Source of the DNA: Anaerohalosphaeraceae bacterium
GTDB taxonomy: Bacteria; Planctomycetota; Phycisphaerae; Sedimentisphaerales; Anaerohalosphaeraceae
Assembly (NCBI GenBank): GCA_963675155.1
Contig: OY775912.1
Coordinates: forward strand, 296,058-360,057
Reading direction: 5' to 3'
Length of the DNA stretch: 64,000 bases
Shown: positions 1 to 64,000 of the stretch, in pieces
Position numbering within the stretch: position 1 is the stretch's first letter
How the letters are laid out: the number at the start of each line of letters is the position of its first letter
Position numbers and translations under genes: made by a program
The notes under the pieces: model-generated
The model's input: the letters and a program-made list of their open reading frames with translations, nothing else
Told to the model about the DNA's origin: nothing
Databases searched by the model: none

Positions 1-523
1 TGCTTTTGCGGGGATACAGTGGCTGTCGGCAAATGTGAATACACGGGAGGTCATGCATGCGTTTGAGATGCTCCATGACATACCGGAGATTTTTGGCCTT
101 GCTGACCTCAGTGATACGGAGGTACCTAAGCACTTCTTCCTCGGTCATTAAATCCGGAACGGGCTGCCATTGCCCATTTGCATCTTGCATCATAGAGCCA
201 TTCATCGTCAAATTTTCATATGTTCTATTGTCATTCATTTTAATCATCTTTCAATTTTGTCGTGACATTATTTTGTTCAAACTACCGCCGAATAGCGATC
301 ATTGCAGGGCTATAATTATGCAGAATGGATGTGCGTTTTAGGGAGGGAAGAAAAGGTTAATCCAGGTCCGTTGTGTGCAACAGCACTTGCAACAAGCAAG
401 CACATTTTGCTTTCAGACCAATTACAGATGTGTTTCAGTCAGCGTCGTAAGTCTTTATAACACCGTTGTTAATCGTTTAATTACAAATACTTACAAAACC
501 CTCGGATCGCACTGAAAATCCGT

Positions 524-3500
524 GTGTCGGCGGTTCACGAGACGGTCGAACTTCGTACATCTGACGGTGTTGAAGTGGATCAGGTGGATTATCAGTTGGG
601 TTTTCCCTGGCCGACGGTCGGCGATTCGGTGCCGGAGACAACGACGGGCAACGGGTATTCGATTCAGCTTGTCAATCCGGGTTTTGATAATGATTTAGCG
701 GGGAGTTGGCGCAGTGCGTATCCTACGCCGGGAGCGGCAAATTCGTCGGTTTATGCGGCGAACCTGCCGCCCGCCATTCGTCAGGTTCAACACAGCCCCA
801 AGCAGCCGACTTCGACTGATACCGTGATCGTGACGGCCAAAGTTACGGATCCTGACGGCGTTGATTTCGTTACACTCCAATTTCAACTTGTTGAGCCGGG
901 CAGTTATATCCCGATTCGATTTCCAAGTGGATCGGAGAATTCCGCTTATAGCAGCGGATGGTCTTCTACTCAAATGTATGACAACGGATTGAATGGCGAT
1001 CAATACGCCGGGGATTCGGTTTATTCCGTTCAGGTGCCGGCTTTTGTACAGAATCATCGCAATTTGATTCGCTATCGAATTGTTGCGCAAGACACCGGTG
1101 GTCGGAGCCTTACGGTTCCTTATGCCGATGATCCGCAGCCGAATTTTGCGTATTTTATTTACGATGGCGCCCCTGCCTGGAGCGGCGCTTTCAAATCCGG
1201 TGATCCGGTTGTGAGCTATGGCACGGATGTTATGAATTCGCTGCTGATTTTCCAGGTCATTTCCAGAGCGACGGATATTCAAACGTGCCATCTGGGTCCG
1301 GAAACGGAAGAGTATCTATATGCCGCCACGGTCATTTGTGACGGTGAAGTCTATGACCATGTTGGTTACCGAATCAAAGGCGCCTATTCTTTTAATATCG
1401 AGGGCAAGAAGAAATGGAAATTCAACTTTAATCGAGGCCATCATTTGCAGCTTCGTGACAACTATGGAAAAAAATACAACCAGAAGTGGGATAAAATTAA
1501 CCTCTCAACAGGAACCTGTCCATATTGGCAGGAGTTCGGCTGGGATGGCGGCATTGACGGGATGGTTCTCAATGAAGCGGCGTCCTTTAAGCTCTTTAAC
1601 ATGTCCGGTGTGCCGGCGTGTAATACCACCTTTCTCCATATGCGCGTTGTTGATGATTCCTCTGAGACGGGAGCCAATCAATATGCCGGTGATTTCTGGG
1701 GGCTTTATATCGGCGTTGAACAAATGGATACACGTTACCTAAAAGAACATGATCTGCCGGACGGAAATCTTTATAAAATGGCAGGCAGTCCTTTGGGCGC
1801 CAGCCAGGGGCCGACAGAGCAGGTGATAACTGATCCAAGTGACGCATGGGCTCTTATCAATGGTATCGAATCGCATCCATCCTTGTCCTGGTGGCAAAGC
1901 AATGTCAATTTGCAGGGATATTACGCATATCGTACCGTGTCCACGGTGGTGAACAATTCAGATCCGCGTGTGAACTGGAATTGCTATTATTTCCATGATC
2001 CGTTGGCTGACAAATGGTCTATCCTGCCGTGGGATTTGGATCTGACCTATGAATATGCCACTCACTACACGGACAATGAGCATTTCAGGTATGTTGTTGA
2101 AGACTATGCCCAGGCTGGTCTTGACTATAAAAACAGAGCCAGGGAGCTACAGGATTTGTTATTCAACGGTGAACAAGCTGCGCAGGTGATCGATGAACTC
2201 GCATCAGTTGTCAGCCATCCGTCAACTACGGAAAAATTTACCGAAGCCAACCGTGCCCGCTGGGAAAATGACCCCTGGGTTGTCAACAAGGGACGAGATG
2301 ATTTATTTTATATCAGCAGTTGGTGGGATCCGGATCATGATTTTGCGACGGTTGTGCAATACATGAAAGATTTTCTGACACCGGAAGGGATTGGCAATCA
2401 GTTTGGCGGCGGAAAACTGTCGGTGGATATCGCGGACTCGGCCATTCCCGATACGCCGACGATTAGCTATATCGGTGAACCCAATTATCCGGAAAACGAT
2501 TTGCGATTCCAGACCAGCCCGTTCAGTGATTCAACCGGTTCATTTGCGGCGATGAAATGGCGGATTGCCGAAGTCGAATCTTATATACAGCCGGAAATTC
2601 CGCCTACTTCAGGAGGAACGGTCGCGCTGATCCCTGAAGATTCGCAGTGGCAGTATTTCAAGGGGCAAGCTGAGCCTTCAAGCCCGACAACCCAATGGCG
2701 GCAGATATCCTTCAATGACAGTGGTTGGCTGAGTGGTTATACGCCGATTGGTTATGGCGTGACAGTTAATACCGAACTGACGGATATGCGGCGTATTAAT
2801 GGGGCTCAGGACGGCTACTCCAGTGTGTATCTGCGAAAGGAGTTTCAGATTACCTCACCGTCGGATGTTGAAACGTTGCGGTTAACATTAGGGTATGACG
2901 ACGGCTTTAATGTCTGGATCAACGGGACGCATCTGGATTCGGTCAACGTTGCCCAGGAAAATATGGCCTATGACAGCACTGCTTTAGTGTATGAGGGCTC
3001 CGGCCAGGCTTCAACACAGCTGACATATGAGAATCCGGAAACATTTCTGGTTTCCGGTAAGAATGTGATAGCGGTTCAGTTATTAAACTACGAAATAACA
3101 AGTTCTGATTCGTTTTTTGATCCGGTTTTAGACGCTGATATTGTCAGTGACCCCGGCAGCGGCGGATCGTATGACTTTGTTTATACCGGTCAGCCCGGCA
3201 AATACGAGATTGACGCGGTCTGGGAAAGTGACGAACTGGCGACGTTTACCAGTGAGGTTCAGATTCCTGCTGACGGCATCAAGCCGGGCAGGACGTATCG
3301 TGTCCGTTGTAAAATGAAGGACGATACCGGCCGCTGGAGCCATTGGTCCGTTCCGATTCAATTTGTCGCTGGTGAGGCAATTGATGCCGACATCCTGACC
3401 TATTTGCGGGTTACCGAACTGATGTATAACAATGATGATGCCGATTTTATCGAACTGAAAAACATCAGCAGCACGGCGACACTGGATTTAAGCGATGTCT

Positions 3501-3892
3501 CGATCACAAGCGGGGTGCAATTCAGTTTTGCCGGCAGTGACGTCACCACCCTTGCTCCGGGCGCCTTTGTCTTGGTGGTAAAAGATCAGGGTGATTTTGA
3601 AACGCAATACGGAACCGGACACAATAGTAAAATTGCGGGTGTGTTTGTTGACAGTAGTTTGTCCAACGGCGGCGAAACCGTCAAATTGGAAGATACATGG
3701 AATGGGACAATTGTTGAATTTGAATACAATGATAGTCGCGGCTGGCCGCTGGCGGCCGACGGTCCCGGTCACTCGCTGGTTCCCTTACCCTTGACGATCG
3801 AAGAGCAACCTCTGGGGACCCTTGATTTTGGCGGAAACTGGCGACAAAGTACCTATATCGGCGGTTCCCCCGGCGCCGAGTGTCGTTATTAA
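524..3892 (+). CDS. CotH-domain / lamin-tail-domain (LTD) protein, N-terminal portion. It begins mid-LTD and is probably continued by 3822..4865 after a frameshift
   Basis: CotH-like block (FWGLYIGVEQMD...GNLYKMAG). LTD-like segment near residue 950 (ELMYNNDDADFIELKN). Ends GGSPGAECRY* exactly where the GSPGA-P-VVINE linker of LTD proteins is expected. GTG start, no signal peptide; the first ~70 aa look like the C-terminal half of an LTD. Confidence 0.55.
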   Translation: MSAVHETVELRTSDGVEVDQVDYQLGFPWPTVGDSVPETTTGNGYSIQLVNPGFDNDLAGSWRSAYPTPGAANSSVYAANLPPAIRQVQHSPKQPTSTDTVIVTAKVTDPDGVDFVTLQFQLVEPGSYIPIRFPSGSENSAYSSGWSSTQMYDNGLNGDQYAGDSVYSVQVPAFVQNHRNLIRYRIVAQDTGGRSLTVPYADDPQPNFAYFIYDGAPAWSGAFKSGDPVVSYGTDVMNSLLIFQVISRATDIQTCHLGPETEEYLYAATVICDGEVYDHVGYRIKGAYSFNIEGKKKWKFNFNRGHHLQLRDNYGKKYNQKWDKINLSTGTCPYWQEFGWDGGIDGMVLNEAASFKLFNMSGVPACNTTFLHMRVVDDSSETGANQYAGDFWGLYIGVEQMDTRYLKEHDLPDGNLYKMAGSPLGASQGPTEQVITDPSDAWALINGIESHPSLSWWQSNVNLQGYYAYRTVSTVVNNSDPRVNWNCYYFHDPLADKWSILPWDLDLTYEYATHYTDNEHFRYVVEDYAQAGLDYKNRARELQDLLFNGEQAAQVIDELASVVSHPSTTEKFTEANRARWENDPWVVNKGRDDLFYISSWWDPDHDFATVVQYMKDFLTPEGIGNQFGGGKLSVDIADSAIPDTPTISYIGEPNYPENDLRFQTSPFSDSTGSFAAMKWRIAEVESYIQPEIPPTSGGTVALIPEDSQWQYFKGQAEPSSPTTQWRQISFNDSGWLSGYTPIGYGVTVNTELTDMRRINGAQDGYSSVYLRKEFQITSPSDVETLRLTLGYDDGFNVWINGTHLDSVNVAQENMAYDSTALVYEGSGQASTQLTYENPETFLVSGKNVIAVQLLNYEITSSDSFFDPVLDADIVSDPGSGGSYDFVYTGQPGKYEIDAVWESDELATFTSEVQIPADGIKPGRTYRVRCKMKDDTGRWSHWSVPIQFVAGEAIDADILTYLRVTELMYNNDDADFIELKNISSTATLDLSDVSITSGVQFSFAGSDVTTLAPGAFVLVVKDQGDFETQYGTGHNSKIAGVFVDSSLSNGGETVKLEDTWNGTIVEFEYNDSRGWPLAADGPGHSLVPLPLTIEEQPLGTLDFGGNWRQSTYIGGSPGAECRY

Positions 3893-4865
3893 TGAATTGA
3901 TGGCGCATACCGATTTCAGTGATCCGGTCAATTATCCGGACTATGACAGTAATGACTGGATCGAGCTGTACAATGCCGGTGACTCCTCTGTTAGTCTCAG
4001 TGGTAACTGGTATCTCAGCGACGATCCGGACGACCTCAAGAAATGGGCTCTTCCGAGCCGTACGCTGAATGCAGGTGGCCGGATCAGCGTTGATGAGATT
4101 ACCGGGTTCCATAGCCCGATCACCAGCGGCTTCGGTCTGGACAAAGCCGGCGAACAGATTTACCTGTCGTATTTGCCGGGCACCAGTGCTGACCGTGTGG
4201 TCGATTGCATTCAGTTCAAAGGACAGGCAAACAGTATTTCCTTAAGCCGTTATCCGGACGGCGGCAGCGATTGGTTCTCCGCCTCACCGGGTACACAGAA
4301 CGCAGCCAACACGAATCTTGTTGCCCATGTCGTGATCAGCGAGATCATGTACCATCCCACCGAGGGAACAACGAATGAGGAATATATCGAACTGTACAAC
4401 CCGACCGGTTCAAGTGTCAATTTATGGACCGATACTGGTTCGTGGGCACTGGATGGCGGCGTTGATTATGAATTCCCGCCCAACACGACGCTGTCCAGCG
4501 GCGATCGTTTTTTGGTGGTGGATTTTGACCCGGCGACAGAATCCACTCGTTTAGATGCTTTCAAAATCAGTTACACTAATACAAATTTGACAGCGGGTGT
4601 TAATATCTTCGGTCCCTGGAGTGGTAATCTTTCCAATAATGGTGAGCGAGTTACATTGGAAAGGCCGCAGGATTCCGATGATCCACTGGATCCGACGTCG
4701 ATCTCCTGGATCATTGTCGATGAGTGCATCTATAACGACTACTGGCCGTGGCCGACGGGAGCCGACGGTACGGGCACGGCACTGTCTCGCCAGTCATCGT
4801 CAGCGGCCGCTTCCGGAAACGATGCTGCTAACTGGCTGGCGCAGACTCCGACACCGGGATGGTAA
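3822..4865 (+). CDS. tandem lamin-tail-domain (LTD) module; likely C-terminal continuation (other frame) of 524..3892
   Basis: Two LTD signatures: VVINELMAH...WIELYNAGDSSVSLSGNWYLSDD and VVISEIMYHP...YIELYNPTGSSVNLW. C-terminal ...TPTPGW resembles the ...APTPGL end of 10668..15434. Confidence 0.55.
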   Translation: MILAETGDKVPISAVPPAPSVVINELMAHTDFSDPVNYPDYDSNDWIELYNAGDSSVSLSGNWYLSDDPDDLKKWALPSRTLNAGGRISVDEITGFHSPITSGFGLDKAGEQIYLSYLPGTSADRVVDCIQFKGQANSISLSRYPDGGSDWFSASPGTQNAANTNLVAHVVISEIMYHPTEGTTNEEYIELYNPTGSSVNLWTDTGSWALDGGVDYEFPPNTTLSSGDRFLVVDFDPATESTRLDAFKISYTNTNLTAGVNIFGPWSGNLSNNGERVTLERPQDSDDPLDPTSISWIIVDECIYNDYWPWPTGADGTGTALSRQSSSAAASGNDAANWLAQTPTPGW

Positions 4866-5328
4866 CTAGAAGTTCTGCCGCGTGTTGCAAATACGGTCAC
4901 ATCCCCGGGAGCGGTCCATGAGACCGTTTGGCGAGGAGTATTTAACCGTTTACTCTGAAATGAGTTACGTTGAATTCAGCAGAGAAGCAGAATTTTTGAA
5001 ACCCCTGCTAACAAATGGGGAAATCATCTGTTGCTTTTCGAATGACGCTGTAAGTCCTTGTCTTGTCGTTATTAGTCATTTATTTTAAAGTACTTACGGA
5101 ATTCCTTGACAGGCTGGAACCCCGTATCTCGCGGTTCAGTTTTTTCTCTGACAAATCTTCCCATCGGTTTCGGCGGCCTCCTGAACATTTTGATCATCCA
5201 CCCTAGAAAAATCCGATAAAGAGAAAAATCGTGAATTGTTTTGCACAAACTCCATATAAAATGGCTTTTCTATTACAGACGAGGCAATAAGATACACGCA
5301 TCACATTTTTGAACGAGGAATATGTATT

Positions 5329-5853
5329 TTGAACGAGGAACAAAAAAAAGATATCAAGGGGCCAGAATTTGTAAGGTTGCTGACGGCAAACCAAAACAGA
5401 ATCTCTGCCTATATTTCAGGACTTGTTCCTAATTTCAACGATGCGGATGATATCCTTCAGGAAACGACTGCTATGATGTGGGCAAGAGCGGAAGATTTCA
5501 CTTCCGGGACGGATTTTGCTGCCTGGGGAGTTCGGATTGCATATTATAAAATTCTTGATTACCGGAAAAAGAAGCGTCGCGAGGGGAAATTACTCTTTTC
5601 GGATGAAATGTTTAGCCGGATTGCAGAAAAGGCTCCGACCCGTGTTGGCAAAACAAATACTTATATTGAGAAGCTTCGAGAGTGTACCGACAAACTTCAG
5701 TTGCGGGATAAAGATCTTCTCAATTTACGTTACTCAAATGGCCTGAGCGTTAAAAAAATCTCACTTCGCATCAATTACAGTATTCGAACAGTTTATTATG
5801 ATTTGTCTCGTATTCATGGATTATTGTTAAATTGTATAGAGCGTCCTGAATAA
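5329..5853 (+). CDS. ECF-type sigma-70 family RNA polymerase sigma factor
   Basis: Region 2 (DADDILQETTAMMWARAEDF...FAAWGVRIAYYKILDYRKKK) and region 4 HTH (LRYSNGLSVKKISLRINYSIRTVYYDLSRI). TTG start embedded in a 14-bp direct repeat. Stop overlaps the anti-sigma start (ATGA). Confidence 0.85.
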   Translation: MNEEQKKDIKGPEFVRLLTANQNRISAYISGLVPNFNDADDILQETTAMMWARAEDFTSGTDFAAWGVRIAYYKILDYRKKKRREGKLLFSDEMFSRIAEKAPTRVGKTNTYIEKLRECTDKLQLRDKDLLNLRYSNGLSVKKISLRINYSIRTVYYDLSRIHGLLLNCIERPE

Positions 5854-7541
5854 TGAAAAGTTCAATTAAAGAAAAAACTCAGTTTCGCTGTTTACTCATG
5901 AAGTCGCTGGATGGGACTATCTCCAAAGAAGAAACGGCCGTGTTTAATCAACTCGTTTTCGATTTTCCGGATTTAGAGGAGTATTACTTTAAATGTATGG
6001 ATTTACATTCAGCGCTGGATGGTATTCAAACGCTTGCTGAAATGAGTCATTTGGATGTTGAAGTTGAGCAAAAAAACGCGTTTCTGAGTGAGTTGGGTGA
6101 ATATGAAAAGATTGCCCCCACAATGGAAGTTCTCTCTGCTCCGGAAGACAAGGAATGGTTTCCGGTTAAGAAAATAAGCTATGCAGGGTCCGTCCGGAAG
6201 ATTAACAAGTTTTCATTGGTGACTGCCGTTCTTGGCACGGCTGCGTTTATTCTGATGATTCTGTATGTCCGTATCGTCCCTAATGCTCCCTATCAAGTGG
6301 CGACCATTTGTGATTCCATTGACGCGGAGTGGTCTGCGGGCTTGCCGATTAGCTCGGGAACACGCATTTCTTCTGATTCCCGGCCCATTCAATTGACCCG
6401 GGGAATTATGAAATTGCAGACAGATAGTCAGGTTGAGATTACCTTAGAAGCACCGACAGAATTTTATTTCTCGTCAGACTATAACATGGTAATGAATTAC
6501 GGGAAACTGTTCGCACACGTTTCCAGGCAGGGATTGGGTTTTACAGTTGCGACGCCGAATTCGAGAATTACCGATTTAGGGACTGAATTTGGAGTTCTGA
6601 GTCAAATCGACGGAACCACCGAAGTACACATGTTCAAAGGGAAGGCGAACGTATTTGGGGGCGGTAAAAATCAGACGAAAACATCTCAAATTTTAACCGC
6701 CGGTTCGGCGGTAAGTGTGAGTCGGCATAATTCGACGGTACAAGAAATCTCGCTGGATAAAGGGGTTGTCGTTCGAGATATCATTGGTTCGGAAAATAAG
6801 TTGGCCTGGAGGGGGCAGACAACCCTTCGTTTTGCCGACTTGTTACTAGGCGGCAACGGATTTGGAACAGCGTCTTTGCCGAATATTGAATACGATCCTG
6901 CCGCAGGTACGGTGGTTTCAAGTGGTGTGGCTGGATACAGAAGCGGTCCGGGAAAGAGGAAGGCAATTTCACAAAGTCCCTATCTTGACAGTATCTTTGT
7001 CCCCGGCAGCGAGGATGGCGATGTTATTGTTAGCTCGCTTGGCCATAAATTTGGTGAATGTCCTGAAACGAGTGGCTTGTATTTCGCAAATGTTTTATGT
7101 CAAAAAAACTTTCTATTTTTTGATCCGATCCAACAAGTTTTTAAGCAGTCCAGACAGCAATTTGAAGATTCGGGATTTCTTTACCTGCACAGCAACGTCG
7201 GCCTGACGATTGACCTGAATGCGGTTCGACGGGCTGTTCCCGGCCTTTCTGTCTCTTCGTTCTCTGCTTTTGCCGGGATTATCCGTACCTGGAATGATAC
7301 GCCGGATAGTTCAGAGGCAGATGTATGGATTTTAGTGGATGGCCAGGTTCGGTCTTCTCGGAAAGCTCTTCGAGCTGACGAGGGATATGATATTCATATT
7401 GATATCACTGATGAGGATCGTTTCTTAACCTTGATTGTTACGGATGGCGGAAAAACTTATTCGGAGGGCTTCCCCGCCAATCATTATGATACGTGTGGTT
7501 TTGCCGAACCGGTTTTTAATTTGGTATTGCCTTCAAAATAA
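5853..7541 (+). CDS. FecR-family transmembrane anti-sigma factor with a C-terminal beta-sandwich sensor domain
   Basis: Single TM helix (FSLVTAVLGTAAFILMILYV). FecR-like block (GFTVATPNSRITDLGTEFGVLS...EVHMFKGKANVF). C-terminal domain shared with 24733..26466 (DVWILVDGQV...RFLTLIVTDG). Translationally coupled to the sigma factor. Confidence 0.75.
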   Translation: MKSSIKEKTQFRCLLMKSLDGTISKEETAVFNQLVFDFPDLEEYYFKCMDLHSALDGIQTLAEMSHLDVEVEQKNAFLSELGEYEKIAPTMEVLSAPEDKEWFPVKKISYAGSVRKINKFSLVTAVLGTAAFILMILYVRIVPNAPYQVATICDSIDAEWSAGLPISSGTRISSDSRPIQLTRGIMKLQTDSQVEITLEAPTEFYFSSDYNMVMNYGKLFAHVSRQGLGFTVATPNSRITDLGTEFGVLSQIDGTTEVHMFKGKANVFGGGKNQTKTSQILTAGSAVSVSRHNSTVQEISLDKGVVVRDIIGSENKLAWRGQTTLRFADLLLGGNGFGTASLPNIEYDPAAGTVVSSGVAGYRSGPGKRKAISQSPYLDSIFVPGSEDGDVIVSSLGHKFGECPETSGLYFANVLCQKNFLFFDPIQQVFKQSRQQFEDSGFLYLHSNVGLTIDLNAVRRAVPGLSVSSFSAFAGIIRTWNDTPDSSEADVWILVDGQVRSSRKALRADEGYDIHIDITDEDRFLTLIVTDGGKTYSEGFPANHYDTCGFAEPVFNLVLPSK

Positions 7542-7664
7542 TTTCAACGATGGAGTTGCATCGGAGGCAGGGGGGCACCAAATCGCGATATGTTTTTTAA
7601 GGTCAGGAGGTCTTGGCAGTCGGCCAAGTCAATGAGATGAGAAACATTTTTTGAAAGGAGAATT

Positions 7665-9032
7665 ATGAAAAGGCAAATATTATTATCTGTATTGCTGGTA
7701 CTGATGTTCAGTGTTTCAAGTCAGGCGAATAAGTTAGCGAATGGAGGGTTTGAAGATCCCGCGACCCCTCTTGGATCGTGGAATGGTTTGACGCCGATTC
7801 CCAACTGGAAGTTTGAGGGATATATACCGACCGGTGGCTGGCAAGCTGGTTTAATTGGAAATGACGTCGGTCGCGTTCGGGATATTCAGGGCGCTCGAAT
7901 CTGGGGCAATGACACGGTCCTTTACCAGGAGTTTGATGTCGATGCCGGGGCCGGTTATGTGTTCAGTGTATATTGTCATAACAACGCTGACGGTGATACT
8001 GTTGATGGGATATTCCATCTGGTGGCGTCATTTTACGATGCAGCCAATGCGGAGCTTTCGTCGCAGATTGTCGCATCATTTGATACGGCAGTGGAGCCCA
8101 CACAAGCGTTGGGTGAATGGGTCCAGATTTCCGGTTCCGTTACTGCTCCCATCGGTGCGGTGACAGGTCGAGTTGGTTTGGACCTGGATGACCGGACCAT
8201 TGGCGGCATGGACTTTGACGATGTTTCAGTGCGTAAAGCAGGGGCCTACAATCCGATTCCATCTGACGGTGCCAATGTAGGGCTTGATTTAATTGCATTG
8301 AGTTGGTCCAATCCGGCTGCCAAAGATCCAAACAACAATACGGTGACATGTGATGTATATTTCGAAGAAGACGATGGGGACCCGAATATCCTCAGTCCCG
8401 CAATCGTAACCGGGCTTGAGGATAATACGCTTCTTCTCGCTGACTATGGGATTGTCTTACAGGACGACACTGTTTATCACTGGCGTGTGGATTGTACGGA
8501 TCCCAATAATGGCGGTCCCCTATTCTATGAGGGTGAGACCTGGACTTTCCAGGTTGCTGATTTGCCTCCGGTTGTGACGGTTGGCGATGATGAGTATCTC
8601 TGGCTGAACATGGATGATGGTGACGGTGATCCGGGCAAGGTGACTCTTACGGTATCTGGTACCTATACGGATGACGGAAAGAGCCCGATTACGCGCGTTG
8701 AGTGGATTGCTCCGGATGGCGGGACAATTGTCAGCCAATCAGAGCCGATCCCCGGAACCATTGAGGCGGTTGTCGAGATAGCAGCCCCCACGGTGCCGGA
8801 CTCATTAACGTTGACCCTGGAAGTTGAAGATTCTGCCGGAATAGGGGCAGATTCCCTGGAAGTCACGGTATACAACGACTGTCTTGCAGCGGCGGTGGCT
8901 GATGGTGATATCACTGAAGCTGAATCGCTGGGTGATATCAATCGTGATTGCAATGTAAATCTGGACGATTTCGCGATTCTGGCCGAAAAGTGGTTGCAGT
9001 GTCTGTCGGCAAAAGGCGGATGCACCCCGTAA
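7665..9032 (+). CDS. secreted carbohydrate-binding (CBM4/9-like jelly-roll) protein with Ig-like region and C-terminal dockerin-like EF-hand module
   Basis: Signal peptide MKRQILLSVLLVLMFSVSSQA. NGGFEDP...W motif typical of CBM-like beta-sandwich. C-terminal GDINRDCNVNLDDFAILAEKWLQC. Good RBS aaggag. Confidence 0.6.
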   Translation: MKRQILLSVLLVLMFSVSSQANKLANGGFEDPATPLGSWNGLTPIPNWKFEGYIPTGGWQAGLIGNDVGRVRDIQGARIWGNDTVLYQEFDVDAGAGYVFSVYCHNNADGDTVDGIFHLVASFYDAANAELSSQIVASFDTAVEPTQALGEWVQISGSVTAPIGAVTGRVGLDLDDRTIGGMDFDDVSVRKAGAYNPIPSDGANVGLDLIALSWSNPAAKDPNNNTVTCDVYFEEDDGDPNILSPAIVTGLEDNTLLLADYGIVLQDDTVYHWRVDCTDPNNGGPLFYEGETWTFQVADLPPVVTVGDDEYLWLNMDDGDGDPGKVTLTVSGTYTDDGKSPITRVEWIAPDGGTIVSQSEPIPGTIEAVVEIAAPTVPDSLTLTLEVEDSAGIGADSLEVTVYNDCLAAAVADGDITEAESLGDINRDCNVNLDDFAILAEKWLQCLSAKGGCTP

Positions 9033-9050
9033 TGTAATCAGAAAATACTT

Positions 9051-9079
9051 GTCGGGCGGATTTGCTTATCCGTCCGACA
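9051..9079 (+). terminator. candidate intrinsic terminator hairpin downstream of 7665..9032
   Basis: GTCGGGCGGAT-TTGCTT-ATCCGTCCGAC: 11-bp stem with one G-U. Weak or absent U-tract. Confidence 0.3.
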
Positions 9080-9258
9080 GGACATTACTTTAGTACGACG
9101 CTAAATGTGATAATGTCTCTGGGGGCCGGAGCCGGTAACGCTTACGTTGTTGATTAGGGGGATTTGTTCTCCAAACGCCGCCGAGGGCTGTCTGCCGAAA
9201 TGATTCGTTCGCTTTTTGCTTTTTTGCGTGGATATATTTTTGCTAATAGAGTCCCTAA

Positions 9259-10554
9259 ATGAATAAAAAAAGATTTCATTATAAAATTGTATTCATCACC
9301 CTATTTTTGATAGCGGTTTCGTCTCATGGCTTTGCTCGCAGTCTACTCTGGAGAGATGAATTTGACGGCACTTCGCTTGACACAACAAAGTGGACTGTCG
9401 TGAATGCTGAAGATTGGTATGATTGCTGGTATGCACCGCATAATGTTGAAGTTTCCGAAGGGACGCTCAAATTACATTCACGGGAGCAATTGTATAACGG
9501 CAAGCACTGGACCGGAGCAAAGCTGGAAGGGAAATATCATCCTCAATATAAATACTTAGAAGCAAAGATCCGGCATTCTTTGCCTGATAGCCATATATGG
9601 TCGGCATGGTGGACAATCGGCTGGACCGGTACGACATGGCAATGGCCCCCGGAATTTGATATCTTCGAATTTGCGATACAATGGGAAACCACTCCTTTTC
9701 AAACCTATCATTGGGATAGAGGGTACGGGCACGAGATGGACGGTGAAATAACCGGACTTGACGAAACCGAGTGGCATACTTACGGAGTTTATTGGACGGC
9801 TGCACAATCGGCGGTTTTTTATGTGGATGGTGTGCGGTCCTATCAACCCTACGGACCGGCCGAAAGCGCCCAAATGCAGGCGTTACTGATTTTATCATCT
9901 TCTCCTAACAGAGATGACCACTACAGTGGCTGTTCTTTGGGAGATTTTGAGGTGGATTATGTGCGTGTGTATGACAGTCCGCCGGACCACGACATGTCGG
10001 TGACAAATCTGGCACTGAATAAACCCGTTCAGGTTTCATCATCTCAGTCCGGTCATGACGGCAGTTATGCTGTTGACGGAGATGCCGGTACCCGCTGGGC
10101 ATCTGACTGGAGCGATCCTCAGTTTATTGTTGTAGATCTGGGCCAAGAAACACCCTTTAGCATTGTCCGTCTCAATTGGGAAAACGCCTATGCCAGCCGG
10201 TTTCTGATTCAGGTTTCCAACGATAACTCGACCTGGACAACGGTTGTGAATGAACAAAATGGCTCCGTTGGAATTCGTGAATACTCCGTGGACGCTAACG
10301 CAAGGTACCTGAAAATTTTGGGGACCGAGCGAGGTACCGAATGGGGTTATTCATTGTATGAGGTCCAGATTTACCAATGCAGAAAATATGATCTGGCTTT
10401 TTTTGATTCAATGGCTTATAATTGGTTAGAAACCGATTGCGGTTCAAATAACTGTGAGGGCGCCGATATGGATTTTGATAACGATGTGGATATCATCGAC
10501 CTTCAGGAGTTGGCTTTTCAATGGCTAGGCCTCAACTGCTTCGGTAATTCATAG
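9259..10554 (+). CDS. GH16 family beta-glucanase (laminarinase-like) + F5/8 type C (discoidin/CBM32-like) domain + dockerin-like C-terminus
   Basis: Signal peptide. WRDEFDG start of GH16. Intact catalytic motif E-F-D-I-F-E (PPEFDIFEF). Discoidin signature (AVDGDAGTRWASDW...FIVVDLG). C-terminal DMDFDNDVDIIDLQELAFQWL. Confidence 0.8.
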   Translation: MNKKRFHYKIVFITLFLIAVSSHGFARSLLWRDEFDGTSLDTTKWTVVNAEDWYDCWYAPHNVEVSEGTLKLHSREQLYNGKHWTGAKLEGKYHPQYKYLEAKIRHSLPDSHIWSAWWTIGWTGTTWQWPPEFDIFEFAIQWETTPFQTYHWDRGYGHEMDGEITGLDETEWHTYGVYWTAAQSAVFYVDGVRSYQPYGPAESAQMQALLILSSSPNRDDHYSGCSLGDFEVDYVRVYDSPPDHDMSVTNLALNKPVQVSSSQSGHDGSYAVDGDAGTRWASDWSDPQFIVVDLGQETPFSIVRLNWENAYASRFLIQVSNDNSTWTTVVNEQNGSVGIREYSVDANARYLKILGTERGTEWGYSLYEVQIYQCRKYDLAFFDSMAYNWLETDCGSNNCEGADMDFDNDVDIIDLQELAFQWLGLNCFGNS

Positions 10555-10667
10555 GAACGGATTTCAACAAGAAATAAGTCGAATAACTCAAGAAACTGGA
10601 GCGTGGAAGTCTATTTTTGAATTTTCGAGATGATTTGGAATTGTTAAATGATTGGCAGGATTCAACC

Positions 10668-13600
10668 ATGAGAATGTCGTGTTTCAGAGTAGCGTCCCTT
10701 GTTGTTTTGGTTTTCAGTCTTTTAACTTATGCGGCATCTCCTGTCGGCGACCTTGACGGGAATTACTATGTGGACTTTGAAGACCTTGTCCTTTTTGCGC
10801 AGCAATGGATGCAGTACCCTGATTGCTATGGTGCTCCGGGTTGTGGGGATGTTGAAGGCGATGATGGCGTGAATCTCGAAGATTTCGCACTCATTGCATT
10901 TAATTGGCAAATACGTGGCGAGATCGCACTGGTGATTAACGAAGTGATGGCTTCCAATGACAGCACGTTGGAAGATCCGGATGAACCCGGAGAATACCCG
11001 GACTGGATCGAAATTTATAATTATGGGGATGATACGGTATCTTTGTCGGGGATGTATCTGCGGGACGACAACAATACATGGCAGATCCCGGCAGGCATTT
11101 CCATAGAACCCGATGAGTATGTTTTGTTCTGGGCTGATGATGATGACGAGCAGGGCGATTATCATACCACTCTGAAATTGGGCAAATCTGATGATGAAGT
11201 GACGCTTGTGTCGTATGATGGAGAAACCATTGTTGATTCGATGAGCTATTCAGATCAGGTAACAGATGTTTCTTACGGACGATATCCGGATGCTTCGGAT
11301 GACTGGTATTTGATGGACGCACCTTCCCCCGAATTGACGAACGCGATGGGAATGGCCGGTAAGGTCTATTTTTCAAGCCTGGGCGGAACTTTTACATCAA
11401 GCTTTTCCCTGACCCTGTCAACAACGTCACCGACGGCACAGATTCGTTATACTACTGATGGCTCGATTCCATCTGCTTCTTCATTTCCGTATACTGCGCC
11501 GATAACGATTTCAAATTCTCAGACCCGACGCATCAGGGCCAGGGCCTATGATGCGTTGCTGGCGCCCGGTCCGGTGCATACGGAGGTCTATGTTCCCCTG
11601 GCGGCGGATATACAGACCTTCACTTCGAATCTTCCAATTGTCATTCTGGACACTCATGGAAGCGGCATCAGTAACACAACATACGGCGAAATATCTTCGA
11701 TCTTTGTCGATGTCGACAAAGACACCGGTGTATCCAGCATGACTGACTTCTCCGATTTTGCAGGAAGAGGTGCAGCAAAGATTCGCGGGGAAAGTTCCCA
11801 GGCATGGCCCAAGAAACAGTACTCCCTGGAACTCTGGGATGAGAACGACATGGACGCGAAAGCTTCATTACTGGGAATGCCGTCGGGATCGGATTGGATT
11901 TTGAATGCGCCATACGGCGACAAAACACTTTTGCGGAATGTGTTGGCATTTAAGTGGTCAAATGATATTGAAAACGGTTTTGCTGCTCCGGGGACCAAAT
12001 TGGTCGAAGTCTTCCTGAACGATGACGGCGGAAACTGTTCATATGCAGACTACAACGGAATTTATGTTTTGATGGAAAAAATCAAAGTGTCAGACAATAG
12101 AGTCGATATCGGTTCTCTCGATTCCGGTGACATTGCCGAACCGGATGTAACCGGCGGATATATTTTAAGGGTCGACAAGAATAATGGGCAGGAAACGTTT
12201 ACAACAAATGCAAACATGGTCGGATCAATTCAGTATTACGATCCGGACGAGACCGCTCTTTCCGCCACACAAAAAAGCTGGATACAAAACTGGCTTAATA
12301 CCTTTGAAACCCATCTTAACGCAAGTGATTTCAATGATCCCCTGGCAGGTTATGCACACTATATCGATGTCGAAAACTTCATCGAATATGATATGATACT
12401 GGAGTTATTTAAAAATGCAGATGGTTTTAAGCTTAGCACTTATTTTCATAAAGAGCGAAATGGGAAGCTGAGGTTTGGACCTCAATGGGACTTTAATTTC
12501 AGTTCCGGAAATACAACAAATCCAGATTGGTGGTATCCCTCGTATTTTTCCAAGGCGTCTGCAACTGAAGAAGGGTGGTTCTGTGATCAACCCGATTTTA
12601 AAGTGTACAGCTGGCATCAACGGTTATTGCAGGATCCCGATTATATGATTCGTTATGCAGATAAATGGTTTGAACACAGAGAAGATAAACTCTCCGATGC
12701 ACAAATAACCGCAGATATCGATACTTACTATTCGCTGCTGACAACCAATCATGCATTTGCGGGTGGCGCAGACAATGCGGCAGACAGAAACTTTGCCAAA
12801 TGGAACATACTTAACAATCAGGAGTGGTGTAATTACTACTTCGGATACAACGCCCAATTGAGCGTTTATGATCCCTACACCGGCCAAACAACGCAAATAC
12901 CTCCAGAAGAACGCGAACAAGCCAACATGCCGCACACCTATCATATGGAAACCGAATGGCTGAAGAACTGGTTTAACGGCGAAGGAACTCCTACAGGGAG
13001 TGAATGGTATCAAACTGATTATTCTGACAGGATCGGGAAACTTGACGCGTTATGGCAATCCGACCGGAATATTTGTATGCCGCCGACGCTGAATATTAAC
13101 GGTACGCCCATGAATTTGGGAGGCCGGGTCGATCTGGGTGACGGTCTGACAATGAGTTCTGCCTGTGCGGGGACCATTTATTACACGACTGACGGTACGG
13201 ACCCGAGAACCTGGACCACTGTGTCGAATCCGGGCTTCGCTGCAACACTGGTGGCGGAAGACGCGGCTAAAGCGGTCTTGATCCCCACCGAAACGGTCAG
13301 TAACGATTGGAAGGGAGGCAATGAACCCTTTGATGATTCAACCTGGACAGATTTCGATTTTATTGCCGGTAAACCCGGAAGTGTTGGATATGAAAATTCG
13401 AGCGGTTATCAGGAGTTTATCAGCTATGACGTTAAAAATGACCTGCTTGGAAATAACAACACGCAAAGCTGTCTGATCAGAATCCCGTTTTTTGTTGATT
13501 CCGCCCAGTTGGCGGAGATGACTTATCTCACCCTTCGTGTAAGGCACGATGACGCATTTGTGGCTTACATTAACGGTATCGAAGTCTATCGAAGTTCACT

Positions 13601-15434
13601 TGTTCCCAATCCGCTTGAGTGGAGTTCATCGGCGGATTCCTATTTGGATTCTGATGCGACAAATCTCGTGAATTATAATATCAGTTCCTATCTCTACCTG
13701 CTTCAGGCTGGCGGTAATAATATTCTGGCAATTCACGGTCTCAACTCTGATTCTGGAAGTTCAGATTTTCTCATCTCTGCACAGCTTGAGGCTGGCGCCG
13801 TCAGCAGCGGTGGTCATACGCCTGGCGGCGAAATTTCACCCAGTGCTGTTGTATATGCCGATCCGATTACTTTGATGAAGAGTGAAAAGATCAAGGCTCG
13901 TTTAAAGAATGGATCCGATTGGGGGGCTTTGAACGAGGCGTGCTATTCGGTTGGTCCAGTAGGTGACAACCTGCGGATTACCGAGATCATGTATCACCCG
14001 GCCGATCCCAACCAGGAGTTCGTTGAGGTCCGGAACATTGGTGCGTCGACCATCAATCTGGCATGGGTTAAATTTACAGAGGGTATCGATTTCACCTTCC
14101 CCGATCTATCACTTGGAGCAGGTCAATATGCTGTTGTGGTTCGTAATCAGGCCGTCTTTGAAGCGTTGCACGGCACGGGAATAACCATTGCCGGACAGTT
14201 CAGCGGCGCACTGGATAACGGGGGTGAAGAAATCGTTCTGAAGGACGCATTTGGGGCTAAAATCCTCGATTTCGATTACAATGATAATTGGTATCCGATT
14301 ACGGATGGGGCTGGTTTCTCATTAAATATCATCAACTCGTCCAATCCGGATCCGAACAGTTGGGACGATAAAGATGCCTGGCAGGCAAGCAGTGTACTCA
14401 ACGGAAGTCCGGGAGCACACAATCCCGTCAATGTTGTTCCAAACGGCGCGATTGTCATTAATGAGATACTGACACATTCCAATGACTATCCGAATGACTG
14501 GATTGAGTTACATAATACGACCGGATCAGAAATCAGCATTGGAGGTTGGTTCCTAAGCGATAATTCAGATAATTTTAAAAAATATCAAATTGGTTCCGGG
14601 ACGTCCATTCCCGCATACGGTTATATCGTCTTTACCCAGGACGATAACTTTGGATCTTCGTCAAGCGATCCGGGCAGACTTGTCGGTTTTGGATTGAGTG
14701 AACTGGGAGAAGAGGTTTATCTTTCCAGCGGCTCTGGTGGAAATCTCGCCGGAGGTTACAGTGTTTGGCAGGATTTCGAAGCCGCTGAATGGGATATTTC
14801 CTTTGGAAGACATGTCAAGAGTACGGCGGAAAACAACGATGTTGATTTTGTTTTAATGCAAGCCATGACTTATGAAAACTCCAACTCCGGGCCGCTTATC
14901 CCCGATGTCATCATCAGCGAAATTATGTATAATCCATCGACGACTCATGACGAACTGGGCGAATATATCGAGTTGAAGAACAGAACCACTTCGACGGTTG
15001 ACCTCTTTGACCCGGCCAATCCGTCTAACACCTGGAAGTTTACAAAGGGAATTAATTATACATTTCCGCCAGGTGTCTCGATCTCTGCAGGAGAGCGGAT
15101 TCTTGTGGTTCGAACCGATCCGGAAATCTTCCGAGTGATCCACCCAACTATACCCGCAGGTGTGCAAGTTTTCGGTCCTTTTATCAATTCGAAGCTTGAA
15201 AATGATGGTGAAAAAATTGAACTTTCCAGACCGAGCAATCCGGAGCCCGGCGGTTTTGTTCCCTATATTCGTGTTGAGCAAGTCAATTACAGTGATGGTA
15301 CGCACCCGATTGGCAATGACCCGTGGCCGACAACCGCCGACGGTGAGGGCAATGCTTTGAGCCGAACTTCGGAAACCGGCTACTCCAATGATGTCAGTCA
15401 TTGGACGGCCGCCGCGCCGACTCCGGGACTGTGA
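10668..15434 (+). CDS. giant secreted CotH-domain protein with N-terminal dockerin-like repeats, CHB_HEX_C-like (YTTDGS) domains and >=4 lamin-tail domains
   Basis: Signal peptide from internal Met (MRMSCFRVASLVVLVFSLLTYAA). EF-hand-like DLDGNYYVDFEDLVLFAQQWMQ and GDVEGDDGVNLEDFALIAFNW. LTDs (LVINEVMASND...WIEIYNYGDDTVSLSGMYLRDD; RITEIMYHPADPNQEFVEVRNIG; IVINEILTHSND...WIELHNTTGSEISIGGWFLSDN; VIISEIMYNPST...YIELKNRTTSTVDLFD). IRYTTDGSIPS and GTIYYTTDGTDP motifs. CotH-like core (GIYVLMEKIKV...GGYILRVDK). Paralog of 524..4865. Confidence 0.7.
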   Translation: MRMSCFRVASLVVLVFSLLTYAASPVGDLDGNYYVDFEDLVLFAQQWMQYPDCYGAPGCGDVEGDDGVNLEDFALIAFNWQIRGEIALVINEVMASNDSTLEDPDEPGEYPDWIEIYNYGDDTVSLSGMYLRDDNNTWQIPAGISIEPDEYVLFWADDDDEQGDYHTTLKLGKSDDEVTLVSYDGETIVDSMSYSDQVTDVSYGRYPDASDDWYLMDAPSPELTNAMGMAGKVYFSSLGGTFTSSFSLTLSTTSPTAQIRYTTDGSIPSASSFPYTAPITISNSQTRRIRARAYDALLAPGPVHTEVYVPLAADIQTFTSNLPIVILDTHGSGISNTTYGEISSIFVDVDKDTGVSSMTDFSDFAGRGAAKIRGESSQAWPKKQYSLELWDENDMDAKASLLGMPSGSDWILNAPYGDKTLLRNVLAFKWSNDIENGFAAPGTKLVEVFLNDDGGNCSYADYNGIYVLMEKIKVSDNRVDIGSLDSGDIAEPDVTGGYILRVDKNNGQETFTTNANMVGSIQYYDPDETALSATQKSWIQNWLNTFETHLNASDFNDPLAGYAHYIDVENFIEYDMILELFKNADGFKLSTYFHKERNGKLRFGPQWDFNFSSGNTTNPDWWYPSYFSKASATEEGWFCDQPDFKVYSWHQRLLQDPDYMIRYADKWFEHREDKLSDAQITADIDTYYSLLTTNHAFAGGADNAADRNFAKWNILNNQEWCNYYFGYNAQLSVYDPYTGQTTQIPPEEREQANMPHTYHMETEWLKNWFNGEGTPTGSEWYQTDYSDRIGKLDALWQSDRNICMPPTLNINGTPMNLGGRVDLGDGLTMSSACAGTIYYTTDGTDPRTWTTVSNPGFAATLVAEDAAKAVLIPTETVSNDWKGGNEPFDDSTWTDFDFIAGKPGSVGYENSSGYQEFISYDVKNDLLGNNNTQSCLIRIPFFVDSAQLAEMTYLTLRVRHDDAFVAYINGIEVYRSSLVPNPLEWSSSADSYLDSDATNLVNYNISSYLYLLQAGGNNILAIHGLNSDSGSSDFLISAQLEAGAVSSGGHTPGGEISPSAVVYADPITLMKSEKIKARLKNGSDWGALNEACYSVGPVGDNLRITEIMYHPADPNQEFVEVRNIGASTINLAWVKFTEGIDFTFPDLSLGAGQYAVVVRNQAVFEALHGTGITIAGQFSGALDNGGEEIVLKDAFGAKILDFDYNDNWYPITDGAGFSLNIINSSNPDPNSWDDKDAWQASSVLNGSPGAHNPVNVVPNGAIVINEILTHSNDYPNDWIELHNTTGSEISIGGWFLSDNSDNFKKYQIGSGTSIPAYGYIVFTQDDNFGSSSSDPGRLVGFGLSELGEEVYLSSGSGGNLAGGYSVWQDFEAAEWDISFGRHVKSTAENNDVDFVLMQAMTYENSNSGPLIPDVIISEIMYNPSTTHDELGEYIELKNRTTSTVDLFDPANPSNTWKFTKGINYTFPPGVSISAGERILVVRTDPEIFRVIHPTIPAGVQVFGPFINSKLENDGEKIELSRPSNPEPGGFVPYIRVEQVNYSDGTHPIGNDPWPTTADGEGNALSRTSETGYSNDVSHWTAAAPTPGL

Positions 15435-15594
15435 TCCGATTTTTTAAATCACTTAAATAATTTTAAATTTATAGACGAACCCTTTAGGTTATGGAAATCA
15501 GGCTTAACAGCGTAACTTGGCATATTCGAAAGGATAACTCCAGGTCAAAAGATATTGCGTCGTCTGATTCGCAGCTATTTGCGATGGTGTCATT

Positions 15595-18498
15595 ATGAAT
15601 CAACTGTTTTTCAAGATTTGTTTTTTCTTAGTCAGTACCATTTTGCTGGGCGATCTTCAGAGTGCGTCATTTTACACAAAGCGATTGGAAGACCCCGCCG
15701 CGGTCTATTTGAACAAGATAAATTTTCCCGTTCATGGCGATGGGGTGGGTGATGATTCGGTGGCGTTGCAGCAGGCGATTGATAAGGTTGCTTCCAGTAC
15801 CGGAGCGGGGGTCTTATTTATTCCGGAGGGAACCTATCGTCTCGCAAAGACCGTTTATATCTGGCCGGGGGTTCGTTTAATCGGTTATGGGGAGAAACGG
15901 CCGATTTTTACATTGGGTCCAAACACGCCGGGTTTTCAGGAGGGAATCGGTTACATGTTATTCTTTTCCGGGGGGCGGCGTGATGGGACTCCTCGAGACG
16001 GCAATCCCGGAACATTTTACAGTGCAATGAGCAATATTGACATCGAAATCGGGTCAGGAAATCCGGCGGCCGTTGGAATTCGGTTTCATGTTGCTCAGCA
16101 CTGCTACCTTTCTCATATGGACTTCCGGCTTGGTACGGCTAAGGCGGGATTAGAGGATATTGGCAACGAGGTCGAAGATCTCAGCTTCCACGGGGGCCAA
16201 TATGGCATTATCACCAGACGGTCAGCCCCCGGATGGCCCATCCTGTTAATCGATTGTACGTTCGAGGGGCAGAGCCGCTCGGCGATCAGTTCTGACGAAG
16301 CGGGATTGGCCGTAATACGACCTGTTTTTAAGAATGTTTCTGCCGCAGTCTCTATCGTTCCGAATAAGCCGGACGAGCTCTGGATCAGCGATGCCTTGCT
16401 GGAGAATATTTCCGGCCCGGCGATGGTTATCAGTAATGAGCACAATGCGAGAACCCAGATTAACATGCAAAATGCTATCTGCAAAAATGTTCCAACTCTC
16501 GCCCGTTTCCGCCAAAGCGGCAAGACTATCTCAGGGACCGGAACTGCATATCAAGTCAAGCAGTTCTCTCATGGATTGCATATCGCCGATCAGGTCGCAT
16601 CGCGGGAGATCAAGACCACATTTTCGGCTCGAGAAGTGACGACGTTTCCGACTCTGGTCGAATCGGATATTCCCGCCCTTCCCGATTGCGCCACATGGGT
16701 CAATGTCCGATCGCTGGGGGTCATGGGTGATAATCAAACGGACAATACGGCCGCACTGAAAAAGGCGATTGCCGTCCATCAAGTGCTTTATTTTCCGATG
16801 GGGTGGTATCGTGTCAGTGATACACTGAAACTCAGGCCGGATACGGTATTGATCGGGCTTAATCCTTCGGGCACGGTGATTAGCTTGTCAGAAGAGACAC
16901 CTGCATTTCAGGGGTCCGGCACGCCCAAACCAGTCATCGAAGCCCCGCAGGGAGGGGCGAATATTATCACGGGCATCGGTGTCTATACAGGTGCCGTCAA
17001 CCCTCGCGCCGCTGGTATCAAGTGGATGGCCGGAGCCAATTCCATGATAAACGATGTTCGCCTGCACGGCGGGCATGGCACGAAGATCCCGGGACAGGAT
17101 CGCTACGGCAGGCTGGGCAATCGGGATGCCTGGAATAGCCAGAATGCCAGCTTGTGGGTGACGGGCGGAGGCGGCGGAACGTTCAAAAACATCTGGACAC
17201 CCAGTCCTTACGCCAGTGCCGGCATGGAGATCTCCAATACGTCAACTCCCGGTCGGGTTTATGCGATGTCCATTGAACACCACGTTCGCAATGAGATGGT
17301 TATTCGCAATTGTTCCCAATGGCAATTCTACGCGCTGCAATTTGAGGAGGAACGGGAAGAAGGCCCCGAGGCTCTACCTTTAGAGATTGATAACGCGAGC
17401 AACCTTCTGTTTGCCAATATGTTTTTTTATCGTGTGATCAGCTCCTTTGTGCCTTTTCCCTATGCAGTGAAGATCAGCGACAGTCACGATATTCGGTTTC
17501 GTAATTTCCATTGCTACAGTAACAGTAAGGTTTCCTTTGACAGTGCCGTTTACGATGAAACGGTTGACGTCGAAGTGCGTGATGTTGAGTTGGCGGTATT
17601 GAATATGACCGGTGATTCCGTCCCGGAAGTGTCTGCGTCAGATTCGAGGATTCCTGCCAAAGGAGCCAAGGTGAAAAAGCTGGCCGATGGATTCCTGAAT
17701 ATTTCCAGTATTGCTGTTGACAGCAAGGGGGATGTTTATTTCTCTGACATTCGTCAAGGTTGCATTTACCGATGGTCGATTGAAAAAAAATGTGTCGAAC
17801 ACGTCCGTGATATTTCCCAGCAGCCGGTTCAATTGGCTTTTGACAAGGCAGACAATCTATTGGTTATTTCATATGAAGGCGACGGTACGGTATTGGCCTT
17901 CCGGCCGGATAATAAAAAGAGTGAGATAATTTCTCTGAAGCCCCAAGCGGCTGCATCACACCCGAAAATGACAGCAGTGCTTCCTGTCAATCGCTGGATG
18001 AGTGATGCTGCATTCATTCGAGATTCGATTGGGAAGAAACCGTTCCATTATATTTCGCCGGACGGCACAATGTTTATCCCTGCCGGCGAGGACTTTACGA
18101 CGGGCGCCAAGCAATGGGGCATCAAGGCATCGGACCTGATTCGAGCTTTCGGAATTTCCCCGGCTGTGTCAGGGCGACCCTTTTATGTCACCAATGAACT
18201 GGAGCTGAAAACATGGTCTTTCGATGTTGGACCTGATGGGACGCTTTCCAATCCAACGCTATTTGCTCAGGAAGGGGGTGAGTCTGTAACGGCCGATGAG
18301 CGGGGCAATGTCTACATTGCGGCCGGGCAAGTCTTCGTTTTTGATCCTTCCGGCAGACGCATGGAGACCCTCAATGTGCCCCAGCGTCCGATCTGTCTCG
18401 TTTTCGGAGGCAAGGATCGAAAAACACTGTTTATTACAACCCGGTCCTCCCTTTACAGTGCCAGTGGCCATTTTGCAGATGCGGATAAAATCCGATAA
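15595..18498 (+). CDS. secreted protein with two pectate-lyase-superfamily (right-handed beta-helix; GH55-like arrangement) domains fused to a C-terminal SMP-30/gluconolactonase/LRE-like beta-propeller
   Basis: Signal peptide. Two copies of the Pectate_lyase_3-type start motif (HGDGVGDDSVALQQAIDKVASSTGAGVLFIPEGTYRL and LGVMGDNQTDNTAALKKAIAVHQVLYFPMGWYRV). C-terminal SGL-like repeats (GDVYFSDIRQGCIYRW, GNVYIAAGQVFVFDPSGRRMETL, KTLFITT). Confidence 0.6.
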   Translation: MNQLFFKICFFLVSTILLGDLQSASFYTKRLEDPAAVYLNKINFPVHGDGVGDDSVALQQAIDKVASSTGAGVLFIPEGTYRLAKTVYIWPGVRLIGYGEKRPIFTLGPNTPGFQEGIGYMLFFSGGRRDGTPRDGNPGTFYSAMSNIDIEIGSGNPAAVGIRFHVAQHCYLSHMDFRLGTAKAGLEDIGNEVEDLSFHGGQYGIITRRSAPGWPILLIDCTFEGQSRSAISSDEAGLAVIRPVFKNVSAAVSIVPNKPDELWISDALLENISGPAMVISNEHNARTQINMQNAICKNVPTLARFRQSGKTISGTGTAYQVKQFSHGLHIADQVASREIKTTFSAREVTTFPTLVESDIPALPDCATWVNVRSLGVMGDNQTDNTAALKKAIAVHQVLYFPMGWYRVSDTLKLRPDTVLIGLNPSGTVISLSEETPAFQGSGTPKPVIEAPQGGANIITGIGVYTGAVNPRAAGIKWMAGANSMINDVRLHGGHGTKIPGQDRYGRLGNRDAWNSQNASLWVTGGGGGTFKNIWTPSPYASAGMEISNTSTPGRVYAMSIEHHVRNEMVIRNCSQWQFYALQFEEEREEGPEALPLEIDNASNLLFANMFFYRVISSFVPFPYAVKISDSHDIRFRNFHCYSNSKVSFDSAVYDETVDVEVRDVELAVLNMTGDSVPEVSASDSRIPAKGAKVKKLADGFLNISSIAVDSKGDVYFSDIRQGCIYRWSIEKKCVEHVRDISQQPVQLAFDKADNLLVISYEGDGTVLAFRPDNKKSEIISLKPQAAASHPKMTAVLPVNRWMSDAAFIRDSIGKKPFHYISPDGTMFIPAGEDFTTGAKQWGIKASDLIRAFGISPAVSGRPFYVTNELELKTWSFDVGPDGTLSNPTLFAQEGGESVTADERGNVYIAAGQVFVFDPSGRRMETLNVPQRPICLVFGGKDRKTLFITTRSSLYSASGHFADADKIR

Positions 18499-18519
18499 CG
18501 ATTCAGAAAGGAATACGGA

Positions 18520-19947
18520 ATGTTAAAAAAAGTATTGTTTATTATGGCGGGTTTGCTGATGATTGTTTCCGGCTGCGAAACGGATTCAAAAAAAATGGAA
18601 GAAGAAACAAAAATGATTCATGTTATTCTCACGGCTAAAGAAACCGGCGATCGGTTGACGACTAAAGAACCGATCACATTAAGTTCTGATGCAGCAATGC
18701 ATATTTCAGAGACGATTACAGTCGATGATTCAAAGACATATCAACGTATCGTTGGTTTTGGCGGTTCATTTACAGAAGCCAGTGCTTATACGCTGTCTAA
18801 GATGAGTGCTGACAAACGTGCTGAAGTGATTAAAGCCTACTTTGATCCGAAAGAGGGAATTGGTTACACCCTTTGTAGGACACATTTGAACAGTGCGGAC
18901 TTTTCGCTTGGCAACTATGCTTACTCTGAAGTTGAGGGGGATTTTGATCTTAAACACTTCGATATCTCCCGTGATAAAAAATGGCTTCTCCCGATGATTA
19001 AAGATGCGATGGCTGTCGAAGGTGCGAATTTCAAGCTGTTTTCGTCGCCATGGAGTCCGCCTGCGTGGATGAAAACAAATGGTCAGATGAACTACGGGGG
19101 ACAGCTTAAGCCGGAATGTCGTGATGTGTGGGCACGATATTATGCCAGATACATCAAGGAGTACGCCCAAGAAGGGATTGCAATCTGGGGGCTGACGGTT
19201 CAGAACGAGCCGGCGGCAACCCAAACATGGGACTCCTGTCTCTATTCAGCTGAAGAAGAAGGGGCCTTTGTGCGTGACCATCTGGGGCCAACCCTTGAAA
19301 AAGAAGGATTGGGTGATGTCAAGATCATTGTCTGGGATCATAATAAGGATATCATTTATGAACGTGCAGAACCGATCCTGTCCGACCCTGAGACAACAAA
19401 ATATGTCTGGGGAGTTGGGTTCCACTGGTATTCCGGCGACGAATTTGAAAATCTGGAAAAAGTCCACAATGCCTTTCCGGATAAACATCTTCTGTTTACC
19501 GAAGGCTGTCAGGAAGGTGGTGTCCGCCTGGGTGCGTGGGATCTTGGGGAGCGGTATGCACACGATATCATCGGTGATTTAAATAACTGGACTGTGGGCT
19601 GGGTTGATTGGAACATGGTTTTAAATGAAAGAGGCGGCCCTAACCACGTGGACAATCTTTGCGATGCACCCGTTATCGCTGATACGACTCGAAATGATCT
19701 GTATTACCAAAATTCCTTCTACTATCTGGGACATTTCAGTAAATATATCCGCCCAGACGCTGTTCGTGTTGCCAGTTCAGTAACCAAGGAGGCACTGGAA
19801 ACGACTGCCTTTAAAAATTCAGATGGGTCTATCGCTATCGTTGTGATGAATCGAACCGATGCAGAAATCCCATTCAATCTTAAGATTGACGGGCAAATAG
19901 CCGCTTGTTCGAGTCCGGCTCATTCGATCATAACCATGGTATATTAA
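18520..19947 (+). CDS. GH30 family glycoside hydrolase (glucosylceramidase/beta-1,6-glucanase-like) lipoprotein
   Basis: Lipobox-like MIVSGCE. GH30 blocks (FSSPWSPPAWMKTNG, LTVQNEPAA, LLFTEGCQEG). Confidence 0.8.
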   Translation: MLKKVLFIMAGLLMIVSGCETDSKKMEEETKMIHVILTAKETGDRLTTKEPITLSSDAAMHISETITVDDSKTYQRIVGFGGSFTEASAYTLSKMSADKRAEVIKAYFDPKEGIGYTLCRTHLNSADFSLGNYAYSEVEGDFDLKHFDISRDKKWLLPMIKDAMAVEGANFKLFSSPWSPPAWMKTNGQMNYGGQLKPECRDVWARYYARYIKEYAQEGIAIWGLTVQNEPAATQTWDSCLYSAEEEGAFVRDHLGPTLEKEGLGDVKIIVWDHNKDIIYERAEPILSDPETTKYVWGVGFHWYSGDEFENLEKVHNAFPDKHLLFTEGCQEGGVRLGAWDLGERYAHDIIGDLNNWTVGWVDWNMVLNERGGPNHVDNLCDAPVIADTTRNDLYYQNSFYYLGHFSKYIRPDAVRVASSVTKEALETTAFKNSDGSIAIVVMNRTDAEIPFNLKIDGQIAACSSPAHSIITMVY

Positions 19948-19992
19948 TCTTAAAGTAACAGTCAGTCGTCATTGTTTTTGAAAGGGCATCCA

Positions 19993-21522
19993 ATGTATAA
20001 AAAAGTCAATCTCGTCTTATTTTTTATTCTATTATCTTCGGTTTCATTGAAAGCAGATTATAAACTCATCTGGTCGGAGGAATTTGATCAGGCGAAAATT
20101 GACACCAAGGCATGGAAAGCTGAAACAAATCCAGGAGTTGTATACGATGCTCATCAGAAACAGTTTTACACTGATAAAGAAAGCAACAGCTTTATAAAAA
20201 ATGGAAATTTGGTCATCCGTGCCCAAAAAGAAGACTATGCGATCAATGAGTACACATCTGCCCGACTGAATACGTATGGCGCGTTTGGTTTGTGTTACGG
20301 AAAGATCGAGGCCCGGATCAAAACAGCAAGTGCAGACGGAGTTCAATGTAAACTCTTTATGCTTCCCGAAACACTGGAATACGGCGCTTGGGCTCGAAGC
20401 GGCCAGATTGATATCATGGAAACTCAGGGAGCCAATCCGGATCGCATAAAAGGCGGCATCTACCACGGCGGCCAAGGGCACTATAATAAGTACTCCGGTC
20501 GAGAATATTTATCGGAAGGTGTGGATTTCTCAGATGACTATCATGTCTATACGATCGAGTGGCAACCCTATGAAATACGATGGTTCATTGACGGAAAACT
20601 TTATGCCATGCAGAATCAATGGAGCAGTTTTTCTGCGGACTACCCGGCACCATTCGACAAGCGATTTTATCTAATATTAAGTGTTGCCGTTGCCGGCGAT
20701 ACAGATGACAGTCAACTCCCGGCTGAAATGAGTGTTGATTGGATTCGGGCCTATCAAATCGAAGGCGATAATCAGCCTCCTCGAATTAAAATCACTTCTC
20801 CGGCCAATAACGCAGCAGTCGATGCGGGAAATCTTCAGGTCGCTGTTAACGCAACAGATGCAGATAATAACCTTGAAAAAGTTGAATTTTACAATCATTA
20901 CGACTTATTGGGAGTTGCCACAGATGCTCCTTATAGTTTTACCTGGGATGTGCCCGATGGGTGCCATCTGCTCATCGCAAGAGCTGTTGACAGTTCCGGA
21001 TTCGGGTACAGCAACAGTGTTGAGATTGTGGCCGGGGTCGGTTGTCCGCCCACACCTTATCACGGCAGTCCCGTTAACCTGCCCGGAAGGATAGAAGCCG
21101 AGGATTTTGACACAAGCCCAAAAGAAAAAGCTTACTGGGACTTTGATGAAAGCAACAACGGCGGCGCTTACCGTAAAACCGGTGTTGACATTCAGGATTG
21201 CCTTGAAGGCGGCTACAATCTCGCTTGGATCGAATCGGGGGAATGGGTGGAATATACGGTAAACGTCAAAAAAGACGGCATGTATGACATCATATGTCGG
21301 ACCAGCTCACCGTTAGACGGGGGCAAGCTGCATGTAGAGTTTGACGGAGAGAATAAAACAGGGACCCTGCAGGTTGTAAATACAGGTGACTGGCAGAATT
21401 ACACACATCTGATCAAAAAAAATGTGCCTCTCAAAGCAGGTGTCCGGAAGATGAAAGTTGTCATAGAAAACGGTGGTTTAAATCTCAACTACATTGAAGT
21501 GAACGCTTCAATGTCTCCTTGA
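19993..21522 (+). CDS. GH16-like domain with Gln at the catalytic nucleophile position (QIDIME) + Ig-like domains + C-terminal CBM6/35-like module
   Basis: Signal peptide. LIWSEEFDQ GH16 start. Motif G-Q-I-D-I-M-E instead of G-E-I-D-I-M-E (codon cag at 20409-20411). C-terminal CBM6-like (GRIEAEDFD...GGYNLAWIESGEWVEYTVNV...LNLNYIEV). Confidence 0.75.
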   Translation: MYKKVNLVLFFILLSSVSLKADYKLIWSEEFDQAKIDTKAWKAETNPGVVYDAHQKQFYTDKESNSFIKNGNLVIRAQKEDYAINEYTSARLNTYGAFGLCYGKIEARIKTASADGVQCKLFMLPETLEYGAWARSGQIDIMETQGANPDRIKGGIYHGGQGHYNKYSGREYLSEGVDFSDDYHVYTIEWQPYEIRWFIDGKLYAMQNQWSSFSADYPAPFDKRFYLILSVAVAGDTDDSQLPAEMSVDWIRAYQIEGDNQPPRIKITSPANNAAVDAGNLQVAVNATDADNNLEKVEFYNHYDLLGVATDAPYSFTWDVPDGCHLLIARAVDSSGFGYSNSVEIVAGVGCPPTPYHGSPVNLPGRIEAEDFDTSPKEKAYWDFDESNNGGAYRKTGVDIQDCLEGGYNLAWIESGEWVEYTVNVKKDGMYDIICRTSSPLDGGKLHVEFDGENKTGTLQVVNTGDWQNYTHLIKKNVPLKAGVRKMKVVIENGGLNLNYIEVNASMSP

Positions 21523-21634
21523 CCGGGATAATTTCTGAATTTTGTGCGGATAATTATCTTGCCAAGATTTTGTTCTGTCATATGATTTGAATTCATCGGT
21601 TGTCTCGGGAAATTGTTTAATCAATCAGGGAGAG

Positions 21635-23992
21635 ATGATGAAGGCATGCAATATTTTGACGGTATCGGTTTTGGCGGCGACGCTTACACTGGCCCCGGCG
21701 TATGGCCAAACCATTCTAATCGATTTTGGTAACGCTTCTTCGTGGCGTGGAGTTGACACGCCGAGTCCCGATGAAAACGGAAACTCCTGGAACTGCGTGT
21801 GGAGTGCCGCTTACTATCCCAACTTAATTGACATTGACGGAAATGTTACGCCCGTCGACTTTGGTTTTTCTTCTGCCGGCGGAACCGACAGCTATAACAG
21901 TCCTGCAGGTGTCACTTCTGATCCCGTTACTCAGGCAATGATTGACGCGACGGACATCAATGCCGCAGCCCTGGGCAACCTGGGTGTCAATGAGGCGGCA
22001 ATGGACTTCTACGATTCGTCGACATTTGAGATTCAAGGGTTGGATCCGACAAAAACCTATGATCTGACTTTTTTTGGATCACACAAGTACAGCGACGATG
22101 ACACGACGGTCTATTCGGTCTACACCGACAATACGCTTACCACTCTGGTCGACTTGGCCAGCCTTAATGTTCAGCAAAGCGGAAGTCCCTCGCTGCACAA
22201 TCGGGATATGGTTGTGACGATCACCGGACTGTCCCCGCAGGCTGCCAATAGCCTGTATATCAGGTTTACCGGCTCAAACGGAAATTTAGGCTATCTCAAC
22301 TGCATGCAGATCGAGGAAGTCTCCGGAGACATGACAACCAATCCCCTTCCCGGTGATGGTGAGACCGTCGCAATGCTCACAACGAATTTGATATGGAACC
22401 AGCCCAGTGAGTATTCTCCCATGAAGTATGTTCTCCGTTTTCGTGCCAATAATTCCAACTGGCTTGATACGGCCAACACAACTGTGGTGGACCCCGTGGT
22501 CGATCTTGATCTTGACGGCGATGTGTCCACAACCGAAGCTGCGGTGCCGGTCGCACTGGATTACAATACTGTCTATTATTGGAAAGTTACTGCATTTGAG
22601 TCCGCCGCTCCGTCTCCCATCGAACATGACGGGCCGGTCTGGTCGTTCACGACCGAAACAGACACTTCCAGCTCCCCAGTTCGCAAAAAGATAATGGCTC
22701 ATTACATGCCGTGGTATCAGTCGCAACCCATCAGCGGATACTGGGGCTGGCACTGGCATATGAACCATTTCAGTCCGCCGACCACCATTGCATCGCACTA
22801 CCATCCCCTCTTTGGGCCCTACGACTCCAGTGACCCGCACGTCTTAGCGTCTCAGTCGCTTTTGATGAAGTTCGGGGGAATCGACGGGATGATTGCCGAT
22901 TGGTACGGCATTGAGGATTTTTGGGATTACGGCCGCGTAAGGGACGCTACGAATGCCTTTGTCCCCTATATCAAGCAGGCCCAACTAGAATTTTCCATCT
23001 GCTATGAAGACCAGACCGTTGGCCATATGCTCAACAATGGTCACTTTGCAGACAGAAATGAGGCCGTTGCACATGGTGTAGAGGTTATGGAGTGGCTGGA
23101 CAACCACTATTTTAGTGACTCCTCGTACCTGAAAATAGACGGCAGGCCGGTCTTGCTTTGTTTTGGCCCGCAATTTTTTACATACAGTGAATGGGAGCTG
23201 TTGTTTGAGGCACCGGTTTCGCCGCCGCACTTTTTCCCGCTGAAGTATCACACCGCGCCAAACACCGGTGAATTTGACTGGCCGTCTCCGGGTGCCGGCA
23301 CCGAAGGGATTACCTCGAATCTCAACGCTTTTTACGACAGGGCTGCTTCTTTGGGATGGGATCATTACGTTGGCGGTGTCTTTCCCCGGTTTCATGATAT
23401 TTACGAAGAGGCCGGAATAGGGTCTTCTTACGGCTATATTGACGATCAGGATACGGCTACTTTCACCCAAACACTGGAAAGAGCAATCTTAAGCGATGCC
23501 GATATTGTTCAAATTGTGACGTGGAACGATTACGGAGAAGGCACGGTGATTGAGCCAACTGAGGAAGACAGCTATACGTACCTGGAAATTATTCAACAGT
23601 ATCGAACCCGTTATATTGATCCGAATTTTCCCTACACGGCTGCGGACCTGAGACTTCCCACAAGACTGTATGCGATGCGGCAGACCTACCAAGCCGATCC
23701 CGTAAAAATGACTCAGCTTGATTCCGTTGAAGCCTGTTTATTTGCCGACCAGCTGGCACAGGCTGAAATGCTGATGAATCAGATTGATTGCGACACTGTC
23801 ATTGTAGGAGATTTTAATGCCGACTGCAGGGTGAGCCTCTTCGACTTTGAGCTGTTATCCGATGCATGGCTCAGCGGGGCCGCTGATCCGAATTGGCGTC
23901 CCGAGGTTGACATCAGCGACCCCAAAGATGGTAAGATTGACATTCTGGATTTGCGTCAATTTGCTGAAAATTGGCTGGAAATCAATTTATGA
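21635..23992 (+). CDS. secreted protein: novel ~220-aa N-terminal domain (paralog family A) + Ig-like domain + GH99/GH71-like glycosidase domain + dockerin-like C-terminus
   Basis: Signal peptide MMKACNILTVSVLAATLTLAPAYG. N-domain shared with 26609 and 27500. GH99-like start pattern AHYMPWYQSQPISGYWGWHWHMNHFSPP...FGPYDSSDPHV...GIDGMIADWYG. C-terminal GDFNADCRVSLFDFELLSDAWL and DPKDGKIDILDLRQFAENWLE. Confidence 0.55.
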   Translation: MMKACNILTVSVLAATLTLAPAYGQTILIDFGNASSWRGVDTPSPDENGNSWNCVWSAAYYPNLIDIDGNVTPVDFGFSSAGGTDSYNSPAGVTSDPVTQAMIDATDINAAALGNLGVNEAAMDFYDSSTFEIQGLDPTKTYDLTFFGSHKYSDDDTTVYSVYTDNTLTTLVDLASLNVQQSGSPSLHNRDMVVTITGLSPQAANSLYIRFTGSNGNLGYLNCMQIEEVSGDMTTNPLPGDGETVAMLTTNLIWNQPSEYSPMKYVLRFRANNSNWLDTANTTVVDPVVDLDLDGDVSTTEAAVPVALDYNTVYYWKVTAFESAAPSPIEHDGPVWSFTTETDTSSSPVRKKIMAHYMPWYQSQPISGYWGWHWHMNHFSPPTTIASHYHPLFGPYDSSDPHVLASQSLLMKFGGIDGMIADWYGIEDFWDYGRVRDATNAFVPYIKQAQLEFSICYEDQTVGHMLNNGHFADRNEAVAHGVEVMEWLDNHYFSDSSYLKIDGRPVLLCFGPQFFTYSEWELLFEAPVSPPHFFPLKYHTAPNTGEFDWPSPGAGTEGITSNLNAFYDRAASLGWDHYVGGVFPRFHDIYEEAGIGSSYGYIDDQDTATFTQTLERAILSDADIVQIVTWNDYGEGTVIEPTEEDSYTYLEIIQQYRTRYIDPNFPYTAADLRLPTRLYAMRQTYQADPVKMTQLDSVEACLFADQLAQAEMLMNQIDCDTVIVGDFNADCRVSLFDFELLSDAWLSGAADPNWRPEVDISDPKDGKIDILDLRQFAENWLEINL

Positions 23993-24194
23993 TGAGAATC
24001 TCCTGATTGCGATAAGGTGTGTCAGTTCATTTCTTTATAGTACTCGATTATTGGCGTCTTGTTTCTAATGTGAGGCCTGAGATGGGATAGAGAAGGTAAA
24101 GTCGAAAAATTATGAAATAATTTAAAAAACGCAGGGTGTCAAATCTGACAAATCTGGAATATCTATATGAAGTACCTTTTTCCTGAGGAGGATT

Positions 24195-24746
24195 ATGGGT
24201 CATATAAATAATTCAACCAGCACCGAAGAACGTTCGAAAAGGTTCATCTCTTTGTTGATGCCTGTCCAGCGAAAAGTGTATGCTTATGTCGCTTATCACG
24301 TTCCCGATAAGAATAACTCCGATGACCTTTTTCAAGAAGTCGTCGCAACCCTATTAACCAAGTTTGACGATTACGAAGAAGGTACGAGCTTCCTGAAGTG
24401 GGCCATCACTGTTGCCAAATATAAGATTCTTTCTTTTCACCGAGATAACAAACGCATGAAGATTGTGTTTGATGAAGCCGACATGGACCAAATTTATATC
24501 GAAGCGCAGGAAAAGATTGAGTCGCTGGAGGAAGAGTCAAAGGCATTAACAGGATGCTTAGAGAAATTATCCGATAAGCAGCGAAGCTTGGTGAATTATC
24601 GATACGGCTATGAAATGACCTACCGTCAAATTGCAAAAAAACTCAATATTTCAATGCAATCGACATACAGAGCAATTTATCGTATCCATGGATCCCTCCT
24701 GAAATGTATTCATCTGTCATTGAAGTTCAGAGGTGTCAATGAATAA
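24195..24746 (+). CDS. ECF-type sigma-70 family sigma factor (paralog of 5329..5853)
   Basis: Region 2 (DDLFQEVVATLLTKFDDYEE...LKWAITVAKYKILSFHRDNKRMK). Region 4 (LVNYRYGYEMTYRQIAKKLNISMQSTYRAIYRIHGSL). RBS gaggagg. Overlaps the downstream anti-sigma. Confidence 0.85.
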   Translation: MGHINNSTSTEERSKRFISLLMPVQRKVYAYVAYHVPDKNNSDDLFQEVVATLLTKFDDYEEGTSFLKWAITVAKYKILSFHRDNKRMKIVFDEADMDQIYIEAQEKIESLEEESKALTGCLEKLSDKQRSLVNYRYGYEMTYRQIAKKLNISMQSTYRAIYRIHGSLLKCIHLSLKFRGVNE

Positions 24747-26466
24747 TAACGACTCATTTTTAGACAATTATCCCGAGTTCTTCCCTCTCATTGCAGACAG
24801 AGAGATGACCGATGAAGAGTTTGAAGTGGTTAAAGCTTTACTGAAAACCAATCAAGCGGCCCGAAACGCTTATTTTGACATGATTAACCTTGAAGTCTTG
24901 TTACGGGACTCAAAAGAGCTGGGGGAAGGATTTGAGGGAAACCCCTGTATTGACATGGATTTTTGGCGACTTCTGGCTCACGAAGAAGAAACAAAACCAG
25001 CCATTGAAATCCCCCCCCAACAGCCGCCCCGGGAGTTGATACAAAAGGTTATTTGGCCTCAGAAAAATAAATATAAAGTGAGTAAATTCAGCATTTTTGG
25101 AATTGCGATGAATGTTGCGGCGATCCTTTTTGTCGTTCTGTTTTTGAAGTTTGCTCCCCAGCGATTTCACGCCTTTGAGGTTGCAACTCTGGTTGATCAA
25201 TTGAATGTCAAATGGGCTCATCCCGATAAAATCCGGGGAAAAGGAAGCCGTTTATGGACCGATGAAGGGCTGTTGGATTTGAAACAGGGAATGGTTAAAA
25301 TCCGATATGACGACGGCGTCGACGTTGTGATTGAAGGACCGGCATTATTTGAAATTAACCAATCGCAGGTTTATCTTGAATACGGACGTTTATACGGCTG
25401 TGTTTCGAAGTCGGGCTTGGGATTTAGAGTGGAAACGCCCACGTCACAGTTTTTGGATCATGGAACTGAATTCGGCGTATTGGCTAATATTGACGGCTCC
25501 TCGGAATTGCATGTCATGGAAGGTAAAGTTGAATTATTTACCGGTTCCAGAGGCCAATTCAAAAGCTGTCAGATGGTGCCTGAAAAAAAGGCAATAAAGT
25601 ATAATGCGACGATCGATCAAGTCAACAAGATCCCTATTCAAAAAGAGGTCTTCGCTCGGTCTTTCAATTCCGAAAGCAAGATGGTCTGGCGAGGCAAGAT
25701 GCATCTCAATCTGGCCGATATCATCGGTGGCGGCAATGGTTTTGGAGATGGGGCAATCGATGCAGGAATCGATGCGACCACCGGAAAAACGCTGGACCGT
25801 CTTTTGAATTATAATCCATTTGAAGGTTCTGCGGGATATAAGGCGGTCAGCAGCAGTCCGTATATTGACGGTGTTTTTATTCCGGGTGCCGGTGACGGTC
25901 CAATCCCCATTACGTCGGAAGGATCGTATACGGCGATATTCCCGCATACAAGCGGAGCATTGTGGGGCTATATATTCAATGGGGCATTTCATCAGGGAAC
26001 TCCTGCAACCCAAACTCCACTGGAATTAGCGGGTGTTGTTTTTGGGACGCCGGATAATCCTGCGATCACCATCCATTCGAATCAGGGGGTTACGTTCGAC
26101 CTTTCTGAAATACGAAAGAGTCTGCCGGCGTTGTCGATAACAGGCTTTCGGTCGCTTGCAGGTATTTCACAAACAGTGCAGGATGTTTTGGAGAAAAAAG
26201 AAGGTGGGGCTACTGATATTTTGCCGGAATCTCAAAAGGGTTTTAACGCTGACAGGTCAAACGTTGAATTTTGGGTTTTTCTGGACGGAAAACAGGCGTT
26301 TTGCCAGAAAATATCCAGTGCTGACGAGGCTGCTGAACTGGAGATACCCATCGCAGATAATGTTCGATTTCTGACATTGGCGGTGACAGAATCCGATGAC
26401 TCCGTTTCGTATGACTGGGCGTTATTCGGCCGACCGGAGTTGATTTTGGAGTTGGCCCGGCAGTAG
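24733..26466 (+). CDS. FecR-family transmembrane anti-sigma factor (paralog of 5853..7541)
   Basis: TM helix FSIFGIAMNVAAILFVVLFL. FecR block (GFRVETPTSQFLDHGTEFGVLANIDGSSELHVMEGKVELF). Conserved C-terminal sensor domain (VEFWVFLDGKQ...VRFLTLAVTESDD). Confidence 0.75.
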   Translation: MSMNNNDSFLDNYPEFFPLIADREMTDEEFEVVKALLKTNQAARNAYFDMINLEVLLRDSKELGEGFEGNPCIDMDFWRLLAHEEETKPAIEIPPQQPPRELIQKVIWPQKNKYKVSKFSIFGIAMNVAAILFVVLFLKFAPQRFHAFEVATLVDQLNVKWAHPDKIRGKGSRLWTDEGLLDLKQGMVKIRYDDGVDVVIEGPALFEINQSQVYLEYGRLYGCVSKSGLGFRVETPTSQFLDHGTEFGVLANIDGSSELHVMEGKVELFTGSRGQFKSCQMVPEKKAIKYNATIDQVNKIPIQKEVFARSFNSESKMVWRGKMHLNLADIIGGGNGFGDGAIDAGIDATTGKTLDRLLNYNPFEGSAGYKAVSSSPYIDGVFIPGAGDGPIPITSEGSYTAIFPHTSGALWGYIFNGAFHQGTPATQTPLELAGVVFGTPDNPAITIHSNQGVTFDLSEIRKSLPALSITGFRSLAGISQTVQDVLEKKEGGATDILPESQKGFNADRSNVEFWVFLDGKQAFCQKISSADEAAELEIPIADNVRFLTLAVTESDDSVSYDWALFGRPELILELARQ

Positions 26467-26608
26467 GGGAGGACTTGATGAGTGGTTAAAAATATGATGT
26501 TAATAAAGGTTGACAGAGATGAGAGAATTGAGCCGTCTCGCTCACACAACCACCGGATCCAATCGTAGGTCCATAAAAATTGTATAACCGGCTCAGTATT
26601 GGAGGAAC

Positions 26609-27376
26609 ATGATGGAAACACGAAATATGATGAACGTATCAATTTTGGCAGTATTACTTGTATTTGGACTGAACCTGGTTGCTCCGGTTTATGGTGTAAC
26701 CGTTCTGGTCGATTTTGGTAACAACGACTCGTATGGCGGAGTCACCGCGCCAAGTCCCGATGGAAACGGTAACTACTGGACCAGTGTCTGGAGCGGCGCC
26801 TACTATCCCGACATGGTTGACATTGACGGCAATGCCACCACCATCGACTTCGGCTTTGCCACCCCCGGCGGAACCGACAGCTACAACGGACCTGCCGGTG
26901 TCACTTCCCAGCCCGACCCAACTCAAGCGAATATTGACGCGACGGATATCGATGCCGTTGCGCTGGGCAACCTTGGCGTCAATGAGGCCGCGATGGACTT
27001 CTATACGAATTCAACATTTGAGATCCAGGGTTTGGATCCGACCAAAACCTATAATCTGACCTTCTTCGGTTCCCACAAGTGGGGTGGTCTCACAACCGTG
27101 TATTCGATTTATACCGACAACACCTATTCAACCTTGGTCGATTCAGCCAGTCTCGACGTCATGGATGCGGCCAGCAACTGGCTGCATAATCGCGATACAG
27201 TGGTGACGATCAGCGGACTGGCACCGCAGACGAGCGATATCCTGTATGTCAAGTTCGAAGGGATAAATGCCACTGAAGGTTATCTCAACGCTATGCAGAT
27301 CGAAGAAGTTCCCGAACCGGCAACGATGATATTGCTTTTGGCAGGCGGACTGCTGGCGCGTAAACGCCGACAGTAG
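26609..27376 (+). CDS. PEP-CTERM-anchored protein carrying only the novel family-A N-terminal domain
   Basis: Signal peptide. ~85% nt identity to the N-domains of 21635 and 27500. Ends MQIEEVPEPATMILLLAGGLLARKRRQ*, a classic PEP-CTERM (PEP + TM + basic tail). Confidence 0.7.
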   Translation: MMETRNMMNVSILAVLLVFGLNLVAPVYGVTVLVDFGNNDSYGGVTAPSPDGNGNYWTSVWSGAYYPDMVDIDGNATTIDFGFATPGGTDSYNGPAGVTSQPDPTQANIDATDIDAVALGNLGVNEAAMDFYTNSTFEIQGLDPTKTYNLTFFGSHKWGGLTTVYSIYTDNTYSTLVDSASLDVMDAASNWLHNRDTVVTISGLAPQTSDILYVKFEGINATEGYLNAMQIEEVPEPATMILLLAGGLLARKRRQ

Positions 27377-27499
27377 ATCGAATTTACAGCCGCCGGACTG
27401 ATGAGCATATTTACGGATCAGCAAACAGGATTGATGATATCAGGGAGTCAATAAATAGATCAGTCTAAGGTGCAAAATTGTCAAGAACAGGAGAGAACA

Positions 27500-28966
27500 A
27501 TGAAAACATGGAACATGATGACAGTATCAGTTTTAGCCATACTGCTTGCAGTCGGCTTGAACCTACCTGCCCCGGCATACGGCGAAACCGTTCTCATTGA
27601 CTTTGGGAACGATTCCTCGTGGGGCGGAGTTACCACGCCGAGTCCCGATGTAAACGGCAATTACTGGACGAGCGTCTGGAGCGACGCTTACTATCCCGAC
27701 ATGGTTGACATTGATGGTAACCCTACCACCATCGACTTCGGCTTTGCCCCGGGCGGTGCAGGCGGAACCGACAGCTACAACGGCCCGGCCGGTGTCACGT
27801 CCCAACCCGACCCCACTCCGGCGAACATTGCCGCGACGGATATCGATGCCGTTGCCCTCGGCAACCTGGGCGTCAATGAAGCGGCAATGGACTTCTATAC
27901 CTCGTCGAGTTTTGAGATTCAGGGCCTGAATCCGGACAAAACCTACAACCTGACGTTCTTTGGGTCGCATAAGTACAGTACCGATGCCACAACGGTGTAT
28001 GAGATCTATACCGATAACACCTATACCTCCATGATTGCTTCCGCCAACCTCGACATCTCAGATGCTCCACAAAGTGCATCCCACAATCGGGATATGGTGG
28101 CTACGATCAATGATCTCGACCCCCAGGATGATAATATCCTGTATGTCAAGTTTATCGGTATAGATGGTGGTTTCGGCTATCTCAACTGCATGCAGATCGA
28201 AGAAGCCCTTGGTGTTAAAGCACGGAATCCGGTACCTCGTGATGGAGCAACGGTTGTACCGGTCACAACGAATTTAAAATGGAACCGGCCGAGCGAGTAT
28301 TCACCTGCCAAGTCTGTTCTTCGTTTCCGGCCCGCTGACACTTCAGATCCCAACTGGATCGTGGTCGATCCGGTGGACGATCTTGACCTGGATGGCGATT
28401 TGGCCACGATCGAAGCAGCGGTGCCGATGGTGCTGGACTTCAACACGAAGTATGATTGGAAAGTTACTTCTTTTAAGCTTAATGACCCCAATGAGTTTGA
28501 GGGGCCGATCTGGTCGTTTACCACTGAAGCGGAACTGCGGGTAGATGCCGGTCCCAGCATCATAACCTGGCTGCAGGACGGCAGTGTCAACGTTGATTTA
28601 AACGGATCGATCACCTATCCGGATACTTTGAGCAGTATACTATGGTCTGTGGTGGATAAGCCTGTCACGGCCACGGTTGACATTGATGATGACACCTCAG
28701 CAGTCACGTCGGCGTCGCTTGATGTAACCGGCGACTATGTCCTGAAATTGTGGGCTCAGGACGATAGTGTGCCGCTCGAAGATGAAGACACTATTGAGAT
28801 CCATGTGTTCGCAGACGCCTGCCTGGCGGCCAAAGCCAATCCCGCCGGCTACACGCCTCTGTTGCATGATTCTACCGATGATTGCCGGGTAGACCTTGAA
28901 GACTTCGTGCAGTTCGCTGCCGACTGGCTCACAGACCTCTCGCTGACGGAAAACCTTGAATATTAG
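27500..28966 (+). CDS. secreted protein: family-A N-terminal domain + Ig/fn3-like domains + dockerin-like C-terminus
   Basis: Signal peptide MKTWNMMTVSVLAILLAVGLNLPAPAYG. Shared N-domain. Shared Ig-like segment (WNRPSEYSPAKSVLRFRP...YDWKVTSF). C-terminal DDCRVDLEDFVQFAADWL. Confidence 0.6.
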   Translation: MKTWNMMTVSVLAILLAVGLNLPAPAYGETVLIDFGNDSSWGGVTTPSPDVNGNYWTSVWSDAYYPDMVDIDGNPTTIDFGFAPGGAGGTDSYNGPAGVTSQPDPTPANIAATDIDAVALGNLGVNEAAMDFYTSSSFEIQGLNPDKTYNLTFFGSHKYSTDATTVYEIYTDNTYTSMIASANLDISDAPQSASHNRDMVATINDLDPQDDNILYVKFIGIDGGFGYLNCMQIEEALGVKARNPVPRDGATVVPVTTNLKWNRPSEYSPAKSVLRFRPADTSDPNWIVVDPVDDLDLDGDLATIEAAVPMVLDFNTKYDWKVTSFKLNDPNEFEGPIWSFTTEAELRVDAGPSIITWLQDGSVNVDLNGSITYPDTLSSILWSVVDKPVTATVDIDDDTSAVTSASLDVTGDYVLKLWAQDDSVPLEDEDTIEIHVFADACLAAKANPAGYTPLLHDSTDDCRVDLEDFVQFAADWLTDLSLTENLEY

Positions 28967-29056
28967 AGAGATAAATTAAACCAATTGCGGATGCTGGATC
29001 TTGCCTCGGCGATCCGGCATCCCTTCATTTCCAGAAAGATAATCAACTGACAACGA

Positions 29057-30649
29057 TTATATATTGTTGATTTCTTTCCATGAAATGCTGAATTTAGCTA
29101 AATATTTCTTTAATCGGTCTGCATCATTGGGCCGGGCCTTTTGTGTTCTGGAGACATTGAAAAGCTGTCGTCCTGCCTCAGATAGACTTTTGGCTTTTGA
29201 ACATACTTTTATGACATGAGCCAGTTGCGGCCTGTCAAATTCGTCAATTTTAGCCAGTCTTTCTTTTCCGAGGAGTTTTTCCAAGAGATCGGTATTGTTA
29301 TCTTGTCTGGCCGATTGCCAGGATTTAAGGAGTCTCTGGATTTCTTCTTCCACAATATCTTCGCAGATTCGGCCTCCGGGGGCCAGTGTGGCCATGCGGG
29401 TAATCGCCCCGATCAGATCACGGAAATTCGATTTCCACATTGCTTGGCCCGACGTACTGAATGACAGGAAGCGTCTTTGAGCTTCTTTATTAAATCTGAC
29501 ATGCGTGCCGGCTTTACTGGCGTATTGATCCAGTTCGTACTGGATATTAGGCTCGATGTCTTCGCGGCGATCCTTCAAACCCGGCAGGTGAAACGTCCAC
29601 AGGTTGATTCTGGCCAGCAGGTCTTCGCGGAATTGCCCGGAATTGATATTGGCCTGTAAATCTCTATTGGTCCCACAGATCAGCTGAAAGTCGCTGCTGA
29701 CCTCTTTGTCAGATCCAACGGGCAGGAATTTCTTTTCTTCGATGGCTCGAAGCAGCATCGATTGCTCCTCAATGCCCAGTTCGCCAACTTCATCGAGGAA
29801 TAGAATACCGCCATCGGCTGTTTTTAAGAGACCCTCTCTGGCCTGTACAGCACCTGTAAACGCTCCTTTTGTATGCCCAAAGAGGGCTGACATCGCTGCG
29901 TCACCCCGAATGGTTGCACAGTTGACCTCTACAAAATCCCCTCTGAGTTTTTTGTGCGTCTTTTTAAGCTCAAAGATTCGTTGGGCTAGCTGGGATTTAC
30001 CGGCTCCGGTAGGTCCCATGAGCAGAATAGGATCTGTTGTCCGGGCTCCAACATGCTCGATCCGTTCAATCAGGGCATTGAAATTCTTATTCTTTGTTTG
30101 GATACCGGATTTTAAAAATGAGATATCGTCACACAACTGCTGCTTGAACCGCATCGCGATTCGGTCATACTTGGACAGGTCTAAATCGATAATTTGATAA
30201 CTGCCCGGTCCCTGATCTGTTTCTCGTTTTGGAGGGCTTGTTTGCAGCAGTCTGCCGGGGAAGTAGCGAGATTCGGTTAACAGGAACTCGCATATCTGAG
30301 AAACGTGTGTCCCTGTTGTGATATGGACTAAATACTCTTCATGGTCAGGGTCAAAGTCATAGTCTTTCGAAAAGTCATGGAGGACGCCGTACACCTCCTG
30401 GAAGTCCCAGGGATTATCCCAGTCAATGACATGAGGGACCACCTTTGTTTCCGGGGAAACAAGACCGATGTCTTTGATCACGCTTTTAGCGATCTTCTCG
30501 AATTTCCGTTGAAAGAGTAATTCAAAACGATCGACCAGCAGTTCTTCGTGTTGGCAGATTGAGACCGTTGGCCGCCAGAAGTTCCAGCGATCCGGTCCTT
30601 GCCCGCGGTCGAGATTAGGCCCCAACAATCCGATGACTACATTCTTCAT
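29057..30649 (-). CDS. rtcR: RtcR: sigma-54-dependent transcriptional activator with N-terminal CARF-like domain
   Basis: AAA+ sigma-54 interaction domain with GAFTGA (HTKGAFTGA), Walker A GPTGAGKS, ILFLDEVGEL. Long N-terminal non-receiver domain typical of RtcR CARF. Divergent from the rtcA/rtcB block. Confidence 0.85.
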   Translation of the reverse strand: MKNVVIGLLGPNLDRGQGPDRWNFWRPTVSICQHEELLVDRFELLFQRKFEKIAKSVIKDIGLVSPETKVVPHVIDWDNPWDFQEVYGVLHDFSKDYDFDPDHEEYLVHITTGTHVSQICEFLLTESRYFPGRLLQTSPPKRETDQGPGSYQIIDLDLSKYDRIAMRFKQQLCDDISFLKSGIQTKNKNFNALIERIEHVGARTTDPILLMGPTGAGKSQLAQRIFELKKTHKKLRGDFVEVNCATIRGDAAMSALFGHTKGAFTGAVQAREGLLKTADGGILFLDEVGELGIEEQSMLLRAIEEKKFLPVGSDKEVSSDFQLICGTNRDLQANINSGQFREDLLARINLWTFHLPGLKDRREDIEPNIQYELDQYASKAGTHVRFNKEAQRRFLSFSTSGQAMWKSNFRDLIGAITRMATLAPGGRICEDIVEEEIQRLLKSWQSARQDNNTDLLEKLLGKERLAKIDEFDRPQLAHVIKVCSKAKSLSEAGRQLFNVSRTQKARPNDADRLKKYLAKFSISWKEINNI

Positions 30650-30786
30650 GGTATATATATCCGTATATAGAATTATAATATATTATAAGTATAAGTGTCG
30701 GCTCATTTATGGTCAATGCTTAATTGATAATTTTTATGCCATTCTAAATAAAGGAGTTATGTTCATTTTTGCTTTTATTTAAAAGT

Positions 30787-30802
30787 CTGGCACGCAGGTT
30801 GT
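30787..30802 (+). promoter_or_regulatory. sigma-54 (-24/-12)-type promoter candidate, oriented toward the tRNA-like element / SPFH / tRNA array / rtcAB
   Basis: TGGCACG-CAGG-TTGTA versus consensus TGGCACG-N4-TTGCW; the -12 element is GT instead of GC. Lies ~140 bp from the rtcR start, on the opposite strand. Confidence 0.45.
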
Positions 30803-31000
30803 ACATAGTAGATCAAGTAATTAACGCTCTTATGAAAATTAAAGATGAAGTTTCCGCCGGGCCAGCGGCATACCAGTGACAGCCATGCTGTTTCATTGCG
30901 TATGTACCGTGAGTGGGTTCTAACGAAGGTGGAACTATTCGAGCGGCGAGAATTGGAAAATGCGACCAATGTCAATTCTTTCGATTCCCGCATCGGATCC

Positions 31001-31085
31001 CAATGGTTAGCTCAGAGGGTAGAGCATCGGGCCGTTAACCCGAAGTCGTGGGTTCGATTCCCACACCGACCGCCGCGAGAGCGGC
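31001..31085 (+). ncRNA. tRNA-like element with canonical D-arm, anticodon arm (GTT, Asn-type) and T-arm but no good 7-bp acceptor stem, followed by a GNRA-capped hairpin
   Basis: TAGCTCAGAGGGTAGAGC D-arm. TCGGG-CCGTTAA-CCCGA anticodon arm. GTGGG-TTCGATT-CCCAC T-arm. The 5' strand CAATGGT pairs only 4/7 with the 3' strand ACCGACC. Then GCCGC-GAGA-GCGGC. Confidence 0.4.
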
Positions 31086-31448
31086 TCAAAGAAGGGCTCG
31101 AAGGAAACATTTGGTCTATCTGGCAGTTGACAGGTTTTTCTGACTCACCTCGTTGGCCTGTCAACACCATTTGTAAACGCTCTGCAGTATGCGGATACCG
31201 CTTACTTCTGGCCAAGAGCAAAGACGTCGATGACGAACAAGCAATGACGGATTTCGCTGGTAATAGGAAATCTGAAATTGCGACCTTCCGAATCGCCTCT
31301 TACCTTGTTCAAAGTGAACTTAAGCATGCTCCGCGTGAAAGATGGGGCAATAGTCAAATGTTTCCTGAAAGCCTCTTATGACAAATGCCCGGCGATAAAT
31401 GAAAGAATAAATACAAGGTGAGAAAATAGAATAAAAAGGAGAATTAAA

Positions 31449-32552
31449 ATGAGTATTAAAACGATCAAAATCCATTCGTATGAAAAGGGATTCCACTTCC
31501 GTAACGGTGAGCTGATTGGTTTGCTGGACGAAGGTCGCCACTGGTTTCTGAAACCTGTTGCGAAGGACCAGGTTTATGTATCAAACCTGCGAGATCCTTG
31601 GATTCGCCATAACGACCTTGACTTGATTGTTAAGTCCGGCGTTTTGGAAGGCAAGGCTCAGGTTCTGGACCTTCAGGACTTCCAACGCGGGTTGGTCTGG
31701 GTGGATGGTCGTTTTGAAGCGATTGTGTCCGGCGGAATCTATGCGATCTGGACGACGCATCGTGCCGTGAAAGTGGAAATCATTGATGCACGGGACGTTC
31801 GGTTTAACCACCGTGACATCAGCGTTATCCTGAAATCCTCAGGTGCCAAAGAGCTTTTGGATGAGAACACCGTCGCTGAAGATCACGTGGGTGTTTACTT
31901 CCAGAATGGCCGCTATGTGGAAACGCTGGATGCCGGGCGCTATGTGTTCTGGAAAGGCATTGAGAAAGTACATGTTTTTCAGGTGGATCTGTCCGAGTTG
32001 TCTTTGGATATCTCCGGCCAGGAAATCATGACGGCGGATAAAGTGACTTTGCGTATGAATGCGGTGGTTGCTTACACCGTTCAGGATGCTGAAAAGGCCG
32101 TTCGTTCGACAACGGATGTCAAGCAGTCGCTGTACCGCGAAACTCAGTTGGCCTTGCGAGCGATTGTTGGGTCACGTCAGCTGGATGAATTGCTGGCTGA
32201 TAAGGATGCTCTGGCTGATGAACTACAAGGTCAGATTGCAGAGCGAGCCGAGTCATTCGGTTTGAAGCTGACAGCTCTGGGAATTCGAGATGTGATCCTG
32301 CCCGGTGAAATGAAGAATCTGTTGAATAAGGTGACTGAGGCTAAAAAGGCGGCAGAAGCGAACCTGATTGCTCGCAGAGAAGAGACCGCCGCGATGCGTT
32401 CTCAGGCAAACACAGCCAAGTTGCTGGAAAACAACCCTGTATTGATGCGGCTGCGTGAACTGGAAGTACTGGAAAACATCTCAACCAATTCCAAGTTGAA
32501 TGTGGTGCTGGGTGAAAAAGGGCTGGCCGATAGAGTGGTCAACCTGTTGTAG
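31449..32552 (+). CDS. SPFH/band-7 (stomatin/flotillin-like) domain protein
   Basis: SPFH-like core (LRMNAVVAYTVQDAEKAVRSTTDVKQSLYRETQLALRAIVGSRQLDELLADKDALADEL...LKLTALGIRDVILPGEM) and coiled-coil tail. RBS aaaaaggag. Confidence 0.7.
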   Translation: MSIKTIKIHSYEKGFHFRNGELIGLLDEGRHWFLKPVAKDQVYVSNLRDPWIRHNDLDLIVKSGVLEGKAQVLDLQDFQRGLVWVDGRFEAIVSGGIYAIWTTHRAVKVEIIDARDVRFNHRDISVILKSSGAKELLDENTVAEDHVGVYFQNGRYVETLDAGRYVFWKGIEKVHVFQVDLSELSLDISGQEIMTADKVTLRMNAVVAYTVQDAEKAVRSTTDVKQSLYRETQLALRAIVGSRQLDELLADKDALADELQGQIAERAESFGLKLTALGIRDVILPGEMKNLLNKVTEAKKAAEANLIARREETAAMRSQANTAKLLENNPVLMRLRELEVLENISTNSKLNVVLGEKGLADRVVNLL

Positions 32553-32618
32553 GCGGCAGAAGAAGGGGCAGGCCGGAAGTTTCACCGGTCTGTCCCGCGC
32601 AAAAAAGTAAAGGTTGAA

Positions 32619-32692
32619 TGCTCCGTGGCCCAACTGGAAGAGGCAGCGGGTTTTGAACCCGTTCGTTGCAGGTTCGATTCCTGCCGGAGCTG
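32619..32692 (+). tRNA. tRNA-Gln (anticodon TTG)
   Basis: Manual fold: acceptor TGCTCCG/CGGAGCT (U1.U72 mismatch). Anticodon arm GCGGG-TTTTGAA-CCCGT. T-arm GCAGG-TTCGATT-CCTGC. Confidence 0.65.
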
Positions 32693-32697
32693 AATGA

Positions 32698-32772
32698 CTG
32701 GATGTAGGGCAGCCTGGGTAGCCTACTCGCCTTGGAAGCAAGACGTCGTTGGTTCGAATCCAACCATCCAGA
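32698..32772 (+). tRNA. tRNA-Pro (anticodon TGG)
   Basis: Acceptor CTGGATG/CATCCAG perfect. D-arm GGGCAGCCTGGGTAGCCT. Anticodon loop CTTGGAA. T-arm GTTGG-TTCGAAT-CCAAC. Confidence 0.7.
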
Positions 32773-32774
32773 CT

Positions 32775-32847
32775 GTGACCGTAGCTTAATTGGTAAAGCA
32801 CCAGATTGTGATTCTGGGGAGTACGGGTTCGAGTCCCGCCGGTCACC
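32775..32847 (+). tRNA. tRNA-His (anticodon GTG); no encoded G-1
   Basis: Acceptor GTGACCG/CGGTCAC, discriminator C. Anticodon arm CCAGA-TTGTGAT-TCTGG. T-arm ACGGG-TTCGAGT-CCCGC. The nucleotide at -1 is T. Confidence 0.65.
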
Positions 32848-32867
32848 CTTTGAAAAGAGAATGTTGA

Positions 32868-32938
32868 GCGTTGACGGTATAATGGCAACATACGGGCTTG
32901 CCAAGTCTGTGATGGGAGTTCGAATCTCCCTCGACGCA
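32868..32938 (+). tRNA. tRNA-Gly (anticodon GCC)
   Basis: Acceptor GCGTTGA/TCGACGC. Anticodon loop TTGCCAA; the anticodon stem has two G-U pairs. T-arm GGGAG-TTCGAAT-CTCCC. Confidence 0.6.
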
Positions 32939-32941
32939 ATC

Positions 32942-33012
32942 GGCCTCGTCGTCTAGTGGCAGGACACCAGATTTTCGATCTGTGAACGTGAGTTTGATTC
33001 TCACCGAGGCTA
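32942..33012 (+). tRNA. tRNA-Glu (anticodon TTC)
   Basis: D-arm TCGTCTAGTGGCAGGAC typical of tRNA-Glu. Anticodon loop TTTTCGA. T-arm GTGAG-TTTGATT-CTCAC. Acceptor GGCCTCG/CGAGGCT (G1.U72). Confidence 0.6.
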
Positions 33013-33018
33013 TTAATC

Positions 33019-33092
33019 GGCTCTGTAGCCCAATTGGCAGAGGCGGCGGACTTAGAATCCGCTCAGTGTAGGTTCGACTCCTACCGGGGCTA
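33019..33092 (+). tRNA. atypical tRNA: Gln-like body with anticodon TAG (would read CUA Leu codons) and a short class-I variable loop
   Basis: D-arm GCCCAATTGGCAGAGGC and T-arm GTAGG-TTCGACT-CCTAC closely resemble the tRNA-Gln at 32619. Anticodon arm GCGGA-CTTAGAA-TCCGC. 5-nt variable loop, unlike class-II tRNA-Leu. Acceptor has three G-U pairs. Confidence 0.45.
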
Positions 33093-33097
33093 GTAAA

Positions 33098-33169
33098 GGA
33101 ACGGTAGCTGAGATGGTTTAGCGAAAGCCTGAAAAGGTTCAGACGTTGGTTCGAACCCATCCCGTTCCA
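33098..33169 (+). tRNA. tRNA-Phe-like (anticodon GAA) with weak anticodon stem and one T-stem mismatch; possibly a pseudo-tRNA
   Basis: Acceptor GGAACGG/CCGTTCC perfect. Loop CTGAAAA. The anticodon stem AAAGC/GGTTC has only 3 Watson-Crick pairs. Confidence 0.45.
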
Positions 33170-33254
33170 CTTAATGGAAATATAATTTGAATAACCTAAT
33201 TAAGATGGATACAATCTCATAGACAACAATAAAGGAGTTTAAAGGAATACAGCA

Positions 33255-34274
33255 ATGATTACGATTGATGGATCATTTGGAGAAGGTGGCGGACAAATTC
33301 TTCGCAGCAGCGTGGCATTGTCGCTGATTACCGGGAAACCATTTCAAATCGAGAATATTCGAGCCGGACGTAAAAAGCCCGGTTTGATGCGGCAGCACTT
33401 AACCGCAGTTAATGCGGCCGTTGAAGTGGGTGCCGCTGATGTGAGCGGTAATGCGATTGGATCGCAGAGCTTGACCTTCGCACCGAAAGCAATTAATGCG
33501 GGTACTTACAAGTTTGCGGTTGGGACTGCAGGCAGCACAACGCTTGTGCTGCAAACAATTCTGCCAGCTTTGCTGATTGCTGATAAACCCTCTGAGATTA
33601 CATTGGAAGGTGGAACACACAATCCGTTTGCTCCGCCATTCAGCTTCCTGGAAAAGGTGTTCGTTCCTGTTCTGAATAAAATGGGACCTGAGATCAGCCT
33701 GGACCTTCAACGCCCGGGTTTTTATCCTGCCGGTGGTGGATGCTTTACGGTCAAGATTCAACCTAAAGCGAAGTTGGACAGAATTGACATCATCGAGCGA
33801 GGTGAGATTGTCAGCCGATCTGCTAAGGCCTATGTGGCTTATCTGTCGGAGAAAATCGCCAGCCGGGAACTGAGAGTGATACGGAACAAGCTTTCGTGGG
33901 ACGAAAAGGACACGGAGATTATCAAAGTACGGGATTCAAATGGTCCGGGTAATATCGTGACGGCAGAGATTCAAAGTGAGAATATTACTGAGCTATTTAC
34001 TGGTTTTGGAATGAAGGGTTTGCCTGCGGGTAAAGTGCCGCTGGGGATGGTCGATGAAGCTCGGGAGTACTTGGCCGCAGGGGTTCCTGTGGCAAGACAC
34101 CTGGCCGATCAGTTGATGATTCCGATGGCCATGGCTGGCGGTGGAACGTTTAGAACGCTGCCGTTGACGCTGCATTCGACGACGAATATCGAGATTCTGA
34201 AAAAGTTCTTGGATGTTCAGGTTGAAGTCACCAAACTGGAAAAAGATTTTTATGAAATCAATATCATCGCGTGA
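33255..34274 (+). CDS. rtcA: RNA 3'-terminal phosphate cyclase RtcA
   Basis: N-terminus ITIDGSFGEGGGQILRSSVALSLITGKPFQIENIRAGR, typical of RtcA. ~339 aa. RBS aaaggag. Confidence 0.9.
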   Translation: MITIDGSFGEGGGQILRSSVALSLITGKPFQIENIRAGRKKPGLMRQHLTAVNAAVEVGAADVSGNAIGSQSLTFAPKAINAGTYKFAVGTAGSTTLVLQTILPALLIADKPSEITLEGGTHNPFAPPFSFLEKVFVPVLNKMGPEISLDLQRPGFYPAGGGCFTVKIQPKAKLDRIDIIERGEIVSRSAKAYVAYLSEKIASRELRVIRNKLSWDEKDTEIIKVRDSNGPGNIVTAEIQSENITELFTGFGMKGLPAGKVPLGMVDEAREYLAAGVPVARHLADQLMIPMAMAGGGTFRTLPLTLHSTTNIEILKKFLDVQVEVTKLEKDFYEINIIA

Positions 34275-35704
34275 TGATTGACGATGGAGATAATGAAATG
34301 AAAACACGACAATTAGCGAATCTTGGAATCCCTCGCGGGGAAACCATGAAGATGACTCAGGACGCGATTAAGCAATGGCTTCAATCGTATGACGGCTATC
34401 TGAATAATGCGGCGATCTGCCAGAAGATCAATGACCTGGCCAAGAATCCATCTGAATATCTGGAAGATGAGCACTTTGGTCAAATTGCTAAAATACTGAA
34501 TGAAAGCAAGGAGGCACGAGCGACTTATGTCGATCGCCCAGAGCCGGCTTACTACCAGCGGTGGGGTTCGGATCTGGAAGATAAGGCGATTGAGCAGATG
34601 GAAAATGCGTGCAAACTGCCGATTTCCATTTGTGGTGCCTTGATGCCGGATGCTCATGTGGGTTATGGCTTGCCGATCGGCGGCGTTCTGGCAACTCAAG
34701 ATGCGGTTATCCCATACGCCGTTGGGATGGACATTGCCTGCCGTATGAAAATGACGGTGTTGGATTTGCCGGTTAATGCGTTGACGGGACAAGCGGATCG
34801 TTTGAAAAATGCTCTTGAGACTGAAACGCGTTTTGGTGTTGGGGCATCGTTCAAAAAATACCGTGAACATGACGTGATGGATGAAGACTGGTCGTTTAGC
34901 CCGATTGTTAATCGATTTAAGGACAAAGCCTGGAGTCAGCTTGGAACCAGCGGAAGCGGAAACCATTTTGCCGAATTTGGAACATTGATGCTGGATCAGG
35001 ATGATCTTGGGCTTAAGGCCGGGACTTATCTAGCCTTGCTGAGTCATAGTGGAAGCCGGGGGATTGGAAACGAAATCGCTACGTACTTCAGCAAGCTGGC
35101 AGTCCAGAAGCATCCGGAATTGCCAAAAGAGCTGATGCATCTGTCATGGTTGGATACCGATAGTGCCGAGGGCCAGGAATACTGGCAGGCGATGGAACTG
35201 ATGGGACGCTATGCGGCGGCCAATCATAAGCTGATCCATCGGCATATTGCCAAAAACCTGAACGTTAAGGTGCTTTTGGATGTGGAAAACCACCATAACT
35301 TTGCCTGGAAAGAAGTGCATGACGGGCAGGAAGTAATTGTTCACCGTAAGGGTGCGACGCCTGCCGATGACGGTGCGCTTGGAATTATTCCCGGATCAAT
35401 GGGGACATCCGGCTATGTGGTTCGCGGAAAAGGTAAGCCCGAATCGCTAAACTCTGCTTCTCATGGAGCAGGCCGGAAGATGAGCCGTAAGAAAGCCAAA
35501 GAGACATTTACCTGGCATGATGCCAAGAAATTTCTCAAGGATCGCGGTGTTCAGCTGATCTCTGCAGGACTGGATGAGGTCCCAATGGCGTATAAAGATA
35601 TCGAGGAAGTGATGGCTGCTCAGAATGATCTGGTTCAGCCAATCGCTCGCTTCGATCCAAAAATCGTAAAAATGGCCCCAGCCGGAGAAAGACCGGAGGA
35701 TTAA
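34271..35704 (+). CDS. rtcB: RNA-splicing ligase RtcB (3'-phosphate/5'-hydroxyl RNA ligase); the called ORF has an N-terminal extension
   Basis: RtcB blocks (MPDAHVGYGLPIGGV, HNFAWKEVHDGQEVIVHRKGATPA, IIPGSMGTSGYVVRG, SASHGAGR). Start overlaps the rtcA stop (ATGA). Confidence 0.9.
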   Translation: MMIDDGDNEMKTRQLANLGIPRGETMKMTQDAIKQWLQSYDGYLNNAAICQKINDLAKNPSEYLEDEHFGQIAKILNESKEARATYVDRPEPAYYQRWGSDLEDKAIEQMENACKLPISICGALMPDAHVGYGLPIGGVLATQDAVIPYAVGMDIACRMKMTVLDLPVNALTGQADRLKNALETETRFGVGASFKKYREHDVMDEDWSFSPIVNRFKDKAWSQLGTSGSGNHFAEFGTLMLDQDDLGLKAGTYLALLSHSGSRGIGNEIATYFSKLAVQKHPELPKELMHLSWLDTDSAEGQEYWQAMELMGRYAAANHKLIHRHIAKNLNVKVLLDVENHHNFAWKEVHDGQEVIVHRKGATPADDGALGIIPGSMGTSGYVVRGKGKPESLNSASHGAGRKMSRKKAKETFTWHDAKKFLKDRGVQLISAGLDEVPMAYKDIEEVMAAQNDLVQPIARFDPKIVKMAPAGERPED

Positions 35705-35706
35705 CA

Positions 35707-36279
35707 ATGTGTCATTTTCTAACAGCTGTATTATCAGCAGACGCTGATATTGAAAATTGTAGTTTAATTGCAGAGAAATTCCAGCGAATTTTTGAACCTG
35801 TTTCAAATCAACACGTTCAAAAACAGCTGGAACCTAAGATGAAATACTATTGCATGACAAAGGGTAATTGTGATTGCGGCACAATATGGGGCAAGGGGAA
35901 CGGATCTGGAGATATCAAGAAGAAAATGAATCGTAAACTTAAAAAGCTTCGAAATAAAGGATGGTCTGAAGCTAAAATAAAACGATTTATAGAAAGCAAA
36001 AATCAGGCTTCTCAAGGTGATCAAGCAAGTCTCAAGAAACAACATGTAGATTGTGAAACGTTAGCACAGCAATGGATATCATTTGTTTCGGAAATCATTG
36101 ACCAAGGTTTATCAGACTATATGGGGATTCTTCTGCATTGGTACTCCGGAAATCTTGAAAAGGAAAAAGTTGATATCCAGCAAATAGAGAAAATTACGTT
36201 GAGTGAGCTCACCCCAACCTTTATATGGAAAGCCAAAGAAGACGTGCTGTATATCTTTAAGAAAAATAGGGGTGTATAG
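35707..36279 (+). CDS. hypothetical Cys- and Lys-rich protein (unknown family), translationally coupled between rtcB and prfH
   Basis: ATG 3 nt after the rtcB stop. Stop TAG overlaps the GTG start of the next gene (tagtg). CMTKGNCDCG cluster and basic stretch KKKMNRKLKKLRNKGW. Locally lower GC than the neighbours. Confidence 0.5.
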   Translation: MCHFLTAVLSADADIENCSLIAEKFQRIFEPVSNQHVQKQLEPKMKYYCMTKGNCDCGTIWGKGNGSGDIKKKMNRKLKKLRNKGWSEAKIKRFIESKNQASQGDQASLKKQHVDCETLAQQWISFVSEIIDQGLSDYMGILLHWYSGNLEKEKVDIQQIEKITLSELTPTFIWKAKEDVLYIFKKNRGV

Positions 36280-36938
36280 TGACAAATTGGTTACAAGTTA
36301 CCTCAGGGCGTGGACCAGATGAATGCTGTTGGGTTGTGGCCAGGGTTGTCGAGGCAATCACTCAAGATGCGTCGGCAAATGGCTATAACTTAAATGTATT
36401 GGAAGTCGTGCCGGGAAGTAAGCCGGATTTGTTTAAGTCAGCACTGCTTTCTATTGAAGGCGACGGTTTATCTGAATTCTTGTCTCAATGGGAAGGGACG
36501 ATTCAGTGGATTGGAAAAAGTCAATTCCGTCCCAAGCATAAGCGGAAAAACTGGTTTGTGGGTGTCACATCTTATGAAGCTCCTGAAGAAGTTGATTATA
36601 GCTGCAGTGAATTTCGATTTGAAAGCATGCGATCATCCGGTCCCGGCGGTCAGCACGCTAACAAAATCGAATCGGCCGTGCGTGTCACCCATATGCCCAC
36701 GGGAATTAATGCCATCGCACAGGAAGAACGATCCCAGCATATGAATCGAAAATTGGCATTAAGCCGGTTGCATAAAAAACTCCAGCAACAAAAGCAGAGT
36801 ACTGAAATGCAGCTCCAGCAGGAACGATGGGATGAACATAATGCCTTGGAAAGAGGCAACCCCATCCGAGTGTATGAAGGTCTCAAATTCAAGCTAAAAA
36901 GAATAGACAAAAATAAAGAGTTAAGGATTATTCGATGA
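36279..36938 (+). CDS. prfH: PrfH-type (RF-H) peptide chain release factor homolog with GGQ motif, lacking the RF domain 1
   Basis: SSGPGGQHANKIESAVRVTH GGQ domain. N-terminal SGRGPDECCWVV...GTIQWIG...RPKHKRKNWF pattern characteristic of the RF-H family. ~219 aa. Encoded immediately after rtcB, as in described rtcB-prfH pairs. Confidence 0.75.
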   Translation: MTNWLQVTSGRGPDECCWVVARVVEAITQDASANGYNLNVLEVVPGSKPDLFKSALLSIEGDGLSEFLSQWEGTIQWIGKSQFRPKHKRKNWFVGVTSYEAPEEVDYSCSEFRFESMRSSGPGGQHANKIESAVRVTHMPTGINAIAQEERSQHMNRKLALSRLHKKLQQQKQSTEMQLQQERWDEHNALERGNPIRVYEGLKFKLKRIDKNKELRIIR

Positions 36939-38705
36939 GATAGAGATTTTTTGGATGATTAATTGTCCCGATTCTGCTGTTGTACACTGGCTATGATAAT
37001 ACCATGGTTTTTTCCATAGCTTGATCGCCAAACCGGTTACTGCTTGCGGGCGGGCCAGCATTCCCAATCGGCCCGATGCCGGAATTGTATAGGTCCGGGT
37101 TTTAGAGTCAATGTCTTCGATAAATGCATATTGTGATTGTCCCTGATCGTCGAACAGATAAACTCGCAGCCCGCCGAAGTCGTCTTTTGAAATTGCCGAA
37201 CAGGTGATTGTCAGTTCATCAAGATTCCTTGCGTCAATAGGTGGGAATTCAAATTTACATTCAACTTCGCTCTCTTTTTCAGCACTCAAATCGAAATCAA
37301 TGAGTAATCCTTTTGGCGTTTGGCTGGTATTTATTTTACCCGCTGCCCATGTATTCGTATTTATTGGCAGTTTTTCTTCCTGGGTAAAATCCAGAACAAT
37401 ATTTGGAGATTTGCCCGCAGATACAATAACAGGTTTTGGTTCTGATGCGTCTCGCCGAGCCCATTTTTTCAGCATCGCTGGTTTTTTGGAAAAATAGGTA
37501 TTTAATTTAGCCATGCCGTTTTGGACGAGGGGGTCGCCGACAAATGATTTTCGAATCATACCGTCTTCGGTGTAGTTGGCCAGTGACAAAAATAACATTG
37601 CCTGGTCCAGACACAGATAGCGGTTATCGACGAGACCGCTATTCAGATCAACGGAATCCCGGAATCCGAATGCGGTATCATTTAAAATGGGTTTACGAAG
37701 CCCCATGGCTTCAAGCTGTCGCAAATTTTTGATGACATGTTGTGGGTAAAAGTCAATGACTAACGCTGATGCATGCGGTGTGACGACCCACCACGGCAAA
37801 AATCCGCCTTCGGTGTAACCCTTCCCCGGGATGTTGCAGTTTGACCATCCCCACACCTTCAGTCCGCGTTGTTGAGATTCGCGAATCTGATGCCAGGCCA
37901 GGTCTGCGATCGAACAGCCGATCTCTGTTGTCCGCTCATCCAGAAAGATGGAGTCGATGGCCTGCATGAACAGTCCACCCATGTGATAGCCCGGTTCGAA
38001 AAATTCCAGTCCGTCGGCCTGAATTTTTCGGCGGTGTGTTTCGTACCATACATTTGGCGGGACATCACCACTGGCAATCATATAGAAAACGACGAGTCTG
38101 CAATCAGACGCCAGAAAGAAACGCCCTGAGCCAACGGGCTGATCTTTAATGAGGTCATATCCCCAACATGTATTGCCTGTTTGACTGTCATAAAGCCGGT
38201 TCCACTCAACCCGGTTAATAATTGCGGATGCTTCGTCATTTAGTTCCGGAAAAAATTGCCGTACCAGGATTAGGCCCGTAATCAATTTATTAAAGTCTGA
38301 GGTGGCTAAAACGGGTTCCGCGATTTCTGTTTTTCCGCCGACATCGACCCAGTTGGGCAAGAAGCCGTGTTTGCTTTCCAAACGGTTGACGGATCGGATA
38401 ATTTTTCGTATGCGCGTAATCGCTTCGTCTCTTGAAAGGTAGTCGAGTTTATACGCGGGGCCGATTGAGGCAAGATACAGGCCGATATTGGTGGTGTTGG
38501 TCTTTCCGCCGCCGGTCTGGGAGTCGGTTGGAAAACCGGTCTCCTTTGCCAGATGGCTGTCCAGATAATCCCAGGTTTCTCTCATGATGGTTTGCAGGTA
38601 TCGCCGATTGGCCTCTGAAATAGACCGAGATTGGTCAGTGGTTGTTTGAGCCGCTGAGACATTCAATGTCATTAACATCATTATGCACAGGATTATCTGT
38701 TTCAT
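36921..38705 (-). CDS. secreted six-hairpin glycosidase-like protein (glucoamylase-like/DUF3131-type; paralog family B)
   Basis: Signal peptide MKQIILCIMMLMTLNVSAAQ. Shares the W..LYD..G...GYD...FY.IA....P..WY pattern with 45554, 54904 and 57975. Convergent with and overlapping the prfH end. Confidence 0.5.
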   Translation of the reverse strand: MKQIILCIMMLMTLNVSAAQTTTDQSRSISEANRRYLQTIMRETWDYLDSHLAKETGFPTDSQTGGGKTNTTNIGLYLASIGPAYKLDYLSRDEAITRIRKIIRSVNRLESKHGFLPNWVDVGGKTEIAEPVLATSDFNKLITGLILVRQFFPELNDEASAIINRVEWNRLYDSQTGNTCWGYDLIKDQPVGSGRFFLASDCRLVVFYMIASGDVPPNVWYETHRRKIQADGLEFFEPGYHMGGLFMQAIDSIFLDERTTEIGCSIADLAWHQIRESQQRGLKVWGWSNCNIPGKGYTEGGFLPWWVVTPHASALVIDFYPQHVIKNLRQLEAMGLRKPILNDTAFGFRDSVDLNSGLVDNRYLCLDQAMLFLSLANYTEDGMIRKSFVGDPLVQNGMAKLNTYFSKKPAMLKKWARRDASEPKPVIVSAGKSPNIVLDFTQEEKLPINTNTWAAGKINTSQTPKGLLIDFDLSAEKESEVECKFEFPPIDARNLDELTITCSAISKDDFGGLRVYLFDDQGQSQYAFIEDIDSKTRTYTIPASGRLGMLARPQAVTGLAIKLWKKPWYYHSQCTTAESGQLIIQKISISSNNP

Positions 38706-38722
38706 CAGTTATACTCCGCCTT

Positions 38723-41179
38723 TTAAATAGTATCCGATACAAAGTTAAGAATGAGTTTATCCGAAGTCATCTGGTGTTGGTATCGTAAAGTGATTTTTTG
38801 ATTTTTCTGTTCAAATAAAACCTGCTCTCCGTTGAGGGAAACATCACGGACGCGGTGATTGCATTCCAGGAGCATGTATCCGTCAGTGTCAGGATGTCCA
38901 CAGAGTTCTAAAGTAATCTTTTTGTCTGATGAGTCAATGCTCAGGATTTCCGATGTTGTCAATTTTAACTCACATTTATCATTTAGCGGCATATTGAAGG
39001 GCAAGACCAACCCACCGAAAGGCGGCAGGTTGAATTGAATGCCTGCCAAGCCGTTCATGCCGGTGCTGACAGTCGTTTCTTGCGGCTGATTATGATAATT
39101 CAACATGAAAAAGTAGCCGCTGTTTTGTCCGATTTTTCGAGTCCGCGTAATGATCCGTGGATTGTCACATAGAATAGAGCCTCGGAAATCTTCATTCAGC
39201 CCTAGTTTCTGCCAAGCCGTTTGATGAGCGACAGCCTGATAGTTAAATCCTGTCCCCAATACGGTTGCCGAACCCTTTCCGCAAGTGACTTTGAGGCCGC
39301 AAGGTTTACCATTTCGGGCCGTGGCAATGACTTTTGCATTATTTGGATTGAAGGTTTCGATATACCGTGTTGCGTGTATTTCTTCATTACTGTCGGCCCA
39401 GCGTATCATCCCGTCAAAATCATCCAGAACTTCATCGGCCCGGACATTGAGTCCATCGGCCAGTAGAGTACAGAAATTGGACTGAAGATCATATTTTGGT
39501 AGTGTGGGAAAACAAATCAGATGCCCGCCGTTTTGTACGTATTTTAGCAGCATCATCTGGGAATCAGCATCCATGCGATCTGTGGAAGCCACCCAAAGCT
39601 GTTTATAGTGTGACATCTGCTGGCTGTCTGCACGGGTAATGTCAATGGCATCATATTCTTGATTATCCATGGCCAGAAGCTTACCCACGCCGTCAAAAAG
39701 CAATTGATCTGTGATGGTTGGCAGGTCGAATCGACAGTCGATGCCCGTTCGAGGATCAAAATTTTCTTTGCTGAATAAAGGTCGGGTTAACTCCCGGTAA
39801 TAGTAGGGCGGATAAAAAGCCAGGGCCTGAGATGCGTTCGTTGCTGCCTTGCAGAGCCGGCTTCCGTGGGTTTTGATCAACTTGCCGATTTTTCGGATAA
39901 CCGGGTACTGGTCGCCGGGATTGCCGTCAACGTCAAGTGGTGTTTGAAGATAAAACGAGGAGTCATAGACGCTCCATCCGGGCGGGTTTTGTCCCGCACT
40001 GAACATGTAATAGTTCATTGAGACCACACCGTTGGCCAGGCAGGCTTTATAAAAGAGTTCCATTTCTGTCGGGTATACGGTGACATTGGCTTCACGTGTT
40101 CCGGCCTGAAGTTCGGCAACATACATTGGGCCGCGACCGCCCTGAATAGCTTTTGTGAATTCATTGATGATCCGGTCGTCATGGAAATTCCGGTAGGACA
40201 GGTTTTCCGGGATGTGATCGACGCCGAGAAGAATATCCGGATACAGGCGAGACAATTCGTGATACATGGACAGGCAAACCGGCATCTCTTTAGCTCTTGA
40301 GAAAACCCAGCCAGGGACATTATGAAAGAGGGGAGTTTGAATTCCTCTGCTGCGTATCTCTTTAATCAGTTGGCCAATATAGCCGGCGTAGAATTGGCGA
40401 TGATAAGCTTGCCAGTCCTGGTATCCGGCATGGTCGGCCCGAGTTTTGACATGCCCTGAAGGGGGGCGAACTTGCTGCCAGCTTGTATAGTCAGTGCCAT
40501 AGCCGCTATTCAATTGTCTGATATCATCATAAATGGAGCGTAGATAATTTCGATAGTCCTGCAGTGATGCGTCACTGTAGTCGCCGGCGCCGCCGAGCCA
40601 TTGAAACAATCCGACTTCATTGCAGACCTGCGTTAGAGCAATGGGGCCTGATTGAGACACTTGATGACGGGCCAGCAGGGGCATGACTGCATCGTACCAC
40701 TGCATGGCCTTGCGTTTGTAGTCCGGATGGACCAGACAAGTGTATTGAGCCGGATACGGTTTGCCACTGGGACCACACGCCATCGCATCGGGATAGTTTT
40801 CGAAAAACCAGCGGGGAATTCCATGCATTGCTAATTCCGCCAGAATATACGGACCGGGTTTGACGGTCAAATTCAATTCCATGTCTTTGCACAGGCCGAT
40901 AAAACGCTCCAGGTCCAGGTTGGCTCCATAGCAGCCGGAGAAATCGGGCTCTCCTTCGATTTGTTCGTGCAGTGACCATGGGATATAAGAAGAAACAGTA
41001 TTGAGGCCCGCTTCTTTCATGCGTTTCAGATGTATTGGCCAGCGGTCTGCGTTAATGCGGAAATAATGCATTTCTCCGCTTAAAATAAAATAATATTTTC
41101 CATCTCGCAGAAATGCCCGATGATCAAATGACAGTTCGCTCGGCTGTGTTGTTTTCTGTTTTAATGTGTCTGTAATCAA
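38723..41179 (-). CDS. GH35 family beta-galactosidase
   Basis: GH35 N-terminal block (FILSGEMHYFRINADRWPIHLKRMKEAGLNTVSSYIPWSLHE) and LTQVCNEVG (equivalent of the QVENEYG motif). No obvious signal peptide. Confidence 0.8.
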   Translation of the reverse strand: MITDTLKQKTTQPSELSFDHRAFLRDGKYYFILSGEMHYFRINADRWPIHLKRMKEAGLNTVSSYIPWSLHEQIEGEPDFSGCYGANLDLERFIGLCKDMELNLTVKPGPYILAELAMHGIPRWFFENYPDAMACGPSGKPYPAQYTCLVHPDYKRKAMQWYDAVMPLLARHQVSQSGPIALTQVCNEVGLFQWLGGAGDYSDASLQDYRNYLRSIYDDIRQLNSGYGTDYTSWQQVRPPSGHVKTRADHAGYQDWQAYHRQFYAGYIGQLIKEIRSRGIQTPLFHNVPGWVFSRAKEMPVCLSMYHELSRLYPDILLGVDHIPENLSYRNFHDDRIINEFTKAIQGGRGPMYVAELQAGTREANVTVYPTEMELFYKACLANGVVSMNYYMFSAGQNPPGWSVYDSSFYLQTPLDVDGNPGDQYPVIRKIGKLIKTHGSRLCKAATNASQALAFYPPYYYRELTRPLFSKENFDPRTGIDCRFDLPTITDQLLFDGVGKLLAMDNQEYDAIDITRADSQQMSHYKQLWVASTDRMDADSQMMLLKYVQNGGHLICFPTLPKYDLQSNFCTLLADGLNVRADEVLDDFDGMIRWADSNEEIHATRYIETFNPNNAKVIATARNGKPCGLKVTCGKGSATVLGTGFNYQAVAHQTAWQKLGLNEDFRGSILCDNPRIITRTRKIGQNSGYFFMLNYHNQPQETTVSTGMNGLAGIQFNLPPFGGLVLPFNMPLNDKCELKLTTSEILSIDSSDKKITLELCGHPDTDGYMLLECNHRVRDVSLNGEQVLFEQKNQKITLRYQHQMTSDKLILNFVSDTI

Positions 41180-44127
41180 TTGTCTGTCCTTGTTGTGGTA
41201 TTAGATTGAATGACCAGTTTGATGTCTTTGGGGACAATAAACCCGTTCGGGGGCTTTCTTGTATATCGAAGTTTCAATAGAGCCTGTCCGTTTGAGGATT
41301 CTTTCAAATCATAGCTGACAGGGCCCCACCATGTCTGAAGATTTTTAACTGAAATACCTGTTTTGAGCCAGTCGGGCGGGATTGCCGCCGCGAGGAAAAG
41401 GGCGTCGCGTTCTTCATAGACCAGCATGTCGCGGATGGCATTAATAAGGCCCGCGCCGACCCATGTATGCGGCATATCACCGATATAACTGGGCGTTCTC
41501 AGGTCGCCGTGCACGACTTCGGCCATGTGATTCCAGCCGGTCGGTCGCACGGCGTCATCAAGAAAATAATCGACCAGCATGATGGCGTCTTCCGGGCGTC
41601 CCATGCGAATCAATGCTGAAATGTTTCGCACTTCATAGGGTGTATAGGTTGAACGGGTTCCGAGCGGTTGTGAAACTCTGTGTCTGCTTTCGCTGACATA
41701 GCGATCATAGCTATTTTTCAGTGCGTCCTGCGGCAATGTATCACGTTCATCCGCCGTCATAATTGCGATGGATGTAGAAGTCGGATCGAAATCGCCTAAT
41801 TCTGCGCAGCCCGGTATTATCTCCAGCTTGTCTCGCTCACGCACCCGTTGGATAGAAGTCAGCAGGGACTGTCTGAAATCATTTTCAAATGAGGCGAGCC
41901 AATTGGCCTCGTCGGTATGTCCCAGACGCAGTGCCAGTGCTTGCGCGTCCTGGATACCTTTGAGGGCAAAAAAATCGTCCCAATAACTGTGTTTCGCGGG
42001 GAAATATCCTTCATGGCTGTTGGATTCCGGCAGAATTCCTTCATAGACCGTTCCCTTGTATTCCTCCGTCAATCGCTGGGTTCGTAGTGCCTCCATATGC
42101 TTCATGGCGGCTTTGACTTTGGGCCAAGAATGTTCTGCGATCGCATCATCATCCGCTAACTCCGTCGCTTGGCGAACCAGGAAAGCATATTGTCCGAATG
42201 AATCGTGCTCGTGCCATGAGCGTGCGAACCAAGCCATTTCGCCGGTGTTGGTCTCAACCAGAAACGGAACGAAGCCATCTTCCTTGATCAGGTCGGTGAA
42301 CCAGTTCAGATAATTTTGTCCCTGCTCAAACAAACCGAACCGCATCATCGCTGTCGCACTGATAGCCCCATCACGAATCCAGGAGCTGTTATAGTTTCTG
42401 GAACCTGGCTGCGTTGCCGGACCGTCGGCGTTGATACATAGATAAGCCAGGTTCGAGCGAACAAGATCCACTAATTTCTGATTCGGTAGATCAATCTGCC
42501 AGTTATCGATCAATGCTGACCAGTTCGAGATCGACTTTTTCATCTCTGTCTGAAAAAGAGATTCCGAATTGGCCGGGATGTCAACATGAGAAGAATCTGT
42601 ATTCGGATAAACAGCTAATAGGGTTTTAGATTGTCCGGGTTCGAGAAAATAATCATAACGCATGCCGGCACAAGCCAGCCCCTCTTGTGATGATATGCTA
42701 TTTGATTGAGTTTTTCGATTGACTAATTGTTCGGTAATATCAATGGCGTCGGCCTCTTGTGTTTGTGCATGCAGTGAGACAAAGTCCGGCTTCGGATACA
42801 GCGATATTGCCTTCACGTCATTGATTGAGAGGGTGTTTTCCTGGGGTGTCCATGCCATTCTTTGTATTGCTGAGAAGCCCCCGTGCTGCCAGGGCGGATT
42901 GATCGGCAAAGGGCGGACTGCAAACAGCAGCGATAGATCAATTTCTTTTAGACTGGTATTTTTGAGCTTGTAGAGAACCACGGTTGTATCCGGCTCAATG
43001 GTATTCGCAGTGATATCAACGGTCAGGTGTTGATTTTTCCACTGTACAGATGGAATGGGCATCCAGCCGTTGACCAGTGTTTGTGTGCAATCGAAGCTTT
43101 TAGCGGAAATCAGTTCGTTATTGATCAACAGTGCCGGAGTCACGCTGAAATTTCGCAAGCCCGATTCCACTTTTCCGTATTCATCCAGTAGTGACTCGTT
43201 GAAGCTTCCGGGTAAGCCGGTAACTGTCCAGAAGGTCTGCTCACGCCGAAGCCAACCGGGGAAAAGCCCGTCTGGCAGACGCTGAGAGAGCATTTCAAAA
43301 TGTCGTTCGGGTGTCCATGACTCAGAGGGCTGTTTAAGCTGAATCTCTGCAATTCGCACAGGTTTGTCCGAACTCGGAAAATTCAGTCGAAGTTTCCGGG
43401 TTGTAATTGTTTTAAAGAAAACATCTTCGATGGCAGAGACACCTTCTTTTTTGTTAACGAGTGTTTCCCACTGGTTATTTTCGGAGAAGTACTGGATCGA
43501 GCAGGGACAGGCATAATCATCCGCCCACTCAATTCTCATGCCGCCGGTTTCAATCGGCTGCGGAGAGATAATTTCGAGTACAGATGTTTCTGAATCGGTC
43601 TTTGCCGGTTGCCAGAACGTTTCTTTCCGGCCGTCCATGACGTGATTGGGTGATGTGCCGTCTGTGCTGCTGGTGGCCTGAACCGTTCGCTGTTTGTCGA
43701 GTCCGAGCAATTCGATTTCCCAAATTGAGTAGCCCCAGCCGGTTCCGCGACGTAAACCCTTTAATCTCAAAGCGTTACACTGTTGCGGTCCGAAATAGAG
43801 TGCATCGATCCCACCGTCGGAGGTTCTGACTTCGCTGAGGGTGGTCCATTGGTTGTCCTCATTCCGGACTTCGATATTGTAATCCCGTCCGTAGGCGGTT
43901 TCCCAGTGAATATTTAAGCCGGCGATAGCTGTTGTCTTCTCAAATTCAATCAGCAGCCATTGGTCATCGGAGAAATTGCTCGACCAGCGGGTGTCCATTT
44001 TTCCATCCATTGCCAAAGCGGGGTCATAACTGCCCTGGCCGGAGCTGGATGAGAGTTTTGCTGCGAAAATCGTCTGTGTTGCGACCCATAAGCAAAGTAG
44101 TGTCTGCAATGATAACCTTGAAATCAC
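41176..44127 (-). CDS. secreted protein with tandem F5/8 type C (discoidin) domains and a C-terminal (alpha/alpha)6 six-hairpin glycosidase domain (GH15/GH63-like W-I-R-D motif)
   Basis: Signal peptide. Discoidin-like LAMDGKMDTRWSS and VMDGRKETFWQP. SWIRDGAISATAMM motif typical of glucoamylase/processing-glucosidase-type barrels. 4-nt overlap with the GH35 gene (operon). Confidence 0.6.
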   Translation of the reverse strand: MISRLSLQTLLCLWVATQTIFAAKLSSSSGQGSYDPALAMDGKMDTRWSSNFSDDQWLLIEFEKTTAIAGLNIHWETAYGRDYNIEVRNEDNQWTTLSEVRTSDGGIDALYFGPQQCNALRLKGLRRGTGWGYSIWEIELLGLDKQRTVQATSSTDGTSPNHVMDGRKETFWQPAKTDSETSVLEIISPQPIETGGMRIEWADDYACPCSIQYFSENNQWETLVNKKEGVSAIEDVFFKTITTRKLRLNFPSSDKPVRIAEIQLKQPSESWTPERHFEMLSQRLPDGLFPGWLRREQTFWTVTGLPGSFNESLLDEYGKVESGLRNFSVTPALLINNELISAKSFDCTQTLVNGWMPIPSVQWKNQHLTVDITANTIEPDTTVVLYKLKNTSLKEIDLSLLFAVRPLPINPPWQHGGFSAIQRMAWTPQENTLSINDVKAISLYPKPDFVSLHAQTQEADAIDITEQLVNRKTQSNSISSQEGLACAGMRYDYFLEPGQSKTLLAVYPNTDSSHVDIPANSESLFQTEMKKSISNWSALIDNWQIDLPNQKLVDLVRSNLAYLCINADGPATQPGSRNYNSSWIRDGAISATAMMRFGLFEQGQNYLNWFTDLIKEDGFVPFLVETNTGEMAWFARSWHEHDSFGQYAFLVRQATELADDDAIAEHSWPKVKAAMKHMEALRTQRLTEEYKGTVYEGILPESNSHEGYFPAKHSYWDDFFALKGIQDAQALALRLGHTDEANWLASFENDFRQSLLTSIQRVRERDKLEIIPGCAELGDFDPTSTSIAIMTADERDTLPQDALKNSYDRYVSESRHRVSQPLGTRSTYTPYEVRNISALIRMGRPEDAIMLVDYFLDDAVRPTGWNHMAEVVHGDLRTPSYIGDMPHTWVGAGLINAIRDMLVYEERDALFLAAAIPPDWLKTGISVKNLQTWWGPVSYDLKESSNGQALLKLRYTRKPPNGFIVPKDIKLVIQSNTTTRTDN

Positions 44128-44154
44128 ATTAATCCCTTTCCTGTTGAAAAAAGT

Positions 44155-44172
44155 AGTAAAAACGTTTTCATG
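44155..44172. promoter_or_regulatory. LacI-family operator-like palindrome (site 1) in the leader of the divergent GH35 operon
   Basis: GTAAAAACGTTTTCATG with perfect core AAAACGTTTT. One of five near-identical sites. Confidence 0.5.
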
Positions 44173-44358
44173 TTTTAGAGTTTCTCATTTCCCCATCTTT
44201 TTGTCAAGAAAAAATATTTATTCAGGTCCGCAATTATCGGTCGCAGGATTTTCAGGACAGAATAAATTTCCATTAAGTCCTTTTTTATAAGACAGATATG
44301 ATTTTTTTAAGAAATTTTCACTCTGCTGTTCTTCCTGCATGACCCTCTCAGAAAAAGC

Positions 44359-44398
44359 TTGACAAAGTGTGAAAATAATGGTAAAAACGTTTTTATGG
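44359..44398 (+). promoter_or_regulatory. sigma-70-like promoter (TTGACA-N17-TAAAAA) with overlapping LacI-family operator palindrome (site 2) upstream of the lacI-family gene
   Basis: TTGACA at 44359-44364, -10 TAAAAA at 44382-44387 embedded in GTAAAAACGTTTTTATGG. Same architecture at 51989..52028. Confidence 0.5.
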
Positions 44399-44457
44399 CA
44401 TATTCGTCTAATAGCAAAGTTGTTTTATGATGCGTTCTATAAAAGGATTTTTGACCA

Positions 44458-45498
44458 ATGTCAATCAAGACAAAAAATGTAACGATTCACAATGTCGCAA
44501 AGGTGGCCGGGGTGTCAATTTCAACGGTTTCCAGGGTTGTTAATAAACTGGGGCGTGTTGCCCCTGAGACCCGGCGTAAGGTTGAATTGGCGATTCAGGA
44601 GTTGGATTTCCATCCCAACATGAGAGCTCAGGCATTGAGTAAAAAGTGTACTGATACGATCGGATTGGTGGTTCCTGATTTTGAAGGCCAATATTTTTCA
44701 ATGCTGATGGAAGGTGCCAACGAAGAAGCTGAACGCAACGGTGTTCACCTGATGGTTCTGAAAGCCAAGGGGTCAGAGTCCAAGGTTGAGGCGATTATTC
44801 GTCTTTGTTCTGGTGGGCGAACGGATGGTTTGATCTTAATGCTGGATGAGCTTTGGGATAATGTGCTGGATGTGGTCGGCAATATTGACAGTCCTTTGGT
44901 GATTCTGGATAAAGATGTCAATTATAAACGCCTGGATAACATTTTAGTGGATAACCGAATGGGGGCGTTTGAAGCCGCTAAGCATTTGATCGATGTGCAT
45001 GATGCAAAGGAGTTATTTTTCATTGGCGGACCTGAAAATAATGTTGACACGACAGACCGCGCGAAAGGCTTTTCAGATGCGTTGACGTTAGCGGGTCTGA
45101 ATGCCAAAGGCCGGCAATATTACGGCCGGACCTATAGCTATGATGAGGGGTATAAGCTTACCAAAGACAGGATTGCGAGAATCATTGAATCAGGACGCCA
45201 GACCGGTATCGTTGCGGCCAATGATGATATTGCCTGTGGAGTGATCGACGCGTTAGAGGACATGGATATTAAAGTTCCTGAACAGGTCGGAGTCATTGGT
45301 TTTGACGATTCGTACATTGCCATCCGGCGGCGACTGAAACTTTCTTCGATGCGTATCCCTATGAAGGAAATTGGAAGCGCGGCGGTCAAGATGGTTTTAA
45401 ACCGGATCGAAGACCGGGAACTGGAACCTTCAAAAGTCATTTTAAAGGCGCGTCTGGTTGTTCGTGAATCATGCGGATGCAACCGCAAGCCTCACTAA
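44458..45498 (+). CDS. LacI-family transcriptional regulator
   Basis: N-terminal HTH VTIHNVAKVAGVSISTVSRVVNK...ETRRKVELAIQELDFHPNMRAQALSKK. Periplasmic-binding-protein-like effector domain. Confidence 0.85.
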   Translation: MSIKTKNVTIHNVAKVAGVSISTVSRVVNKLGRVAPETRRKVELAIQELDFHPNMRAQALSKKCTDTIGLVVPDFEGQYFSMLMEGANEEAERNGVHLMVLKAKGSESKVEAIIRLCSGGRTDGLILMLDELWDNVLDVVGNIDSPLVILDKDVNYKRLDNILVDNRMGAFEAAKHLIDVHDAKELFFIGGPENNVDTTDRAKGFSDALTLAGLNAKGRQYYGRTYSYDEGYKLTKDRIARIIESGRQTGIVAANDDIACGVIDALEDMDIKVPEQVGVIGFDDSYIAIRRRLKLSSMRIPMKEIGSAAVKMVLNRIEDRELEPSKVILKARLVVRESCGCNRKPH

Positions 45499-45553
45499 TC
45501 GCCGGATATTCATCGAAATGAAAGTTTTATTAAACCACAATGGAGGCCCTCTG

Positions 45554-46909
45554 ATGTTTCGAATGGCATTTCATCTCTTCTGGGCAGTTATCATATTCAC
45601 ACAGGCGTGCGGCGTATCTGCAGAAGCAATTTATCCGGAAAGGTTTACGGATGAAGATGCCCAATTGTTGGACGAAATTACTGAAGCCAGCTTTTCATTT
45701 TTCTGGCGTGAAGCGGATGCTGAATCCGGGCTGGTTAAAGACCGGTCCAATCACAATGTTTGCAGTGTTGCCTCATTGGGATTTGGCTTGGCGGCATTGC
45801 CTGTCGGAGTTGAGCGGGGGTATGTGTCCTATGAAGCTGCGAAGGAAAGGGCTTTCAGGGCTTTGCGGACACTGGAACAATCGAATGCACATCACCAAGG
45901 CATGTTTTGCCATTTTATTGACTTGAAAACAGGCCATACAACGCCGATGGGATATGAAAGCATTGCGTCTTCGGTTGATACGGCTTTAATGGTTGCCGGA
46001 GCGATTGTTGCCGGTGAATACTTTGGAGGAGAAGTCAAGCAGTCAGCCGGACGTCTTTTTGCGAGAGTGGATTGGAAGAACTTTGTGAACCCTGCTAATG
46101 GGCAGGTTTATATGGCTTGGGCTGCCGATACGGCGGGACATATGAACGGCACAGGCAAATTCGAGAAACAAACTTGGGATTGGTATACCGATGAAACGCT
46201 TTTGATTGTTTTGCTGGGGCAGGCTTCTCCGGTTTCAGCACATCGTTTGCCGCCGGAGTCGATGACCAATTGGCATCGGCCTCAAGACAGCTATAAGCAG
46301 GGCCAACCGTTTGTTTACTCATTTCCCGGAACGCTGTTTACCTATATGTTTGCCCATTGCTTCTATGATTTCAAGGCGATGGGGCCGGATTGTCAGGGGA
46401 TTGACTGGTTTGAGAATACGCGACGGGCAGTGTTGGCCAACCGCGACTGGTGTCGAGATCATGCGGATGAATATGCCAGCTATGGAGAAAATCTGTGGGG
46501 GATTACCGCCGGCTCCGGTCCCAACGATCGATATGTTGTTCCCGGGCACCAACCATGCGGAGAAAAGACGGACCGACCGGAGTCCGGTACGCTGCATCCG
46601 TATGGAGCGGGTATGTCTGTGCCGTTTGCCCCGGCTGACGCGATCGCATCCCTTCGATATATGCGGACTCTGAAAATCAAGGGGGAAAAACCGGTTTGGC
46701 GATCTGTTGAAGATGGCGGATATGGGTATTGGGACGGTTTTAATGTCGATGAAAATTGGGTTTCAGATCATGTGATTGGAATCGCACAGGGTCCGATGCT
46801 TTTATTGATTGAAAATGCTCGTAGCGGATTGGTTTGGGAATTAATGATGAAGAATAAATGGGTTCGGTCCGGGATTCATAGAGCCGGTTTCAAGTCCATT
46901 CATCACTGA
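45554..46909 (+). CDS. secreted six-hairpin glycosidase-like protein, paralog family B (glucoamylase-like/DUF3131-type; possibly GH144-like beta-1,2-glucanase)
   Basis: Signal peptide MFRMAFHLFWAVIIFTQACG. FSFFWREADAESGLVKDR...ASLGFGLAALPVGVERGY block shared with 54904 and 57975. RBS ggagg. Confidence 0.5.
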   Translation: MFRMAFHLFWAVIIFTQACGVSAEAIYPERFTDEDAQLLDEITEASFSFFWREADAESGLVKDRSNHNVCSVASLGFGLAALPVGVERGYVSYEAAKERAFRALRTLEQSNAHHQGMFCHFIDLKTGHTTPMGYESIASSVDTALMVAGAIVAGEYFGGEVKQSAGRLFARVDWKNFVNPANGQVYMAWAADTAGHMNGTGKFEKQTWDWYTDETLLIVLLGQASPVSAHRLPPESMTNWHRPQDSYKQGQPFVYSFPGTLFTYMFAHCFYDFKAMGPDCQGIDWFENTRRAVLANRDWCRDHADEYASYGENLWGITAGSGPNDRYVVPGHQPCGEKTDRPESGTLHPYGAGMSVPFAPADAIASLRYMRTLKIKGEKPVWRSVEDGGYGYWDGFNVDENWVSDHVIGIAQGPMLLLIENARSGLVWELMMKNKWVRSGIHRAGFKSIHH

Positions 46910-46926
46910 AGTTTTTTTGGATAAAA

Positions 46927-46945
46927 ATGAAAACGTTTTTACTGG
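46927..46945. promoter_or_regulatory. LacI-family operator-like palindrome (site 3) upstream of the phosphorylase-like gene
   Basis: ATGAAAACGTTTTTACTGG; reverse orientation of site 2. Confidence 0.5.
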
Positions 46946-46996
46946 AATTAAAGCAGCAAAACCTGAATGACGGTTTAACACCGGGGATTATGTGAC

Positions 46997-49900
46997 ATGA
47001 AGTTTAAAGAGAGTACACTTATTGAAAAAGACCAGATTCATCGTCTCGGGAACGGGGCGGGATTAGGTTTTGCAATACATAAAAACGGAAGCATTCATCG
47101 TATCCGGCATGAGGCAATTCAGCTTGACCTCTTTGCCGGCTCTCCGTTGGAAGCCGGGTGCAGCAATATTTATTTGCGTATTCGAGGCAAAGAAATCGTT
47201 GCGGTTCCGTTGATAGGGCCCGGTAGTTCCGGTAGCCACTATTTCGGTGAAGACTTTTTTGGCGTTAAGGGCCACTTTGGCGGGATATCATTTTCGTGCC
47301 GGTTATTGCTTGCCGATCAGTCACCTTGCTGGTTTTGGGAGATCCACCTGGTTAATAACAGCTCACAAGCTGTGCAGGCTGATCTCGTTTATGTACAGGA
47401 CGTTGGCTTGATCCCGGCCGAAAGCGGTGAAAATAACGAACTTTATATCAGCCAGTATATTGATTACACCGCATTGGACAGTGAGCGATACGGGCACGTC
47501 GTATGTTGTCGTCAAAATGAACATGTTCCGGGGCGTATTCCCTGGTTAGCGTTAGGATCGTTGGGCTATACAGAAAGTTTCTCGACGGACGGCATGCCTT
47601 TTTTGGGTGCGCAGTACCGGGTAACGGGTGTGCCAAAAGGATTGTCTTCGGCTCATCTTTCGGGACTTTTGCAAAAAGAAACAGCGATTGTTGCGTTACA
47701 GGAAAAACCGTTTAATCTGAAGCCGCAAGAATCCCGGCAGAGTGCTTTTTTCGGTGTTTATTGTGAGCATCATGAGTTGCAGACAGATCTGACTGATCTT
47801 GATTTTATTCATTCACGTGTGGATTCTTTTGATCTTCAGAGTATTGATATCTGGCCTGAGGAATGTGTTGGAAGTGAGCCTGTCCAGAGCCTTTTTTCAC
47901 AAAGTACGCTTTGGTCGGGCGATGATCTGACGGAAGATGATCTGGTGGGTCTTTTCGGCGATGAGAAGCGGCATTGTGAGTTGCTGAATGGTGATCTGCT
48001 TTCATTTTTTTACGGTGAGAATCAACACGTTGTTTTGAGGCGCAAAGAAATTCTGGCTGAACGGCCTCATGGGCATATTATGAAAAGTGGATCTTCGCTT
48101 GTGCCTGCCGATTCCGTAATGAGTTCGACGGCCTATATGTATGGTGTTTTCCACTCGCATGTCTGCCAGGGTAATGTAAACTTCAACCGGTTTTTGACGG
48201 TGAATAAAAGCCCGTTTAATCTGACCCGGCATACAGGTCAACGTATTTTTATTGAATTGGCGGGTTGTTATCACCAATTGGCAGTGCCTTCGGCTTTTGA
48301 AATGAGTTTAAACGGTTGCCGGTGGATCTATAAACGCGATGGACTGCTTTTTGAAGTCATTGCCCGATCGAATCCGGATGATCCGGAAGTGGCACTTCAG
48401 CTTCGTGTCATCAATGGGCCGCAACTTCGATGGCTGATTTCAAATGAACTCGAGCCGGAACATGGTTGGACATTTACGCGGCCATTATTGCCGCTTCAGA
48501 AAGATCAATCGATTCAATTTGTTCCCTCGCAGGAAAGTCAGCTTGCTCAGTTATATCCCGGTGGCACTTTTAAGATGTATTTTGAAAATCCGGAATACGT
48601 TAAGCAAATTGGCGGAGATGAACTTTTATTTTCTGACGGCAAGAGCCGCGGCCTATCTTTCGCTGTTATTACTATTGGCCAAACAAAAGATTTTACGCTC
48701 CGACTGTGCGGGCATCTGGCGAGTGCCGGTGAGACGATGGAATATATCGATCTGGATGCCGGTAAACAATTTTCTATATGGCAGGGAATGAGTTCAGGGC
48801 TTCGGGTGTGCCTGCCGCCGAAGGCCGATTGCCGTGAGATGGATGAAATCGTTGAGATATTACCTTGGTTTGCTCAAAATGCACGGATTCACTATCTCAC
48901 GCCGCATGGTCTTGAACAATACGGCGGGGCTGCTTGGGGGACGCGTGATATTTGTCAGGGGCCGCTGGAGATGCTATTGAGTCTGGGGTATTATCCGCAG
49001 GCCAGGGACATTTTGCGCCGGATTTTTTCAAATCAGAATGCTGATGGTAACTGGCCGCAATGGTGGATGTTTGACCGCTATGATCAAGTGCGATGCTCCG
49101 AAGCCCATGGCGACGTGATTCTCTGGCCGATTCTGGCTTTGAGCGACTACCTGGCGGCTTCGGGAGACTATGAATTTCTTGAAACCGAGCTGCCTTTTTA
49201 TATTGCCGGACAGTCCGGTAATCACGAATCCGTCAGTGTGCTGGACCATGTTCTCAGGTGCTTTGAACATATTGAATTACATCGTTTTACGAACGGTAGT
49301 TCGCTGCTGAACTATAGCGAAGGTGACTGGAACGATGCGATGCAGCCGGCCAATCCAAAACTGAAGGACCGTTTAATCAGCAGTTGGGCGGTGGCTCTGA
49401 GTTTTCAAGCTTTTAAGCGGTTTGCCGTTGCCTGCCGGATGTCGGGGCGAAATGCTTTGGCTGACAAAATTGAGTCACGCTGCGATTGTATTCAGACTGA
49501 CTTTAACAAGCTACTGGTTAGAAATGATGTCGTTGCCGGCTTTGGTTATTTAAATGACTGGCAGGCAATGGACCTGCTGCTTCATCCCTCTGATGGGACA
49601 ACCGGGATTCATTACCGTTTACTTCCGATGATTCGAGGGATTATCAGCGAAATTTTTTCGCCGCAACAGGCTCAATCTCACGCCGATTTGATCGAAAAAT
49701 ATCTCAAAGGGCCGGATGGGGCTCGGCTCATGGATCGTCCGCCTCGGTATCACGGTGGTGTACAGCAGTTCTTTAAACGTGCCGAAAGCAGTCCGTATTT
49801 TGGCCGTGAAATTGGGTTGATGTATACCCATGCTCATTTGCGATATGCCGAAGCTATGGCCAAGTTGGGACGCTCTGAAGAATTCGTCAAGGCGCTTCGT

Positions 49901-50398
49901 CAAATTATTCCGATTCGAATCCAGGATATAATCCCGCAAGCCTCCGTTCGCCAATCTAATTGCTATTATAGCAGTTCTGATGCGGAGATTAGAAATCGAT
50001 ACGAAGTGGATGAGCGTTACGAGGAGATCCAATCGGGGAAAGTGACGTTAAACGGCGGGTGGAGAATTTACTCCAGTGGGCCGGGGATTGTGGTTCGGTT
50101 GATTGTATCGCATTTATTTGGGATACGGCACGCGTTCGGGAAAACAATATTCGATCCGGTTCTACCGCGACGGTTCAATGGATTGACAGCTCAGATGGAG
50201 TTCTGCAGTCATCCTGTAACCGTGGAATATAAGATTGGTAAGAAACAGCAGGGTGTGACGGGTGTTGTGATCAATGGCAATGAATGCCCATTTGATCGCG
50301 AGGCGAATCCGTATCGTCCGGGCGGAGCGATGGTAGAAGATGCCGCAATACGGGCTTTACTGGAGCGGCGGGGCAATCGGATTAAGATTACTCTTTAA
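46997..50398 (+). CDS. large cytoplasmic (alpha/alpha)6-barrel glycoside phosphorylase/hydrolase-like protein (GH94-like size and organisation; GH149/GH161 are alternatives)
   Basis: 1133 aa, no signal peptide. Helical barrel region (GNWPQWWMFDRYD...HGDVILWPILALSDYLAASGDYEFL). Sits between a LacI regulator and a sugar symporter. Confidence 0.45.
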   Translation: MKFKESTLIEKDQIHRLGNGAGLGFAIHKNGSIHRIRHEAIQLDLFAGSPLEAGCSNIYLRIRGKEIVAVPLIGPGSSGSHYFGEDFFGVKGHFGGISFSCRLLLADQSPCWFWEIHLVNNSSQAVQADLVYVQDVGLIPAESGENNELYISQYIDYTALDSERYGHVVCCRQNEHVPGRIPWLALGSLGYTESFSTDGMPFLGAQYRVTGVPKGLSSAHLSGLLQKETAIVALQEKPFNLKPQESRQSAFFGVYCEHHELQTDLTDLDFIHSRVDSFDLQSIDIWPEECVGSEPVQSLFSQSTLWSGDDLTEDDLVGLFGDEKRHCELLNGDLLSFFYGENQHVVLRRKEILAERPHGHIMKSGSSLVPADSVMSSTAYMYGVFHSHVCQGNVNFNRFLTVNKSPFNLTRHTGQRIFIELAGCYHQLAVPSAFEMSLNGCRWIYKRDGLLFEVIARSNPDDPEVALQLRVINGPQLRWLISNELEPEHGWTFTRPLLPLQKDQSIQFVPSQESQLAQLYPGGTFKMYFENPEYVKQIGGDELLFSDGKSRGLSFAVITIGQTKDFTLRLCGHLASAGETMEYIDLDAGKQFSIWQGMSSGLRVCLPPKADCREMDEIVEILPWFAQNARIHYLTPHGLEQYGGAAWGTRDICQGPLEMLLSLGYYPQARDILRRIFSNQNADGNWPQWWMFDRYDQVRCSEAHGDVILWPILALSDYLAASGDYEFLETELPFYIAGQSGNHESVSVLDHVLRCFEHIELHRFTNGSSLLNYSEGDWNDAMQPANPKLKDRLISSWAVALSFQAFKRFAVACRMSGRNALADKIESRCDCIQTDFNKLLVRNDVVAGFGYLNDWQAMDLLLHPSDGTTGIHYRLLPMIRGIISEIFSPQQAQSHADLIEKYLKGPDGARLMDRPPRYHGGVQQFFKRAESSPYFGREIGLMYTHAHLRYAEAMAKLGRSEEFVKALRQIIPIRIQDIIPQASVRQSNCYYSSSDAEIRNRYEVDERYEEIQSGKVTLNGGWRIYSSGPGIVVRLIVSHLFGIRHAFGKTIFDPVLPRRFNGLTAQMEFCSHPVTVEYKIGKKQQGVTGVVINGNECPFDREANPYRPGGAMVEDAAIRALLERRGNRIKITL

Positions 50399-50449
50399 TA
50401 AAGGTTTAAACGGCAGTCTAAGGAACAGAAATTAGATAATCGAGGCAGC

Positions 50450-51850
50450 ATGGACACAAAAAATCATCATTTGACTTCGAAGGAAGACAAGATACCCGTT
50501 CGTCAAAAAGTTGGATATGCCATGGGAGCAATGGCGACCAATGTTGCGATTAATTCGATCGCTAATCTGACGACCCTGATTTACAACATTGGCCTTGGAG
50601 TCAGTCCCGTCATGATCGGTATTGCGCAGGGAATCCCCCGGCTTTGGGATGCGATTAGCGATCCGCTTATCGGTAATTTTTCAGACAATACACGAAGCCG
50701 ATACGGCCGCAGGATTCCATATATTTTCGTGGGCAGCATTGCGATGGGGATTACCTTTTGGCTGTTTTGGATGGCTCCACGCGGTTGGGATGAGCGTGCG
50801 ACGTTTGGCTATCTGGTCGTGGTGTCGTTGTTGTTTTATACGGCATACACATTGATGGAGGTTCCACGCGGGGCACTTGGTTACGAGATGACAAACGATT
50901 ACCACGAGCGTACAAGGATTTTTGCGTACTGCAGTTTCTTTGTCAATGTGGGATCTCTGACGATTCCATGGCTTTATTTTTTGGCCAATCTTAAGATTTT
51001 TGGTGATGAAGTGAATGGAATGAGATATGTCGGCCTTGGTTTAGCGTGTTTTCTTGTAGTTTCCGGCATGGTCTGCGCGATTGTGTGTAAAGAGGAAAAG
51101 TTACAGCAAGCACGAAAACAGGAAAAAATTAAGTTCTGGGACAGCATTGTTATTACCTTTAGGAATAAAACTTTTTTGTGGCTGCTGGCCGTTGTTTTTC
51201 TTGTGACAATAGGGTTTTACTTCGTCTCCGGTTTCACCAACTACATTATGATTTATTTTGTTTACGCCGGTGACAAGGCCGCCGCTTCGGTCATGATGGG
51301 CTGGTGTGGAACGTTGTGGTCGACGCTTTCTTTGGTCGGCGTATTTGCGATGACGTGGATCGCCACCCGACTGGGAAAATCAAAAACGGTCATGATCTTT
51401 CTGGTCGTGATGGCTTTGGGTAATCTGCTTAAAATCGTGTGCTATAACCCCGATCGTCCCTGGCTTGTGTTGATCCCGACGGCGTCGCTTTCGATGGGCA
51501 TGCTTGTGTTGTTTTCCTTAATCTATTCGATGATGGCGGATATTTGTGACGAAGATGAATTAAATACCGGCAAGAGAAGGGAAGGCAGTTATCAGGCGAT
51601 CTATGGGCTTTTATGGAAACTTGGAATCGGGCTGGCTTACTTTGCGGCCGGCGCTTTGCTGGAGAGTACCGGTTTTGATGAAGACCTTGTGACACAGGAG
51701 GCTTCGACACTGTTTTGGCTTCGATTCTGGGATATTGCATTGCCGTCTTTTGTCTGTCTTTTGGGGGCCTCCCTGTTGGTCAAATACCCACTGACGGAAG
51801 AACGCGCATATGAAATAAAGATAATTCTTGAAGAAAGAAGGAAAAACTGA
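50450..51850 (+). CDS. MFS transporter of the glycoside-pentoside-hexuronide (GPH):cation symporter family
   Basis: GPH signature DAISDPLIGNFSDNTRSRYGRRIPY. 12 predicted TM segments. Confidence 0.8.
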   Translation: MDTKNHHLTSKEDKIPVRQKVGYAMGAMATNVAINSIANLTTLIYNIGLGVSPVMIGIAQGIPRLWDAISDPLIGNFSDNTRSRYGRRIPYIFVGSIAMGITFWLFWMAPRGWDERATFGYLVVVSLLFYTAYTLMEVPRGALGYEMTNDYHERTRIFAYCSFFVNVGSLTIPWLYFLANLKIFGDEVNGMRYVGLGLACFLVVSGMVCAIVCKEEKLQQARKQEKIKFWDSIVITFRNKTFLWLLAVVFLVTIGFYFVSGFTNYIMIYFVYAGDKAAASVMMGWCGTLWSTLSLVGVFAMTWIATRLGKSKTVMIFLVVMALGNLLKIVCYNPDRPWLVLIPTASLSMGMLVLFSLIYSMMADICDEDELNTGKRREGSYQAIYGLLWKLGIGLAYFAAGALLESTGFDEDLVTQEASTLFWLRFWDIALPSFVCLLGASLLVKYPLTEERAYEIKIILEERRKN

Positions 51851-51865
51851 CGATAACGTATTATA

Positions 51866-51880
51866 GTAAAAACGTTTTCC
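51866..51880. promoter_or_regulatory. LacI-family operator-like palindrome (site 4) just downstream of the MFS gene
   Basis: GTAAAAACGTTTTCC. Confidence 0.4.
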
Positions 51881-51988
51881 TCTTTCGCGGCGTTTTTTAT
51901 TGAAATCTGAAGAATTCATAAAGCTATTTTTTGAATAGGCTTACGGGTATTTCGGTCGATTTGTGCAGTAACTGTAGGGATTTTATTC

Positions 51989-52028
51989 TTGACTTGTATT
52001 CGCAAAAAGAGTAAAAACGTTTTCATGG
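51989..52028 (+). promoter_or_regulatory. sigma-70-like promoter (TTGACT-N17-TAAAAA) with overlapping LacI-family operator palindrome (site 5) upstream of 52155..52787
   Basis: TTGACT at 51989-51994, GTAAAAACGTTTTCATGG at 52011-52028. Near-duplicate of the 44359..44398 module. Confidence 0.5.
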
Positions 52029-52154
52029 CAACGTCAGATAATGCGAGTGATTAAACATTGGCTTTGGACTCATGAGTTCTCGGTAGATCCGGGATTGAAC
52101 GATTGTTGAATGTATTCAAGGAAATGTAAATTAGGAATGTTAGGAGGATTGACG

Positions 52155-52787
52155 ATGAAAAAGAATGTGATGGTATTGGTATTGATCGGGTGTTTGGTGT
52201 CAAATGTCCAGGCGAATCTATTGCTCAATGGCGGCTTTGAAGATGGCGACTTGGGTCAATTGGGTTCGGTGACGATTAACAACTGGATAACATGGGGTGA
52301 CAGCGGTTGGCACCATAATGATGCCGGTTTCAAGTTTGATGAAAAGGGTATTAAGCTCTGGCATGATTCGACGGGTGTGTATCAGGATTTCGATGTAGTT
52401 GTTGGGACTGAATATACGGTTGGTCTCAGTGCAATTACCGCCGGCAGCGATGCCCTGAAAGGCTGGGATGGTGTGGTTAAAATCGAATGGACAGATGCCT
52501 CGTGGATAAATGTAGGCGGAAGTGAAGTGGGTCGGTTTTATGGAGCGAAAGATGACAAGGGTATTGCCGGTGATGCCAGTGACACATGGAAAGAGATTTC
52601 CGGGGCGGCAGTTGCTCCGGCCGGCGCTGTTCACGGCCGACTGGTATATTATCTGGAGCAGGCGGACAATTGGGAATCCACAACCGGCGGCAGCCTTTAC
52701 TGGGATAATGCTTTTGTGACCCCCGAGCCTGCGACCCTTATTTTGTTGGGACTTGGCAGTGTCGTATTAGGCAGATGCAAAAAATAA
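52155..52787 (+). CDS. PEP-CTERM-anchored CBM-like (CBM4/9-type jelly-roll) protein
   Basis: Signal peptide MKKNVMVLVLIGCLVSNVQA. NGGFEDGDLGQ...W motif. Ends TPEPATLILLGLGSVVLGRCKK* (PEP-CTERM). Confidence 0.65.
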   Translation: MKKNVMVLVLIGCLVSNVQANLLLNGGFEDGDLGQLGSVTINNWITWGDSGWHHNDAGFKFDEKGIKLWHDSTGVYQDFDVVVGTEYTVGLSAITAGSDALKGWDGVVKIEWTDASWINVGGSEVGRFYGAKDDKGIAGDASDTWKEISGAAVAPAGAVHGRLVYYLEQADNWESTTGGSLYWDNAFVTPEPATLILLGLGSVVLGRCKK

Positions 52788-52811
52788 ATGGTTTATGAAA
52801 GGACGTGCGTT

Positions 52812-54788
52812 ATGAGAAAAATAGTAGTCGTAATTGTTGCTTTGGCATGCTTAGCTTCGGGCAGCGCATCTGCAAACATTCTCTATAATGACGGTTTTGA
52901 AGAGGGTGACTTAGGACAGTTCAGTTCGGTTGACATTCCCGGCTGGGTTGCATATGGCAGCAGCGGCTGGCATCATGAAGACGGCGGTGCCCACTTTGAT
53001 GCCAAGGCTATCAAGGAATGGTCGGATGACACCGGGATTTTCCAGGATTTCGATGTTATTGTCGGTATGGAATATGATTTCAGCGTCTATGCGATCAGTC
53101 TTGATTCGGATGCCGGCGGTCTTCACGGCTGGGATGCGGTTTTCAAGGTTGAATGGCTGGACAGTGATTATGTTCTTATTCGTGCAGATGAAATTGGACG
53201 TTACTATGGCATTAAAGACGCCGGTTCTTCCGGACAGGCGGGCGATCCTTTGAACACATGGAAGTTTCTGTCAGGTACAAAGACGGCTCCATATCCGGCG
53301 GCTGTTGGCAGGGTGGTACTGCATTTGACGGATGGAGACAGCGGATATACGGCCAAAAGCGGTTCGATTAACTGGGATAACGTAACTGTTGCAGTCCCTT
53401 ATAGCGCCGAAAATCCCACTCCGCCTAACTATGCAAACAATCTTGTGCCTTCTGAGGTTACGGCTCTGTACTGGGATCGGCCCGAACCGCGTCAGGCGGG
53501 AAATACCGTTTTGTGCGATGTCTGGTTCGGCATCGATCCCAATGTGCCGGGTAACAATACGTTGATTCTTGATCATCAAGATGCCGATTCGGTTTCGATT
53601 GGACCGTTGGATTCCGATCAGGATTACTATTGGCGAGTGGATTGCTATGATCCGAATGGCATGACGTATATTAAAACCCAAGGAGTTGTCTGGACATTTA
53701 ACACGGGCAACATTGCTCCTGTGGCCGATGCGGGTGATAAGCAAAAAGTCTGGCTTGAGTCAGGAGCAGCGTCCGTGTCTCTGGACGGTACAGCTTCAGA
53801 TGACGGCCAGCCGGACCCTCCCGGACAATTGTCGTATACATGGACGGTGATTGACGGTCCTGCCAATGTGGTTTATACACCTAGCAACCAGGTTGAGGAC
53901 CCGACTGTTATGTTTACAACGGCGGGTGACTATGTCTTTGAGTTGTTTGTCAGTGACGGTTTAGCGGATGCCAATGATGTGGTTACGGTTCAGGTGTATC
54001 CCGAAGGTTATACCGGCTTAATTGCACATTGGACATTGGACGAAACGAGCGGCACGACGGCGGCTGACAGCATTGGCGGCCATGATGGTACGCTGGTTGG
54101 CGATGCAGCCTGGACTTCGGAAGGTAAGGTCAATGGTGCGATTCTTCTGGACGGTGACGGCGATTACATTAACTGCGGCGGCGGAACGGATGCAAACACG
54201 CTTTCCTGGGCGGATCTCACCGAAGAAATGACGGTTGCTGCCTGGATGAAGGGTACGTTTGATAAGTCGTGGCAGGCGATTGTCAACAAAGGCGATTCCA
54301 GTTGGAGGCTCTTTAGAGATTGCGTGAACGGCGATTCGGATAACGCCAGCTTTACTTGCAGTAATATTGGTGCAGTTGCATCCGGAAATACCGGCAGTGT
54401 GAATGATAACAAATGGCATCAGGTTGTCGGGACTTATGACGGTGTTTATCTGAGCATCTATGTGGATGGCCTTTTGGCTGTGTCACAACGGCATGATCAG
54501 GGCACCATTGCCGTGAATGATTATAATGTGTTCATCGGCGGAGATGATCAGTTTCCGGGTCAGCGTGACTTCACTGGGTTGATCGACGAAGTTCGAATTT
54601 ATGAAATCGGGCTCTCGGCTGATCAGGTTTTGGATTTGTTTATCGCCGATGGCGGGCAAAACAGTTGCGGACTGGACACGATCGTTGGTGATGTCAACGG
54701 CGACTGTTATGTGGATATTTCCGATTTGTCCGATATGGCCGCCAACTGGCTGCAATGCAATGACATCGCAAATGCAACGTGCCAGTAG
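52812..54788 (+). CDS. secreted multi-domain protein: CBM-like N-domain (paralog of 52155) + Ig/PKD-like domains + LamG/concanavalin-A-like domain + dockerin-like C-terminus
   Basis: Signal peptide MRKIVVVIVALACLASGSASA. YNDGFEEGDLGQ. LamG-like (NKWHQVVGTYDGVYLSIYVDGLL...DEVRIYE). C-terminal GDVNGDCYVDISDLSDMAANWLQC. Confidence 0.6.
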   Translation: MRKIVVVIVALACLASGSASANILYNDGFEEGDLGQFSSVDIPGWVAYGSSGWHHEDGGAHFDAKAIKEWSDDTGIFQDFDVIVGMEYDFSVYAISLDSDAGGLHGWDAVFKVEWLDSDYVLIRADEIGRYYGIKDAGSSGQAGDPLNTWKFLSGTKTAPYPAAVGRVVLHLTDGDSGYTAKSGSINWDNVTVAVPYSAENPTPPNYANNLVPSEVTALYWDRPEPRQAGNTVLCDVWFGIDPNVPGNNTLILDHQDADSVSIGPLDSDQDYYWRVDCYDPNGMTYIKTQGVVWTFNTGNIAPVADAGDKQKVWLESGAASVSLDGTASDDGQPDPPGQLSYTWTVIDGPANVVYTPSNQVEDPTVMFTTAGDYVFELFVSDGLADANDVVTVQVYPEGYTGLIAHWTLDETSGTTAADSIGGHDGTLVGDAAWTSEGKVNGAILLDGDGDYINCGGGTDANTLSWADLTEEMTVAAWMKGTFDKSWQAIVNKGDSSWRLFRDCVNGDSDNASFTCSNIGAVASGNTGSVNDNKWHQVVGTYDGVYLSIYVDGLLAVSQRHDQGTIAVNDYNVFIGGDDQFPGQRDFTGLIDEVRIYEIGLSADQVLDLFIADGGQNSCGLDTIVGDVNGDCYVDISDLSDMAANWLQCNDIANATCQ

Positions 54789-54903
54789 TATTGTATATGA
54801 CTCTTCCCGTGATGCGGGATGATTGACGAAAATAAGCAATAAGAGCGATTGGACGGGAGATTCAATCCTCTTATTGCTCTTTTAAAGAAAAAGAAAACGT
54901 GAC

Positions 54904-57042
54904 ATGAAAAGACATCGGTTGAGCAATTTTGTTATTTTTGCCTTATCAGTGATAGTGTTGCAGCTTCCATTGTCAGCAGAGGTGACGATTGAAAATCTGG
55001 TTGCGACAGGCCATGACAGCAGAATTGATTTGCGATGGTCACCGTCTTCGACGTCTGGCCTGGATGGTTACAATATCTATCGAAGCCGGTATGTTGCGGG
55101 CAACTACACTAAAATGAATAGTTCCATGCATACAGTGTCCGTCTACAGTGATTTTTTGGGCGAAAATGTCAGGCCGTATTGTTACTATGTCAAGCCCGTT
55201 GTCAATGGTGTTGAAGGAGCGGCTTCAGGTATTGTGACCGCCACACCCTATGCGATGACGGATGAGCAGCTTTTAACGTCTGTACAGGAAGCCGCCTTCA
55301 GATACTTCTGGGATTTTGCCCATCCTGACAGTGGGATGGCTCGAGAGCGATATGCTGCCTATGACCGACAGTCGGTCGCCACCGGCGGGTCAGGGTTCGG
55401 ACTGATGAATTTAATTGTCGGTGTTGAACGGGGCTTTATTACCCGCCCGGAAGCTGCGGGTCTGACGCTCAAAGTGCTGACTTTTCTTCAAGACACCGCT
55501 CCCCGCTATCACGGGGCATGGTCGCATTGGATGGATGGCACCACCGGAGCATCGCTTCCAATTGATTATGATGATGATGACAATCCGGTTATTGCGGCCG
55601 ATATTGTTGAAACATCCTATATAATTCAAGGGATGCTGACTTCACGGCAATATTTTGACGGTAATGATCCTGTTGAGGTGGAGATTCGCACCAGGGCGAC
55701 GGAACTTTTTGAACAGGTCGATTGGGATTGGTATCGCCGGCCGGACGAAACGGATGGAACCCACTTGTATTGGTATTGGTCGCCAACGCACGGTTGGTAC
55801 AAAAGCTTTCCATTTGGCGGTGCCGAAGTGATGATTACTTATCTGTTGGCGATTGCTTCGCCGACACATCCCATTCCGGCGTCTTGTTATTATGACGGGT
55901 TTGGCGGCGGGGGAGCGTATAAAAATGGTAGCCGCTATTATGGATTGACCCAGTGGGTCAGTGCCTATGAGACACCGATGTTCTGGACGCATTATTCGTT
56001 TCTCGGATTTGATCCTCGCGGCAAGCATGATAACTACTGCAACTATTTTGAGAACAGCCAAAATATTGCGCTGATTGACCGGGCGTATTGTGACCACAAC
56101 CCCAACGAGTTTGCCGGCTACAGCAATTTAGTCTGGGGCTTAACTGCCAGTTATAACCCGTGGGGCTATGTTGCCCATGCGCCGGGCGATGCCGATAACG
56201 GGACGATTACTCCGACAGCGGCGATCAGTTCGATGCCTTATACGCCGACTGAATCGCTGGCAACGCTGAAGCACTTTTATTACACCTATGGCAGTGACCT
56301 GTGGGGGCCCTTTGGCTTCTACGATGCATTTAATCTGCAGGAGAGCTGGTATTCAAATGGCTACCTAGTGATTGATCAGGGGACGATGGCCCCGATGATT
56401 GAAAATTATCGAACCGGTCTTTGTTGGGACTTATTTATGGCCAATCCGGAAATATTACCCATGCTGGAAAGTATCGGCTGGGCTGTCAGAGGCGATAACG
56501 GATTGAATTATGCATATTATGAAGGGACTTGGACGTCATTGCCGGACTTCGATTCTTTAACACCGGTTGCAACGGGAAAAGCGAATAACTTCGATATTGG
56601 CCTTCGTCAGCAGGACGACTCATTCGCGTTGCGCTTTACCGGTTATATTGAAATTCCATCCAACGGAGGCTACACCTTTTATCTTAATTCAGATGACGGC
56701 AGTAAGCTGTATGTGAATGATGAATTGGTCGTAGACAATGACGGAACACACGGCATGCAGGAAAGCAGCGGGTATCGCTATCTGCTCGAAGGAATTCACC
56801 CGATTACGGTGACATATTTCGACCATGATGGGGAAAATGATCTGATGGTCAGCTATTCCAGTCTACATATACCTAAAACTCAAATCCCAGTTGATACGTT
56901 GTTTCGCTGTCATTGGCAGGGAGATTACAATCAGGATTGTGTCGTTGATATCAGCGATCTCATGACAATCGCAGAAAGCTGGTTGACGGCGTATGATTAT
57001 ATTGATTTTTCGAACGTCGCTTCTGATTGGCAACAACAATAA
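54904..57042 (+). CDS. secreted family-B six-hairpin glycosidase-like domain + PA14 domain + dockerin-like C-terminus
   Basis: Signal peptide. [20 protein letters not shown]...[18 protein letters not shown] block. PA14-like ([38 protein letters not shown]...[14 protein letters not shown]). [22 protein letters not shown]. Confidence 0.55.
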
Positions 57043-57083
57043 GGATAAAAGTCGGAGTTTCTAAAATGGATAGGGGAAATGAG

Positions 57084-57914
57084 ATGCACAATAAAAAAGG
57101 TTTTACACTGATCGAATTGCTCGTCGTCATCGCGATAATTGCATTACTGTTGGCGATTCTTTCACCGGCGCTGCGCAAAGCCAAAGAGCAAGCCAGGTTT
57201 GTGATTTGCAAAAATAACCTTAGATCGTATGCACTGGCAGGGAGTTTATATCTTCAGGATAACGATGAGGCTTTTCCGCATCCCATGGTGTGTGTGGATG
57301 GCGCGGAAACGTTCGGAGGAACTTATATCACAGAACATCCCAAAGAATGTCGCTGGCATGATGGCGATGTCGAGCCGACCGGCGCTTTCTGGCCTTATTT
57401 GGATGCACAGGGTGTGCATAGCTGTCCCAGTTTTTTGTCCATTGTTAAAAGTCGGGGACCGGATCATCCGGGGCATCATCCGGATATTCCGATTGTTCCT
57501 CGAAACACCTATAGCATGAACGGTTATCTCGGCAAAGGCGGGATGGTGGGCAGTTCGTATGATGACTTAGTTGCCGCAAACGGAAATGAACAGATGCCGA
57601 AAATCACGGATGTGAAATATACTGCCGGCGTGCTTTTTATAACGGAAGAGAATATCTGGCCAGTCAATGAAGACAACGAGGATGATATCAGGTTATCCGA
57701 AGATGCGTTAAACGATATGTATTTCTTTCCGCGATTGTACGGCAACGGAGACTGTATTGCGACATTCCATAAGGCTACGGATTCCAAGCTCAATACGGGG
57801 GTTAGTAATGTCTTGTTTCTGGACGGTCATGTGGGTGAAGAGAAAGCTTTTGATGAAGCAGATTTGGCGTTGAGCTATTCAAACAAAAGCTTGAGTCTGG
57901 TTCGGCGAAAGTAG
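57084..57914 (+). CDS. prepilin-type N-terminal cleavage/methylation domain protein of the DUF1559 type (pseudopilin-like)
   Basis: [23 protein letters not shown]-terminal motif. C-terminal NVLFLDGHV motif typical of PVC DUF1559 proteins. Confidence 0.75.
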
Positions 57915-57974
57915 AGTGACAATCCAGACTGTTCAATGATCATAGTTTTCTTATAAGGGGATGGGGACTCCGTT

Positions 57975-60545
57975 ATGACGACTCGAAGGTGGCTTTGCAT
58001 TGCAGTCTGTATGTTGCCGCTAAAAGCTTTTGCGGTGACCCTCTTGTGCGGCTATGAGGCGGATGAACCGGTTGTTTCAATCAGTACGCCGGATTCAACC
58101 GCTACCGCAGAGATTATTAGCGGCGGAGGAGATGTGCCGTATCCTGTTGACGGTGATGGCATGCTCAGCCTTTCCTGGGCAAATGAAACCGACAGGAAAG
58201 TGGAAGTCAAACATCAGTGGACAGATCTGAGTTTTTCTCTCACTGGGGATGATCGTATTCTTGCCGACGTGTATATTCCCAATGCAGTGATGCCCGGGTT
58301 GATTGGAATCTGGGATTCTCTTTTTGACTGGCACCCCGCTGTAGGTTCCGTTAATGCCGATGGCTGGTTTACAGTGGAATTTGATGTTGCTGCCAACACG
58401 GAAACCGATTTAAATGAAATCTCTGCTTTGCTTTTTGAATATCTGCCGACAGATTCAGGGACGATTTATATTGACAATCTGCGTCTGTTAAGCCTGACGC
58501 CGGAGATACAAACCGTTACCGGCCAGGAACAAGCGATTGAGGTTGTGTGGAATCCGGTCAACGTTGCTGGTTTTCAGGGGTATAATATTTATCGTGCCCC
58601 GATGGGAACCGATGATTATACGAAACTCAACAGTGATGTTTATCCCGGCTTTGTTTATGTCGATTTTGTCGGTGGTAATGGCTTTTCTTATACTTACAAA
58701 GTCACTTCGATGATCAATGGTGTTGAATCCTCCTATTCGAATTCCATGGGAGGTGTTTCAGTTGCACAAACCGACGGGGAATTCTTGACCACCTATCAAA
58801 AAGCGGCATTCAGATTTTATTGGGAGTATGCCCATCCGGCCAGCGGTCTATCCAGAGATTTATTTGGCTACAATGAGTTCTATAATGATAAGTGTGCAGT
58901 GGGTGGTTCCGGGATGGGATTGCTTTCAATTCTGGTCGGCTCGGAGCGAGGCTTTGTGACTCGAGCACAAGCAGCGGGACGTACATTGAAAATACTTCGG
59001 TTCCTAAGTCAGGCCAAGCGTTTCAAGGGCGTATGGCCGCATATGTCCAATGGAGCGACCGGGCAGGCGATCGTCTTCGGTACGTATGATGATGGAGCCG
59101 ATTTGGTTGAAACAGGTTATGTGGCTCAGGCCTTATTGACAATCCGACAGTATTATTCACAGTCAGATCCAATTGAGACGCAAGTTCGTGCATTGGCTGA
59201 TCAGTTGTGGAGGGAGATCGAATGGGACTGGTTCCGGCGGTTGGATGAGACGGATGGCAAGCATCTATATTGGCACTGGTCGGAAAACTATGGCTGGCAG
59301 ATGGATTATCCAATCAACGGTTTTAATGAAGCCATGATGACCTATATTTTGGCGGCAGCTTCGACGACTCACGGCGTACCGGCCTCCTGCTATCACGAGG
59401 GGTGGGTCGGCTGGGGCTATCTGGACGGCTCGGAATACTATGGGCATCGGCTTTGGGTGGGTTCGCTTGATAAACCGATGTTCCTGACACACTATCAATT
59501 CCAGGCGTTGGACCCGCGTAACAAAAGAGATAACTATTGCAATTATTATGATAACGGCAGGAGCATGGTATTAGCTCATCGTGCATATTGTATAGATAAT
59601 CCTGGCGGTTATACGGATTACGGTTCGAACGAATGGGGTTTGTCGGCCGATGTTGATCCATGGGGATACGATGCCCACTGTCCGGTTACGGTTGATAACG
59701 GAACCATTTCGACCCATGCGTCGATCGCCTCCATGCCTTTTACGCCCGATGAATCGGTTGCTGCAATGCGGGCCTTATATGCAAAATATACCTCAAAAAT
59801 TTATGGGGCTTTCGGCTTTATTGATTCGTTTAATATCAGTCAGAACTGGTTTTCAAACGGCTTTACTTCGATTAATGTCGGATCCAATATTATTATGATC
59901 GAAAATGAACGGACGCAGTTACTTTGGAATTATTTTATGTCAGCTCCGGAAATAAAGCCGGCACTAAAAGAGCTGGGGTGGGGGTTGTACCCTGACTCCG
60001 GTTTGAACTGCAGTTACTACGAAGGCCAGTGGGACTCCCTGCCGGCCTTTTCATCGTTGACGCCGATATTCGAAGATACGGTGGGTTCTTTCCACCCGAT
60101 GCTTCGGAATCGGGATGATCATTATGCCCTTTGTTTCACCGGCTACATTCTCATCGAAACGGAAGGACGATATTTGTTTTATTTGAAATCCGATGATGGC
60201 AGTAAGCTTTATCTTGATAATAGACTGATTGTGAACAATGATGGAATCCATCCTGAACGGGAAATTATGGGGGAGATCGATCTGTCTGTCGGCTTGCATC
60301 CAATCAGACTGAATTATTTTGAGTACGCAGGCGTCGAATGTCTGCAAGTCTGCTATTCGGGGCCGTCCGTGACAAAGCAGATTATCCCGGCATCTGTTCT
60401 GCGAACCAATATTCACTGTGGGGACATTAACACCGACGGTTTTGTGGACATCGATGATGTTCTGGAATTAGCCGATGGTTGGTTGACGGAATATGACTTG
60501 CCAAACTTCACCTGTGTTTCGGATGCATGGCTGATGTTTGAATGA
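57975..60545 (+). CDS. secreted protein: N-terminal beta-sandwich + fn3-like + family-B six-hairpin glycosidase-like domain + PA14 + dockerin-like C-terminus (paralog of 54904..57042)
   Basis: Signal peptide MTTRRWLCIAVCMLPLKAFA. AAFRFYWEYAHPASGLSRD...GGSGMGLLSILVGSERGF. PA14-like ([38 protein letters not shown]). GDINTDGFVDIDDVLELADGWL. Confidence 0.55.
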   Translation: MTTRRWLCIAVCMLPLKAFAVTLLCGYEADEPVVSISTPDSTATAEIISGGGDVPYPVDGDGMLSLSWANETDRKVEVKHQWTDLSFSLTGDDRILADVYIPNAVMPGLIGIWDSLFDWHPAVGSVNADGWFTVEFDVAANTETDLNEISALLFEYLPTDSGTIYIDNLRLLSLTPEIQTVTGQEQAIEVVWNPVNVAGFQGYNIYRAPMGTDDYTKLNSDVYPGFVYVDFVGGNGFSYTYKVTSMINGVESSYSNSMGGVSVAQTDGEFLTTYQKAAFRFYWEYAHPASGLSRDLFGYNEFYNDKCAVGGSGMGLLSILVGSERGFVTRAQAAGRTLKILRFLSQAKRFKGVWPHMSNGATGQAIVFGTYDDGADLVETGYVAQALLTIRQYYSQSDPIETQVRALADQLWREIEWDWFRRLDETDGKHLYWHWSENYGWQMDYPINGFNEAMMTYILAAASTTHGVPASCYHEGWVGWGYLDGSEYYGHRLWVGSLDKPMFLTHYQFQALDPRNKRDNYCNYYDNGRSMVLAHRAYCIDNPGGYTDYGSNEWGLSADVDPWGYDAHCPVTVDNGTISTHASIASMPFTPDESVAAMRALYAKYTSKIYGAFGFIDSFNISQNWFSNGFTSINVGSNIIMIENERTQLLWNYFMSAPEIKPALKELGWGLYPDSGLNCSYYEGQWDSLPAFSSLTPIFEDTVGSFHPMLRNRDDHYALCFTGYILIETEGRYLFYLKSDDGSKLYLDNRLIVNNDGIHPEREIMGEIDLSVGLHPIRLNYFEYAGVECLQVCYSGPSVTKQIIPASVLRTNIHCGDINTDGFVDIDDVLELADGWLTEYDLPNFTCVSDAWLMFE

Positions 60546-60742
60546 TCCACAGATCGGGAGCAGATTCGATTGAGTTGTATATTAGACAGGCGATGTCTGC
60601 TGTCTAAAAACAGAGTGTTTTGCGTTTTTCTACATCATTCCATTGCAGACCGCAGATTGTTTTGTATAATCCACTTCATGATTGCAAGGGCAGAAGTGTC
60701 TTAAACAATACAATTACAGACTCAATAAAGTATGGGAAAGGG

Positions 60743-62602
<1,860 letters not shown>

Positions 62603-62829
62603 CGGGAATGAGCGTTAAAAGTTATAATGCTTCTTGTATGTTAGAAATATTAAGATCCGGGTGCTGTTAGCGGCTACCCGGATCTTTTAATTTGAGACGA
62701 GAATTTCCGGTTTCTTGAGTGAATTCAGTGATATCAGTCCTTCTGTCCACGATACTTGACATGAGAGGTGCTATATATAGAAGAGGAACCGCTATTTCAG
62801 GCCAACAAAAGCGACGATGTTTCACGGTT

Positions 62830-63666
62830 TCATCTCAATTGGAATTGGTATTGTTTTGGGGTTTTTTTTGTGATCTTTTTGAAGATCCTGCAAAAATAGA
62901 CAACATCATTGTAGCCGCATCGTTTCGCAATCTGGGACAGGGACAAATCGTAATTTTGCAGTAGAAATTTTGCCCTGTTGATGCGTACATAATTAATATA
63001 ATCGCAAAATCTCATATAGCCGTTGGTTTTGAACAGGCGTGACAGATGATTGGGGGAGATGTCATAGTGTGTTGCCACCGAGTTGCGAGAGATGTCATGT
63101 TGGAAATTTTCCTGGATATAGGCACAAATATCCTGAAACAGGAGTTCTGAACGTGGCGATACCGGTTTGTCGTAGTCTTCCAATCGGTTTACATAGCAGG
63201 CGAGCAACGCTGTGATTAATTGATTAAATGCTGTGAAGTTCTTTTTCATTCGTTGAAGCTCGCCGATGGCGTCGATTATTTTTTGCTCGGGACCGGCTAA
63301 AGCATGTGCAATCGCAATTTTCTCTGCTTTGACTTCCTCATCCGAAGTGACCAAGCTGATGCCGGTATGATTTCTGCCGAATAAAAAGTGAATTGTTTTA
63401 GACTTTTTGTCCATATCCGGCTTATCCCAACTGTTGGCAGGAATAAAGATCCCTTCTCCGGGCTTGAGTTGAAGCATTGTAATCTCACGATTCTGCTCGA
63501 GTTGCGTTTCGTATTGTCCTTCGATTAAAAGGGTTAACCGCGGAAAATGTACGGCAAATGCGAAAAGCGGCGGAGGCGTGTTATCGCCGGCAAAATAGAT
63601 ACGGCCTGTTCCACTATTGGAACAGATGTTTCTGAGAATATTCAGGATTTGTCTTTGTGTTTCCAT
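62830..63666 (-). CDS. AraC-family transcriptional regulator (cupin sensor + HTH)
   Basis: C-terminal AraC HTH (ISPNHLSRLFKTNGYMRFCDYINYVRINRAKFLLQNYDLSLSQIAKRCGYNDVVYFCRIFKKITKKTPKQY). Confidence 0.8.
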   Translation of the reverse strand: METQRQILNILRNICSNSGTGRIYFAGDNTPPPLFAFAVHFPRLTLLIEGQYETQLEQNREITMLQLKPGEGIFIPANSWDKPDMDKKSKTIHFLFGRNHTGISLVTSDEEVKAEKIAIAHALAGPEQKIIDAIGELQRMKKNFTAFNQLITALLACYVNRLEDYDKPVSPRSELLFQDICAYIQENFQHDISRNSVATHYDISPNHLSRLFKTNGYMRFCDYINYVRINRAKFLLQNYDLSLSQIAKRCGYNDVVYFCRIFKKITKKTPKQYQFQLR

Positions 63667-63934
63667 TGCCTTGGCTTCAGTTTATGTTACGAAATTCATA
63701 TGTTAGATGTGTGATTATATTCAAAACAACGATCGATTTCAAGTGTATATGCGTTAATAAGCTTAAAATGCGTAATTATTCAGGACGTGATGTAATTAAA
63801 AATGAAATCGGATGTTACAATAGTACAACACTTGGTGTGATATTCCTATGTGATTGAAGGCCCCATTTAAGTATAATCCATCTGTGTGATTTGATGGGTA
63901 TTAGGCCAATTTAGGTGTAACTGGAAGGTTGTAG

Positions 63935-64000
63935 ATGAAACAGTTGATTCAAAAGAATAAACAATATCTTTTAAGCGGCGTATCTTTTGCCATCCCTTTT
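63935..64000 (+). CDS. 5' end of an unassigned ORF running off the window (MKQLIQKNKQYLLSGVSFAIPF...), divergent from the AraC gene
   Basis: ATG at 63935 with an open frame to the window end. Hydrophobic start suggests a membrane or secreted protein. Confidence 0.25.
   Translation, partial: MKQLIQKNKQYLLSGVSFAIPF

What the first reader, a model, noticed from the sequence alone, without database searches (positions are those of the whole stretch)
3860..3895. Frameshift in a C5 homopolymer splits a CotH-LTD giant gene into two ORFs
Frame A reads GGSPGAECRY*. The overlapping frame B reads AVPPAPSVVINELMAH. Deleting one C from the cccccc run at ~3867-3872 gives GGSPAPSVVINE, which is precisely the GSP(G)A-P-VVINE linker seen before every LTD in the paralog 10668..15434. 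So 524..3892 and 3822..4865 were one ~1450-aa gene. It is either a sequencing or assembly error in a homopolymer, or an authentic pseudogene or phase-variable slip site in a surface protein.
Basis: seen in the sequence. Interest (0 to 1): 0.5.

Follow-up and report, generated by a model that had tools for sequence, protein, structure and literature searches.

The report
Broken CotH-LTD gene: a pseudogene
The two overlapping reading frames are pieces of one large secreted-protein gene that is dead: a 20-base deletion, not a slip in the run of five Cs, broke the reading frame, and the gene's front end has been replaced by the end of a mobile element. This is ordinary gene decay.

Summary
Frame A reads GGSPGAECRY* and frame B reads AVPPAPSVVINELMAH at 3860-3908, and both ORFs are pieces of one CotH-LTD gene. 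The proposed cause does not hold. The C run has five Cs (3867-3871), and the two closest intact relatives (1647 and 1639 aa, 87% and 85% identical) carry the same run in frame, GGCGGTTCCCCCGG = GGSPG. Relative to the closest relative, the window lacks 20 contiguous bases (3n+2) inside the 9-codon linker between GGSPG and VVINE, just 3' of the run. In 53 homologs this linker is 8-10 residues long; removing one C would leave about 2.

A second lesion exists. Homology to the orthologs starts abruptly at base 538 (codon ~205), so the signal peptide, the dockerin-like module and most of the first LTD are missing. Bases 512-537 are an exact partial copy of tRNA-Phe (positions 32-57). Bases 1-537 match DNA that in other contigs lies beside a tyrosine integrase.

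dN/dS on the window branch is 0.14, so both lesions are recent. Longer homopolymers (C8, A8, G6) lie in intact ORFs, so a homopolymer error is unlikely. Verdict: authentic, recently inactivated pseudogene. Phase variation and programmed frameshifting are not supported. Interest is low.

The parts
1..240 (-). 5' part of a small gene (about 89 aa, no Pfam family). It runs off the left end of the window.
   Evidence: Translation. It is 71% identical to P0125 (89 aa), and the family consists of 62-105 aa hypothetical proteins. In five metagenome contigs P0125 lies about 400 nt from a divergent tyrosine integrase, with Toprim/DUF5906 primase, Dam, resolvase and Fic genes nearby.
241..511 (.). Non-coding spacer of the element-like DNA.
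   Evidence: Window 1-537 aligns at 69% nt identity to L081 7732-8238 and L085 1566-2072. Within the 65 nt next to the breakpoint, 57 of 60 aligned bases match, with a 5-base mismatch block at 503-507. The same conserved motif (..ATTAATCGTTTA-TT-ACAA-TACTTACAAA..) precedes partial tRNA-Phe copies in L122, L141, L145 and L164.
512..537 (+). Partial tRNA-Phe(GAA) copy, from the anticodon loop to the T-loop (tRNA positions 32-57). It is an att-type element end, cut off after TTCA.
   Evidence: It is 26/26 identical to tRNA-Phe genes. The 26-mer has at least 120 hits in metagenomes. Of 81 occurrences read, 58 lie inside ARAGORN tRNA-Phe genes and 23 are partial copies; four of those (L116, L143, L165 x2) also break to unrelated DNA right after TTCA. 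ARAGORN finds no tRNA here.
538..3877 (+). CotH-LTD gene remnant, frame A. It corresponds to about codons 205-1316 of the intact 1647-aa relative: the end of LTD1, the CotH domain, the central domain, LTD2 and GGSPG-A. The GTG at 524 is a fortuitous start.
   Evidence: blastn homology to L080 and L001 begins at 538. Pfam finds CotH and LTD. There are no internal stops, and the sequence is 87% aa identical to P0121.
3867..3871 (+). C5 run (TCC CCC = Ser-Pro of GGSPG). It is the ancestral, in-frame state and not the lesion.
   Evidence: The identical GGCGGTTCCCCCGG is in frame in L080 and L001.
3875..3881 (+). Scar of the 20-nt deletion: GCC GA|GT. The first 5 nt and the last 2 nt of a 27-nt linker remain.
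   Evidence: L080 reads GGA ACC GA[T GAT CCG ACA CCG GTG ACG A]GT GTC GTT. The window lacks the bracketed 20 nt, and CGA occurs at both edges. Linker length is 9 aa in 48, 10 in 4 and 8 in 1 of 53 homologs.
3890..3892 (+). Premature stop (TAA) in frame A, five codons after the deletion.
3882..4865 (+). CotH-LTD gene remnant, frame B: LTD3 and LTD4 up to the natural stop. The TTG at 3822 is a fortuitous ORF opening.
   Evidence: Pfam finds LTD x2. It is colinear with P0121 and P0001 to the C-terminus, and nucleotide homology to L080 continues to 5030.

Best explanation
Window 538..4865 is an authentic, recently inactivated pseudogene. It derives from a large (about 1640 aa) secreted CotH-LTD protein gene of a Sedimentisphaerales/Anaerohalosphaeraceae-type planctomycete.

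Two independent lesions are shown.
1. A 20-nt deletion (3n+2) removed most of the 9-codon acidic linker (consensus A-D-D-P-x-P-x-x-[S/D]) between the GGSPG end of LTD2 and the VVINE start of LTD3. This shifts the frame and creates a stop five codons later. The C5 run just upstream is untouched.
2. The gene is cut at about codon 205. From base 537 leftwards the DNA is the end of a tRNA-Phe-associated integrative-element-like region: a partial tRNA-Phe copy ending in the T-loop, a conserved spacer, and a small element gene. What remains therefore has no promoter-proximal part, no signal peptide, no dockerin-like module and no first LTD.

Inferred, not shown:
- The deletion arose by slippage or microhomology-mediated joining at a CGA...CGA repeat.
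- The 5' cut arose from insertion of the element into the gene, or from a deletion starting at its att end.
- Neither fragment is functional.

Because dN/dS on the window branch is as low as in intact relatives, both events are recent.
For: One gene:
- Intact relatives P0121 (1647 aa) and P0001 (1639 aa) cover both ORFs colinearly.
- In a 1430-codon three-way alignment the window is 87% and 85% aa identical to them, with no further stops.

Deletion, not a C-run slip:
- The DNA alignment has a single 20-nt gap. The C5 run is identical and in frame in L080 and L001.
- In 53 homologs the linker is 8-10 aa and GSP[G/A] is kept in 52.

5' cut:
- blastn homology to L080 and L001 starts at 538.
- Homology of window 1-537 to the P0125 loci ends at 537. 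The terminal 30 nt are 100% identical.
- Bases 512-537 equal tRNA-Phe positions 32-57.
- An integrase, primase and resolvase lie next to the homologous region in other contigs.

Not an error-prone assembly:
- There are 314 homopolymers of 5 or more bases, and 268 lie in long ORFs. These include C8, four A8 and three G6 runs, all in intact ORFs.
- Other overlapping ORF pairs are distinct genes.
- No repeat is shared across the 537/538 joint that could cause a chimeric join.

Recency: branch dN/dS is 0.136 for the window, against 0.182 and 0.142 for the two relatives.
Against: - No reads or second assembly of this genome could be examined. The 4.9-Mb source contig is not in the contig look-up. 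The exact deletion junction is absent from JGI metagenomes. An assembly artefact therefore cannot be formally excluded.
- The unrelaxed dN/dS is also what one would see if the lesions were artefacts.
- The nearest intact relative is only 87.7% identical in DNA. The exact size and edges of the deletion (20 nt, CGA microhomology) are therefore inferred from a cousin, not from the direct ancestor.
- Whether the 5' part of the gene survives at the other end of the element is unknown. The search meant to test this was uninformative.
Confidence: 0.8

Rival explanations
1. The gene had a short GGSP-APS-VVINE linker, and one extra C in the homopolymer splits it. The extra C would be either a sequencing or assembly error or a true 1-nt insertion.
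For: Removing one C formally restores a continuous frame. The lesion lies within 10 nt of a C5 run.
Against: - The C5 run is identical and in frame in both closest relatives.
- The repair destroys the Gly of GSPG (GSP[G/A] is kept in 52/53 homologs). It leaves a linker of about 2 aa against 8-10 aa in 53/53.
- It needs two events (a 21-nt deletion plus a 1-nt insertion) instead of one.
- Much longer homopolymers in the window are error-free.
Confidence: 0.04
2. Assembly artefact. The 20-nt gap, the 537/538 joint, or both are consensus or chimera errors, and the real genome carries an intact gene.
For: Reads are not available. dN/dS is not elevated. The source is a single 4.9-Mb contig, which suggests long-read assembly.
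Against: - A clean 20-nt deletion with colinear flanks is not a typical consensus error.
- The rest of the window has no broken genes: long ORFs cover 92.6% of it.
- The 537/538 joint has no shared repeat to mislead an assembler. It falls exactly at the TTCA position where other partial tRNA-Phe copies also end.
- Two independent artefacts in one gene, with none elsewhere in 64 kb, is improbable.
Confidence: 0.1
3. Regulated expression: phase variation at the C tract, or programmed +1 ribosomal frameshifting at C CCC GGC, rejoins the two frames.
For: Only the proximity of a C5 run and the short (71-nt) overlap of the two frames.
Against: - The tract is too short for known contingency loci, and its length is invariant in relatives.
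- 59 homologs read straight through, so no conserved recoding site exists.
- The product would still lack a signal peptide and the N-terminal 204 aa.
Confidence: 0.02
4. The fragments are retained as functional, separately translated proteins. For example, translation could reinitiate at TTG 3897 or ATG 3900, 5-8 nt after the stop.
For: dN/dS is low on the window branch. A public annotation of the 4.9-Mb contig calls a CDS from ATG 3900 (P0122, 321 aa).
Against: - Neither fragment has a signal peptide, whereas all intact homologs have an N-terminal hydrophobic leader and a dockerin-like module.
- ATG 3900 removes the conserved VVINE strand of the LTD.
- The low dN/dS is explained equally well by recent inactivation.
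Confidence: 0.04

Closest known systems
CotH (PF08757) + lamin-tail-domain (PF00932) multidomain secreted proteins of Planctomycetota, Verrucomicrobiota and others
   Same: The domain order is the same as in intact homologs: (LTD)-CotH-central domain-LTD-LTD-LTD. Identity is 87% to P0121, 85% to P0001 and 48-60% to more than 100 others.
   Different: The window copy lacks the signal peptide, the dockerin-like module and most of LTD1. It also carries a frameshifting 20-nt deletion. It is a remnant, not a working member.
Bacterial pseudogenes formed by small deletions at short direct repeats (slippage or microhomology-mediated)
   Same: The indel is not a multiple of 3 relative to intact orthologs. 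A premature stop follows. A 3-nt CGA repeat sits at both edges in the closest relative.
   Different: There is no sign yet of relaxed selection or further decay, so the lesion is very recent. The microhomology is inferred from a relative that is 88% identical.
tRNA-gene-targeting integrative elements with tyrosine integrases, which leave att sites carrying a partial tRNA copy
   Same: A partial tRNA-Phe copy (positions 32-57) sits at the boundary. The conserved spacer and small gene are homologous to DNA that lies beside an integrase and primase in other contigs. From general knowledge, crossovers in the T-loop or anticodon loop are typical of such integrases.
   Different: Here the copy abuts a protein-coding gene, not the rest of a tRNA. 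The integrase and the other end of the element are outside the window. No similarity between the T-loop core and the CotH target site was found.
Homopolymer contingency loci (phase-variable surface protein genes, e.g. poly-G/C tracts in Neisseria, Haemophilus, Campylobacter)
   Same: A C run lies near a frameshift in a putative surface or secreted protein gene.
   Different: The run is only 5 nt, it has the same length in relatives, and it is not where the frame is lost.

Membership tests
CotH-LTD secreted protein family | CotH domain present | tested here: met
   PF08757, E=1e-17, residues 284-561 of ORF 524..3892.
CotH-LTD secreted protein family | Lamin tail domains present | tested here: met
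   PF00932 in both ORFs (E=7e-10 and 1.3e-23).
CotH-LTD secreted protein family | N-terminal leader, dockerin-like module and first LTD, as in intact homologs | tested here: not met
   Homology starts at about codon 205 (base 538). No upstream frame encodes the missing part.
CotH-LTD secreted protein family | Single uninterrupted reading frame | tested here: not met
   Frameshift at 3877/3878 and stop at 3890.
Pseudogene (decayed copy of a gene that is intact in relatives) | Intact orthologs exist and are colinear across the break | tested here: met
   P0121, P0001 and 57 further homologs.
Pseudogene (decayed copy of a gene that is intact in relatives) | Frame-disrupting indel relative to orthologs, followed by a premature stop | tested here: met
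   20-nt gap. TAA five codons later.
Pseudogene (decayed copy of a gene that is intact in relatives) | Relaxed selection (raised dN/dS, further lesions) | tested here: not met
   Branch dN/dS is 0.136 against 0.182 and 0.142. There are no other stops in 1430 codons. This is compatible only with recent inactivation.
Pseudogene (decayed copy of a gene that is intact in relatives) | Lesion present in the organism rather than only in the assembly | not testable with these tools
   No reads are available. The source genome is absent from the contig look-up. The junction is not in JGI metagenomes.
Homopolymer phase-variation (contingency) locus | Hypermutable tract (usually 7-8 nt or longer) | tested here: not met
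   C5 only, at 3867-3871.
Homopolymer phase-variation (contingency) locus | Tract length differs between relatives or states | tested here: not met
   The same C5 is in frame in L080 and L001.
Homopolymer phase-variation (contingency) locus | A +/-1 change in the tract restores the family-typical protein | tested here: not met
   The result is GGSP-APS-VVINE, a linker of about 2 aa. All 53 homologs have 8-10 aa.
Programmed ribosomal frameshift | Frameshift conserved in orthologs | tested here: not met
   All 59 aligned homologs are contiguous.
tRNA-targeting integrative element (att junction) | Partial tRNA copy at the element boundary | tested here: met
   Bases 512-537 are 26/26 identical to tRNA-Phe positions 32-57.
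tRNA-targeting integrative element (att junction) | Tyrosine integrase and a second att copy in the same element | not testable with these tools
   These lie left of the window start. In homologous contigs an integrase lies beside the partial tRNA copy.
tRNA-targeting integrative element (att junction) | Target is the cognate tRNA gene | tested here: not met
   The copy is joined to codon ~205 of the CotH-LTD gene, and ARAGORN finds no tRNA there.

The most novel reading that the evidence does not exclude
Both lesions could be footprints of the same tRNA-Phe-specific integrase. The LTD-end coding sequence ATCGGCGGTTCC (codons IGGS) mimics the tRNA T-arm GTCGGCGGTTCA: 10/10 identical at 527-536 and 3858-3867. 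It lies 10 nt upstream of the 20-nt deletion. LTD-linker sequences might therefore act as pseudo-att sites, and the deletion could be a scar of abortive or imprecise recombination. On this reading, LTD-rich surface-protein genes would be preferred collateral targets of these elements.
Probability: 0.04. Interest if true: 0.4.

Novelty: already known. Interest (0 to 1): 0.12.

Why it matters
It matters mainly for annotation. The locus should be annotated as one pseudogene (538..4865), not as two CDSs (1122 aa and 321 aa) as the public protein sets currently hold.

It should not be 'polished' by removing a C. That edit would create a protein with a non-native linker.

The case also shows that a frameshift next to a homopolymer is not necessarily in the homopolymer. 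Comparison with the nearest intact relatives moves the lesion a few bases and changes the conclusion from 'possible sequencing error or phase variation' to 'real deletion'.

Biologically, it records recent loss of one of several CotH-LTD paralogs, next to an integrative-element end.

Tried and rejected
- Looking up the source contig to read upstream of the window. Neither P0002 nor a neighbouring protein is on record. The genome is not among the GTDB representatives scanned.
- Searching JGI metagenomes for the exact deletion junction gave no hit. This is uninformative, because no protein more than 90% identical comes from JGI.
- Searching for a surviving N-terminal fragment with residues 1-201 of P0121. 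The search returned only two distant hits and missed even P0001, so the negative result means nothing.
- Pfam, PHROGs and NCBIfam on the small upstream ORF. The only hit was a PHROG 'HTH DNA binding' match at E=0.1, which is not usable.
- Rfam on 240-700 gave nothing. On L085 it gave only sub-threshold chance hits driven by hairpins.
- Promoter and terminator scans of 1-5400 were at chance level.
- The antisense ORFs 3681..4112 and 695..1291 have no family matches and are treated as spurious.
- Other candidate split genes (44458/45458 and 54904/57027) are distinct genes.
- I looked for similarity between the T-loop core and the CotH target site around codon 204. None was convincing, so conservative secondary-site integration is not claimed.
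- A literature search on CotH, LTD and Planctomycetes gave nothing specific.
Full report
**1. Observation**

- Frame A is GGC GGT TCC CCC GGC GCC GAG TGT CGT TAT TAA = GGSPGAECRY*.
- Frame B, one base to the right, reads AVPPAPSVVINELMAH.
- ORF 524..3892 (1122 aa) and ORF 3822..4865 (347 aa) overlap by 71 nt.
- Pfam finds CotH plus one LTD in the first ORF and two LTDs in the second.

Three details need correcting.
- The run has five Cs (3867-3871), not six.
- In the paralog 10668..15434 only one of the four LTDs is preceded by a GSPG-type linker. That paralog is only 29% identical.
- The ancestral gene was about 1640 aa, not about 1450.

**2. One gene, intact in relatives**

A search with the C-deleted fusion found an intact 1639-aa protein, P0001 (BLASTP 83% identity over 100% of the query). 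It also found P0002, which is ORF A itself from a public 4.90-Mb contig, and more than 100 homologs of 48-60% identity. These come from Sedimentisphaerales, Anaerohalosphaeraceae and other Planctomycetota and Verrucomicrobiota.

The 90% cluster of P0002 holds a second member, P0121. It is an intact 1647-aa protein from a Logan assembly and is the closest relative.

In a 1430-codon three-way alignment the window is 87.1% aa and 87.7% nt identical to P0121, and 84.6% aa identical to P0001. There are no further stops. I retrieved the DNA of both relatives as L080 and L001.

**3. Where the frame is lost**

Both relatives carry GGCGGTTCCCCCGG, the same five Cs, in frame as G-G-S-P-G. The C5 run is therefore the ancestral in-frame state.

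The three-way DNA alignment shows a single gap:
- L080: GGA ACC GA[T GAT CCG ACA CCG GTG ACG A]GT GTC GTT ATT AAT GAA
- Window: GGC GCC GA|GT GTC GTT ATT AAT GAA

Twenty contiguous bases (3n+2) are missing. The trinucleotide CGA sits at both edges, so the gap can be placed up to 3 nt further left (3874/3875 to 3877/3878).

Among 59 aligned homologs, 53 could be parsed at this junction. Of these, 52 have GSP[G/A]. The linker to [VI][VI]INE is 9 aa in 48, 10 in 4 and 8 in 1. The consensus is A-D-D-P-x-P-x-x-[D/S].

The window keeps GCC GA, which is Ala plus two bases of the Asp/Glu codon. It also keeps the last two bases of the Ser codon. This is exactly what a single 20-nt deletion inside the 27-nt linker leaves.

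It would lose the Gly, shrink the linker to about 2 residues, and require two mutational events. I therefore place the lesion at 3877/3878, not in the homopolymer.

**4. Error or real**

A clean 20-nt gap is not a homopolymer error.

The window contains 314 homopolymers of 5 or more bases, 268 of them inside long ORFs. These include a C8, four A8, one T8 and three G6 runs, all in uninterrupted ORFs. The only other overlapping ORF pairs are distinct genes: a LacI regulator with a glucoamylase-family gene, and a glucoamylase-PA14 gene with a prepilin-type protein.

The assembly therefore does not look indel-prone. I could not see reads. The source genome is not in the contig look-up, and the junction 33-mer is absent from JGI metagenomes. 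An artefact thus keeps a residual probability of about 0.1.

**5.

ORF A begins with the last strands of an LTD (…ETVELRTSDGVEVDQVDYQLGFPWP…). In P0121, P0001, P0003 and P0004 this stretch is preceded by about 200 residues: a hydrophobic leader, a dockerin-like DLSGDC…DDL module, and the first two thirds of LTD1.

Nucleotide homology to L080 (86.7%) and L001 (83.1%) starts abruptly at base 538. No frame upstream encodes the missing part. The GTG at 524 is therefore a fortuitous start, and the product would have no signal peptide.

**6. What lies upstream**

Bases 1-240 on the minus strand encode the start of a small protein. It is 71% identical to P0125 (89 aa, no Pfam family). In five metagenome contigs P0125 lies about 400 nt from a divergent tyrosine integrase, with Toprim/DUF5906 primase, Dam, resolvase and Fic genes around it.

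Window 1-537 aligns to those contigs at 69% identity, and the alignment ends exactly at 537. The last 30 nt are 100% identical.

Bases 512-537 (CTGAAAATCCGTGTGTCGGCGGTTCA) are identical to positions 32-57 of a widespread tRNA-Phe(GAA). The 26-mer has at least 120 metagenome hits. Of 81 occurrences I read, 58 lie inside ARAGORN-called tRNA-Phe genes and 23 are partial copies.
- Most partial copies continue to the tRNA 3' end.
- Several follow the same conserved spacer as the window.
- Four (L116, L143, L165 twice) break to unrelated DNA right after TTCA, as the window does.

In L085 the partial copy is followed by a terminator hairpin and the integrase gene.

The 5' end of the CotH-LTD remnant therefore abuts an att-type end of a tRNA-Phe-associated integrative element. 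The window cannot show whether the element inserted into the gene or a deletion ran from its att end into the gene. The search meant to detect a surviving 5' fragment was uninformative.

The joint has no shared repeat that could mislead an assembler.

**7. Age**

Nei-Gojobori branch estimates give dN/dS of 0.136 for the window branch, 0.182 for L080 and 0.142 for L001. The window copy evolved under purifying selection for essentially the whole branch, so both lesions are recent.

This is also why no further stops or indels are seen. The same pattern would be expected if the lesions were artefacts, which is the main evidence against my reading.

**8. Rejected readings**

- Phase variation: the tract is short, invariant in relatives, and not the site of the lesion.
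- Programmed frameshifting: none of 59 homologs has a recoding site, and the product would still lack its N-terminus.
- Functional split proteins: neither fragment has a leader. The ATG at 3900 that a public annotation uses (P0122) removes the conserved VVINE strand.
- Opposite strand: antisense ORFs over the region have no family matches. Promoter and terminator scans are at chance level.

**9. Verdict**

It is one gene, and most likely a true pseudogene. The cause, however, is a 20-nt linker deletion next to the C5 run, not a slip within it. A second, larger lesion lies at base 538, next to mobile-element DNA.

This is ordinary gene decay. Its value is for annotation: call one pseudogene at 538..4865, and do not 'polish' out a C.

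One unexplained coincidence remains. The 10-mer TCGGCGGTTC occurs both in the T-arm of the partial tRNA copy (527-536) and 10 nt upstream of the deletion (3858-3867). My rough post hoc estimate of the chance of a match that close is about 1e-3. An integrase-related origin of both lesions is not excluded, but I found no mechanistic support for it.

Noticed in passing
window 527-536 and 3858-3867: The 10-mer TCGGCGGTTC occurs in the T-arm of the partial tRNA-Phe copy, just 5' of the 537/538 joint. It occurs again in the IGGS codons, 10 nt 5' of the 20-nt deletion (family D5). A rough post hoc estimate of the chance of such proximity is about 1e-3. It may be coincidence or a pseudo-att site.
   Followed up: partly
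window 25011-25018: A C8 homopolymer lies inside an intact 577-aa FecR/NPCBM anti-sigma-like ORF (24733..26466). It is a longer tract than the C5 of the finding and is still in frame.
   Followed up: partly
window 5307-5320 and 5327-5340: A perfect 14-nt direct repeat, TTTTGAACGAGGAA, with 20-nt spacing lies at the start of the ECF sigma-factor ORF 5329..5853. It could be a regulatory repeat or a small duplication.
   Followed up: no
window 5329-7541 and 24195-26466: There are two ECF sigma / FecR-like anti-sigma gene pairs. They sit among glycoside-hydrolase, CotH-LTD, PA14 and glucoamylase-family genes, in a layout resembling a polysaccharide-utilisation region.
   Followed up: no
window 32619-33170: A cluster of seven tRNA genes (Gln, Pro, His, Gly, Glu, Leu, Phe). 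Its tRNA-Phe differs in sequence from the partial tRNA-Phe copy at 512-537.
   Followed up: partly
L165 1697-1722 and 10784-10809; L116; L143: Other metagenome contigs carry partial tRNA-Phe copies that also break to unrelated DNA immediately after TTCA. L165 has two such copies in direct orientation 9 kb apart, which may flank an element.
   Followed up: no
proteins P0010, P0050, P0053: These homologs match only about 38% of the query, but at 65-77% identity, which is much higher than the 48-60% typical of full-length hits. This suggests mosaic or recombinant CotH-LTD paralogs.
   Followed up: no
L001 1-10000 versus window: The intact ortholog in L001 lies directly downstream of a 1677-aa GH2 gene and upstream of NeuB and glycosyltransferase genes. 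None of these flank the window copy. The window's downstream flank (to 5030) matches L080 only. Synteny around this gene is not conserved.
   Followed up: partly

What the first reader, a model, noticed from the sequence alone, without database searches (positions are those of the whole stretch)
20395..20430. GH16 domain with Gln replacing the catalytic nucleophile Glu (GQIDIME)
The GH16 signature is E-[ILV]-D-[IV]-x-E; the first Glu is the nucleophile. Here the codon is cag (Q) in an otherwise well-conserved GH16 domain (LIWSEEFD..., ...QIDIMETQG) that also carries a C-terminal CBM6-like module. The neighbouring GH16 (9259..10554) has the intact EFDIFE. A natural E->Q nucleophile variant would be hydrolytically inactive: a lectin-like pseudo-enzyme, or possibly a transglycosylating or binding protein. 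Alternatively it is a single-base sequencing error (cag vs gag).
Basis: partly seen in the sequence, partly recalled or inferred. Interest (0 to 1): 0.5.

Follow-up and report, generated by a model that had tools for sequence, protein, structure and literature searches.

The report
Conserved nucleophile-less GH16 glucanase-like module
A secreted protein in a planctomycete beta-glucan gene cluster carries a laminarinase-like domain whose key catalytic glutamate is replaced by glutamine; the change is inherited and strongly conserved across a small clade, so the domain is most likely a sugar-binding module that no longer cuts.

Summary
ORF 19972/19993..21522 (+) encodes signal peptide–GH16–Big_7–CBM6, and the GH16 motif reads G-Q-I-D-I-M-E. 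The Gln codon CAG is at 20404-20406. All 60 aligned canonical homologues, and 110 of the 120 nearest database hits, have Glu there.

It is not a sequencing error. At least 14 distinct relatives (62-88% identical) carry SGQID[IVL]MET. They come from Sedimentisphaerales/Anaerohalosphaeraceae and other Planctomycetota MAGs and metagenomes. All seven available DNAs use CAG while flanking codons vary synonymously. The domain's dN/dS is 0.03-0.11 with dS of about 1 or more.

The clade also lost both -1 subsite tryptophans (WPAxW became (Q/R)CKxF), the Asp-pairing His, a conserved Asn and the GGNWPG loop.

The nearest outgroup, P0126, has the same architecture and shares these losses. It keeps the nucleophile but has Arg in place of the acid/base Glu.

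Synteny with a GH30 gene is conserved. In two relatives the module is fused to a GH5 exo-beta-1,3-glucanase-like domain.

Best reading: a GH16_3-derived, non-hydrolytic glycan-binding module (confidence about 0.55). Main rival: a non-canonical catalyst. This is a new bacterial variant of a known kind, of moderate interest.

The parts
19993..21522 (+). Gene for the GH16(Gln)-Big_7-CBM6 protein. The likely start is ATG 19993 (509 aa); the mechanical ORF begins at TTG 19972 (516 aa). Residue numbers in this report count from 19972.
   Evidence: ORF list. The 509-aa product from ATG 19993 is on record in the protein collection, from a 4.9 Mb contig. An RBS-like GAAAGGG lies upstream.
19993..20055 (+). 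Signal-peptide-like N-terminus MYKKVNLVLFFILLSSVSLKA, which implies an exported protein.
   Evidence: Read from the translation. Equivalent hydrophobic N-termini occur in all full-length clade members. No signal-peptide predictor was run.
20053..20757 (+). GH16_3-like beta-jelly-roll domain (residues 28-262).
   Evidence: Pfam PF00722. PDB laminarinases at 1e-40. AF2 model pLDDT 92.7. Foldseek top hits are all GH16_3 laminarinases, TM 0.8-0.85.
20395..20430 (+). Former catalytic strand RSGQIDIMETQG: Gln145 (20404-20406) replaces the nucleophile Glu; Asp147 (20410-20412) and the acid/base Glu150 (20419-20421) are retained.
   Evidence: The strand is invariant in the clade. This region has the lowest dN in the protein (0.044 against 0.114 for the domain).
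20338..20370 (+). Remodelled neighbouring strand GVQCKLFMLPE, replacing the canonical G(I/L)WPA(F/I)WMLPx. Both -1 subsite Trp are lost (W125 to Q here, R in the rest of the clade; W129 to F), and Ala127 is now Lys.
   Evidence: Column counts: W 59/60, P 57/60, A 60/60 and W 60/60 in canonical homologues. The role of the two Trp as the -1 platform is from PMC4606783 and PMC5595797. The segment is a beta-strand in the model.
20449..20484 (+). KGGIYHGGQGHY. The canonical GTxH strand has lost Thr162 (to Gly) and His164 (to Tyr/Phe), and is followed by a clade-specific conserved loop.
   Evidence: T 57/60 and H 59/60 in canonical homologues. This His hydrogen-bonds the catalytic Asp in ULam111 (PMC5595797).
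20692..20709 (+). Site of a 5-residue deletion that removes the canonical GGNWPGxPD loop and its Trp (positive-subsite Trp).
   Evidence: The Trp232(TmLam)/Phe212(ULam111) role at +1 is from PMC5595797.
20779..20958 (+). Big_7 Ig-like domain.
   Evidence: Pfam PF17957, E=3.4e-15.
21175..21504 (+). CBM6/CBM35-type carbohydrate-binding module.
   Evidence: Pfam PF03422, E=6.8e-19. PDB relatives include the ZgLamC CBM6 (5fui, from a GH16 endo-1,3-beta-glucanase) and CBM6 of CtXyl5A and CmCBM6.
18520..19947 (+). GH30 gene immediately upstream, 24-45 nt from the GH16(Gln) gene. It is immediately upstream in 4 of the related loci and adjacent, on the opposite strand, in 2 more (L006, L007).
   Evidence: Pfam PF02055, 3e-87. 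Closest solved proteins are GH30_1-type (SrfJ 2wnw 2e-103, glucosylceramidase 2e-86). Synteny.
15595..18498 (+). Two-beta-helix protein with a C-terminal SMP-30/gluconolactonase-like propeller, weakly GH55-like. Same strand, 21 nt upstream of the GH30 gene.
   Evidence: Pfam. Weak PDB matches to GH55 beta-1,3-glucanases, 1e-7.
9259..10554 (+). Second GH16 of the cluster, with an intact EFDIFE motif and an F5/8 type C domain. It is the candidate real endo-glucanase of the locus.
21587..23992 (+). Downstream gene on the same strand: 801 aa with weak GH71/GH99/WbsX-like matches, all below or near the Pfam thresholds.
   Evidence: No PDB sequence match.

Best explanation
The Gln is real and inherited. 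Gene 19993..21522 belongs to a small clade of exported signal peptide-GH16-Big_7-CBM6 proteins. The clade is found in Sedimentisphaerales/Anaerohalosphaeraceae-type Planctomycetota and descends from canonical GH16_3 laminarinases with the same architecture.

In this clade the catalytic cleft has been rebuilt. The nucleophile Glu is Gln. Both -1 subsite Trp are gone. The His that pairs with the catalytic Asp is Tyr/Phe. The +1 Trp loop is deleted. Basic residues (Lys127, Arg/Gln125, Arg142, Lys63, Lys160) have been added.

Such a domain cannot run the canonical retaining double-displacement reaction. It most likely works as a non-hydrolytic glycan-binding (lectin/CBM-like) module. Together with its CBM6 it would hold a beta-glucan-type substrate for the true hydrolases of the same operon or the same polypeptide: GH30, the intact GH16, the GH55-like protein, and in relatives a fused or adjacent GH5 exo-beta-1,3-glucanase-like domain.

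What is shown: the substitution, its conservation, purifying selection, the co-occurring active-site losses, the sister lineage that lost the other catalytic Glu, and the synteny and fusions.

What is inferred: loss of hydrolysis (from mutant data on homologues), binding as the retained function, and beta-glucan as the ligand.
For: (1) Position. The Gln aligns with the nucleophile Glu of solved laminarinases, and that column is Glu in 60/60 canonical homologues.

(2) Not an error. SGQID[IVL]MET occurs in 9 database proteins and in 6 further loci from independent MAGs and metagenomes. The codon is CAG in all 7 DNAs while neighbouring codons vary synonymously.

(3) Selection. Pairwise dN/dS of the domain is 0.03-0.11 with dS of about 1 or more. 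dN of the GH16 module (0.114) is about the same as Big_7 (0.123) and CBM6 (0.098). The ex-catalytic strand region is the most constrained part, with dN 0.044 and 67-80% invariant positions against 58% overall.

(4) Other active-site residues lost: N60, W125, P126, A127, W129, T162, H164, N237, G241 and the W244 loop. Their roles at -1, at +1 and in pairing the Asp are described in PMC4606783 and PMC5595797.

(5) Experimental precedent. P. furiosus LamA E170Q and E175Q show no measurable activity on laminarin but still bind beta-1,3-glucan (PMC13301891). PDB 9voo carries an engineered-looking SGQIDIME version of the 3atg glucanase.

(6) Sister lineage. P0126 is 53% identical, has the same architecture, and its locus also has a GH16, a GH30 and a LacI gene. 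It shares W125 to Q, A127 to K, H164 to F and the loop shortening. It keeps Glu145 but has Arg (codon AGG) at the acid/base position. The NJ tree gives the Q clade 100% bootstrap and Q clade plus P0126 100%; the next sister is the canonical P0128. Two related lineages losing different catalytic Glu residues is what relaxed catalytic constraint predicts.

(7) Context. GH30 is immediately upstream in the window, L001, L002, L003 and L004, and adjacent in L006 and L007. In L001 and L002 the module is fused to GH5 (exo-beta-1,3-glucanase-like, with NEP and TEF motifs present) plus DUF1349. In L007 that GH5-DUF1349 is a separate adjacent gene.
Against: No binding or activity data exist for any member.

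Asp147 and the acid/base Glu150 are strictly conserved, and the ex-active-site is the most constrained region. That fits ligand binding but fits retained chemistry equally well.

The loss of both -1 Trp and of Asn60 removes residues that canonical laminarinases use to bind glucan, so laminarin may not be the ligand.

The gain of several basic residues in the cleft is not explained by a simple loss of function. It hints at an anionic ligand, or at internal salt bridges.

Fusion to GH5 does not discriminate, because multi-catalytic enzymes are common.

P0126 is a single sequence.

I had no model coordinates, so which residues face the cleft is inferred from strand periodicity.
Confidence: 0.55

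Rival explanations
1. The module is still a catalyst but uses a non-canonical mechanism, a different substrate, or both. Possibilities: Asp147 or another carboxylate (for example the clade-conserved Glu133) acts as the nucleophile; substrate-assisted catalysis on a 2-acetamido sugar, with Asp147/Gln145 orienting the acetamido group and Glu150 as acid/base; or an exogenous anion such as phosphate attacks where the Glu carboxylate used to be (an inverting phosphorylase, in effect a natural glycosynthase), with the new Lys/Arg residues binding the anion or an anionic glycan.
For: Asp147 and Glu150 are invariant, and the ex-catalytic strand has the lowest dN in the protein. There is a coordinated, conserved remodelling rather than random decay, with several new basic residues on cleft-facing strand positions (K127, R125 in most members, R142, K63, K160). 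A long stem branch is followed by tight conservation.
Against: The E-to-Q nucleophile mutant of a homologous laminarinase is dead (PMC13301891). The -1 sugar platform (two Trp) and the Asp-pairing His are gone. The sister P0126 has lost the acid/base Glu instead. All members have a signal peptide and a CBM6, which is unusual for phosphorylases. No GlcNAc-metabolism or sulfatase genes occur in the window cluster or in loci L001-L007. To my knowledge no GH16 with such a mechanism is known, and the literature searches found none.
Confidence: 0.25
2. The GH16-like module is a structural scaffold or spacer with no ligand site of its own. The new Lys/Arg residues would pair with Asp147/Glu150 and fill the former cleft, and all sugar binding would be done by the CBM6.
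For: Loss of the aromatic platform residues needed for sugar stacking. Gain of basic residues next to retained acidic ones on adjacent strands. Rv0315 is a precedent for a GH16 protein that binds no glucan (PMC4606783).
Against: The cleft region is the most conserved part of the whole protein, with dN 2.6-fold below the domain mean. W140, R98, H191 and W197, which line the canonical cleft, are retained. A mere spacer would not be expected to keep dN/dS below 0.1 over 233 residues.
Confidence: 0.12
3. Single-base sequencing error (gag read as cag), or a recently inactivated, decaying pseudogene.
For: None beyond the a priori possibility. One relative (L007) has frameshifts in this gene, probably long-read assembly errors.
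Against: CAG is found in seven independent assemblies and Gln in at least 14 distinct proteins. The ORF is intact at 509 aa. dN/dS is 0.03-0.11 at saturating dS. About ten co-varying active-site changes are shared by the clade.
Confidence: 0.02

Closest known systems
[quoted passage not shown] Thermotoga TmLam (3AZX/4DFS) and the modular ZgLamC (GH16-CBM6, 4CRQ/5FUI)
   Same: Same fold (Foldseek TM 0.8-0.85, 31-36% identity). Same beta-bulge motif spacing x-I-D-I-M-E. Retains Asp, the acid/base Glu, Arg98, Trp140, His191 and Trp197. GH16+CBM6 modularity. Lies in a beta-glucan gene cluster.
   Different: The nucleophile Glu is Gln. The WPAxW Trp pair, the conserved His, Asn60 and the GGNWPG loop are lost. 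Lys/Arg are gained in the cleft. Canonical hydrolysis is therefore not expected.
Engineered nucleophile or acid/base E-to-Q mutants of GH16 laminarinases (P. furiosus LamA E170Q/E175Q; PDB 9voo SGQIDIME)
   Same: Identical substitution at the identical position. The mutants are inactive but bind beta-1,3-glucan and are used as lectin-like probes (PMC13301891).
   Different: Those are laboratory point mutants in an otherwise intact active site. Here the change is natural and clade-wide and comes with a rebuilt cleft, so the ligand specificity may differ.
Non-catalytic GH16 homologues of invertebrates (beta-GRP/GNBP/LGBP within GH16_4)
   Same: GH16 fold with mutated catalytic residues. They are described as non-catalytic binding proteins and cannot be separated from the active GH16_4 beta-1,3-glucanases by sequence networks or phylogeny (Viborg et al. 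2019, PMC6827312).
   Different: Those are metazoan immune pattern-recognition proteins in subfamily GH16_4. This is a bacterial GH16_3 derivative in a catabolic operon, with CBM6, and is sometimes fused to an active GH5.
Rv0315 of Mycobacterium tuberculosis (GH16_9), an inactive beta-1,3-glucanase homologue
   Same: A bacterial GH16 protein with no detectable glucanase activity, attributed to loss of substrate-binding residues (PMC4606783).
   Different: Rv0315 keeps both catalytic Glu and the -1 Trp pair but has lost the -2/-3 subsites. The protein here is the reverse: the nucleophile and the -1 Trp pair are lost, while R98 and W140 (-2/-3) are retained.
GH18 chitinase-like lectins (chi-lectins such as YKL-40) (from my own knowledge, not tested here)
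   Same: The same evolutionary route: a glycosidase fold that keeps its cleft and loses a catalytic carboxylate to become a binding protein.
   Different: Different fold and family. The substitution there is at the acid/base residue. Eukaryotic.

Membership tests
Glycoside hydrolase family 16 (sequence/fold family) | Beta-jelly-roll fold and a significant match to the GH16 profile | tested here: met
   PF00722 at 80.2 bits against a cut-off of 22. AF2 pLDDT 92.7. All top Foldseek hits are GH16.
Glycoside hydrolase family 16 (as an active retaining enzyme) | Catalytic motif E-x-D-x-(x)-E with the first Glu as nucleophile | tested here: not met
   The motif is Q-I-D-I-M-E. The column is Glu in 60/60 canonical homologues.
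Glycoside hydrolase family 16 (as an active retaining enzyme) | Hydrophobic -1 platform formed by the two Trp of WPAxW, and the His next to the catalytic strand | tested here: not met
   W125 to Q/R, W129 to F/L, H164 to Y/F. Their roles are from PMC4606783 and PMC5595797.
Glycoside hydrolase family 16 (as an active retaining enzyme) | Measured hydrolytic or transglycosylating activity | not testable with these tools
   Needs a recombinant protein assay.
GH16 subfamily 3 (laminarinase subfamily), by descent | Closest relatives and tree position among GH16_3 members; beta-bulge (six-residue) motif spacing | tested here: met
   Best PDB and Foldseek hits are GH16_3 laminarinases. The NJ tree nests the clade among canonical laminarinase-like sequences, with P0128 as the next sister. 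No CAZy subfamily HMM was available, so the assignment rests on nearest neighbours.
CBM6 carbohydrate-binding module (C-terminal part) | Significant match to the CBM6 profile and to solved CBM6 modules | tested here: met
   PF03422 at 68.8 bits against a cut-off of 28.9. PDB CBM6 hits 5fui, 1uxz and 2y8k. Ligand-binding residues were not examined.
Non-catalytic GH16-like glycan-binding proteins (pseudo-enzymes) | GH16 fold with catalytic residue(s) replaced, maintained by purifying selection | tested here: met
Non-catalytic GH16-like glycan-binding proteins (pseudo-enzymes) | Demonstrated glycan binding without turnover | not testable with these tools
   Supported only by analogy with the PfLamA E-to-Q mutants (PMC13301891).
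Invertebrate beta-GRP/GNBP (GH16_4 non-catalytic homologues) | Metazoan origin, GH16_4 affiliation, role in immune recognition | tested here: not met
   Relatives are all bacterial (Planctomycetota MAGs). Nearest neighbours are GH16_3. The genomic context is catabolic.

The most novel reading that the evidence does not exclude
The GH16 jelly-roll has been repurposed, in this planctomycete clade, into a catalyst that needs no enzymic nucleophile. One version is an inverting phosphorylase, a natural glycosynthase, in which phosphate or another anion occupies the space vacated by the Glu-to-Gln change and is held by the newly acquired Lys127/Arg125/Arg142. Another version is a substrate-assisted or Asp147-nucleophile enzyme acting on an anionic or N-acetylated glycan. 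Either would be a new reaction mechanism in clan GH-B.
Probability: 0.1. Interest if true: 0.8.

Novelty: new variant of a known kind. Interest (0 to 1): 0.4.

Why it matters
Automated annotation names every member of this clade as a glycoside hydrolase family 16 protein or beta-glucanase. If the module does not hydrolyse, laminarin- and beta-glucan-degrading potential is over-counted in Sedimentisphaerales and similar sediment Planctomycetota.

Biologically, it would be a bacterial, catabolic counterpart of the invertebrate beta-glucan recognition proteins: an enzyme turned into a substrate-capture module within its own operon, and sometimes on the same polypeptide as an active GH5. That bears on how planctomycetes, which lack SusD-type binding proteins, hold polysaccharides.

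It also offers natural sequences for beta-glucan probes like the engineered E-to-Q laminarinases.

If the rival reading is right instead, it would reveal new chemistry on the GH16 scaffold.

Tried and rejected
Sequencing error and pseudogene were rejected on comparative grounds.

I looked for an alternative catalytic motif elsewhere in the domain. There is none: the alignment to solved structures is collinear over residues 28-262.

A paper on glycoside phosphorylases came up in the literature search, but its 'GH16' hits were GH161/GH162 word-start matches and a citation of the subfamily paper. It gives no GH16 phosphorylase precedent.

Searches for 'GH16 pseudoenzyme', 'GH16 lacks the catalytic ... 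laminarin' and 'GH16-like glycan-binding' found no description of a bacterial nucleophile-less GH16 clade.

The second homologue search, seeded with P0126, found no close relatives of P0126, so it remains a singleton.

The promoter/terminator scan of 15300-24300 gave counts at chance level, so co-transcription is inferred only from the short same-strand gaps.

An exact look-up of the window protein's contig returned nothing, so the source organism was not identified beyond its relatives' taxonomy.

No model coordinates are exposed. Salt bridges, cleft shape and electrostatics could therefore not be measured, and cleft-facing assignments rest on strand periodicity and homology.

The downstream 801-aa protein has no PDB sequence match. 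The GH55 assignment of 15595-18498 is weak.
Full report
**The observation**

Window 20395-20430 reads cga agc ggc cag att gat atc atg gaa act cag gga, which translates to R-S-G-Q-I-D-I-M-E-T-Q-G in the frame of ORF 19972..21522 on the + strand.

The likely start is ATG 19993. It is preceded by GAAAGGG, and the 509-aa product from it is on record in the protein collection, from a 4.9 Mb contig. Residue numbers below count from 19972.

Pfam gives Glyco_hydro_16 (residues 71-258, 1.7e-22), Big_7 (270-329) and CBM_6/CBM_35 (402-511). The N-terminus MYKKVNLVLFFILLSSVSLKA looks like a Sec signal peptide; this was read by eye and no predictor was run.

The best solved relatives are GH16_3 laminarinases: Thermotoga 3azx/4dfs at 1e-40, then 3atg, 3iln, 2hyk and 2vy0. 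The alignments are collinear over residues 28-262 and put the Gln on the Glu of GEIDIME.

An AlphaFold model of the domain is confident (pLDDT 92.7, pTM 0.90). Its 30 best Foldseek matches are all GH16 enzymes, mostly GH16_3 laminarinases, with TM about 0.8-0.85.

**It is not an error**

A search of 5.8 billion proteins with the GH16 domain found a tight group, P0001-P0008, P0074 and P0079, at 72-88% identity. Their sources are NCBI Planctomycetota MAGs, ENA and JGI. After that group there is a gap down to about 43% identity. Every member that covers the motif has SGQID[IV]MET.

Of the 120 best hits, 110 have Glu at this position, 9 have Gln (all from this group) and 1 is a fragment without the motif.

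Scans of genome and metagenome collections returned five loci with DNA. L001 is an Anaerohalosphaeraceae MAG. L002 is a MAG labelled Pirellulales. L003 is a Sedimentisphaerales MAG. L004 and L005 are metagenome contigs. A sixth locus, L007, came from the contig look-up for P0074.

All seven DNAs, including the window, use CAG for this Gln. The flanking codons vary synonymously: CGA/CGC/CGT, GGC/GGT, ATT/ATC, GAT/GAC and ACT/ACG/ACC/ACA.

Pairwise Nei-Gojobori dN/dS over the 233-codon domain is 0.03-0.11, with dS between about 1 and 4, so synonymous sites are saturated. The Gln is therefore ancestral to a clade and maintained by selection.

Anaerohalosphaeraceae belong to Sedimentisphaerales, Phycisphaerae, Planctomycetota.

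**The domain is not "otherwise well conserved"**

I compared six clade members column by column with 60 canonical homologues. The clade differs at the following positions, each at least 95% conserved in the canonical set:

| Position | Canonical residue (count of 60) | Q clade |
|---|---|---|
| 60 | Asn (60) | Ala/Ser (Ser only in L004) |
| 125 | Trp (59) | Arg (Gln in the window) |
| 126 | Pro (57) | Cys |
| 127 | Ala (60) | Lys |
| 129 | Trp (60) | Phe/Leu |
| 145 | Glu (60) | Gln |
| 162 | Thr (57) | Gly |
| 164 | His (59) | Tyr/Phe |
| 237 | Asn (59) | Ser |
| 241 | Gly (59) | Ala/Asp |

In addition, five residues of the GGNWPGxPD loop, including its Trp, are deleted.

The literature gives these residues clear roles. 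The two Trp of WPAxW form the hydrophobic platform of subsite -1 (ZgLamA Trp238/Trp242, ULam111 Trp98/Trp102). The His hydrogen-bonds the catalytic Asp (ULam111 His137-Asp120). The loop Trp sits at +1 (TmLam Trp232). These roles are from PMC4606783 and PMC5595797. The sequence spacing between these residues in ULam111 matches the window protein exactly: 98/102/113/118/137 against 125/129/140/145/164.

Residues retained in the clade are Arg98, Trp140 (subsites -2/-3), Asp147, Glu150 (the acid/base), His191 and Trp197.

In the model, residues 124-132, 145-152 and 155-166 are beta-strands. By strand periodicity, Lys127 should face the cleft between the former Trp positions.

**The former active site is the most constrained part of the protein**

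Across seven full-length domains, 58% of positions are invariant. Over residues 135-170 (YGAWxRSGQIDIMETQG...KGGIxHGGQGHY) the figure is 67-80%.

Mean dN by region, among the window, L001, L002 and L003, is as follows:

| Region | Mean dN |
|---|---|
| GH16 module | 0.114 |
| Big_7 plus linker | 0.123 |
| CBM6 | 0.098 |
| Catalytic-strand region | 0.044 |

dS in the catalytic-strand region is about 1. The cleft is therefore being used for something, whether binding or chemistry.

**Where the clade comes from**

An exhaustive HMMER search of 1.84 billion cluster representatives found only one intermediate relative, P0126. It is 513 aa, 53% identical and has the same GH16-Big_7-CBM6 architecture.

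P0126 shares Trp125 to Gln, Ala127 to Lys, His164 to Phe and a shortened loop. It keeps the nucleophile Glu but reads GEIDIFR, with Arg (codon AGG, at least two changes from GAR) at the acid/base position. Its locus, L006, also holds another GH16, a GH30 and a LacI regulator.

In a neighbour-joining tree with 100 bootstraps, the Q clade has 100% support and the Q clade plus P0126 has 100%. The next sister, at 52%, is P0128, a canonical GEIDILE/WPAFW/GGHMPGNPD enzyme with the same three-module architecture.

The simplest history is this. A GH16_3-Big_7-CBM6 laminarinase lost its -1 platform and its His. The two daughter lineages then each lost a different catalytic Glu. That is the pattern expected once catalysis is no longer under selection while the fold and cleft still are. 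P0126 is a single sequence, and the follow-up search found no close relatives of it.

Degenerate motifs also occur sporadically elsewhere among the nearest representatives. P0131 has a second GH16 domain reading GQIDLAN, next to an intact first domain. P0243 reads GEIDITN. These are a few cases against 157 canonical motifs.

**Genomic context**

In the window the gene lies in a same-strand run:

- ECF sigma factor and FecR anti-sigma (5329-7541)
- an unknown protein (7665-9032)
- the intact GH16 with an F5/8 type C domain (9259-10554)
- a 1605-aa CotH/LTD protein (10617-15434)
- a two-beta-helix, weakly GH55-like protein with an SMP-30-type propeller (15595-18498)
- GH30 (18520-19947)
- the GH16(Gln) gene
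- an 801-aa protein with weak GH71/GH99/WbsX-like matches (21587-23992)

The gaps are 21, 24-45 and 64 nt. The consensus promoter/terminator scan was uninformative.

The GH30 is closest to GH30_1-type enzymes: SrfJ at 2e-103 and glucosylceramidase at 2e-86, against 4e-58 for the GH30_3 endo-1,6-glucanase 5ngk.

The order MFS_2 sugar transporter, GH30, GH16(Gln) is conserved in L001-L003. GH30 followed by GH16(Gln) is also seen in L004. A CotH/LTD giant and a LacI regulator are nearby in L001 and L002.

In L001 and L002 the protein continues after the CBM6 into a GH5 domain plus DUF1349, for 1126 aa in total. The closest solved relatives of that GH5 are exo-beta-1,3-glucanases and glucan 1,3-beta-glucosidases. 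Its NEP and TEF catalytic motifs can be seen in the translation. In L007 the GH5-DUF1349 is a separate gene next to the GH16(Gln) gene.

Everything around the module therefore points to beta-glucan processing. No sulfatase or GlcNAc-catabolic genes were seen.

**Mechanism**

The canonical GH16 reaction is a retaining double displacement. The first Glu of the motif attacks C1 and the last Glu acts as acid/base.

For a close homologue, P. furiosus LamA (a PDB hit of this domain at 8.5e-35), the E170Q and E175Q mutants showed no measurable activity on laminarin but still bound beta-1,3-glucan, and one of them is used as a detection probe (PMC13301891). PDB entry 9voo looks like an engineered SGQIDIME version of the 3atg glucanase.

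With the nucleophile, the -1 platform and the His all missing, canonical hydrolysis by this protein is very unlikely; I put that at about 0.85.

My best explanation, at confidence about 0.55, is that the module is a non-hydrolytic glycan-binding unit. With the CBM6 it would hold a beta-glucan-type substrate for the real hydrolases of the operon, or for the fused GH5 in relatives. The loss of a different catalytic Glu in the sister lineage is the strongest argument for this reading.

**What keeps the rivals alive**

Asp147 and Glu150 are invariant. The remodelling is coordinated and adds several basic residues: Lys127, Arg125 in most members, Arg142, Lys63 and Lys160. The residues that normally stack the -1 glucose are gone, so the ligand may not be plain laminarin.

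There are three rival readings:

- **Non-canonical catalyst (about 0.25).** A different nucleophile such as Asp147 or the clade-conserved Glu133; substrate-assisted catalysis; or anion-dependent (phosphorolytic) cleavage. The signal peptide and CBM6 argue against a phosphorylase, and the absence of GlcNAc genes argues against the substrate-assisted version.
- **Inert scaffold (about 0.12).** The cleft would be closed by salt bridges, with all sugar binding done by the CBM6.
- **Error or pseudogene (about 0.02).**

None of the first two can be separated without coordinates or experiments.

**Comparison with what is known**

GH16 homologues with mutated catalytic residues that act as binding proteins are known, but in metazoan GH16_4, where they cannot be separated from the active enzymes by sequence networks (PMC6827312).

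A bacterial inactive GH16, Rv0315, is known. It keeps both Glu and the -1 Trp pair, and it lost the -2/-3 subsites instead (PMC4606783).

I found no description of a bacterial GH16_3-derived clade with a Gln nucleophile. The searchable library is limited to open-access papers and preprints.

I therefore rate this as a new variant of a known kind. It is real, conserved and mis-annotated as a beta-glucanase in public records, but it is an instance of a familiar evolutionary route from enzyme to lectin. Interest is 0.4.

Noticed in passing
window 44458-62602 (+), plus 36921-38705 (-): This looks like a beta-1,2-glucan (sophoro-oligosaccharide) utilisation locus. It has a LacI regulator, four PF10091 'Glycoamylase' (GH144/162-type) proteins (two of them with PA14 domains), a SOGP-type GH94 1,2-beta-oligoglucan phosphorylase (46997-50398), an MFS_2 transporter, a LamG/PKD protein and a GH2.
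   Followed up: no
window 29057-35704: An RNA-repair operon: the sigma-54 activator RtcR (29057-30649, - strand) diverges from an unknown protein, an SPFH/Band 7 protein, RtcA cyclase (33255-34274) and RtcB ligase (34271-35704).
   Followed up: no
L001 7917-11297 and L002 7917-11297; L007 7516-9492: In two relatives the GH16(Gln)-Big_7-CBM6 protein is fused to a GH5 (exo-beta-1,3-glucanase-like) domain plus DUF1349, giving 1126 aa. In a third relative the GH5-DUF1349 is a separate adjacent gene. The window has no GH5-DUF1349 gene among the ORFs scanned.
   Followed up: partly
L006 2694-4235 (protein P0126): The nearest outgroup of the Gln clade keeps the nucleophile Glu but has Arg (codon AGG) at the acid/base position (GEIDIFR). 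It shares the loss of Trp125, Ala127 and His164. It is a singleton in the databases searched.
   Followed up: partly
proteins P0131 and P0243 (representative library): Other degenerate GH16_3 motifs exist. P0131 has two GH16 domains, the first canonical (GEIDIVE) and the second GQIDLAN, with both Glu replaced. P0243 reads GEIDITN. These are a few cases among about 160 domain motifs in the 149 nearest representatives.
   Followed up: no
window 524-3892, 3822-4865 and 10617-15434; L001 11294-16033 (-): Very large CotH-kinase-like plus Lamin-tail-domain (LTD) proteins sit in the same cluster. A 1579-1581-aa orthologue lies directly next to the GH16(Gln) gene in L001 and L002. Their role in a glucan locus is unexplained.
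   Followed up: no
window 5329-7541 and 24195-26466: Two ECF sigma factor / FecR-type anti-sigma pairs bracket the glucanase cluster. The second anti-sigma carries a C-terminal NPCBM/NEW2 carbohydrate-binding domain, which suggests glycan-sensing regulation.
   Followed up: no
L007 9400-11050: The GH16(Gln) gene of this ENA contig is split over three reading frames, although the SGQIDLMET motif (codon CAG) is present. This is either long-read assembly frameshifts or a genuine pseudogene in that genome.
   Followed up: partly
window 10440-10554 and 23800-23992: The C-termini of the intact GH16 (…DMDFDNDVDIIDLQELAFQWLG…) and of the 801-aa downstream protein (…DFNADCRVSLFDFELL…DGKIDILDLRQFAENWL…) look like dockerin-type Ca-binding repeats by eye. 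Pfam reported no dockerin at the thresholds used.
   Followed up: no
window residues 62, 125 and 241 of the GH16(Gln) protein (nt 20155-20157, 20344-20346, 20692-20694): The window protein departs from its own clade at three cleft-related positions. It has Gln62 where about half the members have Glu, Gln125 where all others have Arg, and Ala241 where the others have Asp.
   Followed up: no

Follow-up and report, generated by a model that had tools for sequence, protein, structure and literature searches.

Gene organization and the sigma-54 promoter

The 64-kb stretch of DNA that was analysed (the window) carries an rtcR gene on its minus strand (29057..30649), transcribed divergently from a set of plus-strand RNA-repair, tRNA and release-factor genes. 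In profile searches the RtcR product matched the NF038308 equivalog (797 bits, cutoff 650) together with PF06956 (271 bits) and PF00158 (169.7 bits), and its translation contains GAFTGA; it is a sigma-54 activator whose N-terminal sensor domain is CARF-like, and is 90% identical to its orthologs in both of the related loci L001 and L082. Activation of RtcR by tRNA fragments has been described (PMC7790460). A motif scan of the window located a sigma-54 (−24/−12) promoter, TGGCACGcaggTTGTA, on the plus strand (30788..30803), which is the sole match in the 64 kb (0.06 expected by chance). The motif is identical, and equivalently positioned, in L001, in L087 and upstream of E. coli rtcBA, and variants of it occur in L082 (at 4886) and L084 (at 5595). 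An earlier interpretation made from the letters of the DNA without database searches (the sequence-only reading) had assigned both the minus-strand activator with its CARF-type N-terminus and the promoter facing away from it; both assignments hold.

Leader RNA, Band-7 gene and tRNA array

The promoter is followed on the plus strand by a conserved, structured and untranslated leader RNA of ~600 nt (30853..31448), recognized from alignment and a fold z-score of −4.3; it is collinear with the leaders of L082 (84%) and L084 (71%), and no gene is called in this region in the relatives. Its architecture consists of a conserved 5′ box, two tandem tRNA-like units and a 3′ hairpin. The upstream unit is a degenerate class-II tRNA-Leu(GAG)-like element (~30915-30997) with a 23-nt deletion in the window relative to the relatives (alignment A1). 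The downstream unit is a b7a-type tRNA-like element (31004..31068, plus strand; Rfam tRNA match at 31005-31067, 53.2 bits, model positions 5-66) that folds into a cloverleaf, with 4 bp in the acceptor stem and GUU in the anticodon-like loop, receives no ARAGORN call, and is followed by the plus-strand hairpin GCCGCGAGAGCGGC (31072-31085). Among its 24 pairs predicted by RNAalifold from four genomes, 11 showed compensatory changes. The tRNA-like element of the sequence-only reading is thus real, but it is just one part of a much longer conserved leader.

The adjoining gene (31449..32552, plus strand) encodes the SPFH/Band-7 protein recognized earlier (367 aa; PF01145, 110 bits), which is predicted to be the scaffold of the repair module. 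In L001, Ro60 and three YrlA-like RNAs (one scoring 68.7 bits versus a gathering score of 69) occupy this slot, and the homology of the window to L001 is interrupted precisely at the Band-7/Ro60 cassette.

Seven co-oriented tRNA genes follow on the plus strand (32619..33170), called by both ARAGORN and Rfam (48.7-65 bits): Gln-UUG, Pro-UGG, His-GUG, Gly-GCC, Glu-UUC, Leu-UAG and Phe-GAA, none of which encodes CCA. The suggestion that several are atypical was borne out: the 74-nt tRNA-Leu is class-I-like, lacking the long variable arm, tRNA-Gln has a U1-U72 mismatch, tRNA-Gly and tRNA-Glu carry A73, and two mismatches weaken the anticodon stem of tRNA-Phe. This weakened stem, together with the deletion in the class-II tRNA-like element, suggests that parts of the system may be decaying. 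In the equivalent slot, L001 holds all seven tRNAs in the window's order and L082 holds five with the relative order kept; Phe and Glu are absent from L082 and Tyr is absent from the window. The array is 91.6% identical to that of L001 at the nucleotide level, versus 82-83% for the flanking genes, and its stems are more conserved than its loops, with four compensatory pairs. Because L084 and L087 have no array, it is dispensable for the core system, and because array membership differs among close relatives, the single-isoacceptor tRNAs must be encoded elsewhere.

RtcA, an RtcB1-like ligase, ORF190 and PrfH

The array is followed by rtcA (33255..34274, plus strand), encoding an RNA 3′-terminal phosphate cyclase (NF003246, 434 bits, cutoff 352; PF01137, 277 bits), and by rtcB (34271..35704, plus strand), encoding an RNA 3′-phosphate ligase (PF01139, 303 bits), and these profile matches uphold both original identifications. 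For rtcB the GTG start at 34271 is unlikely; the true start is probably the ATG at 34298, giving 468 aa, since a GGAG Shine-Dalgarno sequence precedes it and the relatives are called at that length. The ligase keeps the SHGAGR motif with the nucleophilic His and is a member of a long subclade that has a ~95-aa N-terminal extension. Its identity is 36% to E. coli RtcB1 (198 bits) and 29% to an RtcB2; it fails the TIGR03073 model (162 bits against 271.8) and is nested in the tree within a clade that otherwise lacks PrfH. These three lines of evidence rule out RtcB2, the usual partner of PrfH, and by sequence the ligase is classified as RtcB1-like. No RtcB2 lies within the 64-kb window; one could be encoded elsewhere in the genome. 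RtcB1 and RtcB2 share no substrates in E. coli, where cleaved 30S subunits are not repaired by RtcB1 (PMC9304027), so an RtcB1-like partner of PrfH is not obviously competent for 16S repair.

ORF190 (35707..36279, plus strand; 190 aa) has no Pfam or NCBIfam match. It belongs to a large, uncharacterised family of ~185-aa proteins without a known fold, which share an N-terminal MC[HY][FY] motif and invariant C2, C55 and C57 (CxC), W86 and W123. The last gene, prfH (36279..36938, plus strand; 219 aa), passes the RF-H model TIGR03072 (257.7 bits, cutoff 166.65) and retains GGQ at residues 123-125, in agreement with the release-factor assignment made at the outset. The protein is similar to the solved CgPrfH (188 bits) and EcPrfH (180 bits); 10 of the 15 ribosome-contact residues of EcPrfH are identical, including the A1493-3′P pocket (R84, H87, R89 and R192), and K90 and N91, which contact h18, are kept.

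Operon structure and conservation

The junctions rtcA-rtcB-ORF190-prfH measure 23, 2 and −1 nt, with a Shine-Dalgarno sequence at each, and the GTG start of prfH shares 1 nt with the stop codon of ORF190. No terminator-like site was found on the plus strand between 30.8 and 36.9 kb, and a weak sigma-70-like site upstream of rtcA (33187-33215; 9 of 12 matches) is at chance level. The unique sigma-54 site, the absence of a plus-strand terminator and the tight gene spacing are consistent with a single RtcR/sigma-54-controlled damage-response unit whose genes would be co-transcribed. The unified operon envisaged by the sequence-only reading is supported to that extent; its membership and its ligase require revision, as ORF190 is not conserved and the ligase is not RtcB2.

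L082/83, L084-86 and L087 retain the order RtcR, leader tRNA-like elements, Band-7, (tRNA array), RtcA, RtcB and PrfH. Identities of RtcB, RtcR, Band-7 and PrfH to the window's proteins are 89, 90, 91 and 82% in L082; 76, 79, 80 and 75% in L084; and 75, 73, 74 and 64% in L087. In three relatives prfH abuts the RtcB1-like rtcB; in the window ORF190 intervenes. Of the five distinct loci of the lineage, two (the window and L001) carry ORF190 and three (L082, L084 and L087) lack it; relatives of ORF190 elsewhere lie in unrelated genomic contexts. Although present where it was first noted, ORF190 is therefore no conserved component of the system but an insertion specific to this lineage, placed between rtcB and prfH. 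The combination of PrfH, an RtcB1-like ligase and an RtcR operon was seen nowhere but in a single small, monophyletic lineage, comprising these five loci. Elsewhere, ~65 of 80 sampled PrfH loci have RtcB2 directly upstream, and the remainder are mainly truncated contigs. The monophyly of the PrfH-linked RtcBs and the parallel divergence of the four proteins point to a fused operon that was inherited vertically.

Proposed function and alternative explanations

With the parts, order, tight packing, single sigma-54 site, conservation in relatives and module swaps observed above, we consider it probable that the locus is an RNA-damage response operon that depends on RtcR and sigma-54 and was put together from four modules; for its inducing signal, the role of its tRNAs and the RNA sealed by RtcB we infer the following scheme. 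By homology to the E. coli and Salmonella proteins, the CARF-like domain of RtcR would sense tRNA fragments with 2′,3′-cyclic phosphate ends or nicked tRNAs, and activated RtcR would open the promoter at 30788. The leader tRNA-like elements and the cytosolic SPFH/Band-7 protein are predicted to act as a ligase scaffold or cofactor, the functional equivalent of Ro60 and Y RNA. The seven auxiliary tRNAs would be excised from the transcript by tRNA-processing enzymes, and may replenish, or serve as decoys for, tRNA species hit by anticodon nucleases. RtcA and the RtcB1-like RtcB would heal and seal the broken RNA, and PrfH would release ribosomes stalled after cleavage of 16S rRNA at A1493. PrfH was presumably captured from a canonical RtcB2-PrfH pair and would now depend on the resident ligase, with ORF190 as a later insertion into the operon.

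A different use of the tRNAs, which we regard as rather unlikely, is that those of the array and the leader do not serve translation but are sponges for anticodon nucleases, or are sacrificed so that their cleavage products act back on the CARF domain of RtcR and amplify induction. The anticodon of the leader tRNA-like element does shift among genomes (GUU, GCU, GUG, GAU) while its stems covary, the Gln-UUG, Leu-UAG and Arg-ACG tRNAs of the various arrays have a common body and differ mainly in the anticodon, and 41 of 53 Leu calls are class-I-like tRNAs, all of them in RtcB-linked arrays; moreover, a sponge role has been proposed for the operonic tRNAs of Anabaena, the sole ones seen cleaved in the tested subset (PMC8421152). 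Against this, discriminator bases track the amino acid (the Gln copy has G73, the Leu copy A73 and the His tRNA G-1:C73), array stems are under purifying selection like those of ordinary tRNAs, and 23 of the 26 tRNAs of the Anabaena operon, which is co-induced with rtcB, are aminoacylated in vivo (PMC8421152). Translation and decoy roles could also coexist.

Possible, if doubtful, is that the locus is a horizontally mobile RNA-repair/tRNA island of the phage or long-tRNA-array type, shaped mainly by modular shuffling and not by co-adaptation into a pathway, with PrfH and ORF190 as recent hitch-hikers. Several IMG/VR contigs carry the window's RtcB clade beside 19-21 tRNAs; the L001 island is flanked by rve transposase genes and has a tRNA-Tyr 3′ fragment and a decayed tRNA-Phe after prfH; ECF-sigma/FecR neighbours lie on one side of the island in the window and on the other side in L001; and RtcB2-PrfH pairs are found 4-10 kb from RtcB1/Band-7/tRNA/RtcR operons in L116, L135, L141, L143, L144 and L154. 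The exchange of Band-7 and Ro60 as a cassette and the restriction of ORF190 in this operon to two genomes fit the same idea. Integrase or phage genes, however, are absent inside or beside the window's copy, the signs of vertical inheritance speak against it, and mobility would not exclude function. That the array represents a normal housekeeping operon of tRNA genes, with prfH as an independent gene and both abutting rtcBA by accident, seems very improbable to us: although bacterial tRNA genes commonly cluster and weak sigma-70-like matches are present, array membership varies among close relatives down to complete absence, and the window, L001 and L082 all have a prfH start that overlaps the preceding stop codon. 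Furthermore, among 80 genome loci of this RtcB clade, 50 of 58 tRNAs, from 11 loci, lie within 6.5 kb upstream of rtcB and on its strand (binomial p ~3e-32, a value inflated by non-independence, the enrichment stemming from 11 of the 80 loci). The damage-response operon remains our preferred reading.

Comparison with known systems

With E. coli rtcR-rtcBA and Salmonella rtcR, rsr-yrlBA-rtcBA the locus has in common a divergent CARF-like RtcR, the sigma-54 core motif, RtcA and an RtcB1-like ligase, and L001 also has Ro60 and YrlA-like RNAs. It differs in the order rtcA then rtcB, in the N-terminal extension and limited identity of the ligase, in having Band-7 for Ro60, and in the added tRNA array, ORF190 and prfH. 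A Band-7/b7a-tRNA RtcB module was predicted by Burroughs & Aravind in 2016, according to a citing paper (bioRxiv 10.1101/312249). In this predicted module an SPFH/Band-7 gene adjoining RtcB is preceded by a tRNA-like ncRNA, as in the window, and is interchangeable with Ro60 and Y RNA, a swap observed directly here between the window and L001. Relative to the prediction in its relayed form, the window's leader has two tandem tRNA-like units (one degenerate) with the 5′ box and 3′ hairpin, and downstream of Band-7 lies a separate array of seven tRNAs.

In cyanobacteria, arrays of tRNA genes that are linked to rtcB and regulated together with it are known (PMC8421152), and such arrays recur widely beside the window's RtcB clade. 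The Anabaena trn operon, in a regulon with rtcB and an HNH gene, shares with the window the physical or regulatory linkage of auxiliary tRNA genes to rtcB and the proposed role of sustaining or shielding the tRNA pool under translational stress. HNH genes adjoin RtcB in L032, L036, L041 and L043, whereas the window's locus has none, and just seven tRNAs are embedded in a repair operon under RtcR/sigma-54 instead of a TrcR-type repressor.

The RtcB2-PrfH pair (E. coli ATCC 25922; Tian et al. 2022; Capnocytophaga PrfH-CT 2026) performs sequential rescue and repair (PMC9304027). In common with it are the TIGR03072 pass, GGQ, the A1493-3′P pocket and a prfH packed tightly downstream of an rtcB, with apparent translational coupling; in the window the partner is RtcB1-like, control is by RtcR/sigma-54, rtcA, Band-7 and tRNAs are added, ORF190 intervenes, and the basic C-terminal tail of PrfH, at 15 aa, is shorter than that of Capnocytophaga PrfH-CT. 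The arrangement had been put forward as undescribed. This does not hold for the Band-7/b7a-tRNA module, as relayed by the citing paper, or for rtcB-linked tRNA arrays; for the PrfH fusion, no description was found in the searchable literature, a coverage outside which the 2016 survey by Burroughs & Aravind falls. Most modules were thus already known, and what appears to be new is PrfH joined to an RtcB1-like ligase under RtcR/sigma-54, a genuine fusion that a small lineage has conserved.

Organization of the RtcR operon

The sequence-only reading had proposed a composite RNA-repair island in which a divergent RtcR activator and a sigma-54 promoter are followed by a tRNA-like RNA, an SPFH gene, seven tRNAs, several of them atypical, and a closely packed rtcA-rtcB-ORF-prfH block; the analysis recovered all of these parts. 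RtcR (29057-30649, minus strand) is a full-length sigma-54 activator (NF038308, 797.2 bits; cutoff 650) with a CARF-like domain (PF06956, 271 bits), a sigma-54 AAA+ domain (PF00158, 169.7 bits) and the GAFTGA motif in its translation. On the plus strand, the promoter motif TGGCACGcaggTTGTA (30788-30803; TGGCACG-N4-TTGTA) points toward the operon and away from rtcR, whose start is 139 nt distant, and it is the sole match to the sigma-54 core motif in the 64-kb window (chance expectation 0.06). Further along the same strand lie a tRNA-like element (31005-31067; Rfam tRNA, 53 bits, model positions 5-66, without an ARAGORN call), the SPFH/Band-7 gene (31449-32552; PF01145, 110 bits), the seven tRNAs (32619-33170), rtcA (33255-34274), rtcB (34271-35704; PF01139, 302.7 bits), a 190-aa reading frame termed ORF190 (35707-36279) and prfH (36279-36938). 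Based on the GGAG that precedes it and its agreement with 468-aa calls in relatives, ATG 34298 is more likely the true rtcB start; the proposed rtcA/rtcB overlap would thereby become a gap, and the abutment of the later genes stands (gaps of 23, 2 and -1 nt, with a Shine-Dalgarno sequence at every junction). These tight junctions, and the lack of any terminator-like site on the plus strand from the promoter to the end of prfH, make a single transcription unit plausible. Knowledge that RtcR responds to tRNA fragments with 2',3'-cyclic phosphate ends comes solely from Salmonella and E. coli (PMC7790460), and homology to these systems suggests that the same inducer may act here. Outside the operon, two adjacent paralogous secreted proteins (26609-27376 and 27470-28966) have a common N-terminal domain of ~250 aa; the former ends in a PEP-CTERM-like anchor, and neither has a Pfam match.

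Relatives carrying PrfH within an RtcR operon were obtained by two routes. The only close homolog of ORF190 led to L001, a locus on a 4.5-Mb ENA contig whose RtcR, RtcA, RtcB, ORF190 and PrfH are 87-90% identical to those of the window, and PrfH homologs at 64-87% identity gave L082/L083 (GCA_028282905.1), L084-L086 (JGI) and L087 (ENA), all of which are ordered RtcR, leader tRNA-like units, Band-7, RtcA, a long RtcB and PrfH. A sigma-54-type motif occupies this intergenic spot in the relatives, matching exactly in L001 and L087 and with two mismatches in L082 and L084, and E. coli rtcBA has one at the equivalent position. The relatives are MAGs, and a PVC-like affiliation is suggested by the neighbours.

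prfH is joined to the gene of an RtcB1-like ligase

The assignment of the last gene as a PrfH-type release factor was borne out by the RF-H model (TIGR03072, 257.7 bits; cutoff 166.65). The 219-aa product keeps GGQ at position 123, lacks RF domain 1 and aligns only to residues ~115-309 of RF2. All four residues of the EcPrfH pocket for the cleaved 16S end (R83, H86, R88 and R189) and the h18 contacts K89 and N90 are identical in the window protein, and across 15 compared EcPrfH contacts 10 are identical, two are conservative (H85K, R52K) and three differ (A9G, Q10R, R181W). With the residues that read cleaved 16S rRNA retained, the window PrfH probably recognises the same lesion as EcPrfH. The PrfH-CT subtype was considered and rejected, as the window tail comprises ~15 aa and the PrfHs of this lineage measure 209-219 aa, compared with 225-250 aa.

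The ligase, judged by sequence, is RtcB1-like and not RtcB2. It scored 162 bits against TIGR03073, the model of the PrfH-partner RtcB2 (cutoff 271.8), and was closer to E. coli RtcB1 (36% identity, 198 bits) than to a PrfH-linked Desulfonema RtcB2 (29%, 119 bits); it keeps the nucleophile motif, SHGAGR, at the position of E. coli His337. A neighbour-joining (NJ) tree resolved RtcB2, E. coli-type RtcB1 and a long clade with an N-terminal extension of ~95 aa, which includes the window ligase and is sister to the RtcB1 group. No second RtcB was found in the 64-kb window. Of the earlier comparison with RtcB2-PrfH pairs, the synteny was upheld, with PrfH next to the repair genes in L001, L082, L084 and L087, and the RtcB2 identity was not. 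In the window prfH does not directly follow an RtcB2 gene, its partner being RtcB1-like with ORF190 in between; in L082, L084 and L087 no gene separates it from the long RtcB.

To place this pairing, two samples were compared. Of 80 PrfH loci from metagenomes, ~65 encode a short RtcB2 immediately before PrfH; in most of the others the contig is short or cut off and shows no ligase, and only L121 and L160 (and, partially, L102) have a ligase nearer to that of the window. Neither PrfH nor ORF190 occurred in any of 80 genome loci (Planctomycetota, Verrucomicrobiota, Acidobacteriota and others) holding the closest relatives of the window RtcB, at 55-72% identity. In the NJ tree, the long RtcBs next to PrfH (window, L001 and L082-L087) make up one small monophyletic branch nested among long-clade members without PrfH, so that this lineage appears to have captured PrfH once, as a derived event. 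Six loci (L116, L135, L141, L143, L144 and L154) have a canonical RtcB2-PrfH pair at a distance of 4-10 kb from a separate RtcB1-like/RtcA/Band-7/tRNA/RtcR operon, in many cases with tRNA-Lys(UUU), and in L116 Band-7 and RtcB1 are embedded in a 17-tRNA array. The two repair systems thus cluster repeatedly, and the operon of the window looks like a streamlined fusion.

Two further features were seen 3' of prfH in relatives. A PF10237 (N6-adenineMlase/EFM5-like) methyltransferase gene follows directly in L082 (10635-11120), L083 (3551-4036) and L087 (10634-11131) and is absent from the window; as speculation, its product could be an enzyme that serves PrfH alone, modifying for instance the GGQ glutamine. 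In L084, tRNA-Ile, tRNA-Ala, 23S and 5S rRNA genes (11213-14819) are directly downstream.

Leader RNA and exchange of scaffold modules

The stretch of ~600 nt that leads from the promoter to Band-7 is more than a spacer: this leader is collinear with those of L082 (84%) and L084 (71%), folds much more stably than shuffled sequence (z = -4.3), and has no gene called in relatives. A 178-aa mechanical reading frame (30845-31381) was accordingly dismissed, since it overlaps the tRNA-like leader and is uncalled in relatives. The relatives' leader has two tRNA-like units in direct succession, the first resembling class-II tRNA-Leu(GAG) and the second having a short acceptor stem; 3' of both are the hairpin GCCGCGAGAGCGGC and a conserved box, GGCTCGAAGGAAAC. 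In the window, the class-II unit lacks 23 nt that span its variable arm and one half of its T stem, and the tRNA-like RNA named by the sequence-only reading corresponds to the second unit. Across four genomes the cloverleaf of this second unit has 24 pairs, 11 of which show compensatory double changes (RNAalifold), while its anticodon varies from genome to genome (GUU, GCU, GUG and GAU). [quoted passage not shown] The second leader unit matches this prediction in the features available from that account, since the SPFH gene adjoins RtcB and the tRNA-like RNA lies just upstream. As for YrlA (RF02553), the sole match in the window (22.7 bits; gathering score 69) spans two adjacent tRNAs and was rejected.

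In L001 the scaffold differs. Its positions 3651-5819 hold Ro60 (TROVE/vWA) together with as many as three YrlA-like Y RNAs (top score 68.7 bits; gathering score 69) and replace window positions 30760-32619. Nucleotide homology between the two stops at window positions 30759 and 32620, the exact edges of the cassette, and the flanking sequence is 82-92% identical. The two loci show a natural exchange of two scaffold-plus-RNA modules that have been proposed as equivalent, and the swap provides the strongest comparative evidence in this analysis that the two may be functionally equivalent. Short Y-RNA-stem-like motifs (GACGAATGC ... TTTGTCG) were also seen among the L001 array tRNAs at 6296-6365 and 6458-6523; they look like partial Y RNA modules within the array; Rfam reported neither.

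The tRNA array

The window array reads Gln-Pro-His-Gly-Glu-Leu(UAG)-Phe. L001 has these seven in order plus Glu, Arg and Tyr; L082 retains five, their relative order unchanged, lacks Glu and Phe, and has Ser, Arg and Tyr in addition; and no array follows Band-7 in L084 and L087. As the single-isoacceptor tRNAs His-GUG, Phe-GAA, Glu-UUC and Tyr-GUA vary between such close relatives, we infer that housekeeping copies probably exist elsewhere and that the array is auxiliary and may be redundant with them. Between the window and L001 the array is 91.6% identical at the nucleotide level, against 82-83% for the flanking genes. Among array orthologs, variable columns make up 9% of stem versus 20% of unpaired positions, and 14 of 20 varying predicted pairs remain paired, four by compensatory change, a pattern that argues for tRNA-like constraint on these genes. 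Discriminators track amino-acid identity (Gln G73, Leu A73, His G-1:C73), and CCA is encoded by none of the seven.

The description of several of these tRNAs as atypical also held: tRNA-Phe has two anticodon-stem mismatches, and Leu-UAG is only 74 nt, lacks the long variable arm and has a body in common with Gln-UUG and the relatives' Arg-ACG. Across all fetched loci, 41 of 53 Leu tRNA calls were <80 nt, that is, without the long variable arm, and all 41 occurred in RtcB-linked arrays (for example L032, L076, L116, L174-L178 and L187-L189); the long calls were leader-type or unrelated housekeeping genes. Short Leu tRNAs are thus a hallmark of RtcB-linked arrays.

Arrays of this kind recur beyond the lineage. 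The 80 genome loci contain 58 tRNAs, of which 50, spread over 11 loci, are located upstream of rtcB, on its strand and no more than 6.5 kb away. IMG/VR contigs that hold this RtcB clade bear 19-21 tRNAs. L032 has a 20-tRNA array interrupted by Band-7, and in L076 four short Leu tRNAs precede Band-7-RlaP-RtcB, with RlaP (1716-2609) between Band-7 and RtcB. With seven tRNAs the window array is below the size of L-arrays (~20 or more tRNAs, described up to 43 genes), and related loci reach 21. The Anabaena trn operon is a long array with HNH and rtcB in its conserved neighbourhood; translational stress induces it along with rtcB, and its tRNAs, 23 out of 26 of them charged, have been suggested to act as a sponge (PMC8421152). 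In a likeness to that regulon, a conserved HNH endonuclease gene flanks RtcB in four array-bearing loci (L032, 8096-8680; L036, 11444-12028; L041, 3505-4086; L043, 3303-3914).

ORF190 defines a large protein family

A word-indexed search returned two homologs of ORF190, and exhaustive HMMER searching returned 866 cluster representatives, of which 485 reached E<=1e-10. The members are almost all ~185 aa long and start with MC[HY][FY]; C2, C55, C57, W86 and W123 are invariant, and H144 and several other positions nearly so. No Pfam, NCBIfam or PHROG match was obtained for ORF190, whose large family has no known fold, and a PADLOC hit to HamA (E=0.0035) was rejected for want of any passing stretch. 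Three other family members lie in unrelated neighbourhoods with no RNA-repair link. The family HMM placed the gene in the window and L001 only, among the loci fetched up to then, and it is absent from L082, L084 and L087; we treat ORF190 as a lineage-specific insertion. RFH-RtcB pairs are described as having charged-helix accessory proteins in their surroundings, and no link of ORF190 to these proteins could be made.

A proposed RNA-damage operon

Taken together, the identities, order and packing of the parts, the unique promoter, their conservation and the module swaps are best read as one RtcR/sigma-54 RNA-damage operon with four components: the tRNA-like leader and Band-7 would form a scaffold module, the seven array tRNAs an auxiliary set, RtcA and RtcB would heal and seal RNA, and PrfH would provide ribosome rescue. 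The role of the array tRNAs and the substrates of the ligase can be proposed more tentatively. One possibility, which we consider rather doubtful, is that RtcR, induced by tRNA fragments, drives a single RtcB1-like ligase that repairs both nicked tRNAs and colicin-E3-type 16S cuts, with PrfH clearing damaged ribosomes first and the co-transcribed tRNAs serving as damage-induced replacements or decoys. If true, this would be one integrated circuit to sense, rescue, repair and replace. The RNAs may alternatively act as decoys or signal amplifiers rather than as translation substrates, which is compatible with the operon reading.

A reading of the block as mainly mobile cargo, its composition a product of shuffling, has partial support. 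Predicted viral IMG/VR contigs (L174-L178, L185 and L187-L189) carry long-clade RtcBs at 46-61% identity adjoining arrays of 10-21 tRNAs; rve transposase genes flank the L001 island (1-840 and 12299-12718), where a tRNA-Tyr 3' fragment and a decayed tRNA-Phe-like gene follow prfH (11722-11818); and an ECF-sigma/FecR pair that is upstream of rtcR in the window (24195-26466) lies downstream of prfH in L001, which indicates that the island moved or was inverted. However, RtcR, RtcB, Band-7 and PrfH diverge in parallel, which favours vertical descent of the operon in its fused form, and juxtaposition by chance is unlikely.

The earlier suggestion that this arrangement is undescribed holds in part. 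The accessible literature already covers RtcR-RtcBA, the Band-7/b7a-tRNA and Ro60/Y-RNA modules, RtcB2-PrfH and rtcB-linked tRNA arrays, so that the locus is mostly a combination of described modules; neither PrfH fused to an RtcB1-like ligase in an RtcR operon nor a tRNA array inside an RtcR operon was found in the searchable literature, the 2016 Burroughs & Aravind survey and its supplements aside. The locus is a compact, genetically tractable case of tRNAs embedded in a repair operon, and a natural test of whether one RtcB serves both targets and whether one alarm signal governs ribosome rescue and tRNA repair alike. EcRtcB1 and EcRtcB2 do not act on each other's substrates (PMC9304027); the fused operon makes this exclusivity directly testable, and dual repair by its single ligase would break it. 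E. coli keeps tRNA repair (RtcR-RtcBA) apart from decoding-centre repair (RtcB2-PrfH), and the two ligases have no substrate in common, whereas in the window lineage the rescue factor is joined to a tRNA-type ligase under a tRNA-fragment sensor.
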